This document shows, piece after piece, positions 1-64,000 of a stretch of DNA of 64,000 bases. The DNA lies in IMG/VR virus record IMGVR_UViG_3300028800_000060, positions 96,001 to 160,000 of that record, one strand, 5' to 3'. Every line of letters starts with the position of its first letter. Position 1 is the first letter of the stretch. The translations under genes were made by a program, and so were the position numbers. The notes beneath the pieces were generated by a model. It had not been told where the DNA came from. It did no database searches and saw only the letters and a list, made by a program, of their open reading frames with translations. The stretch is from a virus.

Positions 1-190
1 GGTTTTTAGAATCGTATTTAGTTATTTGTTTTGCACTGACGAATGTTGTAAATGCCGTGCCGAAGTTTTGCCATATTTCTTTTTGCTTGGTCATTACACC
101 ATATAAAGTCAAAGAGAAAAGCATTAATAAAATGGCACCAGTTAGCGAAAATGCATCTATTAGTTTATAAAACCAACTATTTTTTTCCAT
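1..190 (-). CDS. small membrane protein, partial (runs off window)
   Basis: Manual translation from ATG at 190: MEKNSWFYKLIDAFSLTGAILLMLFSLTLYGV...; hydrophobic segment; TAAATA 7 nt upstream. Confidence 0.55.
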   Translation of the reverse strand, partial: MEKNSWFYKLIDAFSLTGAILLMLFSLTLYGVMTKQKEIWQNFGTAFTTFVSAKQITKYDSKN

Positions 191-192
191 TT

Positions 193-315
193 TTATCTAT
201 TTAACCTCTCTTGTTCTTCCTTAACATATTTTGCTACCAATTCCACATAAATATTTCTTTCCCAAGGAATCATTTCTTCTAACTCCGTCAATGAATATTT
301 GTAATGTAACATCAT
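193..315 (-). CDS. gp51: gp51-like baseplate hub assembly protein (probably the -1 frameshift extension of gp26)
   Basis: Manual translation MMLHYKYSLTELEEMIPWERNIYVELVAK matches the cyanophage-type gp51 motif; not in the ORF track; frame stays open up to the slippery site at 369-375. Confidence 0.8.
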   Translation of the reverse strand: MMLHYKYSLTELEEMIPWERNIYVELVAKYVKEEQERLNR

Positions 316-341
316 TGCATGATTGGTTAACAACAAGTTGC

Positions 342-1127
342 CTAAGGTTTCATGGCGGAGTCCAAGGCTAAAAAACTTCTGGTTCCTTCAACAACTATAT
401 CAACCTCATATTTACATTTCGGACATTTGAAATGTATTTTATGACGAATTGCTGGAATGGTGTCAAAAAATTTCATAATCTTGGCGAATTGAGTTTCCGA
501 AAGAGATTCTAAAAATTCACGCAATTCTTTAACATCCATAAATTCTCGTTCATAACATTTTCCCGCTGCATCATATATCATTTCCACGCAATCGATAATG
601 ATATTAAAAGATTCTTCTATATCATTTGTTTCCAAAACAGTATTTAATTTTTGAAAATTCTCGAATGTGGGATAACGCAGAATTATCCCAATACCATCTT
701 GAAGAGTAATTTTTGGATTATTTTCGGGGTTCTTAGTTACTTCAATTTCATCCAAATTAACGGGACACTGAACCACATTTCCACAATAATCACGAGTTTC
801 ACCATTATGGTCTTGTATTGTTGTACCATTAGGTAATTTATTTTGACATACAAATGGTATTACGGCAATTTCTTCGACAGATTTACTACGAATTTTTAAC
901 CAAACATAATCAATATCAAAAACTGGCATCTTAGCAACATCAATATTGCCTGTAATAATACAATTTTGTATCACTTGGCGAAGTGCTCTAATTTGGGTTT
1001 CTTCATCATCATCTACTGCCATTAATAATATTTTTTCTTCTTTGACAGTAAAGGGACGATATGTAATTTGTTTTCCTGAAGATGGCAAATTCAATGTGTA
1101 TGTAGGTACTTTTAGTTGAGGTAGCAT
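342..1127 (-). CDS. gp26: gp26-like baseplate hub assembly protein
   Basis: MLPQLKVPTYTLNLPSSGKQITYRPFTVKEEKILL; IRSKSVEE; C-terminal CPKC and EGxxSF typical of T4-like gp26. Confidence 0.9.
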   Translation of the reverse strand: MLPQLKVPTYTLNLPSSGKQITYRPFTVKEEKILLMAVDDDEETQIRALRQVIQNCIITGNIDVAKMPVFDIDYVWLKIRSKSVEEIAVIPFVCQNKLPNGTTIQDHNGETRDYCGNVVQCPVNLDEIEVTKNPENNPKITLQDGIGIILRYPTFENFQKLNTVLETNDIEESFNIIIDCVEMIYDAAGKCYEREFMDVKELREFLESLSETQFAKIMKFFDTIPAIRHKIHFKCPKCKYEVDIVVEGTRSFLALDSAMKP

Positions 1128-1132
1128 AGTTT

Positions 1133-1867
1133 TTATTTATTTCCTGAAGGATATATTGTTTTTTCAAAACCTTCGGGTGCACCACCCGCAGGTTGTATTG
1201 TCGTTGGTGTTCCAGAATTAACTCTTAAGTTTACCCATTTACGATATGTAAAGGTAATTGCTAATGTATGGTACGTATTGAATTGATCGTATGCCAATCC
1301 CATTTGTCCGATAGTGATAGGCCAACATTGGAAAAATCGTACACCATAATTAGCAACATCAAATTCATCTAATTGGAAAATATCCATTGTTGTTCCATAT
1401 TCCGATACATAATTAAAATCACTGGTTTCCGGATCTTGTACCGTATATGACCAAGCATCGAAGAAATGCCGCTCAATCATATCTTTTCCCACTATGAATG
1501 TTAGTGGTATATTTGCATACACATCCACAAAAGGCATCTGGAAAAATGAACCATAGGTTCTAACATCAGATGCATTGAATGACTTACCAGGTAATTCAGC
1601 CTTGCAACACATGAAATCCAAACGATTGGGTATATCAGTTTGTGATATACCCATCTGTTGAAAGTAATTAGGAACAATACCGTAAGATTGCGGACTTAAA
1701 CCTGTTCTTCCTGATAAGAAGGCTATGTTATCCCTTTGGTCTTGTGTTGTAGTATTTTGTAATACACCTGTTAGATTTGGTGGAACAATTTGAACTGCAA
1801 ATCTATTTGGTCGTGCAAGGCCGCCAGCCGCTGTGATTTGAGAAATTAATTCTTGTACTCTAGCCAT
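1133..1867 (-). CDS. gp54: gp54/gp19-fold tail tube initiator
   Basis: GGLARPNRFxV, CxxAELPGKS, FFDAW, WPxTIG, TFTYRKW motifs of tail-tube-fold proteins; position next to gp26/gp2. Confidence 0.7.
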   Translation of the reverse strand: MARVQELISQITAAGGLARPNRFAVQIVPPNLTGVLQNTTTQDQRDNIAFLSGRTGLSPQSYGIVPNYFQQMGISQTDIPNRLDFMCCKAELPGKSFNASDVRTYGSFFQMPFVDVYANIPLTFIVGKDMIERHFFDAWSYTVQDPETSDFNYVSEYGTTMDIFQLDEFDVANYGVRFFQCWPITIGQMGLAYDQFNTYHTLAITFTYRKWVNLRVNSGTPTTIQPAGGAPEGFEKTIYPSGNK

Positions 1868-1870
1868 GTG

Positions 1871-2596
1871 TTAACTCTTTGTTGGCAACCCATTTTTAGG
1901 TGCAACTTTTGCTTTTGTTGATGTTGTGGGAGTCCCTTTTGGAAGACCATTAGTTGAAGGTCCTTTTTGTGTTCCTGCTATAATAGCTTCAGAATCAGAC
2001 CATACGAAAGTTTTTCCTTTTTTAGAAAAGTTTTCAACTGGAAGAAACAATGCTGTTTCCCAATCAGGTGCTTCAATTTTAATATAATTTGACATTACAT
2101 GTTTATCGAGATACCGTTTTAAACATGGTTTAAAAGATTTAAATCTCGCCATACTTCTGAGAGACCGGTATGCCAACGCTAAACGGGCTCTCGGATCAGT
2201 TTGTGGTTTATTAATTACCGTAAGTAATTCATTAAATAACATTAGGCGACTTTTATATCCGAGATAATGTAAATTTATTCCCAAAAATCCATCAGTATAG
2301 AATTGTATTGGAAATACTAAAGGAAATTTATCATAATAAGGAAGTGTCTTTTTTAATTTAGGGTCATATACAAATAAGTACATAAAACCCTGAAAGGTAA
2401 TTTTCTTTGTCCTTTTTGTATCGTTCAACAATTCAGTTCTTAATGCTGATCCACGGTAATAGTGGGGGTCTTCTCCATATCCACTTAAAATTCTAATCTG
2501 GTTTCTGAACCATTTTATGGAGTCGTCTACTGATTTTGCGACGGGTTGAGATTTTAATTTTTCTCTAACCTTGTCAAGTATTGAAATTTGTGGCAC
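1871..2596 (-). CDS. gp2: gp2 DNA end protector protein
   Basis: YDPKLKKTLPYYDKFPLVF, GFLGINLHYL, PCLKRYL, WETALFLPVENF. Confidence 0.92.
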   Translation of the reverse strand: MPQISILDKVREKLKSQPVAKSVDDSIKWFRNQIRILSGYGEDPHYYRGSALRTELLNDTKRTKKITFQGFMYLFVYDPKLKKTLPYYDKFPLVFPIQFYTDGFLGINLHYLGYKSRLMLFNELLTVINKPQTDPRARLALAYRSLRSMARFKSFKPCLKRYLDKHVMSNYIKIEAPDWETALFLPVENFSKKGKTFVWSDSEAIIAGTQKGPSTNGLPKGTPTTSTKAKVAPKNGLPTKS

Positions 2597-2608
2597 AATA
2601 GTATTTAG

Positions 2609-3046
2609 TTAAGTACAATCAGTTTCGGTCATAATTTTAAATTCATAACCAGTTTTTTCACACCAACTTCTAGCTGCTTTCCATTTCATTTGATTTACAG
2701 CAAATGTTGCCAATGCTGTTTTATATCTCCTGGTTTTTCTTTTACTTTTTGGTAATATAGGAAGAGAACATTGTGAAAGTGGTTTCACTTCAATAAGATA
2801 TTTCTTTTCTGATCCATCACTACTTCTAACTTTAACTAAAAAGTCTGGAAAATATTGGTGTATTTTGCCATCTAAAGGTGATAGATATGGTAAACTCAAT
2901 TCTTCTGATGACCAAAATAAAATATTAGGATTACAATCAAATGTTTTCATACAATTTCGTTCCCAATTACTACGATAAATGATCTTGGTCGGATCACCTT
3001 TATATTTTTCGGGGTGTTGCGGTGTATATTTACCTTTATATGCCAT
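2609..3046 (-). CDS. gp4: gp4 head completion nuclease (TnsA-like PD-(D/E)xK)
   Basis: MAYKGKYxPxxPEKYKGDPTKIIYRSxWE, WSSEE, YFPDF, IEVKP, VNQMKWKAA. Confidence 0.93.
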   Translation of the reverse strand: MAYKGKYTPQHPEKYKGDPTKIIYRSNWERNCMKTFDCNPNILFWSSEELSLPYLSPLDGKIHQYFPDFLVKVRSSDGSEKKYLIEVKPLSQCSLPILPKSKRKTRRYKTALATFAVNQMKWKAARSWCEKTGYEFKIMTETDCT

Positions 3047-3058
3047 TATAAATATTTA
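3047..3058. promoter_or_regulatory. overlapping divergent T4-type late promoters
   Basis: TATAAATA on + (3047-3054) and TAAATA on - (3058-3053) between divergent gp4 and the gp48 operon. Confidence 0.75.
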
Positions 3059-3393
3059 TGGGAGGCAATACCATGTATGCCGATTTAATCCTTTATACCG
3101 ATCCTTCGCGTCCTTTAATTAATCCCAAATTTGATTTATTTGCCTGGCTCGACCTAGAAAGAACGCCAGTTTTATTTCCTGCAAAGAAAGTGGATATAGT
3201 ACATCTTACTTTACCAGAAAAATGTAAAACAATGACACGATTCCCCGATGATATTTGGGAATTTATTTCCTGGCAAGTAGAAGAACGCGGTTATGCCGTA
3301 GTTAGAGAAATTGATTCTGATTGGTTTTATTGGGCTATTCTTGCTAATAAATTTTATTTATTAAAGAATATGAGTTTATTCCAAAACAACTAA
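3058..3393 (+). CDS. hypothetical protein
   Basis: 111-aa ORF filling the gap between gp4 and gp48. Confidence 0.55.
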   Translation: MGGNTMYADLILYTDPSRPLINPKFDLFAWLDLERTPVLFPAKKVDIVHLTLPEKCKTMTRFPDDIWEFISWQVEERGYAVVREIDSDWFYWAILANKFYLLKNMSLFQNN

Positions 3394-3402
3394 ATATGGA
3401 AT

Positions 3403-4443
3403 ATGCCAGTAAAATTTCCATCGGGTAACATCAACGACCGTCAAAGCGCATCAAATCCATTAAAAGCTTTAGAGAATGACGGTTACAATGTTTCTAGTTT
3501 TACATATCCTATTGATTTAACAAATGACCCAGGTGAAAACCATATGGTTGTTTTCTATATCAATGAGTCTACAAATACACAATTCCAAACTAATACCCAA
3601 CAAGGTGTTATTAATCATGATATAAATGGAAATGCCGTATCTTTAAATCCCACTGGAACAAGTAGGTACAATAGTAGCAAGGGAGTGTCTGATTCTCTAC
3701 CTACAAATGCACCAACAATCAATGGCACATCGAATGTTTCAACATTTAATATAAGGCCTATCAATCGCGTGAGTACAAGTATCGCACTTTATATTCCACC
3801 ATTGGTACAAACTAGTTACCAAACTGATTGGGGAACGGTTGATTTTGCTGCCGCAGGTGGAGTTGCAAAAGCTTTATTGAATCAAAATGGACCTGACGTT
3901 ATAAAAGCTCTGGGAGAAGTTGGTATAGGAACACTTTCAGGTCTTTTAGACAGTGCTAAGGATGCTGCAAGTGGTAAATTAGGCATTACTGCTGAATTGG
4001 AAGCTGGCGTTTCTTTTGGTACTCGTGCATTAAGGAATCCAAATACTGAAATGTTATTTCGAGGAATTGGTTTCAGACAATATCAATTTGATTTCAAATT
4101 CACCCCAAGATCTGACCAAGAATCTCTTAATGTGTCCAATATTATTAAAGCATTTAAATTCTACGCATCTCCAGAAGTAAGGTCTGCTAATAATACACCA
4201 CGTTATTATATTTGGCCAGCCGAATTTGATATTGAATTCTGGAGTAATGGAAGATTAAACAATTTCATTAATAAAATTTCTACTTGTGCTTGCACTAATG
4301 TAACCGTCAATTATACAGGTTCAAATGGATGGTCAGCATTTCGTCCTGGTAGCTTGAATGGAATGGGTGTTGAGACCAACTTATCGCTTCAATTCCAAGA
4401 ACTCGAAATTATCACAAAAAATCGCGTACTCCAGGGATTCTAA
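3403..4443 (+). CDS. gp48: gp48 baseplate tail tube cap
   Basis: IALYIP, NPNTEMLFRGIGFRQYQFDFKFTPRS, C-terminal LSLQFQELEIITK. Confidence 0.9.
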   Translation: MPVKFPSGNINDRQSASNPLKALENDGYNVSSFTYPIDLTNDPGENHMVVFYINESTNTQFQTNTQQGVINHDINGNAVSLNPTGTSRYNSSKGVSDSLPTNAPTINGTSNVSTFNIRPINRVSTSIALYIPPLVQTSYQTDWGTVDFAAAGGVAKALLNQNGPDVIKALGEVGIGTLSGLLDSAKDAASGKLGITAELEAGVSFGTRALRNPNTEMLFRGIGFRQYQFDFKFTPRSDQESLNVSNIIKAFKFYASPEVRSANNTPRYYIWPAEFDIEFWSNGRLNNFINKISTCACTNVTVNYTGSNGWSAFRPGSLNGMGVETNLSLQFQELEIITKNRVLQGF

Positions 4444-4974
4444 ATGACACCGTATTTTAATAAATTCCCAAAAATCGCATATGATATCGATGGCACAGGA
4501 ACCAATAATCGCCTAGTCATTGACATATTACATCGTGCCAAATTCATCGATATTGTTCGACAAAATTTAATCATCTTCTATCCATATCACATAAAAGAGG
4601 GAGAAACACCCGAAATTATATCTGCCAAATTATATGGATCTCCACAATATCATTGGGTTATTTTATATGCGAATAATATCCACAATCTATGGACAGATTG
4701 GCCCTTGTCATATGACCAAATCCAAGCATATTTAACCCAAAGATATGGATCAGTTCCTACTGCACAAACAACGGTAGATCATTATGAAGATAAATTTGGT
4801 AATTTTATAGACTTAACAACCTATAATGCCACATTCTCACAAGGTAGTGTGATTATTTACGCCGATCAATACGCATATCGATTGAATGAAGCTAAAAAAT
4901 TAATAACACTTCCAGATCCTAAATTTGTTCCACAAATAGAAAATGAATTAGACCAACTTTTGGTAACACAATAA
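4444..4974 (+). CDS. gp53: gp53 baseplate wedge subunit (LysM-like)
   Basis: YFxKFPKIxY, IKEGETPEIISAKLYGSPQYHWVIL, WPLS, NEAKKLI. Confidence 0.9.
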   Translation: MTPYFNKFPKIAYDIDGTGTNNRLVIDILHRAKFIDIVRQNLIIFYPYHIKEGETPEIISAKLYGSPQYHWVILYANNIHNLWTDWPLSYDQIQAYLTQRYGSVPTAQTTVDHYEDKFGNFIDLTTYNATFSQGSVIIYADQYAYRLNEAKKLITLPDPKFVPQIENELDQLLVTQ

Positions 4975-6230
4975 TGCTCAATGCCACAGATTTTGAAATC
5001 AAGGAATTAGTACTTGAAAGTACCACAGGAATCGAAACAGATTTAATTTTTCTAATGCAAGAATTGAATGTGTATGAAAATATCCACAATACTTGTATTT
5101 CCGCAGACATTGTAATTTATGATGCCTTAAACGTTATCAAAAATTTACCAATTACTGGGCATGAATTCGTCAGGTTTTCTTTTCGAACACCGGGGCAAAA
5201 TTTCATTTCTTTACGTCTTAGGGTTTACAAAATCGATTTACGCGAATTGGATAAAATGCATGCTCAAGTATTTGCTATCCGTTGCGTTGATGATTCTGAA
5301 TTTCTAAATGCTCGGACTCGTATAAGTAAAGCATATAAAGGAAAATTGATTAGCGATATCGCAGAAGATATACAAACCAATTTTCTCTCGTCTTCTTTCA
5401 ATATTCTTGAGCCTACCAAGAATTTGCATCACATTATTCCACCCTATTGGACACCAATTAAAACTCTTAATTTTTTGGCTTCGCGAGCAAATAGTGCCCA
5501 ATATTTGGGTTCTAATTACGTTTATTACCAAACTGCCGATGGTTTCAATTTTGTATCTATTGAAAATCTTTGCGACCGGTCACCACTACAAAGTTATATT
5601 ATGCAACCAGCGAATATTCGTGACCAATCTGTTGCAGATGGATATGCCCCCAGAACGGTAGAAGTAGATGAAGTTGCTATCCAATCCTATAAGTTTGTAA
5701 ATAATTTCGATACACTAGAAAATGCTACAAATGGAATGTATACTAACCGTTTGATATGGCATGATATCCAAAAGAAACAATTTGGAGAAAATGATTTCTC
5801 TTATCCCAACAGTTACGATCAATACAAACACATCGAATTGAATAATGTTAAGGGTGGTTCTTCCCAATTATGGACATCTAGTTCTGATTATGATACCGAT
5901 GCATTTGGTTCCCTGAGAGTTACTCCAATTGGATTACCACTACAGGAAAATTATGTGACACAATGGCTTCAACCACGTTTATCACAAATGCAACAATTAC
6001 AGAATGTTCGGTTATTTGTAACTATTCCTGGTGATAGTATGCGGCGTGCTGGTGATTTGATTCAAATTACTCTTCCCTCTCCAGAAGCAAATATTGAAGA
6101 TCAAATCCAAATAGAAAATTATTTTACCAATCGGTATCTTGTTTCTGGTATCAGGCATCAAGTATCTCGGAAACAATATTTATCCACTATGGAGTTAATT
6201 AAAGATTCTGTTGCTCAATCATATCCATAA
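4974..6230 (+). CDS. baseplate hub protein (gp27/GpD-like)
   Basis: NVYENI, LPITGHE, GFNFVSIE, PGDSxRRAGDLI, YLVSGIRH, LIKDS; lies between gp53 and gp5. Confidence 0.75.
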   Translation: MLNATDFEIKELVLESTTGIETDLIFLMQELNVYENIHNTCISADIVIYDALNVIKNLPITGHEFVRFSFRTPGQNFISLRLRVYKIDLRELDKMHAQVFAIRCVDDSEFLNARTRISKAYKGKLISDIAEDIQTNFLSSSFNILEPTKNLHHIIPPYWTPIKTLNFLASRANSAQYLGSNYVYYQTADGFNFVSIENLCDRSPLQSYIMQPANIRDQSVADGYAPRTVEVDEVAIQSYKFVNNFDTLENATNGMYTNRLIWHDIQKKQFGENDFSYPNSYDQYKHIELNNVKGGSSQLWTSSSDYDTDAFGSLRVTPIGLPLQENYVTQWLQPRLSQMQQLQNVRLFVTIPGDSMRRAGDLIQITLPSPEANIEDQIQIENYFTNRYLVSGIRHQVSRKQYLSTMELIKDSVAQSYP

Positions 6231-6289
6231 TTTCTAAAATAAACAAAATAAAGAGATTATAATTATTTTCAAATATTTCAGGAAAACAC

Positions 6290-6318
6290 TTGACAAATTA
6301 CTCCGGCAACGCTATAAT
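6290..6318 (+). promoter_or_regulatory. sigma70-type early promoter
   Basis: TTGACA-17 nt-TATAAT perfect consensus heading a non-structural insert. Confidence 0.8.
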
Positions 6319-6364
6319 ATCAATGTAGTTATTTAAGAGTATAAAGGCCCATGAAGGGAAGTAA

Positions 6365-6604
6365 ATGCCATATAATTTACCAGAACAAAAGGGACGAAGT
6401 ATACTTCAGGTTGCTTTAGATGTTCATATGACAAACACAGGATCTTATGAACGTAGTGATACAGACCAACAAGAAGATATCCAATTATTGAGGAGAAAAT
6501 TAGATACATGGGAACCTCCTTACACAAATGCATTTGATGACGCTGTGAGAATTTTGATAGAAAGGGTATGGTTAGAATATCATCATGAATATAGGATCCG
6601 GTAA
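6365..6604 (+). CDS. hypothetical protein
   Basis: 79-aa ORF after promoter with purine-rich RBS. Confidence 0.55.
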   Translation: MPYNLPEQKGRSILQVALDVHMTNTGSYERSDTDQQEDIQLLRRKLDTWEPPYTNAFDDAVRILIERVWLEYHHEYRIR

Positions 6605-7034
6605 TTCATATCCCGCCAATGCTTTATCGAATTTTACACCACATCCATTTTTTCTCGATGGAGTGTTGTGTAATTCAATGGAAGGATTCCTCCAATCATT
6701 GAAATTTGATAAAGAACCTATCCAAGTAGAAGTATGTAAACTTGTAGGCCGAGCCGCCAAATTTCGTGGAAAGAAAAGAAATAAGGCTTGGCAAAGTAAA
6801 CAAACCTTATGGTGGAAAGGAATTCCATATCTTCGAGATGGCGCATCATATAAGGGCCTGTTGTTACGGGCATATGAAGCTATGTTTCGGCAATCAGATT
6901 CATTCCGACGGGCACTCAAAGCCTCCGGAGATGCAGTTTTTACTCATTCAATTGGTTCTTCAAAGGAAGAAATGACCGTATTGACGGAGCGTGAATTTTG
7001 TAGTATATTAAATGTAATGAGACATTTGTTATGA
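6585..7034 (+). CDS. NADAR-family protein (T4 gp30.3-like ADP-ribosylhydrolase)
   Basis: MNIGSGxxYPxNALSNFxPHPFxLDGVxCxSMEGFLQSLK, TLWWKG, FRRALxAS, HSIG, TVLTEREF. Confidence 0.85.
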   Translation: MNIGSGNSYPANALSNFTPHPFFLDGVLCNSMEGFLQSLKFDKEPIQVEVCKLVGRAAKFRGKKRNKAWQSKQTLWWKGIPYLRDGASYKGLLLRAYEAMFRQSDSFRRALKASGDAVFTHSIGSSKEEMTVLTEREFCSILNVMRHLL

Positions 7035-7355
7035 GCTTTTTAAACAAACTTAGGTTTTTTATTCGTGGGCGCTGTTATAAGTGCAATTGCAAAAAGAACC
7101 GTTTTGGTGCATGTTATTTGTGTAGTTTTGAAAAATGGTGATAAAATGGAAAGAGTTGAATTTCAAGAGGCTGTGAAATTGTGTGAGGAATGCATCGCAT
7201 TTTCTAATGGTGCTTTAGTAGGAAATGATTCACCTTTGCGGGAAAAAGCTAGAAAGATGTTTGGTCAAAGTACTGTAAGCCATATGTTGTATGTATGCAC
7301 CATGGTTTTCTATGAATTCGCACTAGAATATAAGGAAAACCATCTTTAGATTAAT

Positions 7356-7607
7356 ATGCTTGATAAAATTTACATTATTATGGGCTCGTGTGGTGAATGT
7401 GATCGCTACCGACACTGGAATGCTAGAGCCACTTATTCTAAGGATCATGCCGAACTTTTATGTCTTATCTTGCAAAATTTAGCTGATTCGGTTAAATATG
7501 GTACAGAAGAATATTATTCTTTAGCCAAAAATAATCCTTTTGATCCCTTATATCGATCAGATTGGGGTGGAACCGCATATTGGGTGACCGAAATGGAGAT
7601 CAGTTAA
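7356..7607 (+). CDS. hypothetical protein
   Basis: 83-aa ORF in a run of small co-oriented ORFs (7.0-8.2 kb). Confidence 0.55.
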   Translation: MLDKIYIIMGSCGECDRYRHWNARATYSKDHAELLCLILQNLADSVKYGTEEYYSLAKNNPFDPLYRSDWGGTAYWVTEMEIS

Positions 7608-7767
7608 TGTATGGAGATACTACTGTGACAAGAATTATATGCATCATATTGATGATGGTTATATTATTAGCAGGATATTCTTGCGAGCGATGGAAGTACC
7701 AAGAATGTAAGAAAGTTGGAGTTGGACATGATACAACATATTGTGTATTCCAATTATTGGATTCTAA

Positions 7768-8013
7768 ATGATCGAATACCAAATCATTCTTAATGTGTAT
7801 CTTCCTCAAAGTGGAGGAAGAACAATTAAACGGGTAATCAGTGGAACTGATAGAGATGCCATGGCAACGAAATTTAAATACCTAGGGACTCTTGCAACAG
7901 ATAAAAGTAAAGCCCGTGAACTCCAAGGTTGGTGCTTAGATAATGATATTCAAGGAACTATTGTTGGTACCGATGGTTTATATGGGGTTTCTTACATAAA
8001 GATTTTACCTTAG
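7768..8013 (+). CDS. hypothetical protein
   Basis: 81-aa ORF, start overlaps upstream stop. Confidence 0.55.
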   Translation: MIEYQIILNVYLPQSGGRTIKRVISGTDRDAMATKFKYLGTLATDKSKARELQGWCLDNDIQGTIVGTDGLYGVSYIKILP

Positions 8014-8021
8014 GAAAAATT

Positions 8022-8213
8022 ATGTTATTGTTTTTAGAAAGTTTTGCTGCTATTATAAAGTGTGGATTGTTGTTTGTTTTGTTTTGTTTGATTCCTATGT
8101 TGCATATCATTTGGTTTTGTTTTTTGTGGCTGTATGACGGACTTACAGCAACTGAATCAATTAAGGTACTCAAATCATTCTGGTTAGAGGCTATTCGAGA
8201 TTGTACTAAATAG
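8022..8213 (+). CDS. small membrane protein
   Basis: AGGA RBS; hydrophobic 63-aa ORF. Confidence 0.5.
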   Translation: MLLFLESFAAIIKCGLLFVLFCLIPMLHIIWFCFLWLYDGLTATESIKVLKSFWLEAIRDCTK

Positions 8214-8217
8214 ATAC

Positions 8218-9378
8218 GTGCCACAAGAAACTAATTACATGGGACTTTCAGGCTTTATTTGGTTCCATGGTGTTGTAGAAGACCGACAAGATCCGGATAA
8301 ATTAGGAAAAATAAAAGTCCGAATTTTAGGTTCTCACACAAAAGACAAATCGTTTATTAAAACTGAAGACCTTCAATGGGCTTATGTTTGCCAAGATATA
8401 ACATCAGCATCAATGAATGGAATCGGTTCTACTCCATTAGGTGTAGTTCCAGGTACATGGGTTTTTGGATTCTTTAGAGATGGTGAGTCTTGTCAAGAAC
8501 CTTGTATTTTAGGCACGTTTGGTGGTATACCACAAAATACGCCAGATAATACACAAGGTTTTAATGATCCTCGCGATTCATCTGGAACTACAGAAACTTT
8601 AGCAACAGCACCCCGTAATGTAGTTACACGAAATTATCCCATCGATGGTTCTGGTGCTAGTCTCATAAATGCTACAGCAGGGCCTCAATATCCTCGTTCC
8701 GATTTTATAGGTGAATCTGACACTCATCGTATTGCCCGAAATGAAAAAATCGGACAAACTGTACTACAAATAATCAAAAACATATATGATAAAGGTGTAC
8801 CAATTTCTTATGGTGGAACTTGGGACGAACCCAATATTTGGTATAATGGGGTATACCCATATGTACATGTAAATGAGTCGGAATCAGGTCATGTAAAAGT
8901 TATTGATGATACACCAAATTTTGAAGGACAATTAGATTTTGACCGGTCTGGATCTTTTAAGGAAAATCTCACAGATGGTTCAGTAGTTGAAAAGATTGTA
9001 AAAGATGGCTATACAATCGTTATGAGGGACGATCATATCCATATAATGGGTAACGAACAATCTCGGTGCGATCATGAATATAATCTTTCGATTGGTGGTC
9101 GTTGGAATATAGAAGTAAATGAAAATATTAACATAAAATCAGATGCTGGTGGTATATTCATTTCCGTAAAAGGAGATGCGAACGTTCAAGCCGGTGGTAA
9201 TGTTAATGTTCAATCGAATGGTGATACAAATGTTAAAGCCGGTGGAGCACTAAATGTTCAATCGGGTGGTGCTATGAATTTTAAAGCTGGTGGAACAATT
9301 GCGATGGATGGATCAGAAATATATTTCAACTCGGGTGTTTCAACGCCGGCCAATTCAGCCACACCACCTAAACAATAA
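8218..9378 (+). CDS. gp5: gp5 baseplate central spike (OB-fold plus beta-helix, no lysozyme domain)
   Basis: WFHGVVEDRQDPxKLGxIKVRILGxH, GTWVFGFFRDG, YPYVHVxESESGH, C-terminal VxAGGxxN repeats. Confidence 0.92.
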   Translation: MPQETNYMGLSGFIWFHGVVEDRQDPDKLGKIKVRILGSHTKDKSFIKTEDLQWAYVCQDITSASMNGIGSTPLGVVPGTWVFGFFRDGESCQEPCILGTFGGIPQNTPDNTQGFNDPRDSSGTTETLATAPRNVVTRNYPIDGSGASLINATAGPQYPRSDFIGESDTHRIARNEKIGQTVLQIIKNIYDKGVPISYGGTWDEPNIWYNGVYPYVHVNESESGHVKVIDDTPNFEGQLDFDRSGSFKENLTDGSVVEKIVKDGYTIVMRDDHIHIMGNEQSRCDHEYNLSIGGRWNIEVNENINIKSDAGGIFISVKGDANVQAGGNVNVQSNGDTNVKAGGALNVQSGGAMNFKAGGTIAMDGSEIYFNSGVSTPANSATPPKQ

Positions 9379-9519
9379 ATATGAACAAACAAAATTGTGA
9401 CATTGAATTTCCTGAAGAGTATTTCCTTAAAAAATACGATTCAGATGGAAAACTTTTTGAAGTTATTCATCTTAAAGGAGATGGATCCTTTAAGATTATT
9501 ACCGATAAGGAATCTTTGC

Positions 9520-9900
9520 ATGCCTTTAACTAACGCGGGAACAAATCTTTTAGCTCAAGCGATTGAGGGAGGAACATATACACCATATAATGCTACCCAT
9601 GCGTACATCGGTATTGGTGATAGTTTAAATGCTTTTAGCAAAACAAATACAGATCTCCAAGCTTCCACAAATAAAACATATAAACCGATGGACGCAACAT
9701 TTCCACAGGTATCTGGAAATATTATGACATTTCAAGCAACATTTGGTACCGGTGATGCGAATTATGCATGGAATGAATGGGCATTATTTAATGCTGCTTC
9801 GGGTGGCGTAATGTTAAATCGTAAAGTAGGAGCATTAGGAACTAAAACTAGCTCACAAACATGGGTGATGGTCGGTATTCTTACGGTAAATAATCCATAA
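9520..9900 (+). CDS. virion structural protein (tail-associated)
   Basis: Likely start MPLTNAG at 9520 (AAGGA RBS); ATFGTGDANYAWNEWALFNAASGGVMLNRKV resembles tail-fibre anchor proteins. Confidence 0.65.
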   Translation: MPLTNAGTNLLAQAIEGGTYTPYNATHAYIGIGDSLNAFSKTNTDLQASTNKTYKPMDATFPQVSGNIMTFQATFGTGDANYAWNEWALFNAASGGVMLNRKVGALGTKTSSQTWVMVGILTVNNP

Positions 9901-9909
9901 AGGAATAAA

Positions 9910-10959
9910 ATGATAGAAATCATTGATGGTTTTGATACCAATATCGACAGTTCATTAAATTGGAATTCTGGTTCTGCTTATGGAGCTAATGGTGGAAGAT
10001 TTGGTGGATCATCTGCTACGGGTGTATATCCGGCAACCTATACAACATTTCAAAAAACCTTATCAAACCAATCTTCTAGATATTGCGGGTTTGCTCTTTT
10101 AAAAAATAGTTATTATCCATATGATATCGTGTCTTTCATAGAAGGTACCACACCACAAATAACTCTGAGTACAGGATCTCAAGGACAATTACAATTTTAT
10201 TCTGGAAGTACAATTCTAGCACAAACACAACCATTCTTTTTACGTACAAATGCATGGTATTACCTTGAAGTATTTGTTAACATAAGTTTAACTGGTGGTA
10301 GTTTTATACTACGTATAGGTGAACAAACTATTTTACAAGTAATTAATGCAAATACACAACAATCATCTAATGCATATACGAATATCATTCAATTTACAGT
10401 TGCTAATGCAATCAATGGCAACCAACAATCGATAGATGATCTATACGTCTTGAATAATGTTGGTACAAAAAATAATACTTTCTTGGGGGAACAAAAGGTA
10501 ATTACATCAAACGTAAATTCAGATTATTCTGTTCAATTTTTACGTAATTCGGGAATAACAAATTACGGACAATTATTAACTGATGATAGTGATGTTTCTT
10601 ATAATTCATCCAATAATATTGGTGATAAAGATCTATTTGGTATAGTTCCTTTAACTCTTACTCCGAATAATTTTGGTGAATTTTATACAGGAAACAATAT
10701 TACAGCCACGCGTATGGTTGTTGTGGCCCGTAAAAATGATGTTGGATTTAGAAATATAGGTCTTGTAATGGATTCGGGTCCTACAGAGAATGTATTTCCT
10801 TTCAGTGTTTCTAGTGCAGGTAATTCAGTATTTTTTATTCCTCTTTTACCCACGTACGAATCATCTTCTACCATTTTTGAAAATGATCCAAATACAAATG
10901 CTTCTTGGACAAAAACTGCGGTAAATGCGGTGCATATTGGTTATAAATTGATAGGTTAG
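9910..10959 (+). CDS. virion protein, lectin/LamG-like beta-sandwich
   Basis: WYYLEV, IDDLYV, DPNTNASWT; N/S/T-rich; in the tail module. Confidence 0.6.
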   Translation: MIEIIDGFDTNIDSSLNWNSGSAYGANGGRFGGSSATGVYPATYTTFQKTLSNQSSRYCGFALLKNSYYPYDIVSFIEGTTPQITLSTGSQGQLQFYSGSTILAQTQPFFLRTNAWYYLEVFVNISLTGGSFILRIGEQTILQVINANTQQSSNAYTNIIQFTVANAINGNQQSIDDLYVLNNVGTKNNTFLGEQKVITSNVNSDYSVQFLRNSGITNYGQLLTDDSDVSYNSSNNIGDKDLFGIVPLTLTPNNFGEFYTGNNITATRMVVVARKNDVGFRNIGLVMDSGPTENVFPFSVSSAGNSVFFIPLLPTYESSSTIFENDPNTNASWTKTAVNAVHIGYKLIG

Positions 10960-10961
10960 AA

Positions 10962-11534
10962 ATGCCTATGGTTACGATTACAGATTCTGATACCTTAGCG
11001 ATTTCATTGGATGATAGTACTGGAACTTTTTATAATTTAGGACCACCTCCTACAGCGGCTCGGGTAACACAAGAGTATCACGAATCTTTATTAGATGGAT
11101 TTCCTTCATCACTAGTAACACATTTATACCACGAATCATTACTTAATGGTGTTCCCACATCATTTGTAACACGGTTATATTGGGAAACTTGTGTTAGTGT
11201 TAATAAATCAACAATCATAGATATTGATGTATTGGATATTTCTTTAACGGAAATAAATAAAAAAATTATTAAAGATATCGATTCTTTAGATATTTCTTTG
11301 GGTGAAAATGATCCTTCTCAATTGATTGATGTAGAACCAAATATTCTTCCTATCAATCAACCTTTTGTTTTGTTGTATGCTATTGGTTTTGGTTTTTTAA
11401 GTGGAGCAAAAATTAGTTTTAATGGTGTTTTACTACCATCAACAGTAATAAGCCCCAATTTTGTTACAGCTAAAGTTCCATCTAGATTAATTGCACCTAT
11501 AGGAAATATAAAAATCGATGTCATTAACGGTTAG
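10962..11534 (+). CDS. virion protein with C-terminal IPT/TIG-like domain
   Basis: GFGFLSGAKISFNG...T..S...TAKVP..LIA..G...IDV.N pattern. Confidence 0.55.
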   Translation: MPMVTITDSDTLAISLDDSTGTFYNLGPPPTAARVTQEYHESLLDGFPSSLVTHLYHESLLNGVPTSFVTRLYWETCVSVNKSTIIDIDVLDISLTEINKKIIKDIDSLDISLGENDPSQLIDVEPNILPINQPFVLLYAIGFGFLSGAKISFNGVLLPSTVISPNFVTAKVPSRLIAPIGNIKIDVING

Positions 11535-11994
11535 TGTTGTACCAGCGTTTGCTGTAGCTCGTTTAGGAGATTTATCTTCAGGACATTTTCCTTGGCCGGC
11601 CCGTCCTAATGATCAAGCTTCTCCAAATGTTTTTGTTAATAAAAAAGGATGGCATCGTTTTGGGGATCATTGGGCAATACATTGCGCCCCAGTGGGAGGA
11701 TGTCATGACGGTTATCTTGTACATGGAGCTCCGGGAGTTTTTGTAAATGGTAAACCCGCAGGTCGTATTGGAGATTTAATCTCTTGTTCTCCCCATGATG
11801 AGTTTGTCGATCAGGGAAGTCCTAATGTATTTTGTGGTAATTTTATGGGATCAGGACCAGAACCTGTTTTTGTTGAGCCTATACCTGAAGCTACAACCGG
11901 CGATTCTCAAGAAATGGCTCGGCAAAATTACGCTAATTGGAATAGAATGCCGATTGATTGGGAATTTGTTGATAGACAAATACATCAGATATAA
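11518..11994 (+). CDS. PAAR spike-tip protein (gp5.4-like)
   Basis: ARLGD.SSGH, ASPNVFVN, H.CHDG, VFVNGKPAGRIGD.ISC, GSPNVF. Confidence 0.88.
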   Translation: MSLTVSVVPAFAVARLGDLSSGHFPWPARPNDQASPNVFVNKKGWHRFGDHWAIHCAPVGGCHDGYLVHGAPGVFVNGKPAGRIGDLISCSPHDEFVDQGSPNVFCGNFMGSGPEPVFVEPIPEATTGDSQEMARQNYANWNRMPIDWEFVDRQIHQI

Positions 11995-12004
11995 ATATAT
12001 CTGA

Positions 12005-15000
12005 ATGGCTAACGATAACCTAATACTATTACAACCTTCGGATTTAATCAGTACATCCCGAGAAACTATTAATACAGATTTTCTTTTATTGGATGGTTTA
12101 ATTAATAGATTTTACCTCGCAAACAGCACACTTATCGGTCCTCCTGGTATAACTTTTCAAGGTACTTATGATGCTTTACACACCTATATTTTAGGTGATG
12201 GTGTGCTATTTGGAAGTTCTTCGTATGTAAGTTTACAAATTGACAATACTGGTAATCAACCTGATATTTCACCATTATTTTGGCAATTAGTTGCTGAAGG
12301 AGGAATACCTGGAGCTACTGGTCCAAGTGGATCAACGGGAACACCAGGTACAAATGGAAGTATAGGTGCTACAGGAGCAACAGGACCAATAGGTGCTATA
12401 GGAGCCACAGGTACATCTGGTATACCTGGTATAATTTGGCGAGGTAATTGGAGTAGTATAGTAACTTATAATGTGGGTGATGTTGTAGAACGAAATGGTT
12501 CAGCATATATTGCTACAGGAATTTCTTTAAATTTAGATCCAGCATTTAATCCCACATTTTGGAATGTGTTAGCAATGAAGGGTGATACCGGTGTTACTGG
12601 TGATGTAGGTGCGTCTGGAACACCAGGAACAGTGGGGGCAACGGGACCACAAGGAACAAGTTTAGTATACCGAGGTTTGTGGAATAATACTACCACTTAT
12701 GATTTACTAAACATGGTAAATTTTGGTGGTCAAGCTTATGTTGCTATTACTGGTTCAAATACTGGTTTACAACCAGATTTATTCCCTTCAAATTGGAATC
12801 AAATAACAATTACAGTTGTTGGTTCTACTGGTGCCACAGGAGCTTCTGGAACTCCGGGAGGAGCTACAGGTCCTTCTGGTGCTACAGGATCAACAGGACC
12901 AATAGGTGCTACGGGACCTGGTGGGGGTGGTGGAGGTGGAGGATCATTTGTTACTGCTTCGTCTTTAGGTGCAGTACTCGATTGTGATCTTAATACTGGA
13001 ACTAAAATTGGTGGCGGAACTGCTACTGATAATACGGCAATATTACAAGCCTATATCAATACAGCAAGTCAAGCTACACCAGCACATTTAATTATGGATG
13101 GTCCATCTTTAATTACGGGACTACAAATACCTGCGGCAGGTTATGTTATTATTGAAGGTGAAGGACTTGATACGGGATTTTATTTGAAATCAGGTTCAGG
13201 AAATGGTATCTTTAGTAACCGTCCCGGTAGTATTCCAGGATCACGAGGAGTTTTCGTTCAAATGAGAAATTTTTCATTGAATGTTAATGGTCCTGGTAAT
13301 GGTTTAGTTTATGGAATATATCTGTCTAATTTAGATCATGTACTTTTTTCTGACCTCCGAATTTTTAATGCTGTATGGTTTAATACTACAATAGAAAATT
13401 GTGGTGATGTGAATTTTGAAAACTTGTCGATACAAGGTACAAATACAGTACACCAAGATGGTATCCATATTTTTGGACCGGCTAATGATATTTCTATTAG
13501 TAATTGTAGATTTATTGCCTTGGGTGATGATGCTATTGCTATAAATGCTCCAGAAGGATATGGTGGGACTATATCAAGAGTTACGGTAACAAATTGTATA
13601 TTTTATAGCACACTGACTATGGCCAGAATATACAGCGTAATTGCCACAAATTACACTGTAGATAATGTGGTTTTTTCGAACTGCACCGGTAATATTATCA
13701 ATTCTATTGGCGTAGCTAATGGAGTTGGTTTTCGTATTGGTAATGGTGGAGTAGGAGCTACACAAGATTGGATAAGACATCTTTCTATAAATAATTGCCG
13801 TGTAATTGGATTGGCATTTATGGAATTTAGTGATAATGCCGGTGATATTTCTGTGAGTAATTGTACCTATACGTGTAATGATGGTTCTGTGCCCGCATTT
13901 TATTTCGTTGCCAATTCAATTGTGGCTCATTTAAATATCGATAACTTCACTCTGTATCGGGACGCATCTGGTTTTTCTACACCTTATTTGGTATCAACTT
14001 CTTATGGAACAGGAGGAGCGGTTCCTGGAATAATTAACCTCCTTAATCTCCGAAATTATCAAATCGTGAATGCTGTTGGAACCAGTTATGCTGGTGTCCA
14101 GACTAGCATGTTTAATACCACACAAGGAACTATTAATGAGATAGGACTTTCCAATATCAATAAAAATTATATTGGAACTGTTGCTACCAATTATGCTAAC
14201 ATTGGATCTATTGGTGGAATAGGTTGTTCTGTATTTACTTTACCTGATGCGCCAATTAAAATAGGAACTGTTTACCTTTCATTGAGTAATATTCCTACTA
14301 TTATGACCAATGTCGGTCCCATCCGGATAATTAAGGGTGGAAGAATGTATTCGGGTGATATTGATCCAACACCACATTCGGTTACCATGGTACAACATGC
14401 TAGTATTTCAGGTTCAACAACATTGGCATTCCCATCTGATGTTACGGCAGGAAATACGCTTGTTGTTGTTGCCAGAAATAATTCTTCACTTCCAAATCCT
14501 ACAGTTGTTACAGATACTAGAGGAAATAGTTGGACTCAAGCTGCATATGGTTCAGGACAAAATAATAATTTTCCGAATCAAGTTTCGATTTCTTATGCTA
14601 TTGCCAATTCATCAGGACCAAATACAGTTTCAGTTCCTGGTGGTCCCTATTTAATTGTAGTAGAATTTAATCCTGGAATTCATGTTCTGGATTTTTCTGC
14701 GGGTACAGTACAAGGTTTGGGAGGTCCACCTGCTCCTAATTTATTGCTATCACAATATGGTGATTTAGTTATTACAGCAGCAACTTATGATGGTGGTTCT
14801 TTTACTGATGTTGGTGAAACCACTATTGATAGTGCTGCTAATGTCGCGGCTTCATATAAAGCGGTTTTAAGTATCGGTTCATTTACAAGTAGTTTGACAG
14901 GATCTAGTTCTAACCAAGGTTATGCTAGTGCTGCATTTACAACAAGTATAGCTCCGGGAGATGATGGTGATTGGTACATCAATACAAATACTGGTGTCCT

Positions 15001-15208
15001 TTGGGGACCAAAAACTGGTGGGTTATACTCAAAACTTGAAGGTTTTGTTCCTGCGGGCGGCGCGAATAAATATGTATTAACAAAGAATAGTTCTAATGAT
15101 TATGATTATGGATGGAAGGTAATAAACACCCATTCTGAATCATTAACTGACGGACATAGTAATTTTATATTTTCAGAAGGTGATATTATCACCGTAGTTT
15201 ACACATAG
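12005..15208 (+). CDS. tail fibre/spike: carbohydrate-binding repeats, collagen-like G-X-T stretches, pectate-lyase-type beta-helix
   Basis: Three W/Y..Y..GD.V...G..Y modules; GATGxx repeats; DNTAILQA and QDGIH...ISNC...GDDAIAI (GH28-like parallel beta-helix). Confidence 0.8.
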
Positions 15209-15215
15209 AGGAAAA

Positions 15216-16163
15216 ATGAGCATATTAGCTAACGTTATAGTCCGAGATTTATTTGCTAATTTACCTGCGGCAGGAATTTCCGGAAGATTATTTTTTGCAT
15301 CTGATGTAATTTATTCTGCAAGAGATAATGGAACAAGTTGGGATCCTATTCCTGTTGAAGGAGCTACAGGTGCCACAGGCCCAGTAGGTGCTTCGGGAGC
15401 AAACGGATCTAATGGTGCCACAGGTGCAACTGGTGCAGGTACTACAGGTGCAACGGGGCCTCAGGGGGCTACAGGATTTACAGGTCCAACAGGAAATCAG
15501 GGAAGTACAGGCGCCACGGGTGCAGGTACTACAGGTGCCACGGGGCCTCAGGGAGCTACAGGAGCTACAGGAGTAGGAAGTACAGGTGCCACGGGTCCTA
15601 TTGGAGCGTCTGGAAATCCTGGCGGGGCAACAGGTGCCACGGGTGCTTCGGGAGCAAACGGTTCCAATGGTGCTACTGGAGCAACTGGTGCTGGTGCAAC
15701 TGGTGCCACGGGTCCTATTGGAGCATCAGGAAATCCTGGCGGGGCTACAGGTGCTACTGGAGCAAATGGTTCCGATGGTGCTACTGGAGCAACTGGTGCT
15801 TCCGGAATAGGCGCAACGGGGGCAACGGGTCCATCAGGAGGTGGAGGAGGTGGAGGTGTTATAGGAACAGCCCTATTTGATGCCTCATCAGGATCCATAG
15901 TTGGATTAGTAGTAGCTGGTAATATTAGTGGGGTTACATATACCAGTACAGGAACCTATGCAGTCTCACTAACAGGGAGTCCTACCAATTACCTAGTACA
16001 AGTTCAATGCTCGAATGATTCCGGTACATATGTTGCCTTACCTTCGATTCAGTATAATAGTGTCACCTCTTCAGGATTTTCAATACGTGTAATTCAGGTG
16101 AATGGTGGTGGTTTTGGTGTTAGAGATTTCCCTATCAATTGTATTTCGGTTATAAAACTTTAA
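15216..16163 (+). CDS. collagen-like fibre protein
   Basis: ~160 aa of GAT/GPx triplets between globular N- and C-terminal domains. Confidence 0.8.
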
Positions 16164-16179
16164 CCAGTCATTTAAGAAT

Positions 16180-16208
16180 TTGACAACAATAATGTATTAT
16201 GTTATAAT
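16180..16208 (+). promoter_or_regulatory. sigma70 promoter (probably leaderless transcript)
   Basis: TTGACA(16180)-17-TATAAT(16203); ATG 7 nt later. Confidence 0.8.
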
Positions 16209-16215
16209 ATAGATA

Positions 16216-17385
16216 ATGAAACTGCGCATACATGTTATTTCCTTACCGCATACCAAGACCAATAAGCTATATTGTGCCTGTGCCTACACCCAAAAAATCC
16301 TGAATTTTTGTAAGATGATGCATTCCCTCGGCCATACCGTTTTTCATTACGGAGCCGAGGGTTCTCAGGTTGAATGTACAGAACAAATACAAATAATTTC
16401 TGATGCCGAACAGCGCCATTATTTTGGTGCAACTGATTGGAAAAAAAATACCTTCCCTATTAAATGGGATTCTAGAGAACCGTATTGGGATCTAACCAAT
16501 GTGCGTGCTGCAACCGAAATTAATAAACGAAAACAAAAACAGGATTTTGTTTGTGTTGTTGGTGGTGTTTGTCAAAAACCTCTTACAGATTTGGTAGGCG
16601 AATCACATACAATTAATGTCGAACCTTTTGTTGGTTATTATGGAATATATACCAAATATCGGGCATTTGAAAGTTATACACATCAATCTTGTGTATATGG
16701 AACAATGTCAGGTGATCCAAATGGACAATTATATGATTGTGTGATTCCAAATTATTATGATCCCAGTGATTTCTCAATTTCAACAGAGCGAAAAGATTAT
16801 TTACTTTACATTGGAAGATTAATTTCCAGGAAAGGTATTTTAATAGCTTTGCAAACTGCTAAAGCTACCGGTAGAAAATTGATTATGGCCGGCCAAGGTG
16901 TTAAAGAGATCACCTCCGATCGATTAGTGACCGAAGAGGGAATTACTATTCCTTTGGGGGATGATGTTGAATATTTTGGTTATGCGGGAGTTGAAGAACG
17001 CCGTAAATTAATGGGCGAAGCGCATGCAATTTTGATGCCTACTTTATTTATGGAGCCATTTGGTGGAGTAGCTGTTGAATCTCAGTTGTGTGGTACTCCC
17101 GTTATTTCAACGGACCATGCAGCCTTCACAGAAACAGTAAAACATGGAGAAACTGGTTATCGTTGCCACTCGCTAGAACAATTTGTATGGGCTGTAGAAC
17201 ATACTGATGAACTGCACCTACCGGATGTAATACGAGATATTGCCTTGGCAAATTACTCAATTGATAAGGTCAAATATATGTATGATGAGTGGTTCAATAT
17301 GCTTTTGGGCCTTTGGGGTTCTGGATGGCCGGATTTAACGAGACTCGAAGAACGAAAAAATCTGGATTGGTTGCATAAAATCTGA
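16216..17385 (+). CDS. GT-B glycosyltransferase (GT4 family)
   Basis: LYIGRLxxRKG, EPFGGVAVESQLCGTPVIST (E-x7-E motif), VKHGETGY. Confidence 0.9.
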   Translation: MKLRIHVISLPHTKTNKLYCACAYTQKILNFCKMMHSLGHTVFHYGAEGSQVECTEQIQIISDAEQRHYFGATDWKKNTFPIKWDSREPYWDLTNVRAATEINKRKQKQDFVCVVGGVCQKPLTDLVGESHTINVEPFVGYYGIYTKYRAFESYTHQSCVYGTMSGDPNGQLYDCVIPNYYDPSDFSISTERKDYLLYIGRLISRKGILIALQTAKATGRKLIMAGQGVKEITSDRLVTEEGITIPLGDDVEYFGYAGVEERRKLMGEAHAILMPTLFMEPFGGVAVESQLCGTPVISTDHAAFTETVKHGETGYRCHSLEQFVWAVEHTDELHLPDVIRDIALANYSIDKVKYMYDEWFNMLLGLWGSGWPDLTRLEERKNLDWLHKI

Positions 17386-17401
17386 TGCTAAATAGAAGTA
17401 A

Positions 17402-17788
17402 ATGGCACAACCAAGATTTCGCGACATTTCTCTTTCTTTTCGAAATAATCCAGTAACTGGAGACATTGTTGAACTTTTTGATTCTGATGCTGTAAAGGCT
17501 TCGGTAATTAATCTCGTTATGACGATGAATTTTGAAATTCCTTTTCATCCTGAAGTAGGAAGTGCTGTAATGCGGTCATTATTCGACAATTTCGGAACAA
17601 TGACCGCTGTGAATATTCGGCGGTCAATTTTAGACGTATTACAAAACTTTGAAAGCCGCGTAGAAGTTCTAGGTGTAGATGTTTCTATGGATCCCGATGC
17701 CCATGGATACAATGCACTAATTGTATACCAAATCATCGGACAACCTACTCCAGTAACGATAACACTTTTTCTAGAAAAGACACGATAA
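17402..17788 (+). CDS. gp25: gp25 baseplate wedge subunit
   Basis: FRDISLSF..NPVTGD, AVKASVINLV.T...E.PFHPEVGS, FESRV. Confidence 0.92.
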   Translation: MAQPRFRDISLSFRNNPVTGDIVELFDSDAVKASVINLVMTMNFEIPFHPEVGSAVMRSLFDNFGTMTAVNIRRSILDVLQNFESRVEVLGVDVSMDPDAHGYNALIVYQIIGQPTPVTITLFLEKTR

Positions 17789-19599
17789 TGGCTAATAGCA
17801 GCACATCAACAAAACTCAATATATCGGAATTAGATTTTGATGCGATCATTTCGGCACTTACTAATTACCTACAGTCCCAAAGTGAATTTCAAGATTATAA
17901 TTTCCAGGGATCAGGATTGCGTGTCATTCTTAACATTCTCGCCTATAACACGCATTTTCTTTCATATTATTTAAATATGGTTGCTAATGAATCTTTTCTT
18001 GATTCGGCTGACCGTAGAGAAAATATTGTATCGATTGCAAAACAGTTGGGATATACTCCCTCATCCCGTAAGGCTTCAGAAGCTACAGTAAATTTAACAA
18101 TTACACCTCCAATAAGTCCTACACCACCTGCGTTTCTTACAATACCAATTTATACACCATTTAATACGGTTGTAAATGGAACCACATATACATTTTTAAC
18201 AACACAATCATTATCAGTTCCCTATGATGTGGTTAATAACCGTTATGTTGCAAATAATGTGTTATTAAAAGAAGGAATTGCATATACTTTCCAATATACT
18301 GTTAATACTGGTAATCCAGTTAAGTATGTTATTCCTAACCAGAATGTTGATACGAATACTTTGGTAGTCAGTATACAAGATAGCACTATGAGTTCTTTGC
18401 TTACCACATTCAACTTGGTAAGCGATTTGAATGTTTTGGATGGAACTTCTAATGTATTTTTCTTACAGGAAGTTACAAATGCTAATTATGAAGTTTATTT
18501 TGGAGATGGCATTTTAGGTAAGTCATTAACTGATGGAAATGTTGTAAACTTAACCTTTATTGCATGTAATGCTGATGCGCCAAATTTGGCAAGCATTTTC
18601 ACAATTGCGGGAAATATTAATGGATATAGTAATGTGTTAGTTTCAACCATTAACCCGGCCGCAGGTGGTGCCGAGAGAGAATCTAATGATAGTATTAGGT
18701 TTACAGCACCCCAAAATTATCAAACACAAAATCGTGCGGTTACGGCAAATGATTATGAAACGATTATCACTCGTGAATATCCTAATGTAGATAGTGTAGC
18801 AGTGTGGGGTGGAGAAACAAATATTCCACCACATTATGGAACAGTTTATTTGAGTTTGAAACCTGCATCTGGTTACGTGATCACCAATCTTACAAAACAA
18901 AATATTGTTACAAATATATTACAGGCAAGGAATATAGTTTCAATAATTCCTGTTATTATTGATCCTGATTATATTTTTTTGGTTGTAAATTCTTTGGTGA
19001 AATATAATGCCCGCGCCACTACATTGACATCCGGTCAATTACAAAATAACGTTATAACCACGATAGAAAATTTTGCCGAAACTAATATTGGTCATTTTGG
19101 TGATATTTTCCGTTATTCTCAATTAACCCGGGCTATAGACGAAACTAATCCCGCCATTACAAATGACTTGACAACTGTATTAATGCAAAAACGATTTGTT
19201 CCACCCTTGAATGTGATTGATACGTATACGATTCTTTTTTCTAATCCAATACTTCCCAATACATTATCAAGCGGTTCATTCGTTGATACGGCAGATCCTA
19301 ATTATGTTTCTGGACAGTTATATTTCTTTGATGATGATGGACAGGGATCTATTAGAACCTATAAGTTTGTGGGACCTGTCAAAACTTATACAAATTTGAA
19401 GTCAGGAACCATAGACTATTCCACTGGTAATGTTATATTGTCCTATTTCAAACCCTCAAGTATAACAGATACGACACAAACACTAAAAATTAGTGTACAG
19501 CCACAGATTAATGATATCTCACCTATTCGCAATAATATCATCTTGATAGATCCAAATGATATTACCGTTTCTATGATGGTTAACACTCAATTAGGATAA
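17788..19599 (+). CDS. gp6: gp6 baseplate wedge subunit
   Basis: LDFDxI, EFQDYNFQGSGL..LAYNTH, NESFLDSA, FGDGILG, QNRAVTANDY, WGGE. Confidence 0.95.
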   Translation: MANSSTSTKLNISELDFDAIISALTNYLQSQSEFQDYNFQGSGLRVILNILAYNTHFLSYYLNMVANESFLDSADRRENIVSIAKQLGYTPSSRKASEATVNLTITPPISPTPPAFLTIPIYTPFNTVVNGTTYTFLTTQSLSVPYDVVNNRYVANNVLLKEGIAYTFQYTVNTGNPVKYVIPNQNVDTNTLVVSIQDSTMSSLLTTFNLVSDLNVLDGTSNVFFLQEVTNANYEVYFGDGILGKSLTDGNVVNLTFIACNADAPNLASIFTIAGNINGYSNVLVSTINPAAGGAERESNDSIRFTAPQNYQTQNRAVTANDYETIITREYPNVDSVAVWGGETNIPPHYGTVYLSLKPASGYVITNLTKQNIVTNILQARNIVSIIPVIIDPDYIFLVVNSLVKYNARATTLTSGQLQNNVITTIENFAETNIGHFGDIFRYSQLTRAIDETNPAITNDLTTVLMQKRFVPPLNVIDTYTILFSNPILPNTLSSGSFVDTADPNYVSGQLYFFDDDGQGSIRTYKFVGPVKTYTNLKSGTIDYSTGNVILSYFKPSSITDTTQTLKISVQPQINDISPIRNNIILIDPNDITVSMMVNTQLG

Positions 19600-19600
19600 A

Positions 19601-21790
19601 ATGTTTCCATATATTTCACAATATATTCGTACTCAGCCGCCTCAAACAATAAGGGATAATTATCCCTTATTTTTGGATTTCATGACGGCTTATTATGAAT
19701 TTTTAGAACAATCTGGCGGCGCTGTAAATGGTATTTTAACATTACTTAGCCAAAGGGATATTGATACCTCGTTAGATCTATTCCTAAAATATTTTGAATA
19801 TGAATTTTTGCCTAATATTCCTACTACGTTACTTGCTGATCCTCGAAAATTGGCAAAACATATAAAAGATTTTTATTTGGCAAGAGGATCAGAGAAATCT
19901 TTTAAACTTTTATTTCGGATACTTTATGATGATTCGGTTGGGTTTTATTATCCAAAAACTGATATTATTAAACCCTCAGATGGTAAATGGTCAGTAGATA
20001 CCGTAATACGAACAACAACGGTAAATGATACGTATAAGTTTGTTGGTAGACAAATTGTAGGACAAACTTCTGGTGCTACAGCAAACGTTGAAAATGTGGT
20101 TAAATTAACCTATAATAGTGATATTGTTAGTGAAATCTATATCTCTAACCTTTCTATATTAGGAACCTTTCAGGTTGGTGAAAATATTGGCGTATTATTA
20201 CCAAATAATACAACCGTTTATGAAACTGTATATGGATTAGCTACAGGTATAGATCTTACAAATCCGGGAACGGGATATAAAGTTGATGATGTAATTACTA
20301 CATCTACTCCCACTAATGGCGCTAGTGCATTATTTGCTGTAGGTATTATAAGTGGCAACGAAGTGGGAAGAGTTGTTCGCGCCAGTTTTGAAAATTATCC
20401 TCAACCCCCTTTAATCCAATTATCATCAACGGCTTCAATTACTGATGGATTTTATAATAATCTTTTAATTACCATTACAGATGGTTCTGGTGCGGGTCAG
20501 ACAAGAACAATTATTGGATATAATGGAACGCAGCAAGTAGCTCTATTAGATACAAATTGGATTGTATTGCCAGATATTACCAGCCATTATAGCATTTCTT
20601 TAGGTAAAATTAAAATCGTAAAAGCTAAAGATTTTGGTTATAATTTTTCAACACCTATTGCGGCTGATTTTTCTCTTTCAGGAAATAAAGATGCTGTGGG
20701 TACAATTACTGTAGGCGCCGTGGGCCAGTATGCGGGAAGATTTATAAACAATGATGGCTTCTTGAGTTATAGAAAATATTTACAAGATAGTTTTTATTAC
20801 CAAGATTTTTCGTATGTATTACGTGTCCACGAAACATTAACTGAATATATTAATGTTGTTAAAAAATTGTTGCATCCTGCTGGGTTAGCTTTATTTGGTA
20901 TAGATATTATTGATAGTGCAACATTTATCCGAAAAACACATAATCTTTCGGCAACAGTTACCACAACTACTTTTGGTGGAGTTCCACCTCCCACGAATTT
21001 ACAAGTTCAATATGATATGATTGAAGGTATTGATCCTCAATTGTTGTATGATGTCAGTCCTGCATATCCAAATGGGTTTAATGCTACATTAGGATCAATA
21101 CATGGAAGTGATATTGATGATCCTTCTTGGGGAGCACCAGGAGTATCATTTTTCAATACCTTTATAAATGCACGAGTAGTACCAATTAATAACACACAGC
21201 AAACGATAATTGTTGTGGCGAAAGCCAACGTACTTCAAGATAATTCGGGATTAATTGGTTGTATTGATGAAAATAAAGATTTGGGTGTAACGGGGTATCA
21301 GATATACATAAACTCCGATGGTAGTTTGGTTTTTAGAACGCAAAAAATAAATACCATACAGAATGATTTGAGGATTAATTATCCTGCGGGGTCTATAAAT
21401 ACTTCTGATTACTTTTTTGCGGCTTTGCGATATTTTAATAATACTATTGTTGGTAATTTAAATTTAAATTCTTCTATTATTGGCAGTTACGGTACAAATA
21501 TTGATTCGACGTCCATATTATCTAATTCGCGCGGTTATTATTTGGGTACGGGAGGCTTTCATCAAAGTCTTTCAACTACACCATCACTCTACGGATCCGC
21601 ACTCTACGGATCAACACTCGCAGGTATTCCATCTGCTATCAATGTTCCTGTAACTTTGTACCAAGGTTATTTTGATGGAATTATTAGTTACGTGTTGATC
21701 TACAATAGGTTTTTATCTGATACAGAAATCCTTACAGCACATCAGTTTGTTAAAGGAGTGATGAATGGACGAGGTATTCCACTTTCATAA
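19601..21790 (+). CDS. gp7: gp7-like baseplate wedge initiator
   Basis: F.DF..AYYEFLE, IKDFY.ARGSEKSF.LLFRILY, KPSDGKW, LQDSFYYQDFSYV, LHPAGL. Confidence 0.85.
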   Translation: MFPYISQYIRTQPPQTIRDNYPLFLDFMTAYYEFLEQSGGAVNGILTLLSQRDIDTSLDLFLKYFEYEFLPNIPTTLLADPRKLAKHIKDFYLARGSEKSFKLLFRILYDDSVGFYYPKTDIIKPSDGKWSVDTVIRTTTVNDTYKFVGRQIVGQTSGATANVENVVKLTYNSDIVSEIYISNLSILGTFQVGENIGVLLPNNTTVYETVYGLATGIDLTNPGTGYKVDDVITTSTPTNGASALFAVGIISGNEVGRVVRASFENYPQPPLIQLSSTASITDGFYNNLLITITDGSGAGQTRTIIGYNGTQQVALLDTNWIVLPDITSHYSISLGKIKIVKAKDFGYNFSTPIAADFSLSGNKDAVGTITVGAVGQYAGRFINNDGFLSYRKYLQDSFYYQDFSYVLRVHETLTEYINVVKKLLHPAGLALFGIDIIDSATFIRKTHNLSATVTTTTFGGVPPPTNLQVQYDMIEGIDPQLLYDVSPAYPNGFNATLGSIHGSDIDDPSWGAPGVSFFNTFINARVVPINNTQQTIIVVAKANVLQDNSGLIGCIDENKDLGVTGYQIYINSDGSLVFRTQKINTIQNDLRINYPAGSINTSDYFFAALRYFNNTIVGNLNLNSSIIGSYGTNIDSTSILSNSRGYYLGTGGFHQSLSTTPSLYGSALYGSTLAGIPSAINVPVTLYQGYFDGIISYVLIYNRFLSDTEILTAHQFVKGVMNGRGIPLS

Positions 21791-21799
21791 ATATAAAGT

Positions 21800-23164
21800 A
21801 TGCCACTAACAGCCATAGAAAACAACCAATTTCGGATATATTCCGCACAAAAATTTATTGAAGGATTACAATCGCAAACCTCTCAAAATAATCTTTATGT
21901 GTGGATTGGGAAAGTTACCCCTTGGTCTAATGAAAATAATCCACCACAACCTAACGATACTGTGGCTGCTAGGATTTCTAGTTTTGCTGATATGTTATCG
22001 GCCAAGAGAGTTTCACCTTCTGATGCGAGCTTAGTAATTCCTCGACACAATTGGCAGCCATCTACCGTATATTCACAATATTCGGATTTAGGAGCGATTG
22101 CAAGCGGAATATACTATGATTTATACGAACCAAATACAAATACTGCTCCGTTCTATGTGATAACTACCGATTATAATGTGTATAAATGTATCAGCAACAA
22201 TTATGGTGCAAATACTTCCGTTATGCCGACGGGTACAAGTACAACACCAATTACAACTGCTGATGGATATATTTGGAAATTTATGTTTCAAGTATCTTCC
22301 GCAAATGTTTTGAAATTTTTGTCTGATGACTGGATTCCAGTATATTCATTATCATCTAATGATGGAACTACCCAATGGTCAGTACAAGCAACAGCAGTTC
22401 CTGGATCAATTGAATTCATTCAAGTAACAAATGTTGGATCCAGTTATACAAGTGTCCCACCAGTTACTGTTTTGGGTGATGGAGTAGGCTGTACAGCCGT
22501 TGCTGTTTTAACAGGCACTACAGTTACGGGAATTAATATTATAACTAAAGGCCAGGGTTACTCATATGCCACAGTAACAATTGGTGGTCCCGGTTCTAAT
22601 GCTGCGGCTCACGCAATGATAAGTCCTCCCGGTGGCCATGGTTCTAATGCTGTTGCTGAATTGGGTGCAATGTATGTTATGGTAGATGTTTCATTGAATT
22701 ATGATGAATCCAATAAAATCACAACTGGCAATGATTATAGGAAATTTGGTCTACTTTTAAATCCCTTATTCTACGAATCACAAGTATATTATTATCCTTT
22801 AATAGCAACCGCGACTACAAACCTAACATTAACGGGAGTTACAGGTACATTTGATCCCGATGTTTTGGTTACAGGTTCTACAAGCGGTGTAACTGGAAGA
22901 GTTGTTGATTTTGATTTGGCCGGTTCAAATATTTTACGGTTAAACGAAGTTACCAGAGGAACAGCAAGTGGTTACTTATCAACTGCCAGTGGTTTCGTAG
23001 TGAGTGAAACTTTAATTACCGCAAGTGGTATTGCGGAAATAAGTTCAGTAGTTGCTCCCGATATTGAACCTAATTCTGGTTTGATTTTAACTACAGAATA
23101 TATGAGTCCCGTTATGCGGTCTCCATCACAAATAGAAGATATAAAAATAACATTGCCGTTCTAA
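21800..23164 (+). CDS. gp8: gp8 baseplate wedge subunit
   Basis: YVWIGK..PW, R.NW, FYV.T.DYNVYKCI.N, DGYIWKFM, GGHG.NA..ELG, QIEDIKI. Confidence 0.9.
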   Translation: MPLTAIENNQFRIYSAQKFIEGLQSQTSQNNLYVWIGKVTPWSNENNPPQPNDTVAARISSFADMLSAKRVSPSDASLVIPRHNWQPSTVYSQYSDLGAIASGIYYDLYEPNTNTAPFYVITTDYNVYKCISNNYGANTSVMPTGTSTTPITTADGYIWKFMFQVSSANVLKFLSDDWIPVYSLSSNDGTTQWSVQATAVPGSIEFIQVTNVGSSYTSVPPVTVLGDGVGCTAVAVLTGTTVTGINIITKGQGYSYATVTIGGPGSNAAAHAMISPPGGHGSNAVAELGAMYVMVDVSLNYDESNKITTGNDYRKFGLLLNPLFYESQVYYYPLIATATTNLTLTGVTGTFDPDVLVTGSTSGVTGRVVDFDLAGSNILRLNEVTRGTASGYLSTASGFVVSETLITASGIAEISSVVAPDIEPNSGLILTTEYMSPVMRSPSQIEDIKITLPF

Positions 23165-23179
23165 GGACTAAATAGGTAT

Positions 23180-26100
23180 ATGCCAATTACATTTTCAACA
23201 GCGCCATATTATGATGATTTTTCTGCGGCAAAAGAATTTTACAAAATATTATTCCGTCCCGGTTATGCTCTCCAAGCTCGCGAACTAACTCAACTACAAT
23301 CTATTTTTGGTGAGCAACTAAATCGGTTTGGACGATATATTTTCTCCGATGGTGCGATGGTTACACCAGGGCAAATAACATACGATCAAAATCTAGCATA
23401 TGTGAAGGTTAATCCCACATTTTCAGCAGCACCTATTGATTATGATTTGATTGATCCACTTGTAGTGGGAACAACAGTTCAAATTAAAGGTGTGACAACC
23501 GGCATTGTTGCACAGGTTGTTCAGGTTGCCCGCGATATCAATACCATTTACGTAAAATACGTAACATCAGGAACAAGTAATACAGTCGCAACATTTGCTG
23601 ATAATGAAGTTATAAACATTCTTCCTGCAAATATTGGTGTTTGCCAAGCAATAGTTGCCGCATCAACTGGTATAACAGCACAGGCATCAATCGCCGATGG
23701 TGTGTATTTTATTTTCGGTAAATTTTTGAATGTAAATTCTCAAACCATTCGATTGGCAGATTATAACCAATTTCCTAGTGTTAATGTTGGTCTTCAAGCT
23801 GTAGAAACCATTGTTACACCAGAAGATGATACCTCATTAAACGATAATGCTATTGGTACACCGAATTTTGCTGCACCAGGTGCACACCGTTACAAGATCG
23901 TTTTGAATCTTGTTGCTTTACCAGAAGGAACAATAGCTGATAGTGAATTCACTTCCTTAATGGTAATCGCAAACGGAACAATTCAATCTCAAGTTCAAAC
24001 TACCGCACTAAGTGAAATTGCCGATACATTGGCGCGCCGAACATTCGACGCAAATGGTAATTTTATTACAACTCCTTTTGGATTTGATATCCATGAAAGT
24101 CTTTTGAATGGTAATAATGGTGGTGTTTATACAGCTTTACAGGGTGGGCGAGAAGATCAATTAGCATTTGGAATTGAACCTGGAAAAGCATATGTACAAG
24201 GATATGAAATTAAGACTATTACCAAGCAATACATTCCATTAGATAAGGCACGTACAACCAATTTCTTTCAAAATAGTCATACGCGCGCCTATCTGGGTAA
24301 CTTCATCTATATTAATCGCGTATTTGGTATACCAAGTTATGATTTGTGGCCATCGGTGAATTTGTATGCTACGCCAATTGTTACTGATGGTGTGGCACCA
24401 GTAACTTCTATTGTAGGAACTGCTACAATTCGTGGTTTACAATTTCAAGAAGGATCTTTCCAAGTAATTGGTGATCCTGGTCCCATATTTCAATGTTATT
24501 TAACCGATATCAATATAACTACACCAGGATTATCCTTGACAGATATCCGCTCATTGGCAGTAAATGATGGTACACTAACAACAACTGCAAATATCCTAAC
24601 ACAAGTGGATATTGTGAATGTTGTAGGTAGTTTCGCAATAGGTTCTACTATTACAGATGGCACGAATACAGAAACAGTGTATGCCTGGGACACTACAAAT
24701 AATTTATTATTGACTCAGCCTAGCGCAGTTTCTATACCGACTAATTCACCGATCACATCAAGTGCAACTGGAACAGCAAATATTTTACAGCGTATCTCAC
24801 TTTTTGATCCGTCTGATAATATCTTATTATACCAGTTACCTCAAGGAACAGTATCTACAGTCCGTGATACTTCTGGTAGTATCACAACATCATATTCATA
24901 CCGTAAGGTATTTACTCCAGTTGCCGCTAGTTCCGGAACAGTAACATTCGCTACGAGTACTAATGAAGTATTTGCGTCAATGGAAATTACTGATTATGTT
25001 GCATGTATCGAAAGTGGTACGGGTGCAGGTACACTGGTAGATGTTACCAGTTCAAGCCCTGTATTTAGTTCGGGATTGGCGCATTTAACATTTAACGCTC
25101 CTAATGGTACAACGGTAAAACTTTCGGCTACAGTTGTTAAAGAGATTGCCGTAGAGAAAACAAAATCACTACAAACCCAGTCATTGACCGTAACAACTCC
25201 TGCTAGTGTTTTGAATCTTGGAAAAGCCGATATTTATAATATATTGGGCATATGGACAGGAACAGATAATACGGGAACAAATATCACATCATGGTATAAA
25301 TTAGACAGAGGACAACGAGATAATCGTTATGATTTTGGAACACTTTCATTGCTTCCAGGATATACCTCTCCTTCATCAGTGTTTATACAATATCAATATT
25401 TCACCCATAGTTCCGGTGATTACTTTAGTGTGAACAGTTATTTAAATTTTGATGCCGCTCTTCCAAATTATATTGCCGGGGCCACGTATTATCCATTAAT
25501 TCCTTCATATAATGGATCAAATGGTACGAAGTATCTATTACGTGATTGTTACGATTTTCGTCCTCGCGTAAATGATACGGCCACACCAACAAGCACTATA
25601 GCTAATGCTGCTGTACCGGTACCACCAACATATGTTACTCCAGGTAAATTAGTGAAACCTAATGATGATATAGTCTCGGACTTCTCATATTATCTAGGTC
25701 GTATCGATAAGATTTATTTGGATGAAAATGGATTTTTCCGTGTAATTGAAGGCACACCTTCATTAACACCATTAGCTCCACCAGATCCTGCAACAGGGAT
25801 GGTTGTTGCTATTTTGGGATATCCCGCATACACGTTTTCACCAACCAGCGTTTCCATTAAGAGTATTCCAAATAAGGTTTATCCAATGGTGAAGATTGGT
25901 GATTTAGAGACTCGTATTGCCCAGTTGGAATATTACACGGCTTTAAATTTGTTGGAACAACAAACTGCCAATATGCAGATTCCGGATGCAACAACGGGAT
26001 TAAACCGATATCAATCTGGGTTTATAGTTGATAATTTCGTGGACAACAGTGTTTCAGATTATAATAATTCGGATTGTAAATTTTCTTTGGATGCATTGAA

Positions 26101-28882
26101 CAAAATTATGCGTCCAACCTATGATAGCAATGCGATTAATATGCAGTTTGATTCCAACCAAAGTTCAAATGTTGAATTAAACACATTAAAGCCTGCAAAT
26201 TCAATTATAACGTTACCTTATACCGAAGCACCGGTTGTAACACAAACCATGGCTTCACGTCAAGAAAATTTGAACCCATATAATGTTTTTAGTTTCGTGG
26301 GCACGATTGCTTTAAATCCAGCAACAGATACATGGGTTAGCACAGCATATCTTCCAGATCTTACCGTTACAGATAATTCCTTATATGATGCGACTCAGGC
26401 AAACCTTGAAGCGTCAAATACACTAGGCACAATTTGGAATGCCTGGACAACAGATTGGGTTGGACAACCTGTTACATCTCAAAGTACTCCCGCCACTGAT
26501 GGTGTTGATAATTCTACTCCAACAACATCGACATGGGTGGCAACATTACAAGCGACTCCATCACAAATAACGGCAGCGCAAGCATTATTAGCATCTAATC
26601 CTAATTTGAATGGTAGTTTTCCTGCACCTGCGGGATATGTGATACAAGTTACACCAGGACAAACGAATACTATACCAGTACAAGCTTCAACAACGATAGG
26701 ACAAACTAGAACGGGAACAATAACATCATTGATTAATGTTCCCCAAGTTACCGTATCTGATGTATTGGTTAATACTGCAATGGTTCCTTATTGCCGCTCA
26801 AACACAATTGCCTTTACTGCAAAGGGATTAAAACCATTCACACAATTCTGGCCATTTTTCGATATCACCCCAGTCAGTGCATATTGTTCTCCTGGAACTT
26901 TGGTGACAGATGCAAATGGTATGGTTTCGGGCACTTTTACTATACCTGATCCTACCAGTACCGGTGATCCCACATTTAGAACAGGTACCCGTGTGTTTAA
27001 GTTGGTAAATGATATCAACAATGTGACGGCAAATGTTTCATCATACGCAACTGCAAATTACGTGGCATCAGGTGTTCTTGATACTGACCAGAATACAATT
27101 ACTTCAGTTGGAGTTCCTGAAATACACACACAACAAGTAACTGATAGCCGCACAATTAATAGTGTGACTACTGCACAAGTTGGAAATCAATCAGTAACTT
27201 GGGTCGATCCTTTAGCACAGTCATTCCTTGTTAATACATTACAAGGTGGTTATTGTGTTACCTCATTAGAGGTTTATTTTGCATCCAAAGATACTAGTAT
27301 TCCAGTAACATTACAAATCCGCGAGATGCAGAATGGAACACCAACACAATCTATTGTACCTTATAGTACGGTAGTATTGAATCCAAACCTGATAAATATT
27401 TCATCAGATGCATCTGTCAAAACTGTATTTTCATTCCCTTCTCCTGTATATTTGCAGCAAGGAACAGAATATGCTATTGTTTTGTTATCCAATAGTAATA
27501 GTTATTTCGTTTGGACAGCCTTGATGGGTGATTATGTTTTGAATACCGATGTGTTGATTTCGCAAGTTCCATATACTGGGCTGTTATTCAAATCACAGAA
27601 TGCGAGCACTTGGGTTCCTTCTCCTACTGAAGCTTTGAAGTTTACTTTAAATCGCGCAGTTTTCAATTATGGAATTTTGGGAACCGCTATTTTGGAAAAT
27701 CCTGTATTGCCGGCAACGACATTACCTAATCTTTCATTGATAACTTACAATGGAACAAATGCGATAAGAGTTGAAACTCCTACGTGCCATGGCATGCCAG
27801 CCGGAAGTTTGGTTACTATAACTATTCCACCGGGATCAAGTAATGCAAATTGGGCAGCAAGTTATAATGGAATACCTGTTACCGATATTGTTCCGACTGT
27901 ATCAGGAGATTTAAGAAGTTCTGCATGGGCTTCGGGCGTGGCTGATACGGTTTTGGGTTCAAGAACCTATATTGTGTCGAATGTTGAGTTGGATAGCTTC
28001 ACATTTTTCGTTGTAGATGGTAGTGGTAGTGTTGTTAATGCCACTTCATCGGGATTAACTGGGGTAGCCTTATCTATCACACAAAATTATCCTTACGATG
28101 TAATGATGCCTATTGTATCAGAATTGAATTTTCCAGGAACTAATACCAAATATTATTCCAGAGGTATCACAGATACATCAACACATGGTTCACAAGTTCC
28201 ATATGAAAGAACTTTGGGTGGTAGTTTCCCATTTTCGCAATTTATTCCCAATCAGAATGTTTTATTGACAGCACCTCAATTAGTCGCGTCGGCTATTAAC
28301 GAAGCAAAACTAATTAATATAGGAACACCTTTCGCTAATAAGAGTTTGGTATGGCAGATTAATTTAACTTCTACCGCCGATAATCTTTCACCAATGATTG
28401 ATAGTACAAGATTGACAGCATTGCTGATTAGTAATAGAATAGATTACCGCGTGAATAGTACCACACCACCCTCTTCACCCGCTGCTGCGGCCTCAGCATA
28501 TACATCAGAAACTGCTCCATATGGAGCGACAGATGCCGCCATTTATATTACTCGTCCTGTTACCTTGGTGAATGCTGCAAATAGTATTCACTTCTGGTTA
28601 AGTATTATGCGGCCATATGGTTCACAAGTTGACATTTATTATAAGATTTTGCCTACAAATAGTAATGCGAACTTTGCCGCCGGTGATTATGTTTTAATGG
28701 ATCCAGATCCAAATACAGATTTTTCGCCAGCACAAAATGCCAATGACTTTAAAGATTACTATTGGCATCAAGATTATATAGGAGAATTCACCCAATTTTC
28801 TATTAAAGTGGTTCTTCGATCTACAAATAGTAGCGCTGTACCACTTTGCAAACAATTGCGTACAATAGCTTTGGAGACATAA
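23180..28882 (+). CDS. VrlC/DUF4815-like large baseplate-tail protein
   Basis: PYYDDF, LFRPG.A.QARELTQLQS, APGAHRYKI, LARRTFD.NG.F, GKAYV.GYE, DFRP, LEYYT.L.LLE, GFIVDNF, DPLAQSF. Confidence 0.88.
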   Translation: MPITFSTAPYYDDFSAAKEFYKILFRPGYALQARELTQLQSIFGEQLNRFGRYIFSDGAMVTPGQITYDQNLAYVKVNPTFSAAPIDYDLIDPLVVGTTVQIKGVTTGIVAQVVQVARDINTIYVKYVTSGTSNTVATFADNEVINILPANIGVCQAIVAASTGITAQASIADGVYFIFGKFLNVNSQTIRLADYNQFPSVNVGLQAVETIVTPEDDTSLNDNAIGTPNFAAPGAHRYKIVLNLVALPEGTIADSEFTSLMVIANGTIQSQVQTTALSEIADTLARRTFDANGNFITTPFGFDIHESLLNGNNGGVYTALQGGREDQLAFGIEPGKAYVQGYEIKTITKQYIPLDKARTTNFFQNSHTRAYLGNFIYINRVFGIPSYDLWPSVNLYATPIVTDGVAPVTSIVGTATIRGLQFQEGSFQVIGDPGPIFQCYLTDINITTPGLSLTDIRSLAVNDGTLTTTANILTQVDIVNVVGSFAIGSTITDGTNTETVYAWDTTNNLLLTQPSAVSIPTNSPITSSATGTANILQRISLFDPSDNILLYQLPQGTVSTVRDTSGSITTSYSYRKVFTPVAASSGTVTFATSTNEVFASMEITDYVACIESGTGAGTLVDVTSSSPVFSSGLAHLTFNAPNGTTVKLSATVVKEIAVEKTKSLQTQSLTVTTPASVLNLGKADIYNILGIWTGTDNTGTNITSWYKLDRGQRDNRYDFGTLSLLPGYTSPSSVFIQYQYFTHSSGDYFSVNSYLNFDAALPNYIAGATYYPLIPSYNGSNGTKYLLRDCYDFRPRVNDTATPTSTIANAAVPVPPTYVTPGKLVKPNDDIVSDFSYYLGRIDKIYLDENGFFRVIEGTPSLTPLAPPDPATGMVVAILGYPAYTFSPTSVSIKSIPNKVYPMVKIGDLETRIAQLEYYTALNLLEQQTANMQIPDATTGLNRYQSGFIVDNFVDNSVSDYNNSDCKFSLDALNKIMRPTYDSNAINMQFDSNQSSNVELNTLKPANSIITLPYTEAPVVTQTMASRQENLNPYNVFSFVGTIALNPATDTWVSTAYLPDLTVTDNSLYDATQANLEASNTLGTIWNAWTTDWVGQPVTSQSTPATDGVDNSTPTTSTWVATLQATPSQITAAQALLASNPNLNGSFPAPAGYVIQVTPGQTNTIPVQASTTIGQTRTGTITSLINVPQVTVSDVLVNTAMVPYCRSNTIAFTAKGLKPFTQFWPFFDITPVSAYCSPGTLVTDANGMVSGTFTIPDPTSTGDPTFRTGTRVFKLVNDINNVTANVSSYATANYVASGVLDTDQNTITSVGVPEIHTQQVTDSRTINSVTTAQVGNQSVTWVDPLAQSFLVNTLQGGYCVTSLEVYFASKDTSIPVTLQIREMQNGTPTQSIVPYSTVVLNPNLINISSDASVKTVFSFPSPVYLQQGTEYAIVLLSNSNSYFVWTALMGDYVLNTDVLISQVPYTGLLFKSQNASTWVPSPTEALKFTLNRAVFNYGILGTAILENPVLPATTLPNLSLITYNGTNAIRVETPTCHGMPAGSLVTITIPPGSSNANWAASYNGIPVTDIVPTVSGDLRSSAWASGVADTVLGSRTYIVSNVELDSFTFFVVDGSGSVVNATSSGLTGVALSITQNYPYDVMMPIVSELNFPGTNTKYYSRGITDTSTHGSQVPYERTLGGSFPFSQFIPNQNVLLTAPQLVASAINEAKLINIGTPFANKSLVWQINLTSTADNLSPMIDSTRLTALLISNRIDYRVNSTTPPSSPAAAASAYTSETAPYGATDAAIYITRPVTLVNAANSIHFWLSIMRPYGSQVDIYYKILPTNSNANFAAGDYVLMDPDPNTDFSPAQNANDFKDYYWHQDYIGEFTQFSIKVVLRSTNSSAVPLCKQLRTIALET

Positions 28883-28884
28883 AT

Positions 28885-29106
28885 ATGCTTCCTCAATATT
28901 TACCAATAGAAAATAATCCAAATTTGGCCCGCCATACGAATAGTATGGCGGTTGTCAATTTGGATAAACAATCTCGAATTCAATACCGAATACAAAAAGA
29001 AAGAATTTTGAGAGAAAAAGAAGACATAAATAATTTAAGAAAAGAAGTTGACGATTTAAAAAACCTAGTTATGGAGTTATTAGCTCAAAAGAGTAAGGAA
29101 AAATAA
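28885..29106 (+). CDS. small coiled-coil protein (conserved after vrlC in T4-like phages)
   Basis: L.R...S.AVVN.D...Y, followed by INNLRKEVDDLKNLV heptads. Confidence 0.7.
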   Translation: MLPQYLPIENNPNLARHTNSMAVVNLDKQSRIQYRIQKERILREKEDINNLRKEVDDLKNLVMELLAQKSKEK

Positions 29107-29675
29107 TGAAAACATTCAAATCTGTATTGTTAATGTTAGCTTTAGGAAGTATATTGGCTTTCGGTCAAACAACGACATCGACACCAATAACTTTACCAAC
29201 ATCTATTTCTGTTGTTGGAGAATTTAATCAATTAGCTACACCTCAGTGGGCTATAGGAATTTCAGCTTTATATGCACCATCAGTTCAAAGTAATATTGGT
29301 ATGTACGATACTACTAGTGCTGATGTAATTCCTGTTAGAGCTAATGATCCGGTTACAAAGAAACCATTTATTGCTATTTCGGCCAGTATTCGCCAAGGCG
29401 TACATGAAAAGATTTTATGTTCAGGTAAATATTGTTTCTTTTTAGGTGGAGATATTGGTCCTGGGTTTTCTTCAAATTCAACGAATGGTGTTAGTTTAAG
29501 TTTTACTAGTTCTTTCGTTGCAACATCGATTTACCGAATAAAACCTTGGCTTAGTTTTGTTGTACCGATTAGAATGCTTTATGTTTCTGGTATTGGATGG
29601 AATCCTGTTCTTCAGGCGGGTTTCAGTTTTAATCTAAAAGCTTTACCACCTCCTGCGCCAGATGCTATAAAATAA
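29106..29675 (+). CDS. secreted/outer-membrane beta-strand-rich protein
   Basis: Signal peptide MKTFKSVLLMLALGSILAFG; amphipathic beta strands ending QAGFSFNL. Confidence 0.55.
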   Translation: MKTFKSVLLMLALGSILAFGQTTTSTPITLPTSISVVGEFNQLATPQWAIGISALYAPSVQSNIGMYDTTSADVIPVRANDPVTKKPFIAISASIRQGVHEKILCSGKYCFFLGGDIGPGFSSNSTNGVSLSFTSSFVATSIYRIKPWLSFVVPIRMLYVSGIGWNPVLQAGFSFNLKALPPPAPDAIK

Positions 29676-29696
29676 GCGATCTATTAGAGCCCTCTC

Positions 29697-29746
29697 AAAA
29701 GCCGTCTAATATTTCCCTCATATAAGGGATCTATTAGACGGCTTTT
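29697..29746. terminator. bidirectional intrinsic terminator ending the virion module
   Basis: AAAAGCCGTCTAATA...TATTAGACGGCTTTT inverted repeat. Confidence 0.8.
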
Positions 29747-29801
29747 TATTTTACTTAACAAAAATAATAATTTTTTGTATACTTGAAATATAGACGACCA
29801 A

Positions 29802-30233
29802 ATGACACTAGAACAATTGCAACAAAGATTCCCTGATGCTACAATGGACACATGGCATCAGCACTCCCGGGGATCCGGTTGGATCCAGAATACGGCATAT
29901 GTGGAACCATCGGTGTACGTGGGGCCGGATGCTTTAATATTTGGATATGCTCGGGTATCCGGAGATGTCTGGGTATCCGGAGATGCCCGGGTATATGGTG
30001 ATGCCTGGGTGTCTGGAAATGCCTGGGTATACGGAGATGTCCGGGTATTTGGAAGCGCCTGGGTGTCAGACAATGCCTCAGTGTCTGAAAATGCCTGGGT
30101 ATTTGGAGATGCCTGGGTATTTGAATTTGCATGGTTATACGGAAATGCCACGGTATGTGGAAATGCCAAGGTATATGGAGATCAAGTGATATCTGGAAAT
30201 ACTCTGATAGGAATACCAGAATATACGTTTTGA
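29802..30233 (+). CDS. hexapeptide-repeat (left-handed beta-helix) protein, paralogue 1 of 8
   Basis: MTLEQLQQRFPDAT.DTWHQH..G.GWI.NTA.V head plus (V-x-G-N/D-A-x)n repeats. Confidence 0.85.
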   Translation: MTLEQLQQRFPDATMDTWHQHSRGSGWIQNTAYVEPSVYVGPDALIFGYARVSGDVWVSGDARVYGDAWVSGNAWVYGDVRVFGSAWVSDNASVSENAWVFGDAWVFEFAWLYGNATVCGNAKVYGDQVISGNTLIGIPEYTF

Positions 30234-30249
30234 TGATGAGAATAATATA

Positions 30250-31218
30250 ATGAAACTAGAACAAATTGGGTTTTATACTCTATCAGATAAAAGAGCAGCA
30301 ACGGCTAGCCAATTTTCTCCCTTGTCTCGTTGTGAAATGCTTTTAACTGGCCGTTGTAATTTCCATTGTCCTTATTGTCGAAGTGTTGGAGGACCAGATA
30401 AACCCTGGGAAGAAGCCGCGGCTGTAGTAAAGCTTTGGGCTTCCCAGGGACTTTACGCTATAAGGTTTAGTGGTGGAGAACCTCTAATGTATCCCAAACT
30501 CAATGATTTGGTTGCATTAGCTAAAAAAGAGGGAATCCAAAAAATTGCGATTTCCACTAATGGTTCTTTCCCACTCGACCGATATCGGAAACTTATTGAT
30601 TTGGGTGTAAATGATTTTTCCATTTCCTTAGATGCTTGTTGTGCCGAGGATGGAGATTTTATGGCAGGTGGTATTAAAGGTGCATTCAATCGGGTTGTGG
30701 CAAATATTCGCGATTTGTCCAAATTAACGTATATCACTGTTGGTATAGTTCTCACTACTAAGAATGCCAACACTGTAGGGGAGATTATCAAATTTGCCGA
30801 TAGTTTGGGCGTTCAAGATATTCGAGTTATTCCCGCCGCTCAAGCGGGAGATAAGTTAAAACAGATTAAAATTGATGAGGAATTACTTCAAAAATATCCT
30901 ATCTTGCGCTATCGGATTAAAAATTTGCGAAATAATAGGCCTGTTAGAGGTTTGCGTCCTTGGAACAGTCATAAATGTGGTTTAGTATTGGATGATATGG
31001 CTGTATGTGAAGGAGAGCATTTCCCCTGTATCATTTATCTTCGTGAAGGTGGAAAAGCAATCGGTAAAATTACAGATAACGATGTTAGGCAAGACCGTGC
31101 TTTGTGGTATGAAAGTCATGACACACATCAGGATCCCATCTGTTCTAGTAATTGTTTAGATGTGTGCGTTGATTACAACAATAGGTTTGAATCTTTTCGA
31201 CCGATTGACAATCCATAA
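30250..31218 (+). CDS. radical SAM enzyme
   Basis: CNFHCPYC motif, RFSGGEP, STNGS, SISLD; Cys-rich C-terminus (possible auxiliary cluster). Confidence 0.9.
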   Translation: MKLEQIGFYTLSDKRAATASQFSPLSRCEMLLTGRCNFHCPYCRSVGGPDKPWEEAAAVVKLWASQGLYAIRFSGGEPLMYPKLNDLVALAKKEGIQKIAISTNGSFPLDRYRKLIDLGVNDFSISLDACCAEDGDFMAGGIKGAFNRVVANIRDLSKLTYITVGIVLTTKNANTVGEIIKFADSLGVQDIRVIPAAQAGDKLKQIKIDEELLQKYPILRYRIKNLRNNRPVRGLRPWNSHKCGLVLDDMAVCEGEHFPCIIYLREGGKAIGKITDNDVRQDRALWYESHDTHQDPICSSNCLDVCVDYNNRFESFRPIDNP

Positions 31219-31239
31219 TCTTTTTGTTAACATCATTAT

Positions 31240-31419
31240 ATGAGCGATTACAAATATGAAATGCAAATGATTGCCGAAGATTTGGCATCCGAGAATGGAT
31301 GCGAATATTTCAACTTAGATTCCGTTTCGCAATGTGAATATTTTGAAAAGGCCATTTCGGTTTGGAATGATAAGCGCGGCGCTCAAATTGATGCACTAAT
31401 GGCTAAACAAGGGAGATAG
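31240..31419 (+). CDS. small acidic protein (leaderless)
   Basis: Manual ORF MSDYKYEMQMIAEDLASE...KQGR after TTGACA(31205)-17-TAACAT. Confidence 0.6.
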   Translation: MSDYKYEMQMIAEDLASENGCEYFNLDSVSQCEYFEKAISVWNDKRGAQIDALMAKQGR

Positions 31420-31618
31420 CCACATGGATAAAATCCAACACGATTCAACTGAATATATTGTGGCTTGTGCCGCCCGAGGAAGAATTTTTTCCGAGCATAA
31501 GACGGGCAAGGCCGCACAAAAAAAGATGAAAAAGTATCCTTGTTTGGATGCTGATGATTACTGCATCTATTCGCGAAGGGATTGGATAGAAGTGGTATAC
31601 CATCGCTAAGGAAAAATA

Positions 31619-32062
31619 ATGCAACCACAATGGAAGTATATCGGTACAATTGGTGACTGCGACCCCATTACTTACGGTGGTGGTTTCGTGTATGTCGATG
31701 AACTGGGCAATTATAGTCCTGAAATTGCGTGGTTCGAACCAGAAACTGATGATAAATCGTGGCAAGAACACGGGGACCAAATACCTGTGGTAATTTCAAG
31801 GATTCTCATCGAAAAAGATTCCACTGAAGAGTGGTGGTACAGAGATTTGGATGTATTGTCCCGGGTCATTGGAAAACCACTCGAAGAATTGCAACAGATG
31901 GCAAACAGTAACTGTACTATGGAAAAGGCACTGTTGTATATGGATCTTTTGTGTTTTTTTGGTTCTTACCAATTCGACCAAGAACCACAAGTAATTTCCG
32001 AAAAAACCGCATATCAAAAGTATGCAAAGGAAATGGAAGAAACAACTCAAAATGCTAGATGA
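31619..32062 (+). CDS. hypothetical protein
   Basis: 147 aa, AAGGA RBS. Confidence 0.65.
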   Translation: MQPQWKYIGTIGDCDPITYGGGFVYVDELGNYSPEIAWFEPETDDKSWQEHGDQIPVVISRILIEKDSTEEWWYRDLDVLSRVIGKPLEELQQMANSNCTMEKALLYMDLLCFFGSYQFDQEPQVISEKTAYQKYAKEMEETTQNAR

Positions 32063-32330
32063 AACCTGGTTGGACGAACAACGGAGAATTCAAGGCATGA
32101 CTGTGTTATGCCCAAAATGTAATAACACACCCAAAATTAACAACAGTTGTAGCCAATGTACCGGATGGGGATACGTAAAACCGGGAGTAGATTCCGAATG
32201 CATTCACGTCTGGCGGGAGATCTCTCCTAAAGAGGCAGATGCTCGGGGAATTTATCACCCGGGTATGTGCTATCATACCTACATATGTGCTAAGTGCAAA
32301 ACTTCTATGAGCCAAGACTCATCCGATTGA
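32052..32330 (+). CDS. Zn-finger protein
   Basis: CPKC, CSQCTG.G, C.H.W, CAKC. Confidence 0.6.
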   Translation: MLDETWLDEQRRIQGMTVLCPKCNNTPKINNSCSQCTGWGYVKPGVDSECIHVWREISPKEADARGIYHPGMCYHTYICAKCKTSMSQDSSD

Positions 32331-32670
32331 TTTCCTTGGCCCTGTTTTGCTATCATCTTTGATATGAATCTTATTTTAAGAAGGTGTGATTATGGAACGA
32401 ATTACTAGAAAACACCTGGAACACAAGGTTGAATGGTTGAAGAAAGAGGGTTTCACCGATATATCTCTCGACCATCATCAGCCTGGTGGTTCAAAGTATA
32501 CCTGGGCCGTTGAAAATGCTGAAGGATCTTGCCGACTTGGATGGTCTGGTAGAATGACGGCTCGTGAATGTCTCATCTATTTGAATGGCATGCTACATGC
32601 GTGGGAAAGTAAATGTGGAGATACATCTTCGCGGTTATAATTCGAGGGGTACCAAATAGGCATTACAGGC

Positions 32671-33210
32671 ATGTTTGTGCCAGTTGCCATCAGACCGGGC
32701 AGGCACATTATAATTGGAATGGTTGTTGGAGATTTAAAGCCAAAAAACGGTCTGAATTGCTCAGGAAATATTAAATATATGTCTGTAGCCAAAATTATTG
32801 ATGCATATCCACCAAGTATGGGATTACCGCTTTTAGCTTGGAAAGCTTTTCGTAAAAGTGAAAGTTCACCAAAAAGTATTTTTTTCCCCCATTGGGATAT
32901 TAACGGTAAATATAATCCCGGAACTGATAAAGTTCTTCTAAATACTTGGCTTCGTGCGACAAATCAAGATGCCTTGACCTTGGAGGGAACAAAATATATT
33001 TCTGGTTTCCATACATTTAGATCTATGGAATACGCTAAAAAGTGGGTTAACGGAAAAAGTAATCGCGTTATTATTCCGGTCACAATAAACCTTGTTCGTT
33101 ATAAAATGTTACATTGTCCGGAATACAAACATAAGGATATTCCTTCCTTAGAAGGATGGGTTTCAGATTTGATGTATATAGATGAAGCAGAAATTCAAAA
33201 TTACCTTTGA
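32671..33210 (+). CDS. hypothetical protein
   Basis: 179-aa ORF (true start may be internal); Y.SGFH.F motif. Confidence 0.55.
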   Translation: MFVPVAIRPGRHIIIGMVVGDLKPKNGLNCSGNIKYMSVAKIIDAYPPSMGLPLLAWKAFRKSESSPKSIFFPHWDINGKYNPGTDKVLLNTWLRATNQDALTLEGTKYISGFHTFRSMEYAKKWVNGKSNRVIIPVTINLVRYKMLHCPEYKHKDIPSLEGWVSDLMYIDEAEIQNYL

Positions 33211-33287
33211 TCCTTGTGTCGAATAGACATTCCGGCCTAAATTCGCTACACTGGCCAAGTGAGCAAATTTATTACTCTGGAGAACGC

Positions 33288-34310
33288 ATGAGCGGACCGA
33301 AAAAGAGTTTCGATTCAGCAGTTGCGGGCCTTGTGGCCCAGTTTGGGCACCAAATAAGTAGTAAGAATATCTTAGCTTATTGCCGAGAAAATAATGTTTC
33401 TGTGCCTTTGGCAGTAAGGAGTTGTAAAATTGGACGGGGTTGGTATGATCTTACTCCGCTATTGAATGCGTCACAGAACAACAATGTCCAGATGCCTACA
33501 TCTCATACCGAAATTGTGCGGGAAATGACAGATGAGGAAGTAGAACAGGACATCAATTCACGGTTTGCGAGTCTTGATTTGATGACTTATGGGGTAATTG
33601 ATGGAAAATATCGTTCATTGATTGTGAGCGGCAATCCCGGAACAGGGAAAACATTTACACTCGAAATGATTTTGGAATCAGCGGCTAATAAGTCTAAGAT
33701 TTTGTATACGGGTGTTCGTGGATATGTCCGAGCTACTGGCTTATATCGGTTGATGTGGGAACACCGTCATGAGCAATGTGTGCTATTGATGGATGATGCC
33801 GATTCTATCTTTCAAGATGAAATTTCATTGAATCTCCTCAAAGGGGGTTTAGATACTACGAAACGCCGGCATATTAGCTGGAGATCAGAAAAGATCTTTG
33901 AGTCCGCAGACGGCGAAAATATTCCTCAAGAATTTGATTTCCATGGAGCAATCATCTTCGTATCGAATATTGACTTCCAAAGATCTGTCGCCCAGGGGAA
34001 TAAACTCGCGGTACATCTAGCGGCTTTGATGTCCCGTAGTTATTATTTGGATTTAAATCTCCTGAGTGTTCGGGAATTGATTGTCCGAATCAAAAGTGTC
34101 GTGGAACATTCCGGCATTTTAAAAGAAATGGGAATCAATAAAAAGGATCAGGTAGCAATTTTGGATTACATCATTGAAAACCAAAATCGGATTCGAGAAT
34201 TATCTCTACGAACTGTAACCAAGATGGGGATGATTTGGACAGTAGCGGCAGGCAATCAAGATAACTTTACCAAAATGGCAAGTGCCACTTGTATGGTGAG
34301 AGGACGATAA
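33288..34310 (+). CDS. AAA+ ATPase, T4 NrdC.10-like
   Basis: Walker A SGNPGTGKT, Walker B LLMDDADS, LNLLKGGLDT, F.F.GAIIFVSN, LMSRS, RELSLR; start at 33288 with GGAGA RBS. Confidence 0.82.
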   Translation: MSGPKKSFDSAVAGLVAQFGHQISSKNILAYCRENNVSVPLAVRSCKIGRGWYDLTPLLNASQNNNVQMPTSHTEIVREMTDEEVEQDINSRFASLDLMTYGVIDGKYRSLIVSGNPGTGKTFTLEMILESAANKSKILYTGVRGYVRATGLYRLMWEHRHEQCVLLMDDADSIFQDEISLNLLKGGLDTTKRRHISWRSEKIFESADGENIPQEFDFHGAIIFVSNIDFQRSVAQGNKLAVHLAALMSRSYYLDLNLLSVRELIVRIKSVVEHSGILKEMGINKKDQVAILDYIIENQNRIRELSLRTVTKMGMIWTVAAGNQDNFTKMASATCMVRGR

Positions 34311-34563
34311 TATGGCAGGTATTAAAATAGAAGGAGTGGATTGCGATACGGCTCAAGAAGTGGGCCGGGTGGGTATTATTCCAGTTTTAGAACTTGAACC
34401 CTGCGGAACAAAGTTTAAAATAGGATGTAAAATTTTTGTGGCCGGAGAACAATGTACCCGGTCAGATTTTTATGCTGCAGTTGCCGAAGCAGGATTAAAT
34501 CTGGCAGATTTTATGGAGTGCCCTGAGGAATATCTTTTTCTGAGGATTAAGGAGGTATTTTAA

Positions 34564-34770
34564 ATGACAAAAACTGGTAAGTGGATTATTGATCCTATCA
34601 TGCATCAAAATGAAATTGTAGGTGTGGATTTTATAGATGAAAATGGTCAAACCATTTCAGTAGGAGTCAACTTCAATTTTTCCGATTATATCACCATCTC
34701 AGGAGATGATTGTTTAATTATTATGCCATGGGCCACCAATAAGTGTTTAATTAAACATACGGATATTTGA
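34564..34770 (+). CDS. small protein sharing its C-terminus with the downstream hexapeptide protein
   Basis: Ends ISGD..LI..PWATN.C.IKHTDI, like ORF 34814-35275. Confidence 0.7.
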   Translation: MTKTGKWIIDPIMHQNEIVGVDFIDENGQTISVGVNFNFSDYITISGDDCLIIMPWATNKCLIKHTDI

Positions 34771-35312
34771 TATCCCTTTTGTTTCTGATATACTGTAATT
34801 GAAAGCTCATTTTATGACTCTAGAACAGTTACAACTCATGTTCCCCGATGCCACAAAAGAAACATGGCATCAGCATTCCCATGGATCCGGATGGATCTAT
34901 AATACGGCATATGTGGAACCCACGGCATATGTGGGTCCGGATGCTACGGTGTCCGGAAATGCCCGGGTATTAGAAAATGCCCGGGTATTAGAAAATGCTT
35001 GGGTATTCGGAAATGCTTGGGTATTCGGAAATGCTTGTGTATCCGGAAATGCTCAGGTATCAGGAAATGCTATTATACACGATAATACCTGGGTATTCGA
35101 AAATGCCTGGGTTTTTGAACATGCCGAGGTGTCCGAATACGCACGGGTATCAGGAAATGCTAGGGTATATGGATATGCGCATATAAACGGAGTTGTACGG
35201 ATATCTGGAGATAATAGTTTATTTATTAATCCATGGGCCACAAACTTATGTAGGATTAAACATACGGATATTTGATATCCCTTTTGTTTCTGATATACTG
35301 TAATTGAAAGCT
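34750..35312 (+). repeat. 58-bp identical direct repeat (gene 3' end plus sigma70 promoter)
   Basis: 34750-34807 = 35255-35312; contains TTGATA...TGnTATACT. Confidence 0.92.
34814..35275 (+). CDS. hexapeptide-repeat protein, paralogue 2
   Basis: Same head and hexapeptide repeats. Confidence 0.85.
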   Translation: MTLEQLQLMFPDATKETWHQHSHGSGWIYNTAYVEPTAYVGPDATVSGNARVLENARVLENAWVFGNAWVFGNACVSGNAQVSGNAIIHDNTWVFENAWVFEHAEVSEYARVSGNARVYGYAHINGVVRISGDNSLFINPWATNLCRIKHTDI

Positions 35313-35313
35313 T

Positions 35314-35823
35314 ATGACACTACAACAATTGAAACAAAAATTCCTTGATGCCACTGAGGACACATGGCATCAGCACTCCAATGGGGGTGGATGGATCGAG
35401 AATACGGCATACGTTGAACCCACGTCCTTTGTGGGGCTGAATGCTTTGGTATTTGGATATGCCATAGTGGTCGAAAATGCCTGTGTGTTTGGAGACGCCT
35501 GTGTGTTCGGAAATGCCATGGTGGCCGGGTGTGCCATGGTATATGGAAATGCTCAGGTATCCGGAAATGCCCGGGTGTACAAAAACGCTTGTGTATATGA
35601 AAATGCCCGGGTGTTTGGAGATGCCTTTGTATCTGGAAACGCCCGTGTGTACGGATATGCCTTTGTATATGGAGACGCCTGTGTGTCTGGAAATGCCCAG
35701 GTGTCATGCAGTGCCTGGGTATCCGGAAATGCCCGGGTTCTGGGAGATGCGCATGTAACCGGATTTGCCTGGGTATTCGGAGATGAGAGAATAACTTCTC
35801 TCATCGGAAAGTTTAAAGGATAA
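35314..35823 (+). CDS. hexapeptide-repeat protein, paralogue 3
   Basis: Same head and hexapeptide repeats. Confidence 0.85.
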   Translation: MTLQQLKQKFLDATEDTWHQHSNGGGWIENTAYVEPTSFVGLNALVFGYAIVVENACVFGDACVFGNAMVAGCAMVYGNAQVSGNARVYKNACVYENARVFGDAFVSGNARVYGYAFVYGDACVSGNAQVSCSAWVSGNARVLGDAHVTGFAWVFGDERITSLIGKFKG

Positions 35824-35826
35824 AAA

Positions 35827-36405
35827 ATGGTAAAGAAAATTTTACTCTCGTTGGTATTGGCATTTTCTTGCCTTGCCAATACCGAAACAATCCAATTTAC
35901 GGGTCCAACAACTGGAGCCAGCAATGGTTCTGTAGCTGTAGGCCCATACAATCTTATTATTGATGGTATAGCAACCACAGGTGTTTGTATAACATTTGAT
36001 GTGGATATTACTGCCGGTCAAATTTGGCAAGCAGAAACCAAAACTGTAACCGATTTCTCAAATTCCCAAACTCTGTTGGAAGCTGAATATTTAATCCAGC
36101 AATTTGCGACGTCAACCGATTGGGTGTATATCCATCAGGCAATTTGGGATACCCAAGAACCTGGCACATTTACGGATAATATTACCCTTGCCTGGTTAAG
36201 CCAGGCTCAAACCAATTATATTTTCGTGAATCCCAATTCGTTTTCGATTCAAGTACCAGTCCCAACAAATGCTTCCCAATTCTTCATTACTCAAAATGAT
36301 CCGCCTATTGGGAAAGTTCCAGAGATTACACCCTTCTCGTTGATTACGTTTGGGGGTTTTTGCATTAGTTTAGGTGTTTTTATTAGGAAATTGAGGAAAG
36401 CATAG
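35827..36405 (+). CDS. PEP-CTERM-like surface protein
   Basis: Signal peptide; QAIW motif; C-terminal VPE + TM helix + RKLRK. Confidence 0.75.
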   Translation: MVKKILLSLVLAFSCLANTETIQFTGPTTGASNGSVAVGPYNLIIDGIATTGVCITFDVDITAGQIWQAETKTVTDFSNSQTLLEAEYLIQQFATSTDWVYIHQAIWDTQEPGTFTDNITLAWLSQAQTNYIFVNPNSFSIQVPVPTNASQFFITQNDPPIGKVPEITPFSLITFGGFCISLGVFIRKLRKA

Positions 36406-36987
36406 ATGGAAACCCCACGCAGGGAGATATATCTCGGCAAACCCTATGCTGTTTCGTATGTATCTCCCAAAGCAACGGAAAAGGAAATTATGGAAGCAAG
36501 ACTCCAAAATTACATACATTTTCCTGATTTGGATTCTTATGTTATTCCTAGAAAGGAACCGGAAACTTTGCTTTTCAAACTTAAGGTTTACTGGGCAACA
36601 ATGCTCCGAGTCTTAAAAACTGGCCTGAAGCCAAAAGACTAGCATCTAATGCGTATTTAAAATCTAGATCCTTGCGATTCCCAGACGATCCAAGCACGTT
36701 TTGAAATAAAAGACGTATATTGTCATAGGTCGAGCTTAAACTAGCATAAAATGAACGTTTTTTGTTAGTTTAAGCTTTGACATTCCAAGAAAAAAGTGAG
36801 ATCATGAATCTAATGAGCGAAAATGAATGTGTGCCCGACCGAATGGTAATTGTCAATCTTCAGAGACTAACGAATCTGGTAGATTCATTGGTCCGAAATA
36901 GTACAGATAACGGGCAAACAATGACTTGTTTTGCGGAAGATGTTGAGAATTTGGATATTTTTGTTGATCAGTTGATTAAGGAAAATC

Positions 36988-37398
36988 ATGACTAATAAAG
37001 AACAGGTTCAAAAGAAATTAGATCCTTCTTTTTTCCCACGGCTTTGGTCTCTTGCCAATGACGCCGGAATGTTGGCTGTTTCTAAATTAGACGTTACTCC
37101 TATGGTTGTGACGGAGCGAACTAATCCGATGGATGATGCTTCACCTGTTCGCCGTTCTTGGTATGTGGGCGATGGAGTTTGTGGTTTTGCCTGGGTCACG
37201 GTTCGACCCGGCGGATGCGCATTCGCTCGTTGGATGAAAGAAAACAAGCGGTGCGATATCGCCTATGGGGGAGGAATGCAGTTCTGGGTCCATTATTTCA
37301 ACCAGTGCATGCAAAAGAAAGAGGCATATGCCGAGGCATTTGCGGAAGTTTTACGCCAATTTGGAATTAAGGCATATTCTGGTTCGAGGATGGATTAG
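36988..37398 (+). CDS. conserved phage hypothetical protein (GVCGFAWV family)
   Basis: DGVCGFAWV, FARW.K, Q....KEAYA.AFA.VL...GI.AY..SR.D. Confidence 0.75.
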   Translation: MTNKEQVQKKLDPSFFPRLWSLANDAGMLAVSKLDVTPMVVTERTNPMDDASPVRRSWYVGDGVCGFAWVTVRPGGCAFARWMKENKRCDIAYGGGMQFWVHYFNQCMQKKEAYAEAFAEVLRQFGIKAYSGSRMD

Positions 37399-37858
37399 TT
37401 TTCTTTGGAGAAATGAAATGAGATTTATTTTACGTATCCTGATTGCATCGATGAATTTAAATGAAACCCATTTGGAAGAAATCTACATGATATCGCGGGG
37501 AACCAAATACGAAAACCGCTTTGCGGAAGTGAGGAAACAACAACGGATTGCGAGAAGTAAACTCCGAGATATTTTGGATGACATGATCGATGATGGTACC
37601 GATACATAAGAGAAGATCTATTTAGTACTCCAATGCCAAACATCAAAGAACAGATGGCCAAAAGGTTCGAATTGATCCAGCGCCTGGAAAACCTTCGCAC
37701 AGGTAATGATGAGCAGGATAAATTGGTTAACCTATTAATTGAATTTCTGGTTGACCGAGAAATACAGATGATGGCGTTGGATGAATCTCTTCATGAATTA
37801 GATACGGTGATTAAGACCATCATAAATCGAAATAGGGAGTGAAAACTCCCAAGACTGT

Positions 37859-37869
37859 GTTATTATAAC
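37859..37869. promoter_or_regulatory. palindromic operator GTTATNATAAC (first of 8 exact copies, 37.8-54.7 kb)
   Basis: Exact copies at 37859, 40560, 42418, 44863, 47980, 53367, 54590, 54646; one-mismatch copies at 45981, 51831. Confidence 0.75.
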
Positions 37870-37928
37870 AAACTCCTTCTTGTTTCCTTTCTCTAGAGAT
37901 GCTATCATCTGTATTGTAAGAGAAAGAT

Positions 37929-38204
37929 ATGACACATCCTTTCCTAGAAAATAAGTACACAAACGCATATTTCGGAATCATCAATAAGGCAAAGGAACAA
38001 AAAAGAAATAAGAAAATGGGCATTAAAACGGAAAGACATCATATTATTCCGAAATGTATGGGTGGAACGAAAAGGATTAGGTTAACCATCAAAGAACACC
38101 GAGTATGCCATCGGCTGTTAGTTGCCATGGTTAACGAAGCTGTGATAAAGGAAAAACTGAAAGCCGCGGTTTTCTCGTTTAATCCTGGGCGATATAAGGA
38201 ATAA
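37929..38204 (+). pseudogene. degenerate/minimal HNH homing endonuclease
   Basis: Y..II.KAK, ERHHIIPKCMGG, LT..EH..CHRLL; lacks the DxxNL Asn segment and any DNA-binding tail. Confidence 0.6.
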
Positions 38205-38425
38205 TTACCATGCAAGATCCGCTGACATCCGAAGAATTGGAATTATATACTCGGAGTTGTGAGGATAATATCCGTTGTATGTCGGCTTTCGCGCTAGCCA
38301 ACGGTTACACAATTTCGGAAAACGATGAAATGTCTCTTGGACGGATGATATTGAGTGTTATCTGGGCAAAAAGAAATTTGCGGAAATGTCTTTGACATTC
38401 CTGTTATTTTTTGAGACAATTAATT

Positions 38426-40075
38426 ATGTCAGAAAAACGTACTGTGACGCTTTCGCCGCAACAATCAGCGGTATTGGATTTCGCGTCTAAGACGGGTCGC
38501 GGTAATTGTCTGATTACCGCAGTTGCTGGTAGCGGAAAGACTTTCACTCTCGTCGAATGTCTTCCTCAGTTGGAAGGATATATCGCTGTGTGTGCTTACA
38601 ACACTTCGATAGCCGGTGAGATGGAAGCAAAAGTGGAATCCATCACGTTTCCTGATGGTACCCGTTGCTACGTGGGTACAGTACATCGTTTCGGACGCAA
38701 AGCACTTGCAAAGGCCTTTCCGAAAGGAAAGCTTCCTGCTAGGGGAGAGAAATCAAAGATCGACCAGATGATGGATACGATCATCCATCCCAGAACAAGG
38801 TCAAAAGGTGTTCCTAAGCATCTGCAAAGTTTTGTCCGCAAAGCCTACAATTTGGCACGGCAGCAGGGTGCGGGAGTATTATCCGAATTCGCATTCATAG
38901 ATTATGCCGCGTGGCTCAATATGGTCGAACATTTCGACCTGCGCGATGAATTTGCCAATTCCGATGGTGATCTTCCCTTAGATGTTGAACAGTTAGTCCG
39001 CGAAGGAATCAATTACACAGTTCTCCTTATTAAGTACGGGATTCACATCCTCGATAAGATCTGGGATTTTGAGGACATGATTTATGCTGTCCTTTATTTG
39101 AATCTTCGTGTAGAACCTAACAACTGGGTTCTCGTGGATGAAGTCCAGGACATAAATCCCACTAGGCGCGCGTTGATTAAGAAAATGCTCGCCGTGGGAG
39201 GACGAGCCATCTTTGTTGGTGATCCTCATCAAGCAATTTATGGATTCACCGGCGCCGATGCAAAGAGTTTCGAGAATATCCGTAAAGAATTCGATTGCAC
39301 TGATTTGCCGCTTACGTGGTCTTTCCGTTGTGCTAAGTCTGTTGTTCGTTTTGTCCAACAATGGGTGAGCCATATCGAATCTCATCCCGATGCTCCTGAG
39401 GGTGAAGTAATCAGTATGACTGAAGAAGAATTGTGGCAAGATGAACCGAAAGGTATCAACATTGACACGAAACAGGAAGTTAAAATTGCATCTTTGAACG
39501 TAAAGGATGCAATCCTTTGCCGCAACAATGCACCGTTGGTTGATCTATTTTTCGCCCTTTTGAAGAAGGGAATCGCGTCACATATTGAAGGCAAGGATAT
39601 CTCGGACAAGTTTGTGAAATTGGCTTCCCGATGGCCGGCCGTCAAGACGTTGACCGCATTGGAAAATAAGATTATCGAATATAAAGAGCGCCAAATCCAA
39701 AAGGGCTTACAGAGCGGTCGGGAAGATAAAGCCGCAGACATCGCCGATGTGGCTGATGCTGTGCTAGCAGTCATTTCGGGCATGCCACGTGGAAGCTCAG
39801 TTGAGAATCTAAGGACTCGCATACTTTCGATGTTCGAAAAGGAAGATGGAAAGAAGATGCCGAGTGTTACTCTCACCACGATTCATAAGTCCAAGGGACG
39901 TGAATGGCAACGTGTTTTTTGGTATGGACGCAATCGTTGGAATCCTAGCAGTTATGCGCGCCAAGACTGGCAGATGGAACAAGAAACAAATTTGATGTAT
40001 GTGGCGGGAACGCGTGCAATGACCACGTTGATTGATATTCATGTTCCCGTACCGCCAGTAAGGAGATTCAAGTAA
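38426..40075 (+). CDS. UvrD/Rep-family SF1 helicase
   Basis: Q motif, AVAGSGKT, VDEVQD, VGDPHQAIYGFTGAD, SFRC, LCR.N, TIHKSKGREW, YVAGTRA; start after TTGACA promoter. Confidence 0.93.
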   Translation: MSEKRTVTLSPQQSAVLDFASKTGRGNCLITAVAGSGKTFTLVECLPQLEGYIAVCAYNTSIAGEMEAKVESITFPDGTRCYVGTVHRFGRKALAKAFPKGKLPARGEKSKIDQMMDTIIHPRTRSKGVPKHLQSFVRKAYNLARQQGAGVLSEFAFIDYAAWLNMVEHFDLRDEFANSDGDLPLDVEQLVREGINYTVLLIKYGIHILDKIWDFEDMIYAVLYLNLRVEPNNWVLVDEVQDINPTRRALIKKMLAVGGRAIFVGDPHQAIYGFTGADAKSFENIRKEFDCTDLPLTWSFRCAKSVVRFVQQWVSHIESHPDAPEGEVISMTEEELWQDEPKGINIDTKQEVKIASLNVKDAILCRNNAPLVDLFFALLKKGIASHIEGKDISDKFVKLASRWPAVKTLTALENKIIEYKERQIQKGLQSGREDKAADIADVADAVLAVISGMPRGSSVENLRTRILSMFEKEDGKKMPSVTLTTIHKSKGREWQRVFWYGRNRWNPSSYARQDWQMEQETNLMYVAGTRAMTTLIDIHVPVPPVRRFK

Positions 40076-40166
40076 TATTGACTGGGGAGACTATGCAAAC
40101 AAAGAGATACTGGATTAGCCATTGTATGGCATATCCTAGCCTAAAACCGTTTTGTAAGGAGAAAAT

Positions 40167-40373
40167 ATGATTCTAAAATCGTTTGTGTGGATTCTATTTA
40201 CGTTTTTTTGGTGTTGGGTTACCAAGTTTATCGGTGATCGGTTGGAGGAGAAAAGTTTCTTTTGGTGGATTTTTAACGAATTCAATTTCTTTTTACTCCT
40301 CGTGCTATTCGGAAGCACGCTTTGGTTTCTGGTAGCTGTGGGTACTTGGATGTGGCCGATTCTCTGGAGTTAA
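40167..40373 (+). CDS. two-TM membrane protein
   Basis: AAGGAG RBS; two hydrophobic helices. Confidence 0.65.
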   Translation: MILKSFVWILFTFFWCWVTKFIGDRLEEKSFFWWIFNEFNFFLLLVLFGSTLWFLVAVGTWMWPILWS

Positions 40374-40692
40374 TATGACTATGACTGTTAACGTCTCAAT
40401 CGCAAAGGGATTAGGGTACTGTATTGGTCAGAATTTGTATTTCGGTGGTCAATATTACAAAATCGACGCCAAGTATCCTGTTTACGAAAACGGCCGGCTT
40501 ACCAGTTACAATGTGATCCTCAGGAAGTAACCGTATCCCCGGGAAACCGGGGTTACAGTGTTATAATAACGCAAACTTGAGACGATCCAAGACGTCTTTG
40601 GCCTTTAGCGTGTTATATATCGCTGATATGACGGTAAAGTGTCTTGGATCGTCTGGGAATACAAAGAATTGTATACAAAGATAAATATCACT

Positions 40693-41427
40693 ATGCAACC
40701 AAATTCACGCGCAACATTTACGGATTACTGTTTAGGAAAATTAGGCCAAGGAATTGTTCATATCGAAATTACCCCAGCCCAAGCCGATGCTTGCATTGAT
40801 GATGCCCTAACACTATTCCGAGAATACCATTATGAAGCTACACAACGGACATACCTGAAGCACCAAATAACTGCCACTGATTTGGTAAACCATTGGATTC
40901 CTTGTGATGATTCGATTATGTCGGTTATCAGAGTAGTGCAGGCGAATGAAGGAAATTTAAATATTTTTGATGTTCGTTACCAACTCCGACTACAAGATTT
41001 TTACAATTTCTCCAACGTGTCGATGCAACATTTTGTTATTACTATGGAGAAATTAAGCCTCCTAGATTGGCTATTAAATCCGGAACCTACAATTTCTTTT
41101 GAACGGCTATCTAACCGAATTTATGTTAATGCCGATTGGAGTTCTCGCGTTCAACAGGGCGATTTCTTTATCTTCGAAGTATACCAATGGTTAGATGAAA
41201 TCTCATATCCTAGGATTTGGACGGATAAGTGGTTAAAAGCCTATGCCACGTGCCTTATGAGGATTCAGTGGGGATCGAATACCAAGAAGTTTAATGGAAT
41301 TCAAACTTTAGGTGGTGTCGTACTCAACGGCCAGCAAATATATGATGAGGGTATGGAAGAAAAGGAAAAATTGGAAGATATTCTTTATCGTGATTACCAA
41401 CGTCCAATTCGGCTATTTATCGGATAA
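40693..41427 (+). CDS. gp13: gp13 neck protein
   Basis: MQPNSR..F.DYCL.KLG, DDAL..F.EYH, WLK.YAT.L...QWG.N..KF.G....GGV.LNG..IY; late promoter TAAATA 5 nt upstream. Confidence 0.93.
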   Translation: MQPNSRATFTDYCLGKLGQGIVHIEITPAQADACIDDALTLFREYHYEATQRTYLKHQITATDLVNHWIPCDDSIMSVIRVVQANEGNLNIFDVRYQLRLQDFYNFSNVSMQHFVITMEKLSLLDWLLNPEPTISFERLSNRIYVNADWSSRVQQGDFFIFEVYQWLDEISYPRIWTDKWLKAYATCLMRIQWGSNTKKFNGIQTLGGVVLNGQQIYDEGMEEKEKLEDILYRDYQRPIRLFIG

Positions 41428-41887
41428 TAATGATAACTCAAGAAAACCTAATCAACGAATTGACCATTATTCTTTCCTCAGCCGGACAAATGGTAGAAGA
41501 AACCAAAGAGGATTACAATCTGAATGATTTATTACAAGAAATCCGAGAAGCAATAAATCGGATTATGTATCCTGATTTACCACCCATCATAACTTGACAT
41601 TCCTTTTGAGGTTATGCTACACTTTAAGAGTAGTTGATCTCAAAAGGAGTTGTTACTATGTTTTCGACGCCGAAACTTATAACTCTCAACCGCACCCTGG
41701 CAGTCCATTTGCGGTCGGTTATTGTTAAAGTCTCATCTTTCACCGGCCTCTGGCAGGATGGATTTCGGGATGAAGTGAAATACAAGATCACCGCGATTCA
41801 TTTCCCCGAAAGCGTGTGGGTCCCTTCTGATGACCAGCCGGTCATCTCGTTCAAGAAAACCGCAATCGTTTCGGAACAGGATGTCAA

Positions 41888-42310
41888 ATGCTGAGTATCG
41901 ACGCCGAAAAATTGGCAAAGGATCTCATCAACAAGTATATCCCAGGTTGGGGATTTGCTTGGATCCGCTCCCAGCGTTGCTACGGGAAATGCAGTTTCAG
42001 TGAGCATTGTATCAAGCTGAGTCTCCCATTGGTGCAGCGCAATACTGTGGTGGAAACAACCAATACTATCCTTCACGAAATTGCCCACGCGATGGCCGGC
42101 CCCGGACATAACCACGATTGGTATTGGAAAGCTCAGTGTATCAAGATCGGTGCGCGTCCTGAACGGTGTTTCGATCCCACCCAAGTGGACACAGGCGCCG
42201 AGTGGAAAGCCGAATGTAAATGCCCCGGTCGGGTGTTCAAAGCTATCCGAAAACCTCGGCGCAGTTTTATATGCCGGGTTTGCCGCCACCCATTGGTGTA
42301 CTCCAAGTAG
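41888..42310 (+). CDS. SprT-like zinc metalloprotease
   Basis: YGKC, TILHEIAHA, H...W......IGA.P.RC, C-terminal Zn ribbon. Confidence 0.85.
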   Translation: MLSIDAEKLAKDLINKYIPGWGFAWIRSQRCYGKCSFSEHCIKLSLPLVQRNTVVETTNTILHEIAHAMAGPGHNHDWYWKAQCIKIGARPERCFDPTQVDTGAEWKAECKCPGRVFKAIRKPRRSFICRVCRHPLVYSK

Positions 42311-42333
42311 GGCCCTTCCCCCTCTAAAGGGAT

Positions 42334-42401
42334 AAAAGCCGTATCGCCGTCGCATATACCGATAACAGAGTCGGACGTATGCCAAGTGCGATACGGCTTT
42401 T
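42334..42401. terminator. long hairpin / bidirectional terminator
   Basis: AAAAGCCGTATCGC...GCGATACGGCTTTT. Confidence 0.7.
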
Positions 42402-42476
42402 CTGTTCCTTTGTTTGCGTTATTATAACGTTTTCCTTGTTGTGCCGGATAGATGTGCGTGATATACTTGTAATTGA

Positions 42477-42569
42477 TGCTGGCAGAGGCCGCCAAGTTTC
42501 GAAGGGTGACTTGGAGCGTGCAAGTGGATCATATTCAACGCATGACACCCGGGGCGGCTCTGCGCAGCA
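42477..42569 (+). ncRNA. candidate structured RNA (long closing stem plus three-way junction)
   Basis: Starts ~10 nt after TATACT -10 box; 5'/3' ends pair; inner GGGTG/CACCC stem closes two hairpins. Confidence 0.4.
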
Positions 42570-44046
42570 GGTGAATAGTCTAATTTAGGAGAAAATATGA
42601 TAGAAAACGCGCGCAAAAATTTTGTTACCGTCCACGAAGTGGGCGCTCAAAGAGAAAAGCTGTCCTCACAAATTCCAAATCATCAAATGTTCACTGGGCA
42701 AATTGCTGGTTATCCTAACCAGTTATTCGTTAAATTGGATGATGCAATTTGGTCGTTGGATGCTGAAGTTGGTTCAGAACCCGGTAATTATTGGATTTCT
42801 CCCGACTGCCCGATTAAGAACTACAACACGGTGACGAAAATTACTGTTACCGTGGAAAAGTAAGGATACACCCATGTCAGTAGCGGCGCTTTCATTGGAA
42901 ACACTCTCCTCAAAAGACGAACACGCAATTGCGGGATTTGGAGTTAACGACTACAAAAAAGACATTCCCGTAAGCAATTATGAATTCCTTGTATTCTCTG
43001 TGGAGACTGAGACTCAAGGATGTTCGGAAGAAAATGAAATAGAACGAACTTGGCATGCGGTGTATCAAGGTACCCGATTCGGTCCCTATGAAACCAAAGC
43101 CGAATTAATGGATAAAATGTGCATGCATTTCTCTCTGGAACTCCCCGAATATTGCAAAAGTTAGGAGATTATGATGTCCACCTTACGCGAAGATATCAAG
43201 AAACTGAATAACGGAGAAACCATTACACGCACATTCCCGTGTGGTAATGTTGTTTCAATTACAGCCCGCAAGATTTTAACGCGCACATATGGATATGTGA
43301 TTAGTTCCACCGATCCTTCGTATTTTGTAACTGATGATCCGAGTCAGCAGAACCAAACGTGGCCCATGTATGATTCCAAAACATTCGTGTTTTTTATTGA
43401 AGTGGATGCTTTGGAGGGTTTGCTGATGCTTGTCCGAGCATTGGTTATCAATAACCGGAAATTGAATCGTCTTTAATACCCATTTCGTGGAGAACTCTAT
43501 GTCTCCTAAAGACCCGCAGCAGATTTTACTTCGGTTGATGGGTAGAACTTCCAATATTGGAAGTTCTACCATCCTCGGTCAGGCATTAGTTTATCTCCAA
43601 TATGGAGAAGAAGCGTTCAAGCGGATATATCGTAGTGGTAGAATAGGGTCCTCGGTAGATAAGTATTTTGAAGGTTCTTCCAAAGAATGGAAATTGACAC
43701 CACTCTCTTAGTGCGATATCATCTGAATATGAGCACATTACAGCAACTCATCCGAAAGATGGTCGATGACGATGGTTTATGGCCATCTCAGATGGAAGAT
43801 CAATTGAAGGAGATGGGCTTCAAATTCTATGACCTTGTAGTTGAAATCGACTACCTTACGCGAAAACCACGCCAATGAAACGCAAATACTTTTCCATCCG
43901 AAAATATATGGGTGATGATATCTATTCCTGGGCAGTTTTCCGGAAAGGGCAGAGCCAACCGGTTTGCACAGGATGTGGAAAGAGTGAAGCCACACATCAC
44001 GCCAACAACCTGGAACGCCGCGAAGCTCTCAAGGAGATAAAATAAC

Positions 44047-44370
44047 ATGATGAAACGGAAACCCAAGGAAGAAAAGCGTTTTGTGGCATTGGCCGATGCT
44101 TTATCCCTCACGGTACCACTTGCCGAAGAACTGTGTCGGGCTGCTGAAAAAACGTGGGCACTCATTGGTCCCGATTGCCTCAATGCCTGTGATGGTCGTA
44201 TGAGCCGGGATGAAGTAGTTGAAGTGGTGATGGATGCCGATCATATCCGGACAAACACTCGGAATCTTTCGGCTGTGCTTCATGAAGTCCTTAAGCACTG
44301 GGAATATTTTCCCATCATTGACATTCTCCTCAGGGAATTTGTGTTTGTGTATAAGTGGTACGAAATATAA
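44047..44370 (+). CDS. hypothetical protein
   Basis: 107 aa with AAGGAG RBS; one of ~10 small co-oriented ORFs at 42.6-44.4 kb. Confidence 0.65.
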   Translation: MMKRKPKEEKRFVALADALSLTVPLAEELCRAAEKTWALIGPDCLNACDGRMSRDEVVEVVMDADHIRTNTRNLSAVLHEVLKHWEYFPIIDILLREFVFVYKWYEI

Positions 44371-44414
44371 GGAAGATGATTGACTTCCTAATTTAAACGT
44401 GCGAGAATAAGATT

Positions 44415-44801
44415 ATGAAAAACAACATTCAATTGATCCTCGATTTAGTTCGTGACCTGCCGCAATTGGAGTTAACGGGAAGCCGTTATTTCAATACCGC
44501 CACTCAATCATCGGATTGGGACTTCATGTTGGATTGCGAATTTGAGGAAAAGATTCCTGTTGACTTCGTGAAGGTTTCGGAACCCTCGTATGACGGCGAT
44601 CCGTTGATTTGTGGCGTGTATTTTTCGGCACTCAGGGATACTCACATCCAGCTTTTGAATTCCTATGACATGCCATTGAAACGGAAGGCTCAAGAGATTC
44701 TCTACGAGTCCGGCGCCTTGTGTGGTGTTTCCAAACAGCAAGCCCGCCGAATTTGGAACGCCGTCATCCGCGCGTTGTTAGTTGATACCTACACATATTG
44801 A
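44415..44801 (+). CDS. minimal nucleotidyltransferase (Pol-beta superfamily)
   Basis: LTGSRYF-x6-SDWDF (GS...DxD motif). Confidence 0.7.
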   Translation: MKNNIQLILDLVRDLPQLELTGSRYFNTATQSSDWDFMLDCEFEEKIPVDFVKVSEPSYDGDPLICGVYFSALRDTHIQLLNSYDMPLKRKAQEILYESGALCGVSKQQARRIWNAVIRALLVDTYTY

Positions 44802-44811
44802 TTCACTCCCA

Positions 44812-44853
44812 GAAGACAACTAGATCCTCTTCCATGAGGATCTGGTTGTCTTC
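44812..44853. terminator. stem-loop terminator
   Basis: GAAGACAACTAGATCCTC...GAGGATCTGGTTGTCTTC. Confidence 0.7.
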
Positions 44854-45354
44854 CAAAGTCATGTTATTATAACGATATTACTGTTGCTAAACCGATTTGA
44901 GACGTGATAATATAGAATGATATGAAGATTACCACAATGTATGGAGAAGTTATTTTTGATGACATGTGCGGACGCATGATCGGTGCAATCTGGCAAGTTG
45001 GTGAATTCGAAAACAGAGCGTATCGTGCCCGCATTTATAAGGAATTTGGTAATGGAATTTATAAATCCAAAACCAATTTATTTGAAACGAGAGAGGAAGC
45101 CTTAAAGTGGATTGCAAACAGCAATACGGAAATGTGATTATTGCAACCATTTCGGTTGCAATTTTACTCTGGTTCCTACCATTTTATGCGGGAGCGTTCC
45201 TAGTTATTCTATGCGGCGCATACGCCGTCTATTGTGTGAGCCGAGGAAAATAAACCGCAAATCTTTTTAAGGGATCTATTAGGGCATATTGACAACTGCC
45301 GTCTAGCATGCTAGAATTATAAATGTAGAGAGAAAGAACAACAGGAGAATTTAT

Positions 45355-45903
45355 ATGAGTTTCAAGCCTATTGAAGGACACACCTCGCTTTTTCGCGCCA
45401 CCGTTCTGTCGGCAGCGCAGGCCGCCACCGTCCAACGCTTCATTGAAGCCAATGGTGGTGATCCCGTGATCCGTAACAAGGATCTTCACACCATTGCCCA
45501 GACCTTGCTCGGGATGAAGTTTTGCCCGTACTTTATTGGGAAAAATGATGCTCTCAAGATCAAGAACCAACCTGGAATGTATGATCTGAGCCGTGTCCGG
45601 GCGAGTACTAAGCCCGAGCCGGTGAAGAAGGTGAAGCCGGCAAAGAAGACCAAGAAGGTGAAGAATCCTGATCCCGCCGAGCCGGCTGTGACCGAACCCG
45701 AACCTGCGCCCGCGGAAACTCCCGTGACCGTGGAACCGGCAACTGCTCCGACTCCGAAGCCGGCAAAGAAGACCAAGAAGGCCGGCAAGGCGAAGCCGAA
45801 GAAGGAAGCGAAGGCGAAGAAGGAAGCAAAGACTTCCACCGAGGAAGTAACACCTGAAGTTCCTGTTGAAATGGTTGTGGGCGAGGACGAGCCCAGTTTG
45901 TAA
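45355..45903 (+). CDS. putative DNA-binding protein: ~85-aa globular domain plus histone-H1-like K/A/P tail (paralogue of 55597-56067)
   Basis: TTGACA/TAGAAT promoter, AGGAG RBS; KPAKKTKK repeats; GC-rich codons. Confidence 0.7.
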   Translation: MSFKPIEGHTSLFRATVLSAAQAATVQRFIEANGGDPVIRNKDLHTIAQTLLGMKFCPYFIGKNDALKIKNQPGMYDLSRVRASTKPEPVKKVKPAKKTKKVKNPDPAEPAVTEPEPAPAETPVTVEPATAPTPKPAKKTKKAGKAKPKKEAKAKKEAKTSTEEVTPEVPVEMVVGEDEPSL

Positions 45904-47295
45904 TATAACCAACGCCGTGAGGGCCACCAATTGGTGTGGCCCTCCTCTCGGTAAGAAATGAAGTCTTTGTCCAAGGCCACATTATTATAACGCTTTCCGC
46001 ATTTTCTTATTGAGTTCCTAATTCAATTCGACTATCATTGAAATATGACGCCCTTAGAACAAACTCAAAAAGAGATTACCCTCGCTGTTAAGATCTTGGA
46101 TCTCTTGATAAAGAACACCGAATACTACGGGTCTTACCGGCTTCGTCGGGCTCGCCGCAGCCTTTTGGAGAGAAACAATATGACGGCGCATATGAGTTAT
46201 CCTAAAGCCGATCCCGAAATCGTCCCCACCGAAGGCAAGTCGGGTTTCAAGTACGTTACTCCCGTTAGCATTTGCATCCATTCCCGTATGGCAACCGGGG
46301 GCCGGGGCGGCCTGCGAATGGTTACCCGCTAAGGAGAAAAAATGCCCAAGTTTTTCTATAATTGGTTATGCTCGCTTTCTGACGAACAAGCCGTCGAAAT
46401 GTGGGAATACTTCGACGAATCATTCACCAACTGCGAAGATGTTGTGGCACACATTTGCATCTCGCATCCGGAAGTATATACTGCATTGTGCTTCGATCCG
46501 GATGACCTGAATCCGAAAGTTGAAATCCCGAGGTCATAAAATGGCAGCAACTAATAAACGCACAAAGAAATCCAAAAAGTCCGAGGAGAAGGTTTTTGTT
46601 ACCGACCTTCTACATCCGGAACGTTTCGATGTAGTGGAAATTTCAGGAACAAACCCCGAAAAGATTGTTGGTTCTGCAACCAACCAATCAGGTGTTTACG
46701 CGTTACGCGACCAATTGCAAGCTGAATTGGATGCCAAGGAAGTTCCACCCGCTGTCAAACGATTCGCTGTGAGGTTTTAAAAATGGACGCCCAAATCCGC
46801 CAAGAATTGTTGTACGCGATCGGTCAAATTCGGGAACTACTGTTAGTGACCAGCAAGGAACTCGAAGATGAATATATGGTCGAGGCTGTCGAAAAAACCT
46901 TCGACCTACTGAAGGATACAGTTCAACGAGCCATAAATATTTGGAATGAGGAACACAATGACGACATTTAAACTCGTTCCAGTAGGTGAAAAACCTTTTC
47001 GTATCGGGCAATATCAGCCGGCACCCACAACAGGAAGTTATTTTTCGGGTCATTACAATCTGGATATGTGTGATAGCCCATCTTCCAACAATCGGTACAC
47101 TCACTTCGATGTGATACAGATTGTAACCGATTCGAGGGCCCAGGCGCAAGAAATCGTCGATATCCTTAATGCCCATTACGGAAAGAAGACCGAAAGATGA
47201 CCCCCTTGGAGAGACAAATCTCTCCAAGGGCATCATTATTATAAATAACACCACGAGATTGGTTCGCCAACTCGACAGACACTAAGGAGAACACA

Positions 47296-47616
47296 ATGAA
47301 GAAGCTATTAGCTGTATTGATCTTGGCAGCAGGAACTATGTTCGCACAATTTTCAGTTGGTATTCACATTGGCCCGATGCCAAGAGTACGTATTGAACAC
47401 CAATCACGTCGTCCGAATGTCCGTTCCATTTGGATCGCAGGACATTGGGATGTAGTCAACAACCATTATGTCTGGCATTCAGGCTATTGGACCCAACCAC
47501 CATATGAAGGCGCACGTTGGATCGCTCCGTCACATGATGGTAAAATGTACCACGATGGTCATTGGGATGGCGACAAAGGCCGCAGAGAAGATGACCACGG
47601 CAAACATCGTCACTAA
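47296..47616 (+). CDS. secreted YXWGXW/WXXGXW-repeat protein
   Basis: Signal peptide; WIAGHW, YVWHSGYW, YHDGHW. Confidence 0.85.
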   Translation: MKKLLAVLILAAGTMFAQFSVGIHIGPMPRVRIEHQSRRPNVRSIWIAGHWDVVNNHYVWHSGYWTQPPYEGARWIAPSHDGKMYHDGHWDGDKGRREDDHGKHRH

Positions 47617-47628
47617 AGGAGAAATAAA

Positions 47629-47778
47629 ATGTTACTACTATTGATTCTGCTTTTGTTGTTATTCGGTTGTGGTGGTGGATACTACGGCTACAATCGTTAC
47701 GGATGGGGCGGCGGCACCGGCATGGGACTCGGCACAGTTCTGCTTATTGTCGTAATCTTCGCTCTGTTCTTTAGGTAA
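47629..47778 (+). CDS. small Gly-rich two-TM membrane protein (DUF3309-like)
   Basis: Manual ORF MLLLLILLLLLFGCGGGYYGYNRYGWGGGTGMGLGTVLLIVVIFALFFR; AAGGAG RBS. Confidence 0.75.
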   Translation: MLLLLILLLLLFGCGGGYYGYNRYGWGGGTGMGLGTVLLIVVIFALFFR

Positions 47779-47891
47779 GTGCTTGGCAGTTTGTTGTTTG
47801 TGATGTGCATTCTTGGAGATGACCCCTTGGAGAGACAAATCTCTCCAAGGGCAATGTTATTATAAATAACACCAGGGAGGAGGTGAAACTA

Positions 47892-47966
47892 ATGTTAGAT
47901 TTCTTTTTGGAAATATTGGGTTTTAGGCCTGCAATGGGTATGGATGCCGGTAGTTTCGAAGAATAA
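47892..47966 (+). CDS. 24-aa peptide
   Basis: Manual ORF MLDFFLEILGFRPAMGMDAGSFEE with GGAGGTGA RBS, own late promoter and terminator. Confidence 0.6.
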   Translation: MLDFFLEILGFRPAMGMDAGSFEE

Positions 47967-47970
47967 ACAC

Positions 47971-47999
47971 AAAAGCCCCGTTATCATAACGGGGCTTTT
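47971..47999. terminator. bidirectional terminator containing a GTTATCATAAC palindrome
   Basis: AAAAGCCCCGTTATCATAACGGGGCTTTT. Confidence 0.8.
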
Positions 48000-49229
48000 T
48001 TCGTCTCCATTCAAATGGTTCCTTTCTGACATGAATAGTATCACTTGATTCGGCGAGTGTGTGGAAACGTCTTGGAATGACTTGTTTTTCTTGTTGACAG
48101 CGCAATAAGATAGATGATATGATTTTGAATATGCGAAATCAACAGCGAAACATTCTACTCCGTATTATCCACGAATACGTGGGCATATCGTATGACCAAT
48201 TGTCCCGCTTGGAAAAGAATGTGTTAAGCCTTGCTGCCACCGGTACTTCCGTGGTGATCACTCTCGATGAATTTGGCGAAATCAATCTGCCGGCTGAAGT
48301 AGCGGAGCTCTTACTCATTTGAGGAACAAATGAATACCGATAAATGCGCGAAGGAATCCGGAGGATGTGGGAAACCGGTAGAGAAATGTAAATGTTGGTC
48401 AACATTACATCATCCGTGGGACTGTGGATGCCATCGGTGTTTATCCGCGGCGCAACGGTGGCAAACGCCCAAAAAGAGGAATAAATGACCGCGCGTGAAA
48501 TGCAGGGGGCTATCGGACAACAGGTTTATCTTCGCGATGGAGATGGATGTTGTTCCTTATTGTTCCTATGCACGGTCGTAGATGTAAAAACCGGTTGGGG
48601 GAAGCCAAGGTTTCTCGTAACACCCGTATCTGGTAAAGGAGAAAGATGGGTTGAATTTTCGAGTATTGAACCCGTCAAATCGGAGATTTCATATCAATCA
48701 AATGCGGAAGTAACCGTAAATAAAACAACGGCCCGATTGACACCGAGCGTCACTTGTGTTAGTATTAAAAAGTTATGAGACTGAAAGACGAGAAATCTTC
48801 CGCCGTGATCGCCGCATATACGGTGGGAACACCCATCCAAAAGATCTACGCCAACCATCGTGTAGGACACGAGGAGATGTACAAGATGTTGCGCAAGAGA
48901 AGTATTCCTCTCCGTGAACTGCACAAAGGTGCTTGTGCGGCGCGCCAGTCAAATAAGATGTCTTGCCGGATTCTTTATTTGCCTGTGGGAGATCCATCTC
49001 CACAGGGAATTATCGATGGAATGACCAAACTGGGTTCCGTAGTAGAATACCGAGTCAGGAACTAGCCATGAAACTAACACGGCAACAGATTGATTTATTT
49101 GTCGAAGAATTGCGACGGACTGCCTCCTCTTGGGAACGGTACGGTAATACGGATAACACCGATCGTGATATCCGGGAAGATTTACAAGTAATTGCCCGAA
49201 ACTGTAACGCGTCTTAAAAGGAAAAGAAA

Positions 49230-49574
49230 ATGACCTGCCAATATCGATATTACGGACCTGGTCAAGGTCCGTCCGAGAATTCGCGCACATGTGGCATGCC
49301 TTGTGGAGAAAAGTATTGTTCGGCGCATGCACACACCTACCATTCATCCGCGGCACAGGCTCGTCAGGAGTTTTACGTGCATCCGACGTGTGCAGGCCTG
49401 GAAGCTCTCGACGACAAGGACGTATTCGATGAGTTGGTGCTGGCCAATACCTACCCTCAAGACTGCCCGGACTGCGGCACTCCGATGGTGTGCGTAGCAG
49501 TGGGGTCGTCTACTACGACCTGGGAGTGCCAGCAATGTCACCCCGGGTTTACGGAAGCAAGTTTGACAATGTAA
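49230..49574 (+). CDS. Zn-finger protein
   Basis: C..C..C..H and CPDCG...WECQQC. Confidence 0.6.
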   Translation: MTCQYRYYGPGQGPSENSRTCGMPCGEKYCSAHAHTYHSSAAQARQEFYVHPTCAGLEALDDKDVFDELVLANTYPQDCPDCGTPMVCVAVGSSTTTWECQQCHPGFTEASLTM

Positions 49575-49831
49575 CGCAAATTAAAGGAAAAGAAAATGAC
49601 ACAAAATACTCCTGCAAAGGAACTAAAGACGCCGGCGGCCCATATCCCCGGGAAGGCCGATTACCGAATCGATCAAATCCGCCGGTATATGCGGCGGCAT
49701 GCCGGCTTCGCGGTTTTCATCAATGAAACCGTTGAAGTTAAAATGTTGCTAGCTGATGTTTTCGCCGGGGGATTGACCCGGGCGGAAATCAAGCAGTTTT
49801 TCAACAATGCCAGAAAGGTAGGAATGAACCA

Positions 49832-50440
49832 GTGACATTAGAACAATTGCAACAAAGATTCCCTGATGCCACTGAGGACACATGGTATCAGCACTCCAAT
49901 GGGGGTGGATGGATCCAGAATACGGCACGCGTGGAAACATCGGTGTATGTGGGTCCGGATGCTACGGTATCCGGAAATGCCCGGGTATCCGGAAATACCT
50001 GGGTATCCGGAAACGCCCAGGTATTCGGAAATGCCTTTGTATCCGGAAACGCCCAGGTAACCGGAGATGCCCAGGTGTTTGGAAATGCCCGGGTATCCGG
50101 AGATGCCTGGGTATCCGGAAACGCCCAGGTAACCGGAGATGCCCTGGTATCCGGAAACGCCCAGGTATCCAGAAATGCCCGGGTGTTTGGAAATGCCCAG
50201 GTATCCGGAAATACCTGGGTATCCGGAGATTCATGGGAAACTTCACCCCTTCAGATCCAAGGCACTCGACATTTCCTCAATATGACAACCAAGTCTCTAT
50301 TGAAAATTGGATGCCATTCACATACCATCCAATGGTGGTTGAATAATTATAGGATCATTGGACAAAAAGAAGGATATACTCCGGATCAAATAAAGGAGTA
50401 CAAAAAGTATATTGATCTCTTTAAATCATTGTATATTTGA
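49832..50440 (+). CDS. hexapeptide-repeat protein, paralogue 4, with extra C-terminal domain
   Basis: Head plus repeats plus SPLQIQGTRH...IGCHSHTIQWWL...QIKEY domain. Confidence 0.85.
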   Translation: MTLEQLQQRFPDATEDTWYQHSNGGGWIQNTARVETSVYVGPDATVSGNARVSGNTWVSGNAQVFGNAFVSGNAQVTGDAQVFGNARVSGDAWVSGNAQVTGDALVSGNAQVSRNARVFGNAQVSGNTWVSGDSWETSPLQIQGTRHFLNMTTKSLLKIGCHSHTIQWWLNNYRIIGQKEGYTPDQIKEYKKYIDLFKSLYI

Positions 50441-51334
50441 TCCGCATTTTGTTGTTGCGGCTAGTTTTATACTCTGCTATCATCAAAATATGAAAAAGCA
50501 GACTGTTCGAAACGACTTTGCCGTGAAGCACGCCGCTTGCTTTACTACATTTTCCACGTCGCGCGCCGCGTTCGACTACAACAAAGCGATGTTAGGATCG
50601 GTGTTTATGGTCCGCACCCAGAACGGTTGGAAGAACTTTTTCTAGGATCCGAGTTCGGGGAGGCTGCCGCGCAAGGTGTTGCCGTTGCTATGACGCCAAC
50701 CGAGGTCCCGACAGCCTCCTCCGAAGGTAACCCAAAATGCAAACTGAATACGATTTGACGGCAGTAGCTTCTCAATGTAAAATCAAAGGCATTCCGCGGG
50801 CAATTGCACAGTATTCGCATCCCGGAGATGCTTTCCTTTTTCTGGTCCTTATCGAACAGGACCACAACTTCGTTATATGGACATATAATGCTCAGGTTAC
50901 TGGTTTTTCCGATGGGCATTATTTTCATTTCTACCCCGACATTTTCTTTGGCAGGCCGGATCGTCGGCATGCATTCTCGGAAGCACTGGCGTGCTACAAA
51001 TATCGACTCGGGCTTTATTGCCACTAAAGGAGTAAAATGACAGCACAACAATCCAGGAAGCTCACACTCGGGACCGTCGTGTCACTGACGAGTACTTTCG
51101 AACTGAAGAAACCACAACGCCATAGTGCAATGGTGGTTGCATTGAATGAGCGGGAACATTGGGACCCGTTGGTGACTGTCCGTGTCCGGGATGGACGTAT
51201 TTTGGACTTCGACGCTCACTGGGTCCACACGGACGAGACAATCAAGGACCTCCTTCTTCGAGGATGGCGCAAACAAATTACATCAATGGAAGAGGATCAA
51301 ATCCGTTTCATTCTCCGAGAGGAGGATATGTAAA

Positions 51335-51484
51335 ATGGAAAACTACAACATTTTGGATTACTACGAGTCTGATTACGATGGTTGGGATGAAGAAGACGAG
51401 TTTGATATCTTCGAGGACTCCTACGGAGGTTACTCCGGTCTCCCAATCATCGATGACGATGACGATGACGATGAGTGGTTCTAA
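51335..51484 (+). CDS. 49-aa highly acidic peptide
   Basis: MENYNILDYYESDYDGWDEEDEF...IIDDDDDDDEWF; GGAGG RBS. Confidence 0.7.
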   Translation: MENYNILDYYESDYDGWDEEDEFDIFEDSYGGYSGLPIIDDDDDDDEWF

Positions 51485-51973
51485 CAATTTCCTTCTAGGA
51501 AGGTGAATCCAAATGGATAATCAAGTTACCACTCTATACCTGAATCAGCACGATAACCAATACTACCTCTCCACGAAAGATTCTTATGGACCCACTTATT
51601 TTCGTGAGGGATCAAAAGTATTGTGGACCGGTGGTCCCACATGGTTTAAATCGGAGGCAGAGGCCCTTCGGGCAGTTTACAATAGTCCCGGTACTTTCAT
51701 CGTGAAGCCGGGACGCCTCTAGGCGCGCATAAAACCAAAATAATCCAAAATACCGATTCATACCATTCAAAATAAAGGCATAGGAAGGGAAAGATTCCAT
51801 ATAAAGGAACCTTTCCTATTCCATGGACTCGTTATTATAAGTGGCCCATGAGTCTCACCATTCAATCGATTCCTTAAGTGATATCGTAGTATCATTTTCT
51901 TTTGGCAACGAGCTTGGATCGTCTGGGAATGCTCTTGACATTCATAGTATGATTTGATATCATTGATAATGAT

Positions 51974-52333
51974 ATGACACTAGAACAATTGCAACAAAAA
52001 TTCCCTCATGCCACTGAGGACACATGGCATCAACACACCAACGGATCCGGTTGGATCCAGAATACAGCACAGGTGGCATCATCGGTGTACGTGGGTGAGG
52101 ATGCTCTGGTATACGAGAATGCCTCAGTATCTGGATTTGCCACGGTGACCGGAAACGCCCGGATATATGGAAACGCCGGCATCTCTGGAAACGCCCTTGT
52201 ATACGGAAATGCCCGCGTTTTTGGTCATGCTCGGGTATCCGAAGATACTTGGATGGCCGGAGATGTCGAGGTATCTGGAACTGCCACAGTATCCGGAAAT
52301 TCTCAGGTATTTGGAAATGTTCGTTTGTGTTAA
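51974..52333 (+). CDS. hexapeptide-repeat protein, paralogue 5
   Basis: Same head and repeats; TTGACA promoter at 51935. Confidence 0.85.
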   Translation: MTLEQLQQKFPHATEDTWHQHTNGSGWIQNTAQVASSVYVGEDALVYENASVSGFATVTGNARIYGNAGISGNALVYGNARVFGHARVSEDTWMAGDVEVSGTATVSGNSQVFGNVRLC

Positions 52334-52347
52334 TAGGGATATAGTAT

Positions 52348-52839
52348 ATGACACTACAACAATTGCAACAAAAATTCCCTGATGCCACTGAGGACACATG
52401 GCATCAGCACACCAACGGATCCGGTTGGATCAAGAATACGGCATATGTGGAACCATCGGTGTATGTGGGTCCGGAGGCTACGGTATCCGGAGATGCCTGG
52501 GTATCCGGAAAGGCGCGCATCTATGGTAATGCCCAAATATTTGGTAATGCCTGGATATGCGGAAATGTTTGGGTATACGACGTTGCCTGGGTATACGAAG
52601 ATGCCTTTTTGTGCGGAGATGCCCAGGTGTCCGGAACTGCCTCGGTATTTGGCTATGCCTGGATCTATGATAATGCCTGGGTATCCGAAAATGCCCAAAT
52701 ATTCGGAAAAGCTCAGATATACCAGAATGCCGGCGTGTCCGGACACGCATGCGTTTGTGATAACGCTCAGGTATTCGGAAATGCATTCGTATCCGGATAC
52801 GCCCATATGTGCGGAGATGCCTTTGTGTGTGGAATATAA
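52348..52839 (+). CDS. hexapeptide-repeat protein, paralogue 6
   Basis: Same head and repeats. Confidence 0.85.
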   Translation: MTLQQLQQKFPDATEDTWHQHTNGSGWIKNTAYVEPSVYVGPEATVSGDAWVSGKARIYGNAQIFGNAWICGNVWVYDVAWVYEDAFLCGDAQVSGTASVFGYAWIYDNAWVSENAQIFGKAQIYQNAGVSGHACVCDNAQVFGNAFVSGYAHMCGDAFVCGI

Positions 52840-52889
52840 TAATGCGTTCTTGACATCCTTATTCTGATTTATTATCATTGTTGACATAT

Positions 52890-53306
52890 ATGACACTTGA
52901 TATTGATGTTAAGAAGTACAAGGATGAAATCACGGTCAACGACCTAGTGATCCGGCTCTCCAATATACCCGAAGATCATCCGGAGGATATGCAATATCTC
53001 CGTGATGAGAACAGCCGTGCCTGGGAAACGGTCGAACGCCATGACCAGTCAAACCGCAAAAAGGACCTCGTCATTCGTGAAATGCAGAACGAACTTGATC
53101 AACTCCGGCTCGCTCAGTCCGTCCCGGGTCCGACCGGTCCGACCGTGATCGAATGGCTCAAGAATGTCCAGAACGGTGAGGAGTACAAGAAGTCCGACAA
53201 GATTAACCTCATCAAGGCCGTCCGACTTCTCACCTCGATGAGTTTGAAAGATTCGAAGGACCTGGTCGACACCTATGTTCCGAGTGCCACGCTCAAGCTT
53301 CTTTAA
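52890..53306 (+). CDS. coiled-coil protein with ribosomal bL12 C-terminal-domain-like region
   Basis: DKINLIKAVRLLTSMSLKDSKDLVD matches the bL12 KI.VIK.VR..TGL.LKEAK.LV pattern. Confidence 0.75.
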   Translation: MTLDIDVKKYKDEITVNDLVIRLSNIPEDHPEDMQYLRDENSRAWETVERHDQSNRKKDLVIREMQNELDQLRLAQSVPGPTGPTVIEWLKNVQNGEEYKKSDKINLIKAVRLLTSMSLKDSKDLVDTYVPSATLKLL

Positions 53307-53318
53307 TATCCAACCAAT

Positions 53319-53352
53319 CCGGCACCGGAGAGTTGTGGCTCTCCGGTGCCGG
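53319..53352. terminator. GC-rich stem-loop
   Basis: CCGGCACCGGAGAG...CTCTCCGGTGCCGG. Confidence 0.7.
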
Positions 53353-54197
53353 GTACCATATACACTGTTATGATAACAATCTCCTCTTGACTAACCGGCC
53401 ATGGATATGTTATCATGTATTATGATCGTTAAGATGCGGCTCCATATGAAGCACGAAAAGAAACGAATATCCGAAGCCGAAAGATTGGAACAACTTCTCA
53501 AAAAGGCTTCCAAAGATGCTGCCGAGATCCTCGCTTCCGTGGATCCCAAAGCTGCATTCAACCGAAAACTGATGAATATCCTGAAGGGACGGTAATTCAT
53601 TTTGATACACATTTTATTTTGTTCTCCGTTGAATCACAAACACGACACGGATACCCTACACGTCCGATACTATCTGTCCATAGGATATCATTCGTATTAC
53701 GAGCCGAGTTATTTCCGTGCCGGACAAGGACTGTATATGTCTGCGCCGACATATTTCCTTACTAAAGAGGAAGCCCATTCAGCCGGCGCGGCAATGGATT
53801 ATGATGTCATTGACCGTGACTGCTAGATAAACGCTTGTTCATCCATAATAGTTAACTATCCAGTTAAGTAATTATGGAGTTAAACCATATGGATATGGAA
53901 TATTTCAACAATAAATGGTTTAAATTATATCGCCGTGCGTATGAGAGAGTCGGAAGGGGATGATGGAAGAAAATAGAGTGATATAGGGATGGCTAGCCTT
54001 GGATCCCGGTGTCTTATCATTAGGGCCTTTGGATCTCTATTAAGTCCTTTGGATCCCTATGCCGTTAACCCAACACTCCAACCCCTCCGGAACACCAACG
54101 GCCCCAGTGTACCACAAAGGGATCTAATAGCACGGGATCTATTAGTACATCCACATTTACCTATATTCTTCCGTATTTTTTATGCTACAATAGACTT

Positions 54198-54422
54198 ATG
54201 ATTGACACAAAGACATTCATAGCCCGTCCTGATTCGTTTGATATCACGATCGGTGAGTGGATCGGCCTCTTTGGCGCATCCTATCGGGATAATATCCTGG
54301 ATAAACCGGGAACTGAGGTTATTATGTCCCGTGCCAAGAAAACCGAGGATCCTGTTACCGCTCACAATACAGGAATCGATTGGAATTCCCTTCCGTCGGA
54401 TGAAGCCGGAGCTACGGACTAA
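54198..54422 (+). CDS. hypothetical protein
   Basis: 74 aa; TACAAT -10 box 6 nt before ATG. Confidence 0.55.
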   Translation: MIDTKTFIARPDSFDITIGEWIGLFGASYRDNILDKPGTEVIMSRAKKTEDPVTAHNTGIDWNSLPSDEAGATD

Positions 54423-54921
54423 AGGAGAACCATATGAAATCCCTAAGTTGGATGGTCCTAATTACCTGGATGGCTCCGTGTCCCATATTACAAACCGCGG
54501 TTATTATGGTTATCCTGTTCCGTATGTCCTTTTCCTTTGGAATGCGGAACTTCTAAGGATCCCGGAGCCCTGGAGGCTCCATGGAACACGTTATCATAAC
54601 ACACGGAGCGGCATAACAGTCGGAATAGGGAATATCCATACTTTCGTTATAATAACGTGGCCATGGAAAACCCCACCGGATCCCGAAGGACCCGATGGGG
54701 ATTCGTACAACCCGGGCATTTCCGGACACCCAGGGATCTAATTGTCCCAGGGAGTGATGGACGTGATTCTATAGCTTCCCATCAAAGCCCGCAACTCCTT
54801 AGCCGCCAGCTTATTGATGGATTCCTCCAGAAAGCGGAATGCTTCCACGGAGATTTCACCGTCTAACATCATGATATCCAGTTTGATTTGAAAGTGGTTC
54901 ATCGTTTTTCTCCTGATTCTA

Positions 54922-55128
54922 TTAGAGCCCTCGGATCTCTTGATGGATCCGGGCTTCAGTGGCCACAAGACGGCGACGGCGAGCTTCAATGGCTGCCAGC
55001 CGGTCGCGGAGATCTCCTCGATACTCGGGCTTCAGACTGTCAAGGCAGTTATAGCCCATCGCCAGCGCCAGATTACAGTCCCGGACTGTATTGATTTCGT
55101 TGATTTCCGGATACGTTTTCATTTCCAT
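54922..55128 (-). CDS. hypothetical protein
   Basis: 68 aa, downstream of 55135-55500 in a minus-strand operon. Confidence 0.55.
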   Translation of the reverse strand: MEMKTYPEINEINTVRDCNLALAMGYNCLDSLKPEYRGDLRDRLAAIEARRRRLVATEARIHQEIRGL

Positions 55129-55134
55129 AAGGAT

Positions 55135-55500
55135 CTATTGTACCTCCTGGGCCCTGTGGGCTTTATCTTCGATCATCTGGACAAGCTGCTTACGATACTT
55201 GCCGATGCGGATCACGGGGGTGGATCCCCGATGCCACAGCTTGCGGCACTGTTGCAGTTGCTCGCCGTTCAAGCGGCGCCCAGCCATAAGCTGTCGGGCA
55301 TACTGGCCAAACAGGCGGGCATCGGCCTGTTGGAGCCCACGTTCGTTATCGTCAATCGTGCATCCGGATGCACGTTCTAACTCAGTCTGACGTGCATGCA
55401 GTGCTAATAGAGCCTTCTCCAGCCACGTGTCGTTCGTTTCGAGCTGATGTAACACCTTTTCTGGTGTCCAATCAGTGAGTTTACGATAATTCACGTACAT
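55135..55500 (-). CDS. conserved phage hypothetical protein
   Basis: W.EKALLAL..RQT..E...T...N..G...DA...KY..QL pattern; GGAG RBS. Confidence 0.7.
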   Translation of the reverse strand: MYVNYRKLTDWTPEKVLHQLETNDTWLEKALLALHARQTELERASGCTIDDNERGLQQADARLFGQYARQLMAGRRLNGEQLQQCRKLWHRGSTPVIRIGKYRKQLVQMIEDKAHRAQEVQ

Positions 55501-55556
55501 AAGATCTCCGTTCTATTAGCGCCCCTAGAGTGCGTCAACACTGAGGAGCGCTAATA

Positions 55557-55590
55557 CAACGTCCCCCACGATAAGACGTGGGGGACGTTG
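55557..55590. terminator. stem-loop after 55597-56067
   Basis: CAACGTCCCCCACG...CGTGGGGGACGTTG. Confidence 0.7.
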
Positions 55591-55596
55591 CGTACT

Positions 55597-56067
55597 CTAG
55601 AGAGCGGATTCGATAGCGTTGAGTATGCTCTCTTCATCGACGGCGGGAGCGTCGATGAGCTTCACTTCAGTGTTGACGACGGGGGCTGGAGTCTTCTTTG
55701 CTTTCGACTCGCGACGTGGGCGCGATTCGCGCTTTGCTTTCACTGCGGGGGACGCGGGAGCGTCGATGAGCTTCACTTCAGTGTTGACGACGGGGGCCGG
55801 GGCGGACTTGGCGGACTTCGCGACGTGCAGACGAGACAAATCGAAGTTACTGGTCCCCTTGACGCGGAGTGCCGCGTTTTTGCCAATAAAATAGTGCACA
55901 TATCGGTGCCCGAATTGCTCTGAAGCGATGACGTGCAGTATTTTGCTCTGGATGACGGGGTTGCCCCCGTTCGCTGCGATGTACTTCTGCGTGATATCGA
56001 ACTGTGCCTGGTTGACTGCTTTCGCTGCGAACAGAGACGCGTGTCCTTCGAGCTTGGTGAATGACAT
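55597..56067 (-). CDS. paralogue of 45355-45903 (globular domain plus basic A/P/K tail)
   Basis: MSF..EGH.SLF.A...I.ANGG.PVI..K.LH.IA...YFIGKN.AL..K....DLSR; internal duplication PAPVVNTEVKLIDAPA. Confidence 0.8.
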   Translation of the reverse strand: MSFTKLEGHASLFAAKAVNQAQFDITQKYIAANGGNPVIQSKILHVIASEQFGHRYVHYFIGKNAALRVKGTSNFDLSRLHVAKSAKSAPAPVVNTEVKLIDAPASPAVKAKRESRPRRESKAKKTPAPVVNTEVKLIDAPAVDEESILNAIESAL

Positions 56068-56445
56068 AGTGGTTTTCTCTCTTTTCTTGACGTTATCGTT
56101 ATCGTAAGCTCACTTTGGCTGTGGAGCTTAGTCTACTCTACTTGAGAGAAGAGTAGATCGTACGAAACGCAGCAAACGCGATGCAAAGTGCGAACACTAC
56201 AACGATGTCTGTTACGTTCGCGCGTACTACACTGAGAAGCGTTTCAATCATTGTCTTTGTCTCGTTTCTGCGTTTTTTGTACTAGATCGAGCATAGCAAC
56301 AAAAAAGCGAAAAAAGAGCGAACAAAACATTAAAAATCATTAATTTTTTGATGCACACTTGTAATACTCAAATTCCAGACGCTTAGACGTGCTCTAGAGA
56401 CGCTTACGTGCTCTGTATCGACGCTATGACATAGACGTGCTCCAG

Positions 56446-56645
56446 ACGTCTGCAAACGCAAAAGAACAGCAGTCTATGTCTAGATCTAGACTACTGCGTT
56501 ATGCGACTCTTGAGCGAACAAAGAGCGAAATAGCGATTCTGAGCGTTTCTGAGCGTTTTTTGACGTGTTAAGCGATTCATGCGTGCTTTGTGTCAACTAT
56601 GCTCAACAAATCGCTTGGAACGTCTGCAAACGCAAAAGAACAGCA
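56446..56645 (+). repeat. 26-bp direct repeat in the divergent intergenic region
   Basis: ACGTCTGCAAACGCAAAAGAACAGCA at 56446-56471 and 56620-56645. Confidence 0.9.
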
Positions 56646-56805
56646 TTCTACGAACGCTTCAGAACTGCATTTGACGTCTTAGCGTTCGCATGCGGAAAAA
56701 ACAGTGTAATTTTTACACATAGTACTTGAAGTACTGCGAATTTTTCGTTTTCGCTTTTTATTCTACTTGACACGTTTTGTCCATACTCGCTATGCTGAAA
56801 TCACT

Positions 56806-57159
56806 ATGAAAACTATGCAAGTTATCGTATCAGACGCAGTAGACGAAAAGACGTTCAGCGTCGATTTCGACGAAACGATCATTGACAACAGAGCATGCTA
56901 TAGCATGCTCGACAAAGTGACGTACGCGTACACTGTTGAATATGCGAACGCTCGTAACGCTTGTTACGAATTCGCAGCTATGCATTTCAAGCAAGTGCTC
57001 TCGAACTGCATTGAATTCGAGAGTGAAGACGAGCTTTACATGAGCGACATTCGCGCGCTGTTCAGCATAGCGAACACGCTAACGTCTGAGTTCTTCGTTG
57101 ATATCGTTACGCGCGTACTCTTCTCTGATAGCTGTAGCTGTGATATATCTGTCAAGTAG
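56806..57159 (+). CDS. acidic protein with no Gly/Pro/Trp
   Basis: TTGACA(56767)-18-TATGCT promoter then ATG; 117 aa, about 20 D/E vs 9 K/R. Confidence 0.65.
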   Translation: MKTMQVIVSDAVDEKTFSVDFDETIIDNRACYSMLDKVTYAYTVEYANARNACYEFAAMHFKQVLSNCIEFESEDELYMSDIRALFSIANTLTSEFFVDIVTRVLFSDSCSCDISVK

Positions 57160-57220
57160 TCATAGCGTTCAATACAGAGCACTGTTTATTCTACGTATAC
57201 AGTGCTCTCAGTTAAACGCT

Positions 57221-57487
57221 ATGACTACTGACAGAATGAGCAAAGAACAGTATAAGCACGTTATGCGTACGCGTTTCGAGCGTCTAAGCTTTCAGCGATG
57301 TGCGAACTGCGACGAAATGACGCTGTATCGCGATGTGCAAACTGAACGCGTAGCGTGCATTGAATGCTCGTACGTCGAATACGAAGCACACGTGCACGTG
57401 ACGCATGCGCACACGTCGATTTCAGAGTGCAACTACGATGCTAAGACTATCGCAGCACGTATCATCGCACGTGCACGTGCACACTAG
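57221..57487 (+). CDS. Zn-ribbon protein with no Gly/Pro/Trp
   Basis: CANC-x15-CIEC; start codon lies within hairpin 57161-57223. Confidence 0.6.
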   Translation: MTTDRMSKEQYKHVMRTRFERLSFQRCANCDEMTLYRDVQTERVACIECSYVEYEAHVHVTHAHTSISECNYDAKTIAARIIARARAH

Positions 57488-57501
57488 TGCAGAATTCAAC
57501 G

Positions 57502-57695
57502 TGTGATTGGAGTTCACACTGTGCTTTGGAGGCACATGTGATTGGAGTTCACACGTCAAGTGTTACTTTACGTGTGCGGTGGTTGTACACTGTGCTTTGG
57601 AGGCACATGTGATTGGAGTTCACACGTCAAGTGTTACTTTACGTGTGCGGTGGTTGTACACTGTGCTTTGGAGGCACATGTGATTGGAGTTCACA
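57502..57695 (+). repeat. tandem hairpin array (35/71/71-nt period), TGGAG loops
   Basis: TGTGC-TTTGGAG-GCACA x3 and TGTGA-TTGGAGT-TCACA x4; two identical linkers. Confidence 0.9.
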
Positions 57696-57851
57696 GTGTA
57701 CGGCAGTTATTGGGGGTTCCCTGGGTATATGCTTTCGCATGATAGGCAAAACGCAAAGGCCGCAAAGGCCCCAAAGGTCCCAAAAACATGGGAAATCCAA
57801 ACCAAGCTACAATCGTGAAACTTCAATGACAGTAGTGTCTATATCAGGATT

Positions 57852-58603
57852 CTCTATTCCAAAAAATTTTCTGGCAACTTAGATTTAGGAATTTTTCCTT
57901 GAGGATTATCACATTTATGTAAAATAAATTTTTTTGGTGGTATTTCACCATTGCAGAGATGAATTAAAATATTAGGATTTCTAGAAAGACGATCATTGTA
58001 CCACAAACAGCCGCCAACAAGTGGTCGTTTTATTTACTTTAGTCCAGGTGCCATAACGTACTCTATTCCAAAAATTTTTTCTGAACATAATTGAGATTCC
58101 TGAAATCCACAAAATTTTCCCCAATTCCTAAAGAAAAATTAATAGCATCTAGTTCCTTTGCAAAGGCATACTCCCATGTGGATTGATCAAAATATTCTGC
58201 TCCTAATTCCAGTGCATATGCATAATCTGAAGCCAACCAGTTTTTAATTTTAACTCGATACATGTAATCGGCCCAGAAGTATTTCACGGAGTTCAGATGC
58301 ATAGGGACTCCTATTCAATAATAGCTTAAGATAGAATAGGTAAATATCGTTAATAAATTTTTTGTGTGCCATAACGCTAAAAAAATTTTCGGAACCAGGA
58401 TTCTTTCTGTTTTGTAGCAAGAGTATGTAAAAAACCCCCAAGTTTGACTAGACAGCCGCAACAAATATCTTTATCATATAGGGAAGCAATCCTAACTTTG
58501 GATATCTGATATTTTCCTAAATCGGTCTGGCCGCAATAATCGCAGCGATATACGGTTTTACTTGTGTGTGCCATAATGTACTCTATTCCAAAAATTTTTT
58601 CTG
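57852..58603. repeat. dispersed A-tract repeat
   Basis: GTGCCATAAYGTACTCTATTCCAAAAATTTTTTCTG at 58048 and 58568; partial copies at 57852 and 58363. Confidence 0.8.
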
Positions 58604-59002
58604 GGCCTATAAACCTGCCCACCACAACTCTCACATTTGTACCATTCCGAACCCGATATCCGAGGATAAATAGATTTCTTAGAATGACCGAACCAATAAC
58701 ATTTAAAGGAACTCCAGTAATTCTGAGAAGAACTCTTTTTGAAGTCCCAGGCAGGATTTAAAGCACTTAATAGGGAAATCAATACAAAAAGGGAAATGCC
58801 AAAAATAATGCGAACGTTGTTACTCATAATACCTTCCTTTTAGCCAAAAAGATACCTTTAAGGGATCTTAATTTACCAAGAATCAGACAAACATCAAACC
58901 ATTCGGCACTACCGAAATCCTTTTGATGATTCTTCATTAAATCTAGTACCGAACATTCAATAAATCTTAGTTCTTCGGTAATAAATCTTAGTTCTTCGGC
59001 AA

Positions 59003-59332
59003 TCATAGGAATTTCTGGGCCTTTGATAAGATATCGTACCATTTAGAGATGTGATCGTTGGCATCCCCGACAAATTCACCATGTTCATCGTGAACATAAA
59101 GCCTCAAATCTACAACAGATAAGGCACGCCGGAAGGCCTCTAATAATTCTTTTAGATCTAATGATGATCCAGTTTCATTTGCAGGACTCATGGATTCCAA
59201 ATGTTTGAAAACTGGGCCATATTCTTCTACGGCGCGCATATATTGTTCCCATGTCTCTAGTAGTCTAGCACAACACTTATTTTCTGGTAATTCACCTATG
59301 AAAGAACAATTCGGACATTTTAATATTGGCAT
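59003..59332 (-). CDS. Zn-finger-containing hypothetical protein
   Basis: N-terminal CPNC. Confidence 0.55.
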   Translation of the reverse strand: MPILKCPNCSFIGELPENKCCARLLETWEQYMRAVEEYGPVFKHLESMSPANETGSSLDLKELLEAFRRALSVVDLRLYVHDEHGEFVGDANDHISKWYDILSKAQKFL

Positions 59333-59342
59333 ATTGATTTTC

Positions 59343-60269
59343 TTATACTAAGTTCTTCGCATTCTCAGGAGTTAATTCATTTTTAATAGCATTATGCATC
59401 TTTTCAAATTGTTCCCAGAAGTCTTTAGGTTTGATACAATATCCCCAAAGTTGGCCTTTTCCATCAGGAAAAGTTATTTCATACACACCAGCAAATGCAC
59501 CACCCATATGGGCAACCTCAACTTCATCTTTTCCTTCTCCTTCAGTGATTTTAACCATTGAGTCGGCAAGCTTGAATCGCATTTGCCCTTTGGCAACACC
59601 GGGATACCAATCGCAGTAAACAGGTACGGTGATATATGCAACCGGTTCTTTAGGTGCTTCAAGATTCCAGTCTCGTTCTGGTTGTTCTTCGGTATCAGGA
59701 TTACCTAAGGTATCATCCTCGGCAAGGTTTTTGATTACTTCAATCTCTTGTGGTTGTTCTTCGGTAATGGAAGATTTAAAGCCTTGGTCATCGAGGTCGC
59801 AGTCCCTAATTTCTAAATGCGCATCGAATACCTTATCAAGGTCGGGTTGGGGCAAATTGAATTTTCGTCTGAACCATTCAGGGATAGGATCTTCACGTTT
59901 GGCATCGTCTACTTCGACGTTATGAAGGTCAAGGCCCAATTCGTCCAGTTCGTAACGGATATAATGCTCATATGTGAAGCCCGAAACGACCATGAGAAGT
60001 GAATCGGGGTTATCTTTGGCCCATGCAACGGCGGAATGTGCGTTTGATTCCATTAAGTTGGTACCGGGCATCATACCACCAAAATCATAAATGAAAAGGT
60101 CGGTGCCCGGGTCTACAACATTAACAGACCAAACATGTTGGAATCTGATTTCGGCGGGTGCCAGGAGTTCAGTATAGACTCTTTTATGATCTTCGACTTC
60201 CATTTCGGCTGTCACATCACCAAAATCATGTCCGCATGGGTCTACGAGAATTGCTATTTTAATCTTCAT
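59343..60269 (-). CDS. protein with N-terminal receiver-like alpha/beta domain
   Basis: KIAILVD...DLFIYDFGGMMPG...LMVVSG resembles REC beta1/beta3/beta4; acidic linker. Confidence 0.5.
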   Translation of the reverse strand: MKIKIAILVDPCGHDFGDVTAEMEVEDHKRVYTELLAPAEIRFQHVWSVNVVDPGTDLFIYDFGGMMPGTNLMESNAHSAVAWAKDNPDSLLMVVSGFTYEHYIRYELDELGLDLHNVEVDDAKREDPIPEWFRRKFNLPQPDLDKVFDAHLEIRDCDLDDQGFKSSITEEQPQEIEVIKNLAEDDTLGNPDTEEQPERDWNLEAPKEPVAYITVPVYCDWYPGVAKGQMRFKLADSMVKITEGEGKDEVEVAHMGGAFAGVYEITFPDGKGQLWGYCIKPKDFWEQFEKMHNAIKNELTPENAKNLV

Positions 60270-60277
60270 AATATCTC

Positions 60278-60823
60278 TTAAGTGTAAACTACATATCTCT
60301 TCCGGAATATGCGTAGATAATCCCCGTACTCCTTTATTTGATTCGGAGTATATCCTTCTTTTTGTCCAATGATCCTATAATTATCCAACCACCATTGGAT
60401 GGTATGTGAATGGCATCCAATTTTCAATAGAGACTTGGTTGTCATATTGAGGAAATGTCGAGTGCCTTGGATCTGAAGGGGTGAAGTTTCCCATGAATCT
60501 CCGGATACCCAGGTATTTCCGGATACCTGGGCATTTCCAAACACCCGGGCATCTCCGGATACCAGGGAATTCTCATATACCCAGACATTTCCGGATACCC
60601 GAGAATTTCCAGATACAAAGGCATTTCCAAACACCCGGGCATCTCCGGATACCCAGACATTTCCGGATACCCGAGAATTTCCATATACCAAAGCATTGGG
60701 CCCCACGTACACCGATGATGCCACCTGTGCTGTATTCTGGATCCAACCGGATCCGTTGGTGTGTTGATGCCATGTGTCCATTGTAGCATCAGGGAATTTT
60801 TGTTGCAATTGTTGTAGTGTCAT
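60278..60823 (-). CDS. hexapeptide-repeat protein, paralogue 7 (C-domain near-identical to paralogue 4)
   Basis: Head, repeats and shared C-domain. Confidence 0.85.
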   Translation of the reverse strand: MTLQQLQQKFPDATMDTWHQHTNGSGWIQNTAQVASSVYVGPNALVYGNSRVSGNVWVSGDARVFGNAFVSGNSRVSGNVWVYENSLVSGDARVFGNAQVSGNTWVSGDSWETSPLQIQGTRHFLNMTTKSLLKIGCHSHTIQWWLDNYRIIGQKEGYTPNQIKEYGDYLRIFRKRYVVYT

Positions 60824-60856
60824 ATACTATATCCTTAATCTACGTTCCGATCGCAC

Positions 60857-61201
60857 TCATCGAAAAACATGGGCATTTCCAGATACCCGGGCGTTTCCAA
60901 ATATTTGGGCATTTCCATATACCCGGGCGTTTCCAGATACTGAGGCATTTCCATATACCATGGCAGATCCAAACACACGAGCATTCTCATATACCCAGGC
61001 ATATCCGTACACACGGGCATTTCCAGATACCCAGGCATTGTCGGATAAACAGGTATATCCATATACCAAAGCATTGGGCCCCACGTACACCGATGGTTCC
61101 ACATATGCCGTATTCTCTATCCAACCGGATCCCCGGGCATGCTGATGCCATGTGTCCTCAGTGGCATCAGGGAATCTTTGTTGCAATTGTTCTAGATACA
61201 T
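60857..61201 (-). CDS. hexapeptide-repeat protein, paralogue 8
   Basis: Head and repeats; TTGACT promoter upstream. Confidence 0.85.
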   Translation of the reverse strand: MYLEQLQQRFPDATEDTWHQHARGSGWIENTAYVEPSVYVGPNALVYGYTCLSDNAWVSGNARVYGYAWVYENARVFGSAMVYGNASVSGNARVYGNAQIFGNARVSGNAHVFR

Positions 61202-61275
61202 TTATTTTCTTTCTAAACTCATGTTATCAAAAAATAAAATGCAAGTCAAGATCCCCAACACATAAATAATAACAT

Positions 61276-61434
61276 ATGGCTGAACAATTATGGCTATCAT
61301 TTGATGTGTCAAAAAGTGAGACACAACAAATTCTTCCTGATGATGCAAAAATTCCTAAGGAGGTGATCCATTCTCTGGATAATATCCAGCATACATGTTC
61401 GCGTTATATCACTTACAAGGAGAAAAGAAATTAA
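61276..61434 (+). CDS. small late protein
   Basis: Manual ORF MAEQLWLSFDVSKSETQQ...; TAAATA 7 nt upstream; TAATG coupling to next ORF. Confidence 0.5.
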   Translation: MAEQLWLSFDVSKSETQQILPDDAKIPKEVIHSLDNIQHTCSRYITYKEKRN

Positions 61435-61640
61435 TGAAGCGTTTATTTTTAATTTGTAGTTTACTAGTGACTAGTATAGCAGTGGCTCATGGACCAACGA
61501 TGCCACCCGACCCCCAAACTCCACTTTGCGCCACTCTATGTTTTCCATGGATTCTGTGCCAGGTGCCTTGTGATCCTCCAACTCCTACATCACCTCCACC
61601 TTCTACTCCAAAAGGATGCCAGGATTGTGAAGCTCAATAA
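61434..61640 (+). CDS. secreted Pro/Cys-rich peptide
   Basis: MKRLFLICSLLVTSIAVA|HGPTMPPDP...; 6 Cys in the mature part; AAGGAG upstream. Confidence 0.65.
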   Translation: MKRLFLICSLLVTSIAVAHGPTMPPDPQTPLCATLCFPWILCQVPCDPPTPTSPPPSTPKGCQDCEAQ

Positions 61641-61707
61641 ACACTAAATAGTAATGAAGTCCTCAGTAATATGAGGCTTTAACAACAATTTAGAAAGGAT
61701 CTAAAAT

Positions 61708-62022
61708 ATGTTTCAGTTTCATATTAAAGCGTACGGCCTTAAAGGCGATGGTAGTGGAGTAACAGGAAATTATCCATATCAATTAATTTTGAGAGTGGTT
61801 GGTGTTTCCGAAGCATCTCCAAAAAATGTATGGTTAAATGATTACGATACAGTTGCGCATGCTAAGACTGATGCGGCTACTGTATTTACCAGTGCAGGTG
61901 CTGCTGGCGTAACATGGACCGATAGTGGTAGCCCAGTCGTGGAAAGTTTAAGCAGTATTTTCACTCCCACATGGGGAACTGGTAGCATCACATTAGGAAC
62001 AAACGTGTACGTACCTGACTAA
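61708..62022 (+). CDS. late protein, possibly virion-associated
   Basis: TAAATA late promoter at 61645, AAGGA RBS, terminator after; G/S/T-rich. Confidence 0.6.
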   Translation: MFQFHIKAYGLKGDGSGVTGNYPYQLILRVVGVSEASPKNVWLNDYDTVAHAKTDAATVFTSAGAAGVTWTDSGSPVVESLSSIFTPTWGTGSITLGTNVYVPD

Positions 62023-62046
62023 ACTCTAGTTTAGAGAAAAAACTAC

Positions 62047-62078
62047 AAGGGCTACTGGAGAAATCTGGTAGCCCTTTT
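62047..62078 (+). terminator. intrinsic terminator
   Basis: AAGGGCTACTGGA-GAAA-TCTGGTAGCCCTTTT. Confidence 0.8.
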
Positions 62079-62235
62079 GTATTTGGATGTGTGTATGGGA
62101 AACAATGTCAAACATTTTTATTTGCCATTATGGATTCATTGGGGTATTTCATTCTTGCCAAAGAATTCGATTGAAAAAATTCGTCAATTACGACCTGATT
62201 TATTTGAACCAAACTCACCTTATAGAATAATTAAA

Positions 62236-62724
62236 TTATTTGATGGAAGATTGTGGATCACCTGGCTCAAGTAAAGATTCACAATAAACCCAAATAGCTG
62301 CGAAATTTTTAGATCCAGAACTGCCATTATTAAATATTTGATATTCGTATTCGGTAGCTTCAATATCGTTTGTGGTGAAACGCTTACCTTGAAGGGGACC
62401 ATTTATACAAAGATATTTTTTGTTTTTGGTAATATACGTACTAATTTGTAGTCCCGTACCTTTACATTTCACGCAAGGACCAAAATCGGTTTGAGCAAAG
62501 AAAAGTTTTTGAATTGCAACTGAATTTAAATCGGGATATTTCTTGGCGAATATGTCATACTTCTCTGAACACATACAGTTATTGTGATCCTGTAAAACGT
62601 GACTACCATACTTGATGAGTGGGTTATACTCTTCAAAACACCAACATTCATGTTCTTTTTTAATTGTTGTGGTTTTGAGAAAAGGAGTTTCTTTTACTGT
62701 GGTTGAAATTATTTTGGAAGTCAT
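62236..62724 (-). CDS. Zn-finger hypothetical protein
   Basis: CVKCKGTG, CINGPL.G. Confidence 0.6.
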   Translation of the reverse strand: MTSKIISTTVKETPFLKTTTIKKEHECWCFEEYNPLIKYGSHVLQDHNNCMCSEKYDIFAKKYPDLNSVAIQKLFFAQTDFGPCVKCKGTGLQISTYITKNKKYLCINGPLQGKRFTTNDIEATEYEYQIFNNGSSGSKNFAAIWVYCESLLEPGDPQSSIK

Positions 62725-63086
62725 ATCATTTTGCCCGAAAACGACAAAAATAATCTTTCCGCATCTTCATCAAGGCCAATACTCTTATATTTCTGGCAGG
62801 CCAAATCAATTAATTCGGCCTGAATTTCTGGAAATAAAGAAACAGAAGGAGATGTTCCAATTTCTTCCAATTGTTTGGCTTGGGTGAGAATTTCTATATA
62901 ATTTTTCTGGTCTTCATATTTTAGATAAACAGAAGATTTACCTAATGTATACCACATGAATGACGATGAGAGAAATGCACCCAAAAAAGCCCAAACTGGG
63001 CCATGCAAACAAAATGAAAAAGCGACGGCAATTATTGCGAGAATAATAAAAGACAAAACCGTTGGTTTAAATTTTACCATATTCAT
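62721..63086 (-). CDS. membrane protein
   Basis: Two N-terminal TM helices. Confidence 0.6.
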   Translation of the reverse strand: MNMVKFKPTVLSFIILAIIAVAFSFCLHGPVWAFLGAFLSSSFMWYTLGKSSVYLKYEDQKNYIEILTQAKQLEEIGTSPSVSLFPEIQAELIDLACQKYKSIGLDEDAERLFLSFSGKMI

Positions 63087-63391
63087 TCCAGTTCCAATTT
63101 TTTCTCAATTTCATATAAAAGAAGGTCATGATACCGTTCTAGAGAAACATCATGCTGAAATAACAGAGAATCTAATTTTTCATTAAAAGAATTAATCTGT
63201 TCCTCAGTGAGTTCATCCGGATCATACGTAGCATATAATGCGGCAACCTGTTCAAGTAAAAGTTTTTCTGCAAACGTTGTCATAATTTTATTCTCGTTCT
63301 TTGGTAGTTTTATGGTATTTTTCTTTCGAAGAAGTTTTGCTTTTCTGTGTCGTTGTTGGCGTGACATTTTAGTACTACTACAGTTTGACAC
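63083..63391 (-). CDS. hypothetical protein
   Basis: ORF downstream of a minus-strand TTGACA; true start probably internal. Confidence 0.55.
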   Translation of the reverse strand: MSNCSSTKMSRQQRHRKAKLLRKKNTIKLPKNENKIMTTFAEKLLLEQVAALYATYDPDELTEEQINSFNEKLDSLLFQHDVSLERYHDLLLYEIEKKLELE

Positions 63392-63432
63392 ATTTTAAAG
63401 AAAATGTCAAGTACTAAATATGGATAGAAAGT

Positions 63433-64000
63433 ATGCTAAATTCTAATTTTAACTTCACAACCCGATATACCGAGCAAGATCTTGTGGAAAGATTAATTAT
63501 CGAATCTATCCAAATATATGGTATGGATGTAACTTTTTGCCCTAAGACTATAGTAGATTATGATGCTCTATTGGGTGAAGACGTGCAAAAAGCCTTTAGA
63601 GATGCTTTTATTATCGAAAGCTATTTTGAAAATGTTGATGGCTTTATGGGTGATAAAAATTTCTTAAATAAACTGGGTTTAAATATCGATAAACAGGCAA
63701 CATTTATTATAGCAAAACGCCGGTTTGATGAAGTAATTTTGGGATTAAATTGGCGAGATTTTTGGAAAGAAACAAATTCGTATGCGATTAATGATGCCGT
63801 TCATTATCATGGTACGGTTTACATTAATATTTCCCCAGTAGTTTCATTTTCGTTGCAATTAACGAATGTAACTGGTTCTTTTAACCTATATGACCCCGTA
63901 ATGGGTGTTACCAGTGGAGCAACTGGTATGGTTAATAGTTTTGACCCCACAACGAAAATTTTAATCTTAACAAATATGGTTGGCGCATTTCAGTCTAATG
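63433..64000 (+). CDS. gp14: gp14 neck protein, partial
   Basis: Manual translation EQDLVERLIIESIQIYGMDV..CP...LLGED...IESYFENVDGFMG....L.KLGL.I....TFIIAKRRF; late promoter TAAATA at 63415. Confidence 0.9.
   Translation, partial: MLNSNFNFTTRYTEQDLVERLIIESIQIYGMDVTFCPKTIVDYDALLGEDVQKAFRDAFIIESYFENVDGFMGDKNFLNKLGLNIDKQATFIIAKRRFDEVILGLNWRDFWKETNSYAINDAVHYHGTVYINISPVVSFSLQLTNVTGSFNLYDPVMGVTSGATGMVNSFDPTTKILILTNMVGAFQSN

What the first reader, a model, noticed from the sequence alone, without database searches (positions are those of the whole stretch)
56125..57508. GG/CC-free DNA island whose genes contain no Gly, Pro or Trp
Seen: reading base by base, 56783-57508 (726 nt, roughly 45% GC) has no GG or CC dinucleotide. 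The wider 56125-57508 has only five (56375, 56442, 56617, 56694, 56781), whereas ~70 per 726 nt would be expected at this composition. Both ORFs inside (117 aa and 88 aa) therefore lack Gly (GGN), Pro (CCN) and Trp (TGG). The depletion also covers non-coding DNA and codon junctions, so selection acts on the DNA. Palindromes such as ACGT, TCGA, GTAC, TGCA and CGCG are abundant, so this is not generic restriction-site avoidance. The island holds divergent strong promoters at the + to - strand switch. Inference: (a) the phage modifies a base in a GG/CC context and this patch must stay unmodified for host RNAP, the replication initiator or terminase; or (b) it is first-entering or first-expressed DNA hidden from a defence keyed on GG/CC (Cas9 NGG or type I-F CC PAMs, Ssp CCA phosphorothioation, CCGG/GGCC/CCWGG restriction), with the two genes as counter-defence. 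Either would be an undescribed sequence-level stealth or modification-exclusion system.
Basis: partly seen in the sequence, partly recalled or inferred. Interest (0 to 1): 0.93.

Follow-up and report, generated by a model that had tools for sequence, protein, structure and literature searches.

The report
GG/CC-free early gene cassette in phage
A small optional block of first-expressed genes in an uncultured T4-like phage is written with no GG or CC in its DNA, so its proteins lack glycine, proline and tryptophan; selection keeps it that way in relatives, which implies that something still unidentified in infected cells reads that two-letter step.

Summary
Window 56782-57508 has no GG or CC, and 56124-57508 has five. 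The next longest gap in the 175.7-kb genome is 120 nt (iid P about 3e-32).

The island is identical in at least 10 independent metagenome assemblies, so it is not chimeric. It is an optional cassette in the variable early region of an uncultured T4-like myovirus:
- a 37-aa membrane peptide;
- a 117-aa acidic protein;
- an 88-aa zinc-ribbon protein.

A consensus sigma70 promoter lies 9 nt before the first rightward start codon. Relatives have cassette promoters 6-7 nt before their start codons, implying leaderless mRNAs.

The ban acts on the nucleic acid:
- Recoding the same proteins with genome codon usage expects about 9 GG/CC per gene.
- At codon junctions, 1 is seen against 63 expected.

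It is maintained by selection. Homologues 33-55% diverged in DNA keep it (1 GG/CC each, against 24 and 42 expected), and so does a non-homologous gene in a relative's cassette. It is strictest in ORFs (3 seen, 196 expected) and looser in spacers. One relative's cassette is interrupted by normal DNA, and two complete relatives lack the island.

Best reading: each gene is individually protected from an unidentified GG/CC-reading activity. No cytosine- or guanine-modifying enzyme was found in the phage.

This scan noted similar islands before in unrelated phages; they share no detectable sequence with this one.

The parts
56124..57508 (.). GG/CC-depleted island: 5 GG/CC against about 136 expected
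56782..57508 (.). Core with no GG or CC at all; it covers the whole rightward two-gene unit, from the promoter spacer to the first hairpin of the downstream array
56138..56251 (-). 37-aa single-pass membrane peptide gene with 0 GG/CC. Homologues lie in L011 (6863-7003, 46 aa) and L013 (885-1016, 43 aa)
56343..56371 (-). Weak candidate leftward promoter (TTGAGT-17-AAAAAT, 8 of 12). The leftward GG/CC-free gap (56375 down to 56123) starts just upstream of its -35 box
   Evidence: inference
56252..56766 (.). Non-coding control region: no GG/CC in 56252-56336 and O/E 0.10 in 56337-56766. It carries direct repeats (a 31-nt unit twice, a TAGACGTGCTC unit twice, AGCGAA-type repeats). Relative G001 shares the motifs AAAGCGAA..AGCGAA, TAGACGTG and GTCTGCAA
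56767..56796 (+). Strong sigma70-type promoter TTGACA-18-TATGCT. The ATG lies 9 nt after the -10 box, so the leader is predicted to be 0-3 nt. The only GG/CC here (56781) sits in the spacer
56806..57159 (+). 117-aa acidic (pI 4.2) helical protein with no Gly, Pro or Trp. Distant homologues P0004 and P0005 (41-43% identity) also lack all three
57148..57236 (+). Very stable intergenic hairpin (-53.8 kcal/mol, z -8.9). It encloses the stop codon of gene 1 and the start codon of gene 2, so it probably couples their translation or is a processing site
   Evidence: (I1)
57221..57487 (+). 88-aa zinc-ribbon protein (CxxC...CxxC) with no Gly, Pro or Trp. Its homologue P0003 in L011 is 65% identical
57499..57711 (+). 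Three tandem 71-nt units of hairpins with TTGGAG-type loops, at the right border. They hold the first GG after the island. Copy number differs (2 or 3) between metagenome contigs. Probably terminators for the converging transcription units
56106..56129 (.). Left-border hairpin (AAGCTC...GAGCTT) that carries the first GGs to the left of the island
55597..56067 (-). Flanking 156-aa gene of ordinary composition with a Lys/Ala/Pro-rich repeated tail. Its 165-aa relative lies inside L011's cassette and is also GG/CC-normal

Best explanation
**Shown**
- This is an optional gene cassette in a variable early region of an uncultured T4-like myovirus.
- It holds three tiny genes: a membrane peptide, an acidic helical protein and a zinc-ribbon protein.
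- A consensus sigma70 promoter lies so close to the first rightward start codon that its mRNA should have little or no leader. Relatives show the same geometry for four more cassette genes. With GG banned, no canonical GG-containing (GGAGG-type) Shine-Dalgarno sequence is possible.
- Purifying selection on the nucleic acid keeps the ORFs free of the duplex step GG:CC. It acts in every reading frame and equally for GG and CC. It holds in diverged homologues and in a non-homologous gene of a relative's cassette.

**Inferred**
- The ban protects each gene singly against an activity that reads GG/CC and whose damage is local. Such an activity could edit, adduct, nick or block DNA at that step on either strand, or cut or modify the transcript.
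- These first-expressed genes can then still be transcribed and translated into correct protein while the rest of the DNA is affected.
- Their products probably neutralise that activity or its consequences, that is, they act as counter-defence.

A host immune enzyme is the more likely candidate. The eukaryotic parallels are ZAP reading CpG and APOBEC3 reading TC/CC.
For: - Uniqueness and size of the effect.
- Nucleic-acid level: about 9 GG/CC per gene are expected for the same proteins and 0 are seen. Junction GG/CC: 1 seen, 63 expected.
- Ongoing selection: the zinc-ribbon genes of the window and L011 differ at 85 of 258 aligned nt. The 117-aa gene and its L013 homologue differ at 156 of 282. 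About 27% of random substitutions would create GG/CC, so 24 and 42 are expected; 1 is seen in each.
- Homologues P0004 and P0005 also lack Gly, Pro and Trp.
- L011's 94-aa cassette gene is not homologous yet has 0 GG/CC in 285 nt.
- Per-ORF pattern: cassette ORFs of three phages have 3 GG/CC against 196 expected. Non-coding parts run from O/E 0.1 to 0.66. The tolerated GG/CC lie in non-coding DNA: promoter spacers, just upstream of -35 boxes and a hairpin overlapping a promoter in L011; a promoter spacer and the inter-promoter region in the window.
- L011's cassette is split by a normal 165-aa gene, a GC-rich terminator and 264 nt at O/E 1.27.
- GG/CC symmetry fits a reader of duplex DNA or of either DNA strand.
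- Early, leaderless design: promoter-to-ATG distances of 6-9 nt in five cassette genes.
- Optional and mobile: absent from complete relatives G001 and G002 and not seen in seven further syntenic stretches of relatives. L011's cassette is flanked by 32-nt direct repeats and carries repeated 35-nt promoter units. This matches the PeSL elements of T4-like hyperplastic regions (PMC2839356, PMC4122927).
- The acidic proteins (pI 4.2-4.7) fit the usual make-up of DNA-mimic inhibitors. That comparison rests on my own knowledge and is a weak hint only.
Against: - No reader is identified and the host is unknown. The closest cultured phages share under 40% identity in gp6.
- The three proteins match nothing informative: Pfam and PHROGs gave no significant hit, the AF2 models are poor (pLDDT 55 and 65), and Foldseek, the Atlas and 50,697 phage genomes gave nothing.
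- Promoters and leaderless starts are predicted, not mapped.
- If the attack hits the whole genome, it is unclear how a phage with thousands of GG/CC elsewhere survives long enough to be rescued.
- In the window the 430-nt inter-promoter region is also tenfold depleted. A purely per-ORF model does not predict this unless that region is functional or transcribed.
- The per-ORF inference leans mostly on one relative (L011).
Confidence: 0.45

Rival explanations
1. RNA- or translation-level design. The mRNAs, not the DNA, are under selection. On this view the transcripts avoid GG (Shine-Dalgarno-like GGAG/GAGG/AGGA words, RNAP pause signals, GGA-binding repressors) and CC. Alternatively they avoid a ribonuclease or RNA-modifying toxin that acts on translated RNA.
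For: - The ban is strictest in ORFs and looser in non-coding stretches.
- The genes look leaderless or translationally coupled, so they do without a Shine-Dalgarno sequence.
- L011's leftward 5' UTR carries normal GG/CC and a GAGGTG Shine-Dalgarno sequence, while the ORF behind it is clean for 136 nt.
Against: - One RNA reader would have to recognise both GG and CC on the sense strand. The perfect GG/CC symmetry is natural for duplex DNA but not for RNA.
- The window's inter-promoter DNA is also tenfold depleted.
- No RegB-type GGAG nuclease is encoded.
- Rho-type YC avoidance does not fit, because TC is at O/E 0.99.
Confidence: 0.2
2. Regional DNA stealth against a sequence-keyed host nuclease. 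With no GG/CC the region has no PAM for CRISPR types that use CC or NGG (I-F, II-A), and no GG/CC-containing restriction or phosphorothioate sites. The early counter-defence locus therefore cannot be targeted.
For: - GG/CC symmetry and the depletion of non-coding DNA in the window.
- Genome-wide depletion of the I-F PAM CC is reported for Pseudomonas phages (PMC12174588), and motif depletion more generally (PMC4246573).
- Early-injected regions that lack type I restriction motifs decide sensitivity in Autographiviridae (PMC12455610).
Against: - The rest of the genome is rich in GG/CC (O/E 1.16 and 1.30), so cleavage elsewhere would still kill.
- T4-like phages have no fixed first-entering end.
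- L011's cassette contains 760 nt of normal GG/CC between clean ORFs, and GG/CC lie within 4-35 nt of the clean genes. PAMs that close could direct targeting into the genes.
- Under this model non-coding DNA should be at least as clean as coding DNA; the reverse is seen.
- Four of the five tolerated sites in the window are CCA, which argues against Ssp-type CCA marks.
Confidence: 0.15
3. Exclusion of the phage's own DNA mark. The phage modifies a base in a GG/CC context, or carries a nuclease or methylase pair reading such a word, and these genes must stay unmarked.
For: - The genome has a 242-aa N6_N4 methylase with a DPPY motif. Its closest solved relatives (5hek, 5hfj) are named 'Adenine specific DNA methyltransferase (DpnA)' by their depositors. 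I recall them as Helicobacter pylori M1.HpyAVI, reported to act on GAGG-type words.
- This methylase overlaps an unknown 234-aa ORF. It has no detectable homologue in G001 or G002, which also lack the island.
Against: - DPPY is the motif usual for adenine, not C or G, methylation, and the specificity is unknown.
- No ThyA-type hydroxymethylase, TGT/DpdA or C5-methylase is present.
- Neighbouring early genes are GG/CC-normal and, as in T4, would be read by the host RNAP (my own knowledge).
- The co-occurrence of island and methylase rests on a single genome.
Confidence: 0.1
4. No function: a mutational relic (hypermutation by a CC-specific deaminase) or the inherited composition of a foreign donor.
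For: - The cassette is horizontally mobile and compositionally unlike the genome: 44% against 38% GC, and Thr ACG in 10 of 16 codons against 12% genome-wide.
Against: - Deamination would lower G+C and break ORFs. Here G+C is above the genome mean, CG and GC are enriched, and the ORFs are intact and conserved.
- The ban persists through 85 and 156 nucleotide differences, which cannot be inheritance alone.
Confidence: 0.03

Closest known systems
Motif avoidance in phage genomes: restriction-site avoidance and CRISPR PAM depletion (PMC4246573; I-F PAM CC in Pseudomonas phages, PMC12174588)
   Same: A short DNA word is under-represented through selection, and CC/GG is a known PAM.
   Different: - Known cases are mild, genome-wide statistical depletions of words of mostly 2-6 nt.
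- Here the ban is absolute and confined to a few genes of 0.1-0.35 kb each.
- It costs three amino acids, and the rest of the genome over-uses GG/CC.
Leading or pre-early regions that lack restriction sites and encode anti-restriction functions: the T5 first-step-transfer DNA without EcoRI sites (my own knowledge) and the early-injected region of Autographiviridae (PMC12455610)
   Same: The first-acting genes are free of the word that a defence reads, while the rest of the genome is not.
   Different: - Those cases depend on staged DNA entry from a fixed end and on 5-7-bp or bipartite motifs.
- This is an internal, optional cassette in a T4-like phage, presumably with headful packaging.
- The word is a dinucleotide, and the ban follows ORFs rather than a contiguous leading region.
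PeSL (promoter-early stem-loop) cassettes of T4-like hyperplastic regions (PMC2839356, PMC4122927)
   Same: Small novel ORFs, each with its own early promoter and stem-loop. They are flanked by repeated regulatory units, vary in presence between relatives, and lie between core blocks.
   Different: In the abstracts read and the literature searches made here, no dinucleotide ban, no Gly/Pro/Trp-free proteins and no leaderless design turned up for PeSL cassettes.
Dinucleotide footprints of eukaryotic antiviral factors: CpG depletion under ZAP, TC/CC depletion under APOBEC3 (my own knowledge)
   Same: A host factor reading a two-letter step shapes viral sequence, including synonymous sites. CC/GG is the APOBEC3G context.
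   Different: - Those footprints are partial and genome-wide.
- No bacterial counterpart reading GG/CC turned up in the searches made here.
- In this island CpG is enriched, not depleted.

Membership tests
PeSL-type cassette of a T4-like hyperplastic region | Lies in a variable region between conserved core blocks, and its presence differs among relatives | tested here: met
   - A conserved 121-aa gene lies to the left and neck, tail and terminase genes to the right.
- L011 is syntenic.
- G001 and G002 share only the 121-aa gene near the island.
- They have no island anywhere.
PeSL-type cassette of a T4-like hyperplastic region | ORFs individually flanked by repeated early-promoter/stem-loop units | tested here: inconclusive
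   - Met in L011: 35-nt promoter units at 94% identity before two genes, and 32-nt direct repeats flanking the cassette.
- In the window there is one consensus promoter, with hairpins at both borders, but no repeated promoter unit.
Restriction-site or PAM avoidance | The avoided word equals the recognition word of a defence present in the host | not testable with these tools
   The host is unknown. The closest cultured phages share under 40% aa identity in gp6.
Restriction-site or PAM avoidance | Depletion applies to the DNA regardless of coding status, so non-coding DNA is at least as clean as coding DNA | tested here: not met
   ORFs are at O/E 0.015 (3 of 196). Non-coding DNA is at 0.1-0.66, and up to 1.27 in the stretch interrupting L011's cassette.
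First-entering (FST/leading-region) anti-restriction DNA | Located at the genome end that enters the cell first | tested here: inconclusive
   - The island is about 22 kb from the contig end, and the contig has no terminal repeat.
- IMG/VR classes G000 as 'linear' and G001/G002 as having direct terminal repeats.
- Physical ends were not mapped.
Phage self-modification of C or G with an unmodified patch | The genome encodes an enzyme that modifies cytosine or guanine in DNA | tested here: not met
   - No match to PF00303, PF01702 or PF00145, with positive controls ringing.
- The one clear PF01555 methylase carries the DPPY motif usual for adenine methylases.
- A 574-aa protein with a weak, below-cut-off methylase-like N-terminus is shared with the island-less relatives.
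Anti-CRISPR (acr-aca) operon | A small Acr gene or genes followed by a helix-turn-helix Aca repressor behind a strong promoter | tested here: not met
   A strong promoter and small acidic proteins are present, but no HTH or known Aca/Acr family is detected. The last gene is a zinc ribbon.
Leaderless mRNA genes | The transcript starts at, or within a few nt of, the start codon | not testable with these tools
   Predicted only from geometry. The ATG lies 6-9 nt after the -10 hexamer in five cassette genes of three phages. No 5'-end data are available.

The most novel reading that the evidence does not exclude
Bacteria, or competing phages, possess a widespread and undescribed activity that reads the GG:CC dinucleotide step in DNA or RNA. 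It would be a prokaryotic counterpart of ZAP/CpG or APOBEC3/CC. Phages of unrelated lineages would then have convergently evolved dinucleotide-free, leaderless, immediate-early counter-defence genes that stay intact under that attack. The lineages are this T4-like group and the phage-plasmids and sediment phages noted earlier by this scan.
Probability: 0.4. Interest if true: 0.95.

Novelty: new variant of a known kind. Interest (0 to 1): 0.86.

Why it matters
- An absolute ban on a dinucleotide, kept by selection at the cost of three amino acids and confined to a few first-expressed optional genes, is a direct footprint of a molecular reader that nobody has described.
- The signature is easy to compute. 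It would also give a new sequence-only way to find immediate-early counter-defence genes.

Tried and rejected
- **Chance or protein composition.** Rejected.
- **Chimera or assembly artefact.** Rejected. The only SNP inside the island (57207, C to A, in L006) creates no GG/CC.
- **A narrower banned word.** All five tolerated sites in the window are TCC, and 10 of 22 in L013, but L011 tolerates ACC and GCC. No consistent longer word emerges.
- **Other avoided k-mers.** None.
- **TTTGGAG border motif as a general signal or RegB-type site.** It is not enriched in the window (17 seen, 10.9 expected) and no RegB is present.
- **Known RNA families** in the window, L011 and L013. None.
- **Folding of the inter-promoter region.** Only modest (z -2.8 and -2.5).
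- **Function of the proteins.**
  - Pfam gave only sub-threshold hits.
  - PHROGs gave one weak hit, phrog_1568 at E 2e-4.
  - AF2 models reached pLDDT 55 and 65.
  - Foldseek against the PDB gave nothing at E of 0.001 or better.
  - The Atlas returned only unnamed phage clusters.
  - tblastn against 50,697 phage genomes found no match.
- **More relatives of the cassette.** Six collection scans in all, using the single zinc-ribbon protein and alignments A1 and A3 against viral, metagenome and genome contigs, found nothing beyond L011, L013 and P0004. P0004's contig DNA could not be fetched.
- **Link to phage tRNAs.** The phage encodes tRNA-Trp and tRNA-Pro but not tRNA-Gly. Cassette codon choices do not track the phage's tRNA set consistently.
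- **Sequence relation to the GG/CC-free islands noted earlier by the scan.** None.
- **Literature.** Searches found no description of such islands. DarT1 has no defined GG motif.
Full report
**1. The observation**

GG or CC occur at 56123, 56375, 56442, 56617, 56694 and 56781, and then not until 57509.

The window is bases 96001-160000 of a single 175,698-bp contig. In that genome the three longest GG/CC-free gaps (728, 252 and 175 nt) all lie here, and the next longest is 120 nt. In 500-nt windows the observed/expected ratio averages 1.20 (sd 0.20) genome-wide and is 0.00-0.12 in the island.

GG and CC are over-used in the genome as a whole (O/E 1.16 and 1.30). In the island they stand at 0.03 and 0.04, while CG (1.77) and GC (1.62) are enriched and G+C (44%) is above the genome mean of 38%.

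The chance probability of the 726-nt run is about 3e-32. Five or fewer in 1385 nt has P about 7e-54. No shuffle out of 2000 gave a gap above 143 nt. No other 3- or 4-mer is notably avoided, so the rule is specific to GG/CC.

**2. It is real DNA**

The 114-aa form of the first island protein is called on 17 contigs. Ten were fetched, from ENA, JGI and Logan assemblies of different samples. All match the window at 99.9-100%, and L001 spans both borders (53416-57890). The only differences are one SNP inside the island, which creates no GG/CC, and two or three copies of the 71-nt array at the right border.

**3. What the genome is**

The window encodes T4-type baseplate proteins (gp5, gp6, gp7, gp8 families) and a Dda-like helicase. 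Neck, tail-sheath-stabiliser and terminase genes follow to the right. The best cultured relatives (Pelagibacter, Methylophilales and Synechococcus myoviruses) share under 40% identity in gp6. This is an uncultured T4-like lineage with an unknown host.

**4. Anatomy of the island**

From left to right:
- A hairpin at 56106-56129 carries the first GGs on the left.
- A 37-aa membrane-peptide gene lies on the minus strand (56251 to 56138).
- A 515-nt non-coding region carries direct repeats.
- A consensus sigma70 promoter follows (56767-56796, TTGACA-18-TATGCT). The island's last tolerated CC is in its spacer.
- The 117-aa gene starts 9 nt after the -10 box (56806-57159).
- An 89-nt hairpin of -53.8 kcal/mol (z -8.9) encloses the stop codon of that gene and the start codon of the next.
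- The 88-aa zinc-ribbon gene runs from 57221 to 57487.
- Three 71-nt hairpin units (57499-57711) hold the first GG after the island.

The genes on both sides are on the minus strand and have ordinary composition. The rightward pair is therefore a small unit of opposite orientation set into a leftward-transcribed region of small unknown genes.

**5. The ban is on the nucleic acid**

The three proteins lack Gly, Pro and Trp. From the genome's amino-acid usage, P for 205 residues is about 2e-13. That alone does not explain the DNA. Recoding the same two proteins with the genome's codon usage gives 9.0 and 9.2 GG/CC, and none of 5000 simulations reached zero. The codons AGG, CGG, TCC, ACC and GCC are never used. 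Shuffling codon order predicts 63 junction GG/CC over seven cassette genes of three phages; one is seen. The avoidance is therefore independent of reading frame.

**6. Relatives keep it**

*L011.* The zinc-ribbon protein has one relative, P0003 (65% identity), on a 27.8-kb contig, L011. That contig is syntenic with this genome: the 121-aa left neighbour is 44% identical, and the neck to terminase genes give 57-79% identity.

In L011 these ORFs are clean or nearly so:

| L011 ORF | GG/CC |
|---|---|
| Zinc-ribbon ORF | 1 in 261 nt |
| Non-homologous 94-aa acidic gene | 0 in 285 nt |
| 46-aa membrane-peptide gene | 0 in 141 nt |

The membrane peptide is homologous to the window's 37-aa ORF (53% identity). 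A third copy lies on contig L013.

*L013 and P0004.* An exhaustive HMMER search with the 117-aa protein found two distant homologues, P0004 and P0005 (41-43% identity). Both lack Gly, Pro and Trp. P0005's contig, L013, has 22 GG/CC in 1166 nt and one in the gene.

*Divergence test.* The window and L011 zinc-ribbon genes differ at 85 of 258 aligned nt. The 117-aa gene and its L013 homologue differ at 156 of 282. About 27% of random substitutions would create GG/CC, so 24 and 42 would be expected, and one is seen in each. This is continuing purifying selection, not inheritance.

**7. It is optional**

Two complete relatives from IMG/VR, G001 (179,687 bp) and G002 (176,794 bp), share about 62% aa identity with this genome. 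They were fetched whole. Their longest gaps are 129 and 112 nt, and they have no island anywhere. Near the island they share only the 121-aa gene. G001 keeps a control region of about 300 nt that is poor in GG/CC and shares short motifs with the window's non-coding region. Seven further syntenic stretches of other relatives show no island within the DNA fetched.

L011's cassette is flanked by 32-nt direct repeats and carries repeated 35-nt promoter units. This is the layout of the PeSL elements that shuffle small early genes in T4-like hyperplastic regions (PMC2839356, PMC4122927).

**8. Leaderless design**

With GG banned, a canonical GG-containing (GGAGG-type) Shine-Dalgarno sequence cannot exist. 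In five cassette genes of three phages a good sigma70 promoter ends 6-9 nt before the ATG:
- window 56767;
- L011 6489 (TTGCAT-18-TATACT);
- a second L011 copy, TTGCAT-17-TATTCT, with the ATG at 6863 (read from the sequence);
- L011 7877, an extended -10 box;
- L013 850 (TTGACA-17-TATGAT).

The second window gene is embedded in the large hairpin, which suggests translational coupling. These transcript starts are predictions.

**9. Where the ban is strict**

Over eight cassette ORFs in the three phages, 3 GG/CC are seen against 196 expected (O/E 0.015). Non-coding parts vary:

| Non-coding stretch | O/E |
|---|---|
| Window inter-promoter region | 0.10 |
| L013 non-coding stretches | 0.21-0.52 |
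| L011 promoter units and terminator | 0.37-0.52 |
| L011 leftward 5' UTR plus inter-promoter DNA | 0.66 |

The tolerated sites all lie in non-coding DNA. In L011 they sit in a promoter spacer, just upstream of -35 boxes and in a hairpin that overlaps a promoter. In the window one sits in the promoter spacer and the rest in the inter-promoter region.

L011's cassette is interrupted by three ordinary stretches: a 165-aa gene of ordinary composition (related to the window's 156-aa left neighbour), a GC-rich terminator, and 264 nt at O/E 1.27.

The rule therefore follows single genes rather than a contiguous zone. Coding DNA is cleaner than the non-coding DNA that would be cheaper to purge.

**10. 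What this says about mechanism**

The equal ban on GG and CC points to a reader of the duplex step, or of either DNA strand.

The per-ORF pattern and the interrupted cassette argue against models in which any nearby site is fatal, such as PAM-guided or restriction cleavage. They favour an agent whose effect is local to the gene that carries the site. Candidates are:
- base editing or adducts that corrupt or block the template;
- nicks;
- a roadblock to transcription;
- an attack on the transcript.

Genes that must work first, and correctly, would then be purged. Spacers and UTRs could tolerate hits. Functional non-coding elements such as operators and hairpins would be partly purged.

An RNA-level explanation remains possible but needs one agent to read both GG and CC. 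Rho-type YC avoidance does not fit, because TC is normal.

Mutational decay is excluded by the high G+C, the intact conserved ORFs.

A self-mark model is weak:
- No cytosine- or guanine-modifying enzyme is detected.
- Neighbouring early genes are normal in composition.
- The cassette is optional.

The only lead for a self-mark is a 242-aa methylase with the DPPY motif usual for adenine methylases.
- It has no homologue in G001 or G002.
- Its nearest solved relatives (5hek, 5hfj) are named 'Adenine specific DNA methyltransferase (DpnA)' by their depositors.
- From memory they are Helicobacter pylori M1.HpyAVI, reported to act on GAGG-type words.
- Its own specificity here is unknown.

**11. The proteins**

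None of the three matches a known family. The two larger proteins were also modelled; the models are of low confidence and fold searches gave nothing. The 117-aa family and L011's 94-aa protein are acidic (pI 4.2-4.7), which is compatible with, but no evidence for, DNA-mimic inhibitors.

**12. Comparison with what is known**

The nearest concepts are:
- motif avoidance (PMC4246573, PMC12174588);
- site-free leading regions that encode anti-restriction functions (PMC12455610; T5 first-step-transfer DNA, from my own knowledge);
- PeSL cassettes;
- the dinucleotide footprints of ZAP and APOBEC3 in eukaryotic viruses (from my own knowledge).

None of these shows an absolute, gene-scale dinucleotide ban that removes three amino acids. 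Literature searches found no description of one.

**13. Earlier notes of this scan**

The scan has reported GG/CC-free islands in unrelated phages: phage-plasmids of Rhizobium, SSU5-like phage-plasmids and sediment phages. It has also reported strand-specific TC/CC-free islands in jumbo phages. I did not test those. The island proteins here share no detectable sequence with them. If those notes hold, the trait is convergent.

**14. Verdict**

- It is a selection-maintained, nucleic-acid-level ban on GG:CC in an optional, probably immediate-early and leaderless cassette of a T4-like phage.

Noticed in passing
window 57499-57711: The 71-nt tandem hairpin array differs in copy number between metagenome contigs. 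L001-L003 and L007 have two copies; the window, L004, L006 and L008 have three.
   Followed up: partly
L011 7592-7855: After a strong GC-rich terminator (7612-7635) comes about 220 nt of GG/CC-rich non-coding DNA, just upstream of the clean zinc-ribbon gene. It may be a structured RNA. There was no Rfam match.
   Followed up: partly
window 55597-56067 (-), window 45355-45600 (+), L011 7094-7591: A family of 156-165-aa proteins has a conserved N-terminal domain and a Lys/Ala/Pro-rich, histone-H1-like repeated tail. One copy always lies beside or inside the cassette. It matches no Pfam or PHROG family and may bind DNA.
   Followed up: partly
G000:C1:59917-61297 (L034 2918-4298): A 242-aa N6_N4 methylase with a DPPY motif overlaps an unknown 234-aa ORF by 53 nt. 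The pair follows the gp41 helicase and a dCMP deaminase. Neither ORF has a detectable homologue in relatives G001 or G002. It may be a phage-borne restriction-modification-like pair.
   Followed up: partly
window about 41000-56000: This stretch has raised G+C (0.41-0.55, against 0.38 for the genome) and few long ORFs. It looks like a hyperplastic region of many small, probably acquired genes.
   Followed up: no
window 56806-57487: Codon usage in the cassette is unlike the genome's. Thr is ACG in 10 of 16 codons and ACA in none (genome: 12% and 40%). Ser AGC is used in 8 of 17 (genome 6%). The phage encodes tRNA-Thr(UGU), tRNA-Trp(CCA) and tRNA-Pro(UGG), but no tRNA-Gly.
   Followed up: partly
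L036 3959-4110 (G001): In the island-less relative, the first leftward gene (36 aa) lies 12 nt after the -10 box of a TTGACA-16-TAGAAT promoter. Short leaders seem to be a feature of this locus even without the ban.
   Followed up: no
L011 10505-11095 (-): The relative encodes a 196-aa protein with a GmrSD_N (DUF262) domain (E 1e-10), about 2.4 kb to the right of its cassette. No counterpart was recognised in the window.
   Followed up: no
window 57800-59000 (-): Several small minus-strand ORFs to the right of the island share a recurring stretch, translated as KNFWNRV and similar. It is probably a repeated intergenic regulatory element read through by the ORF finder.
   Followed up: no
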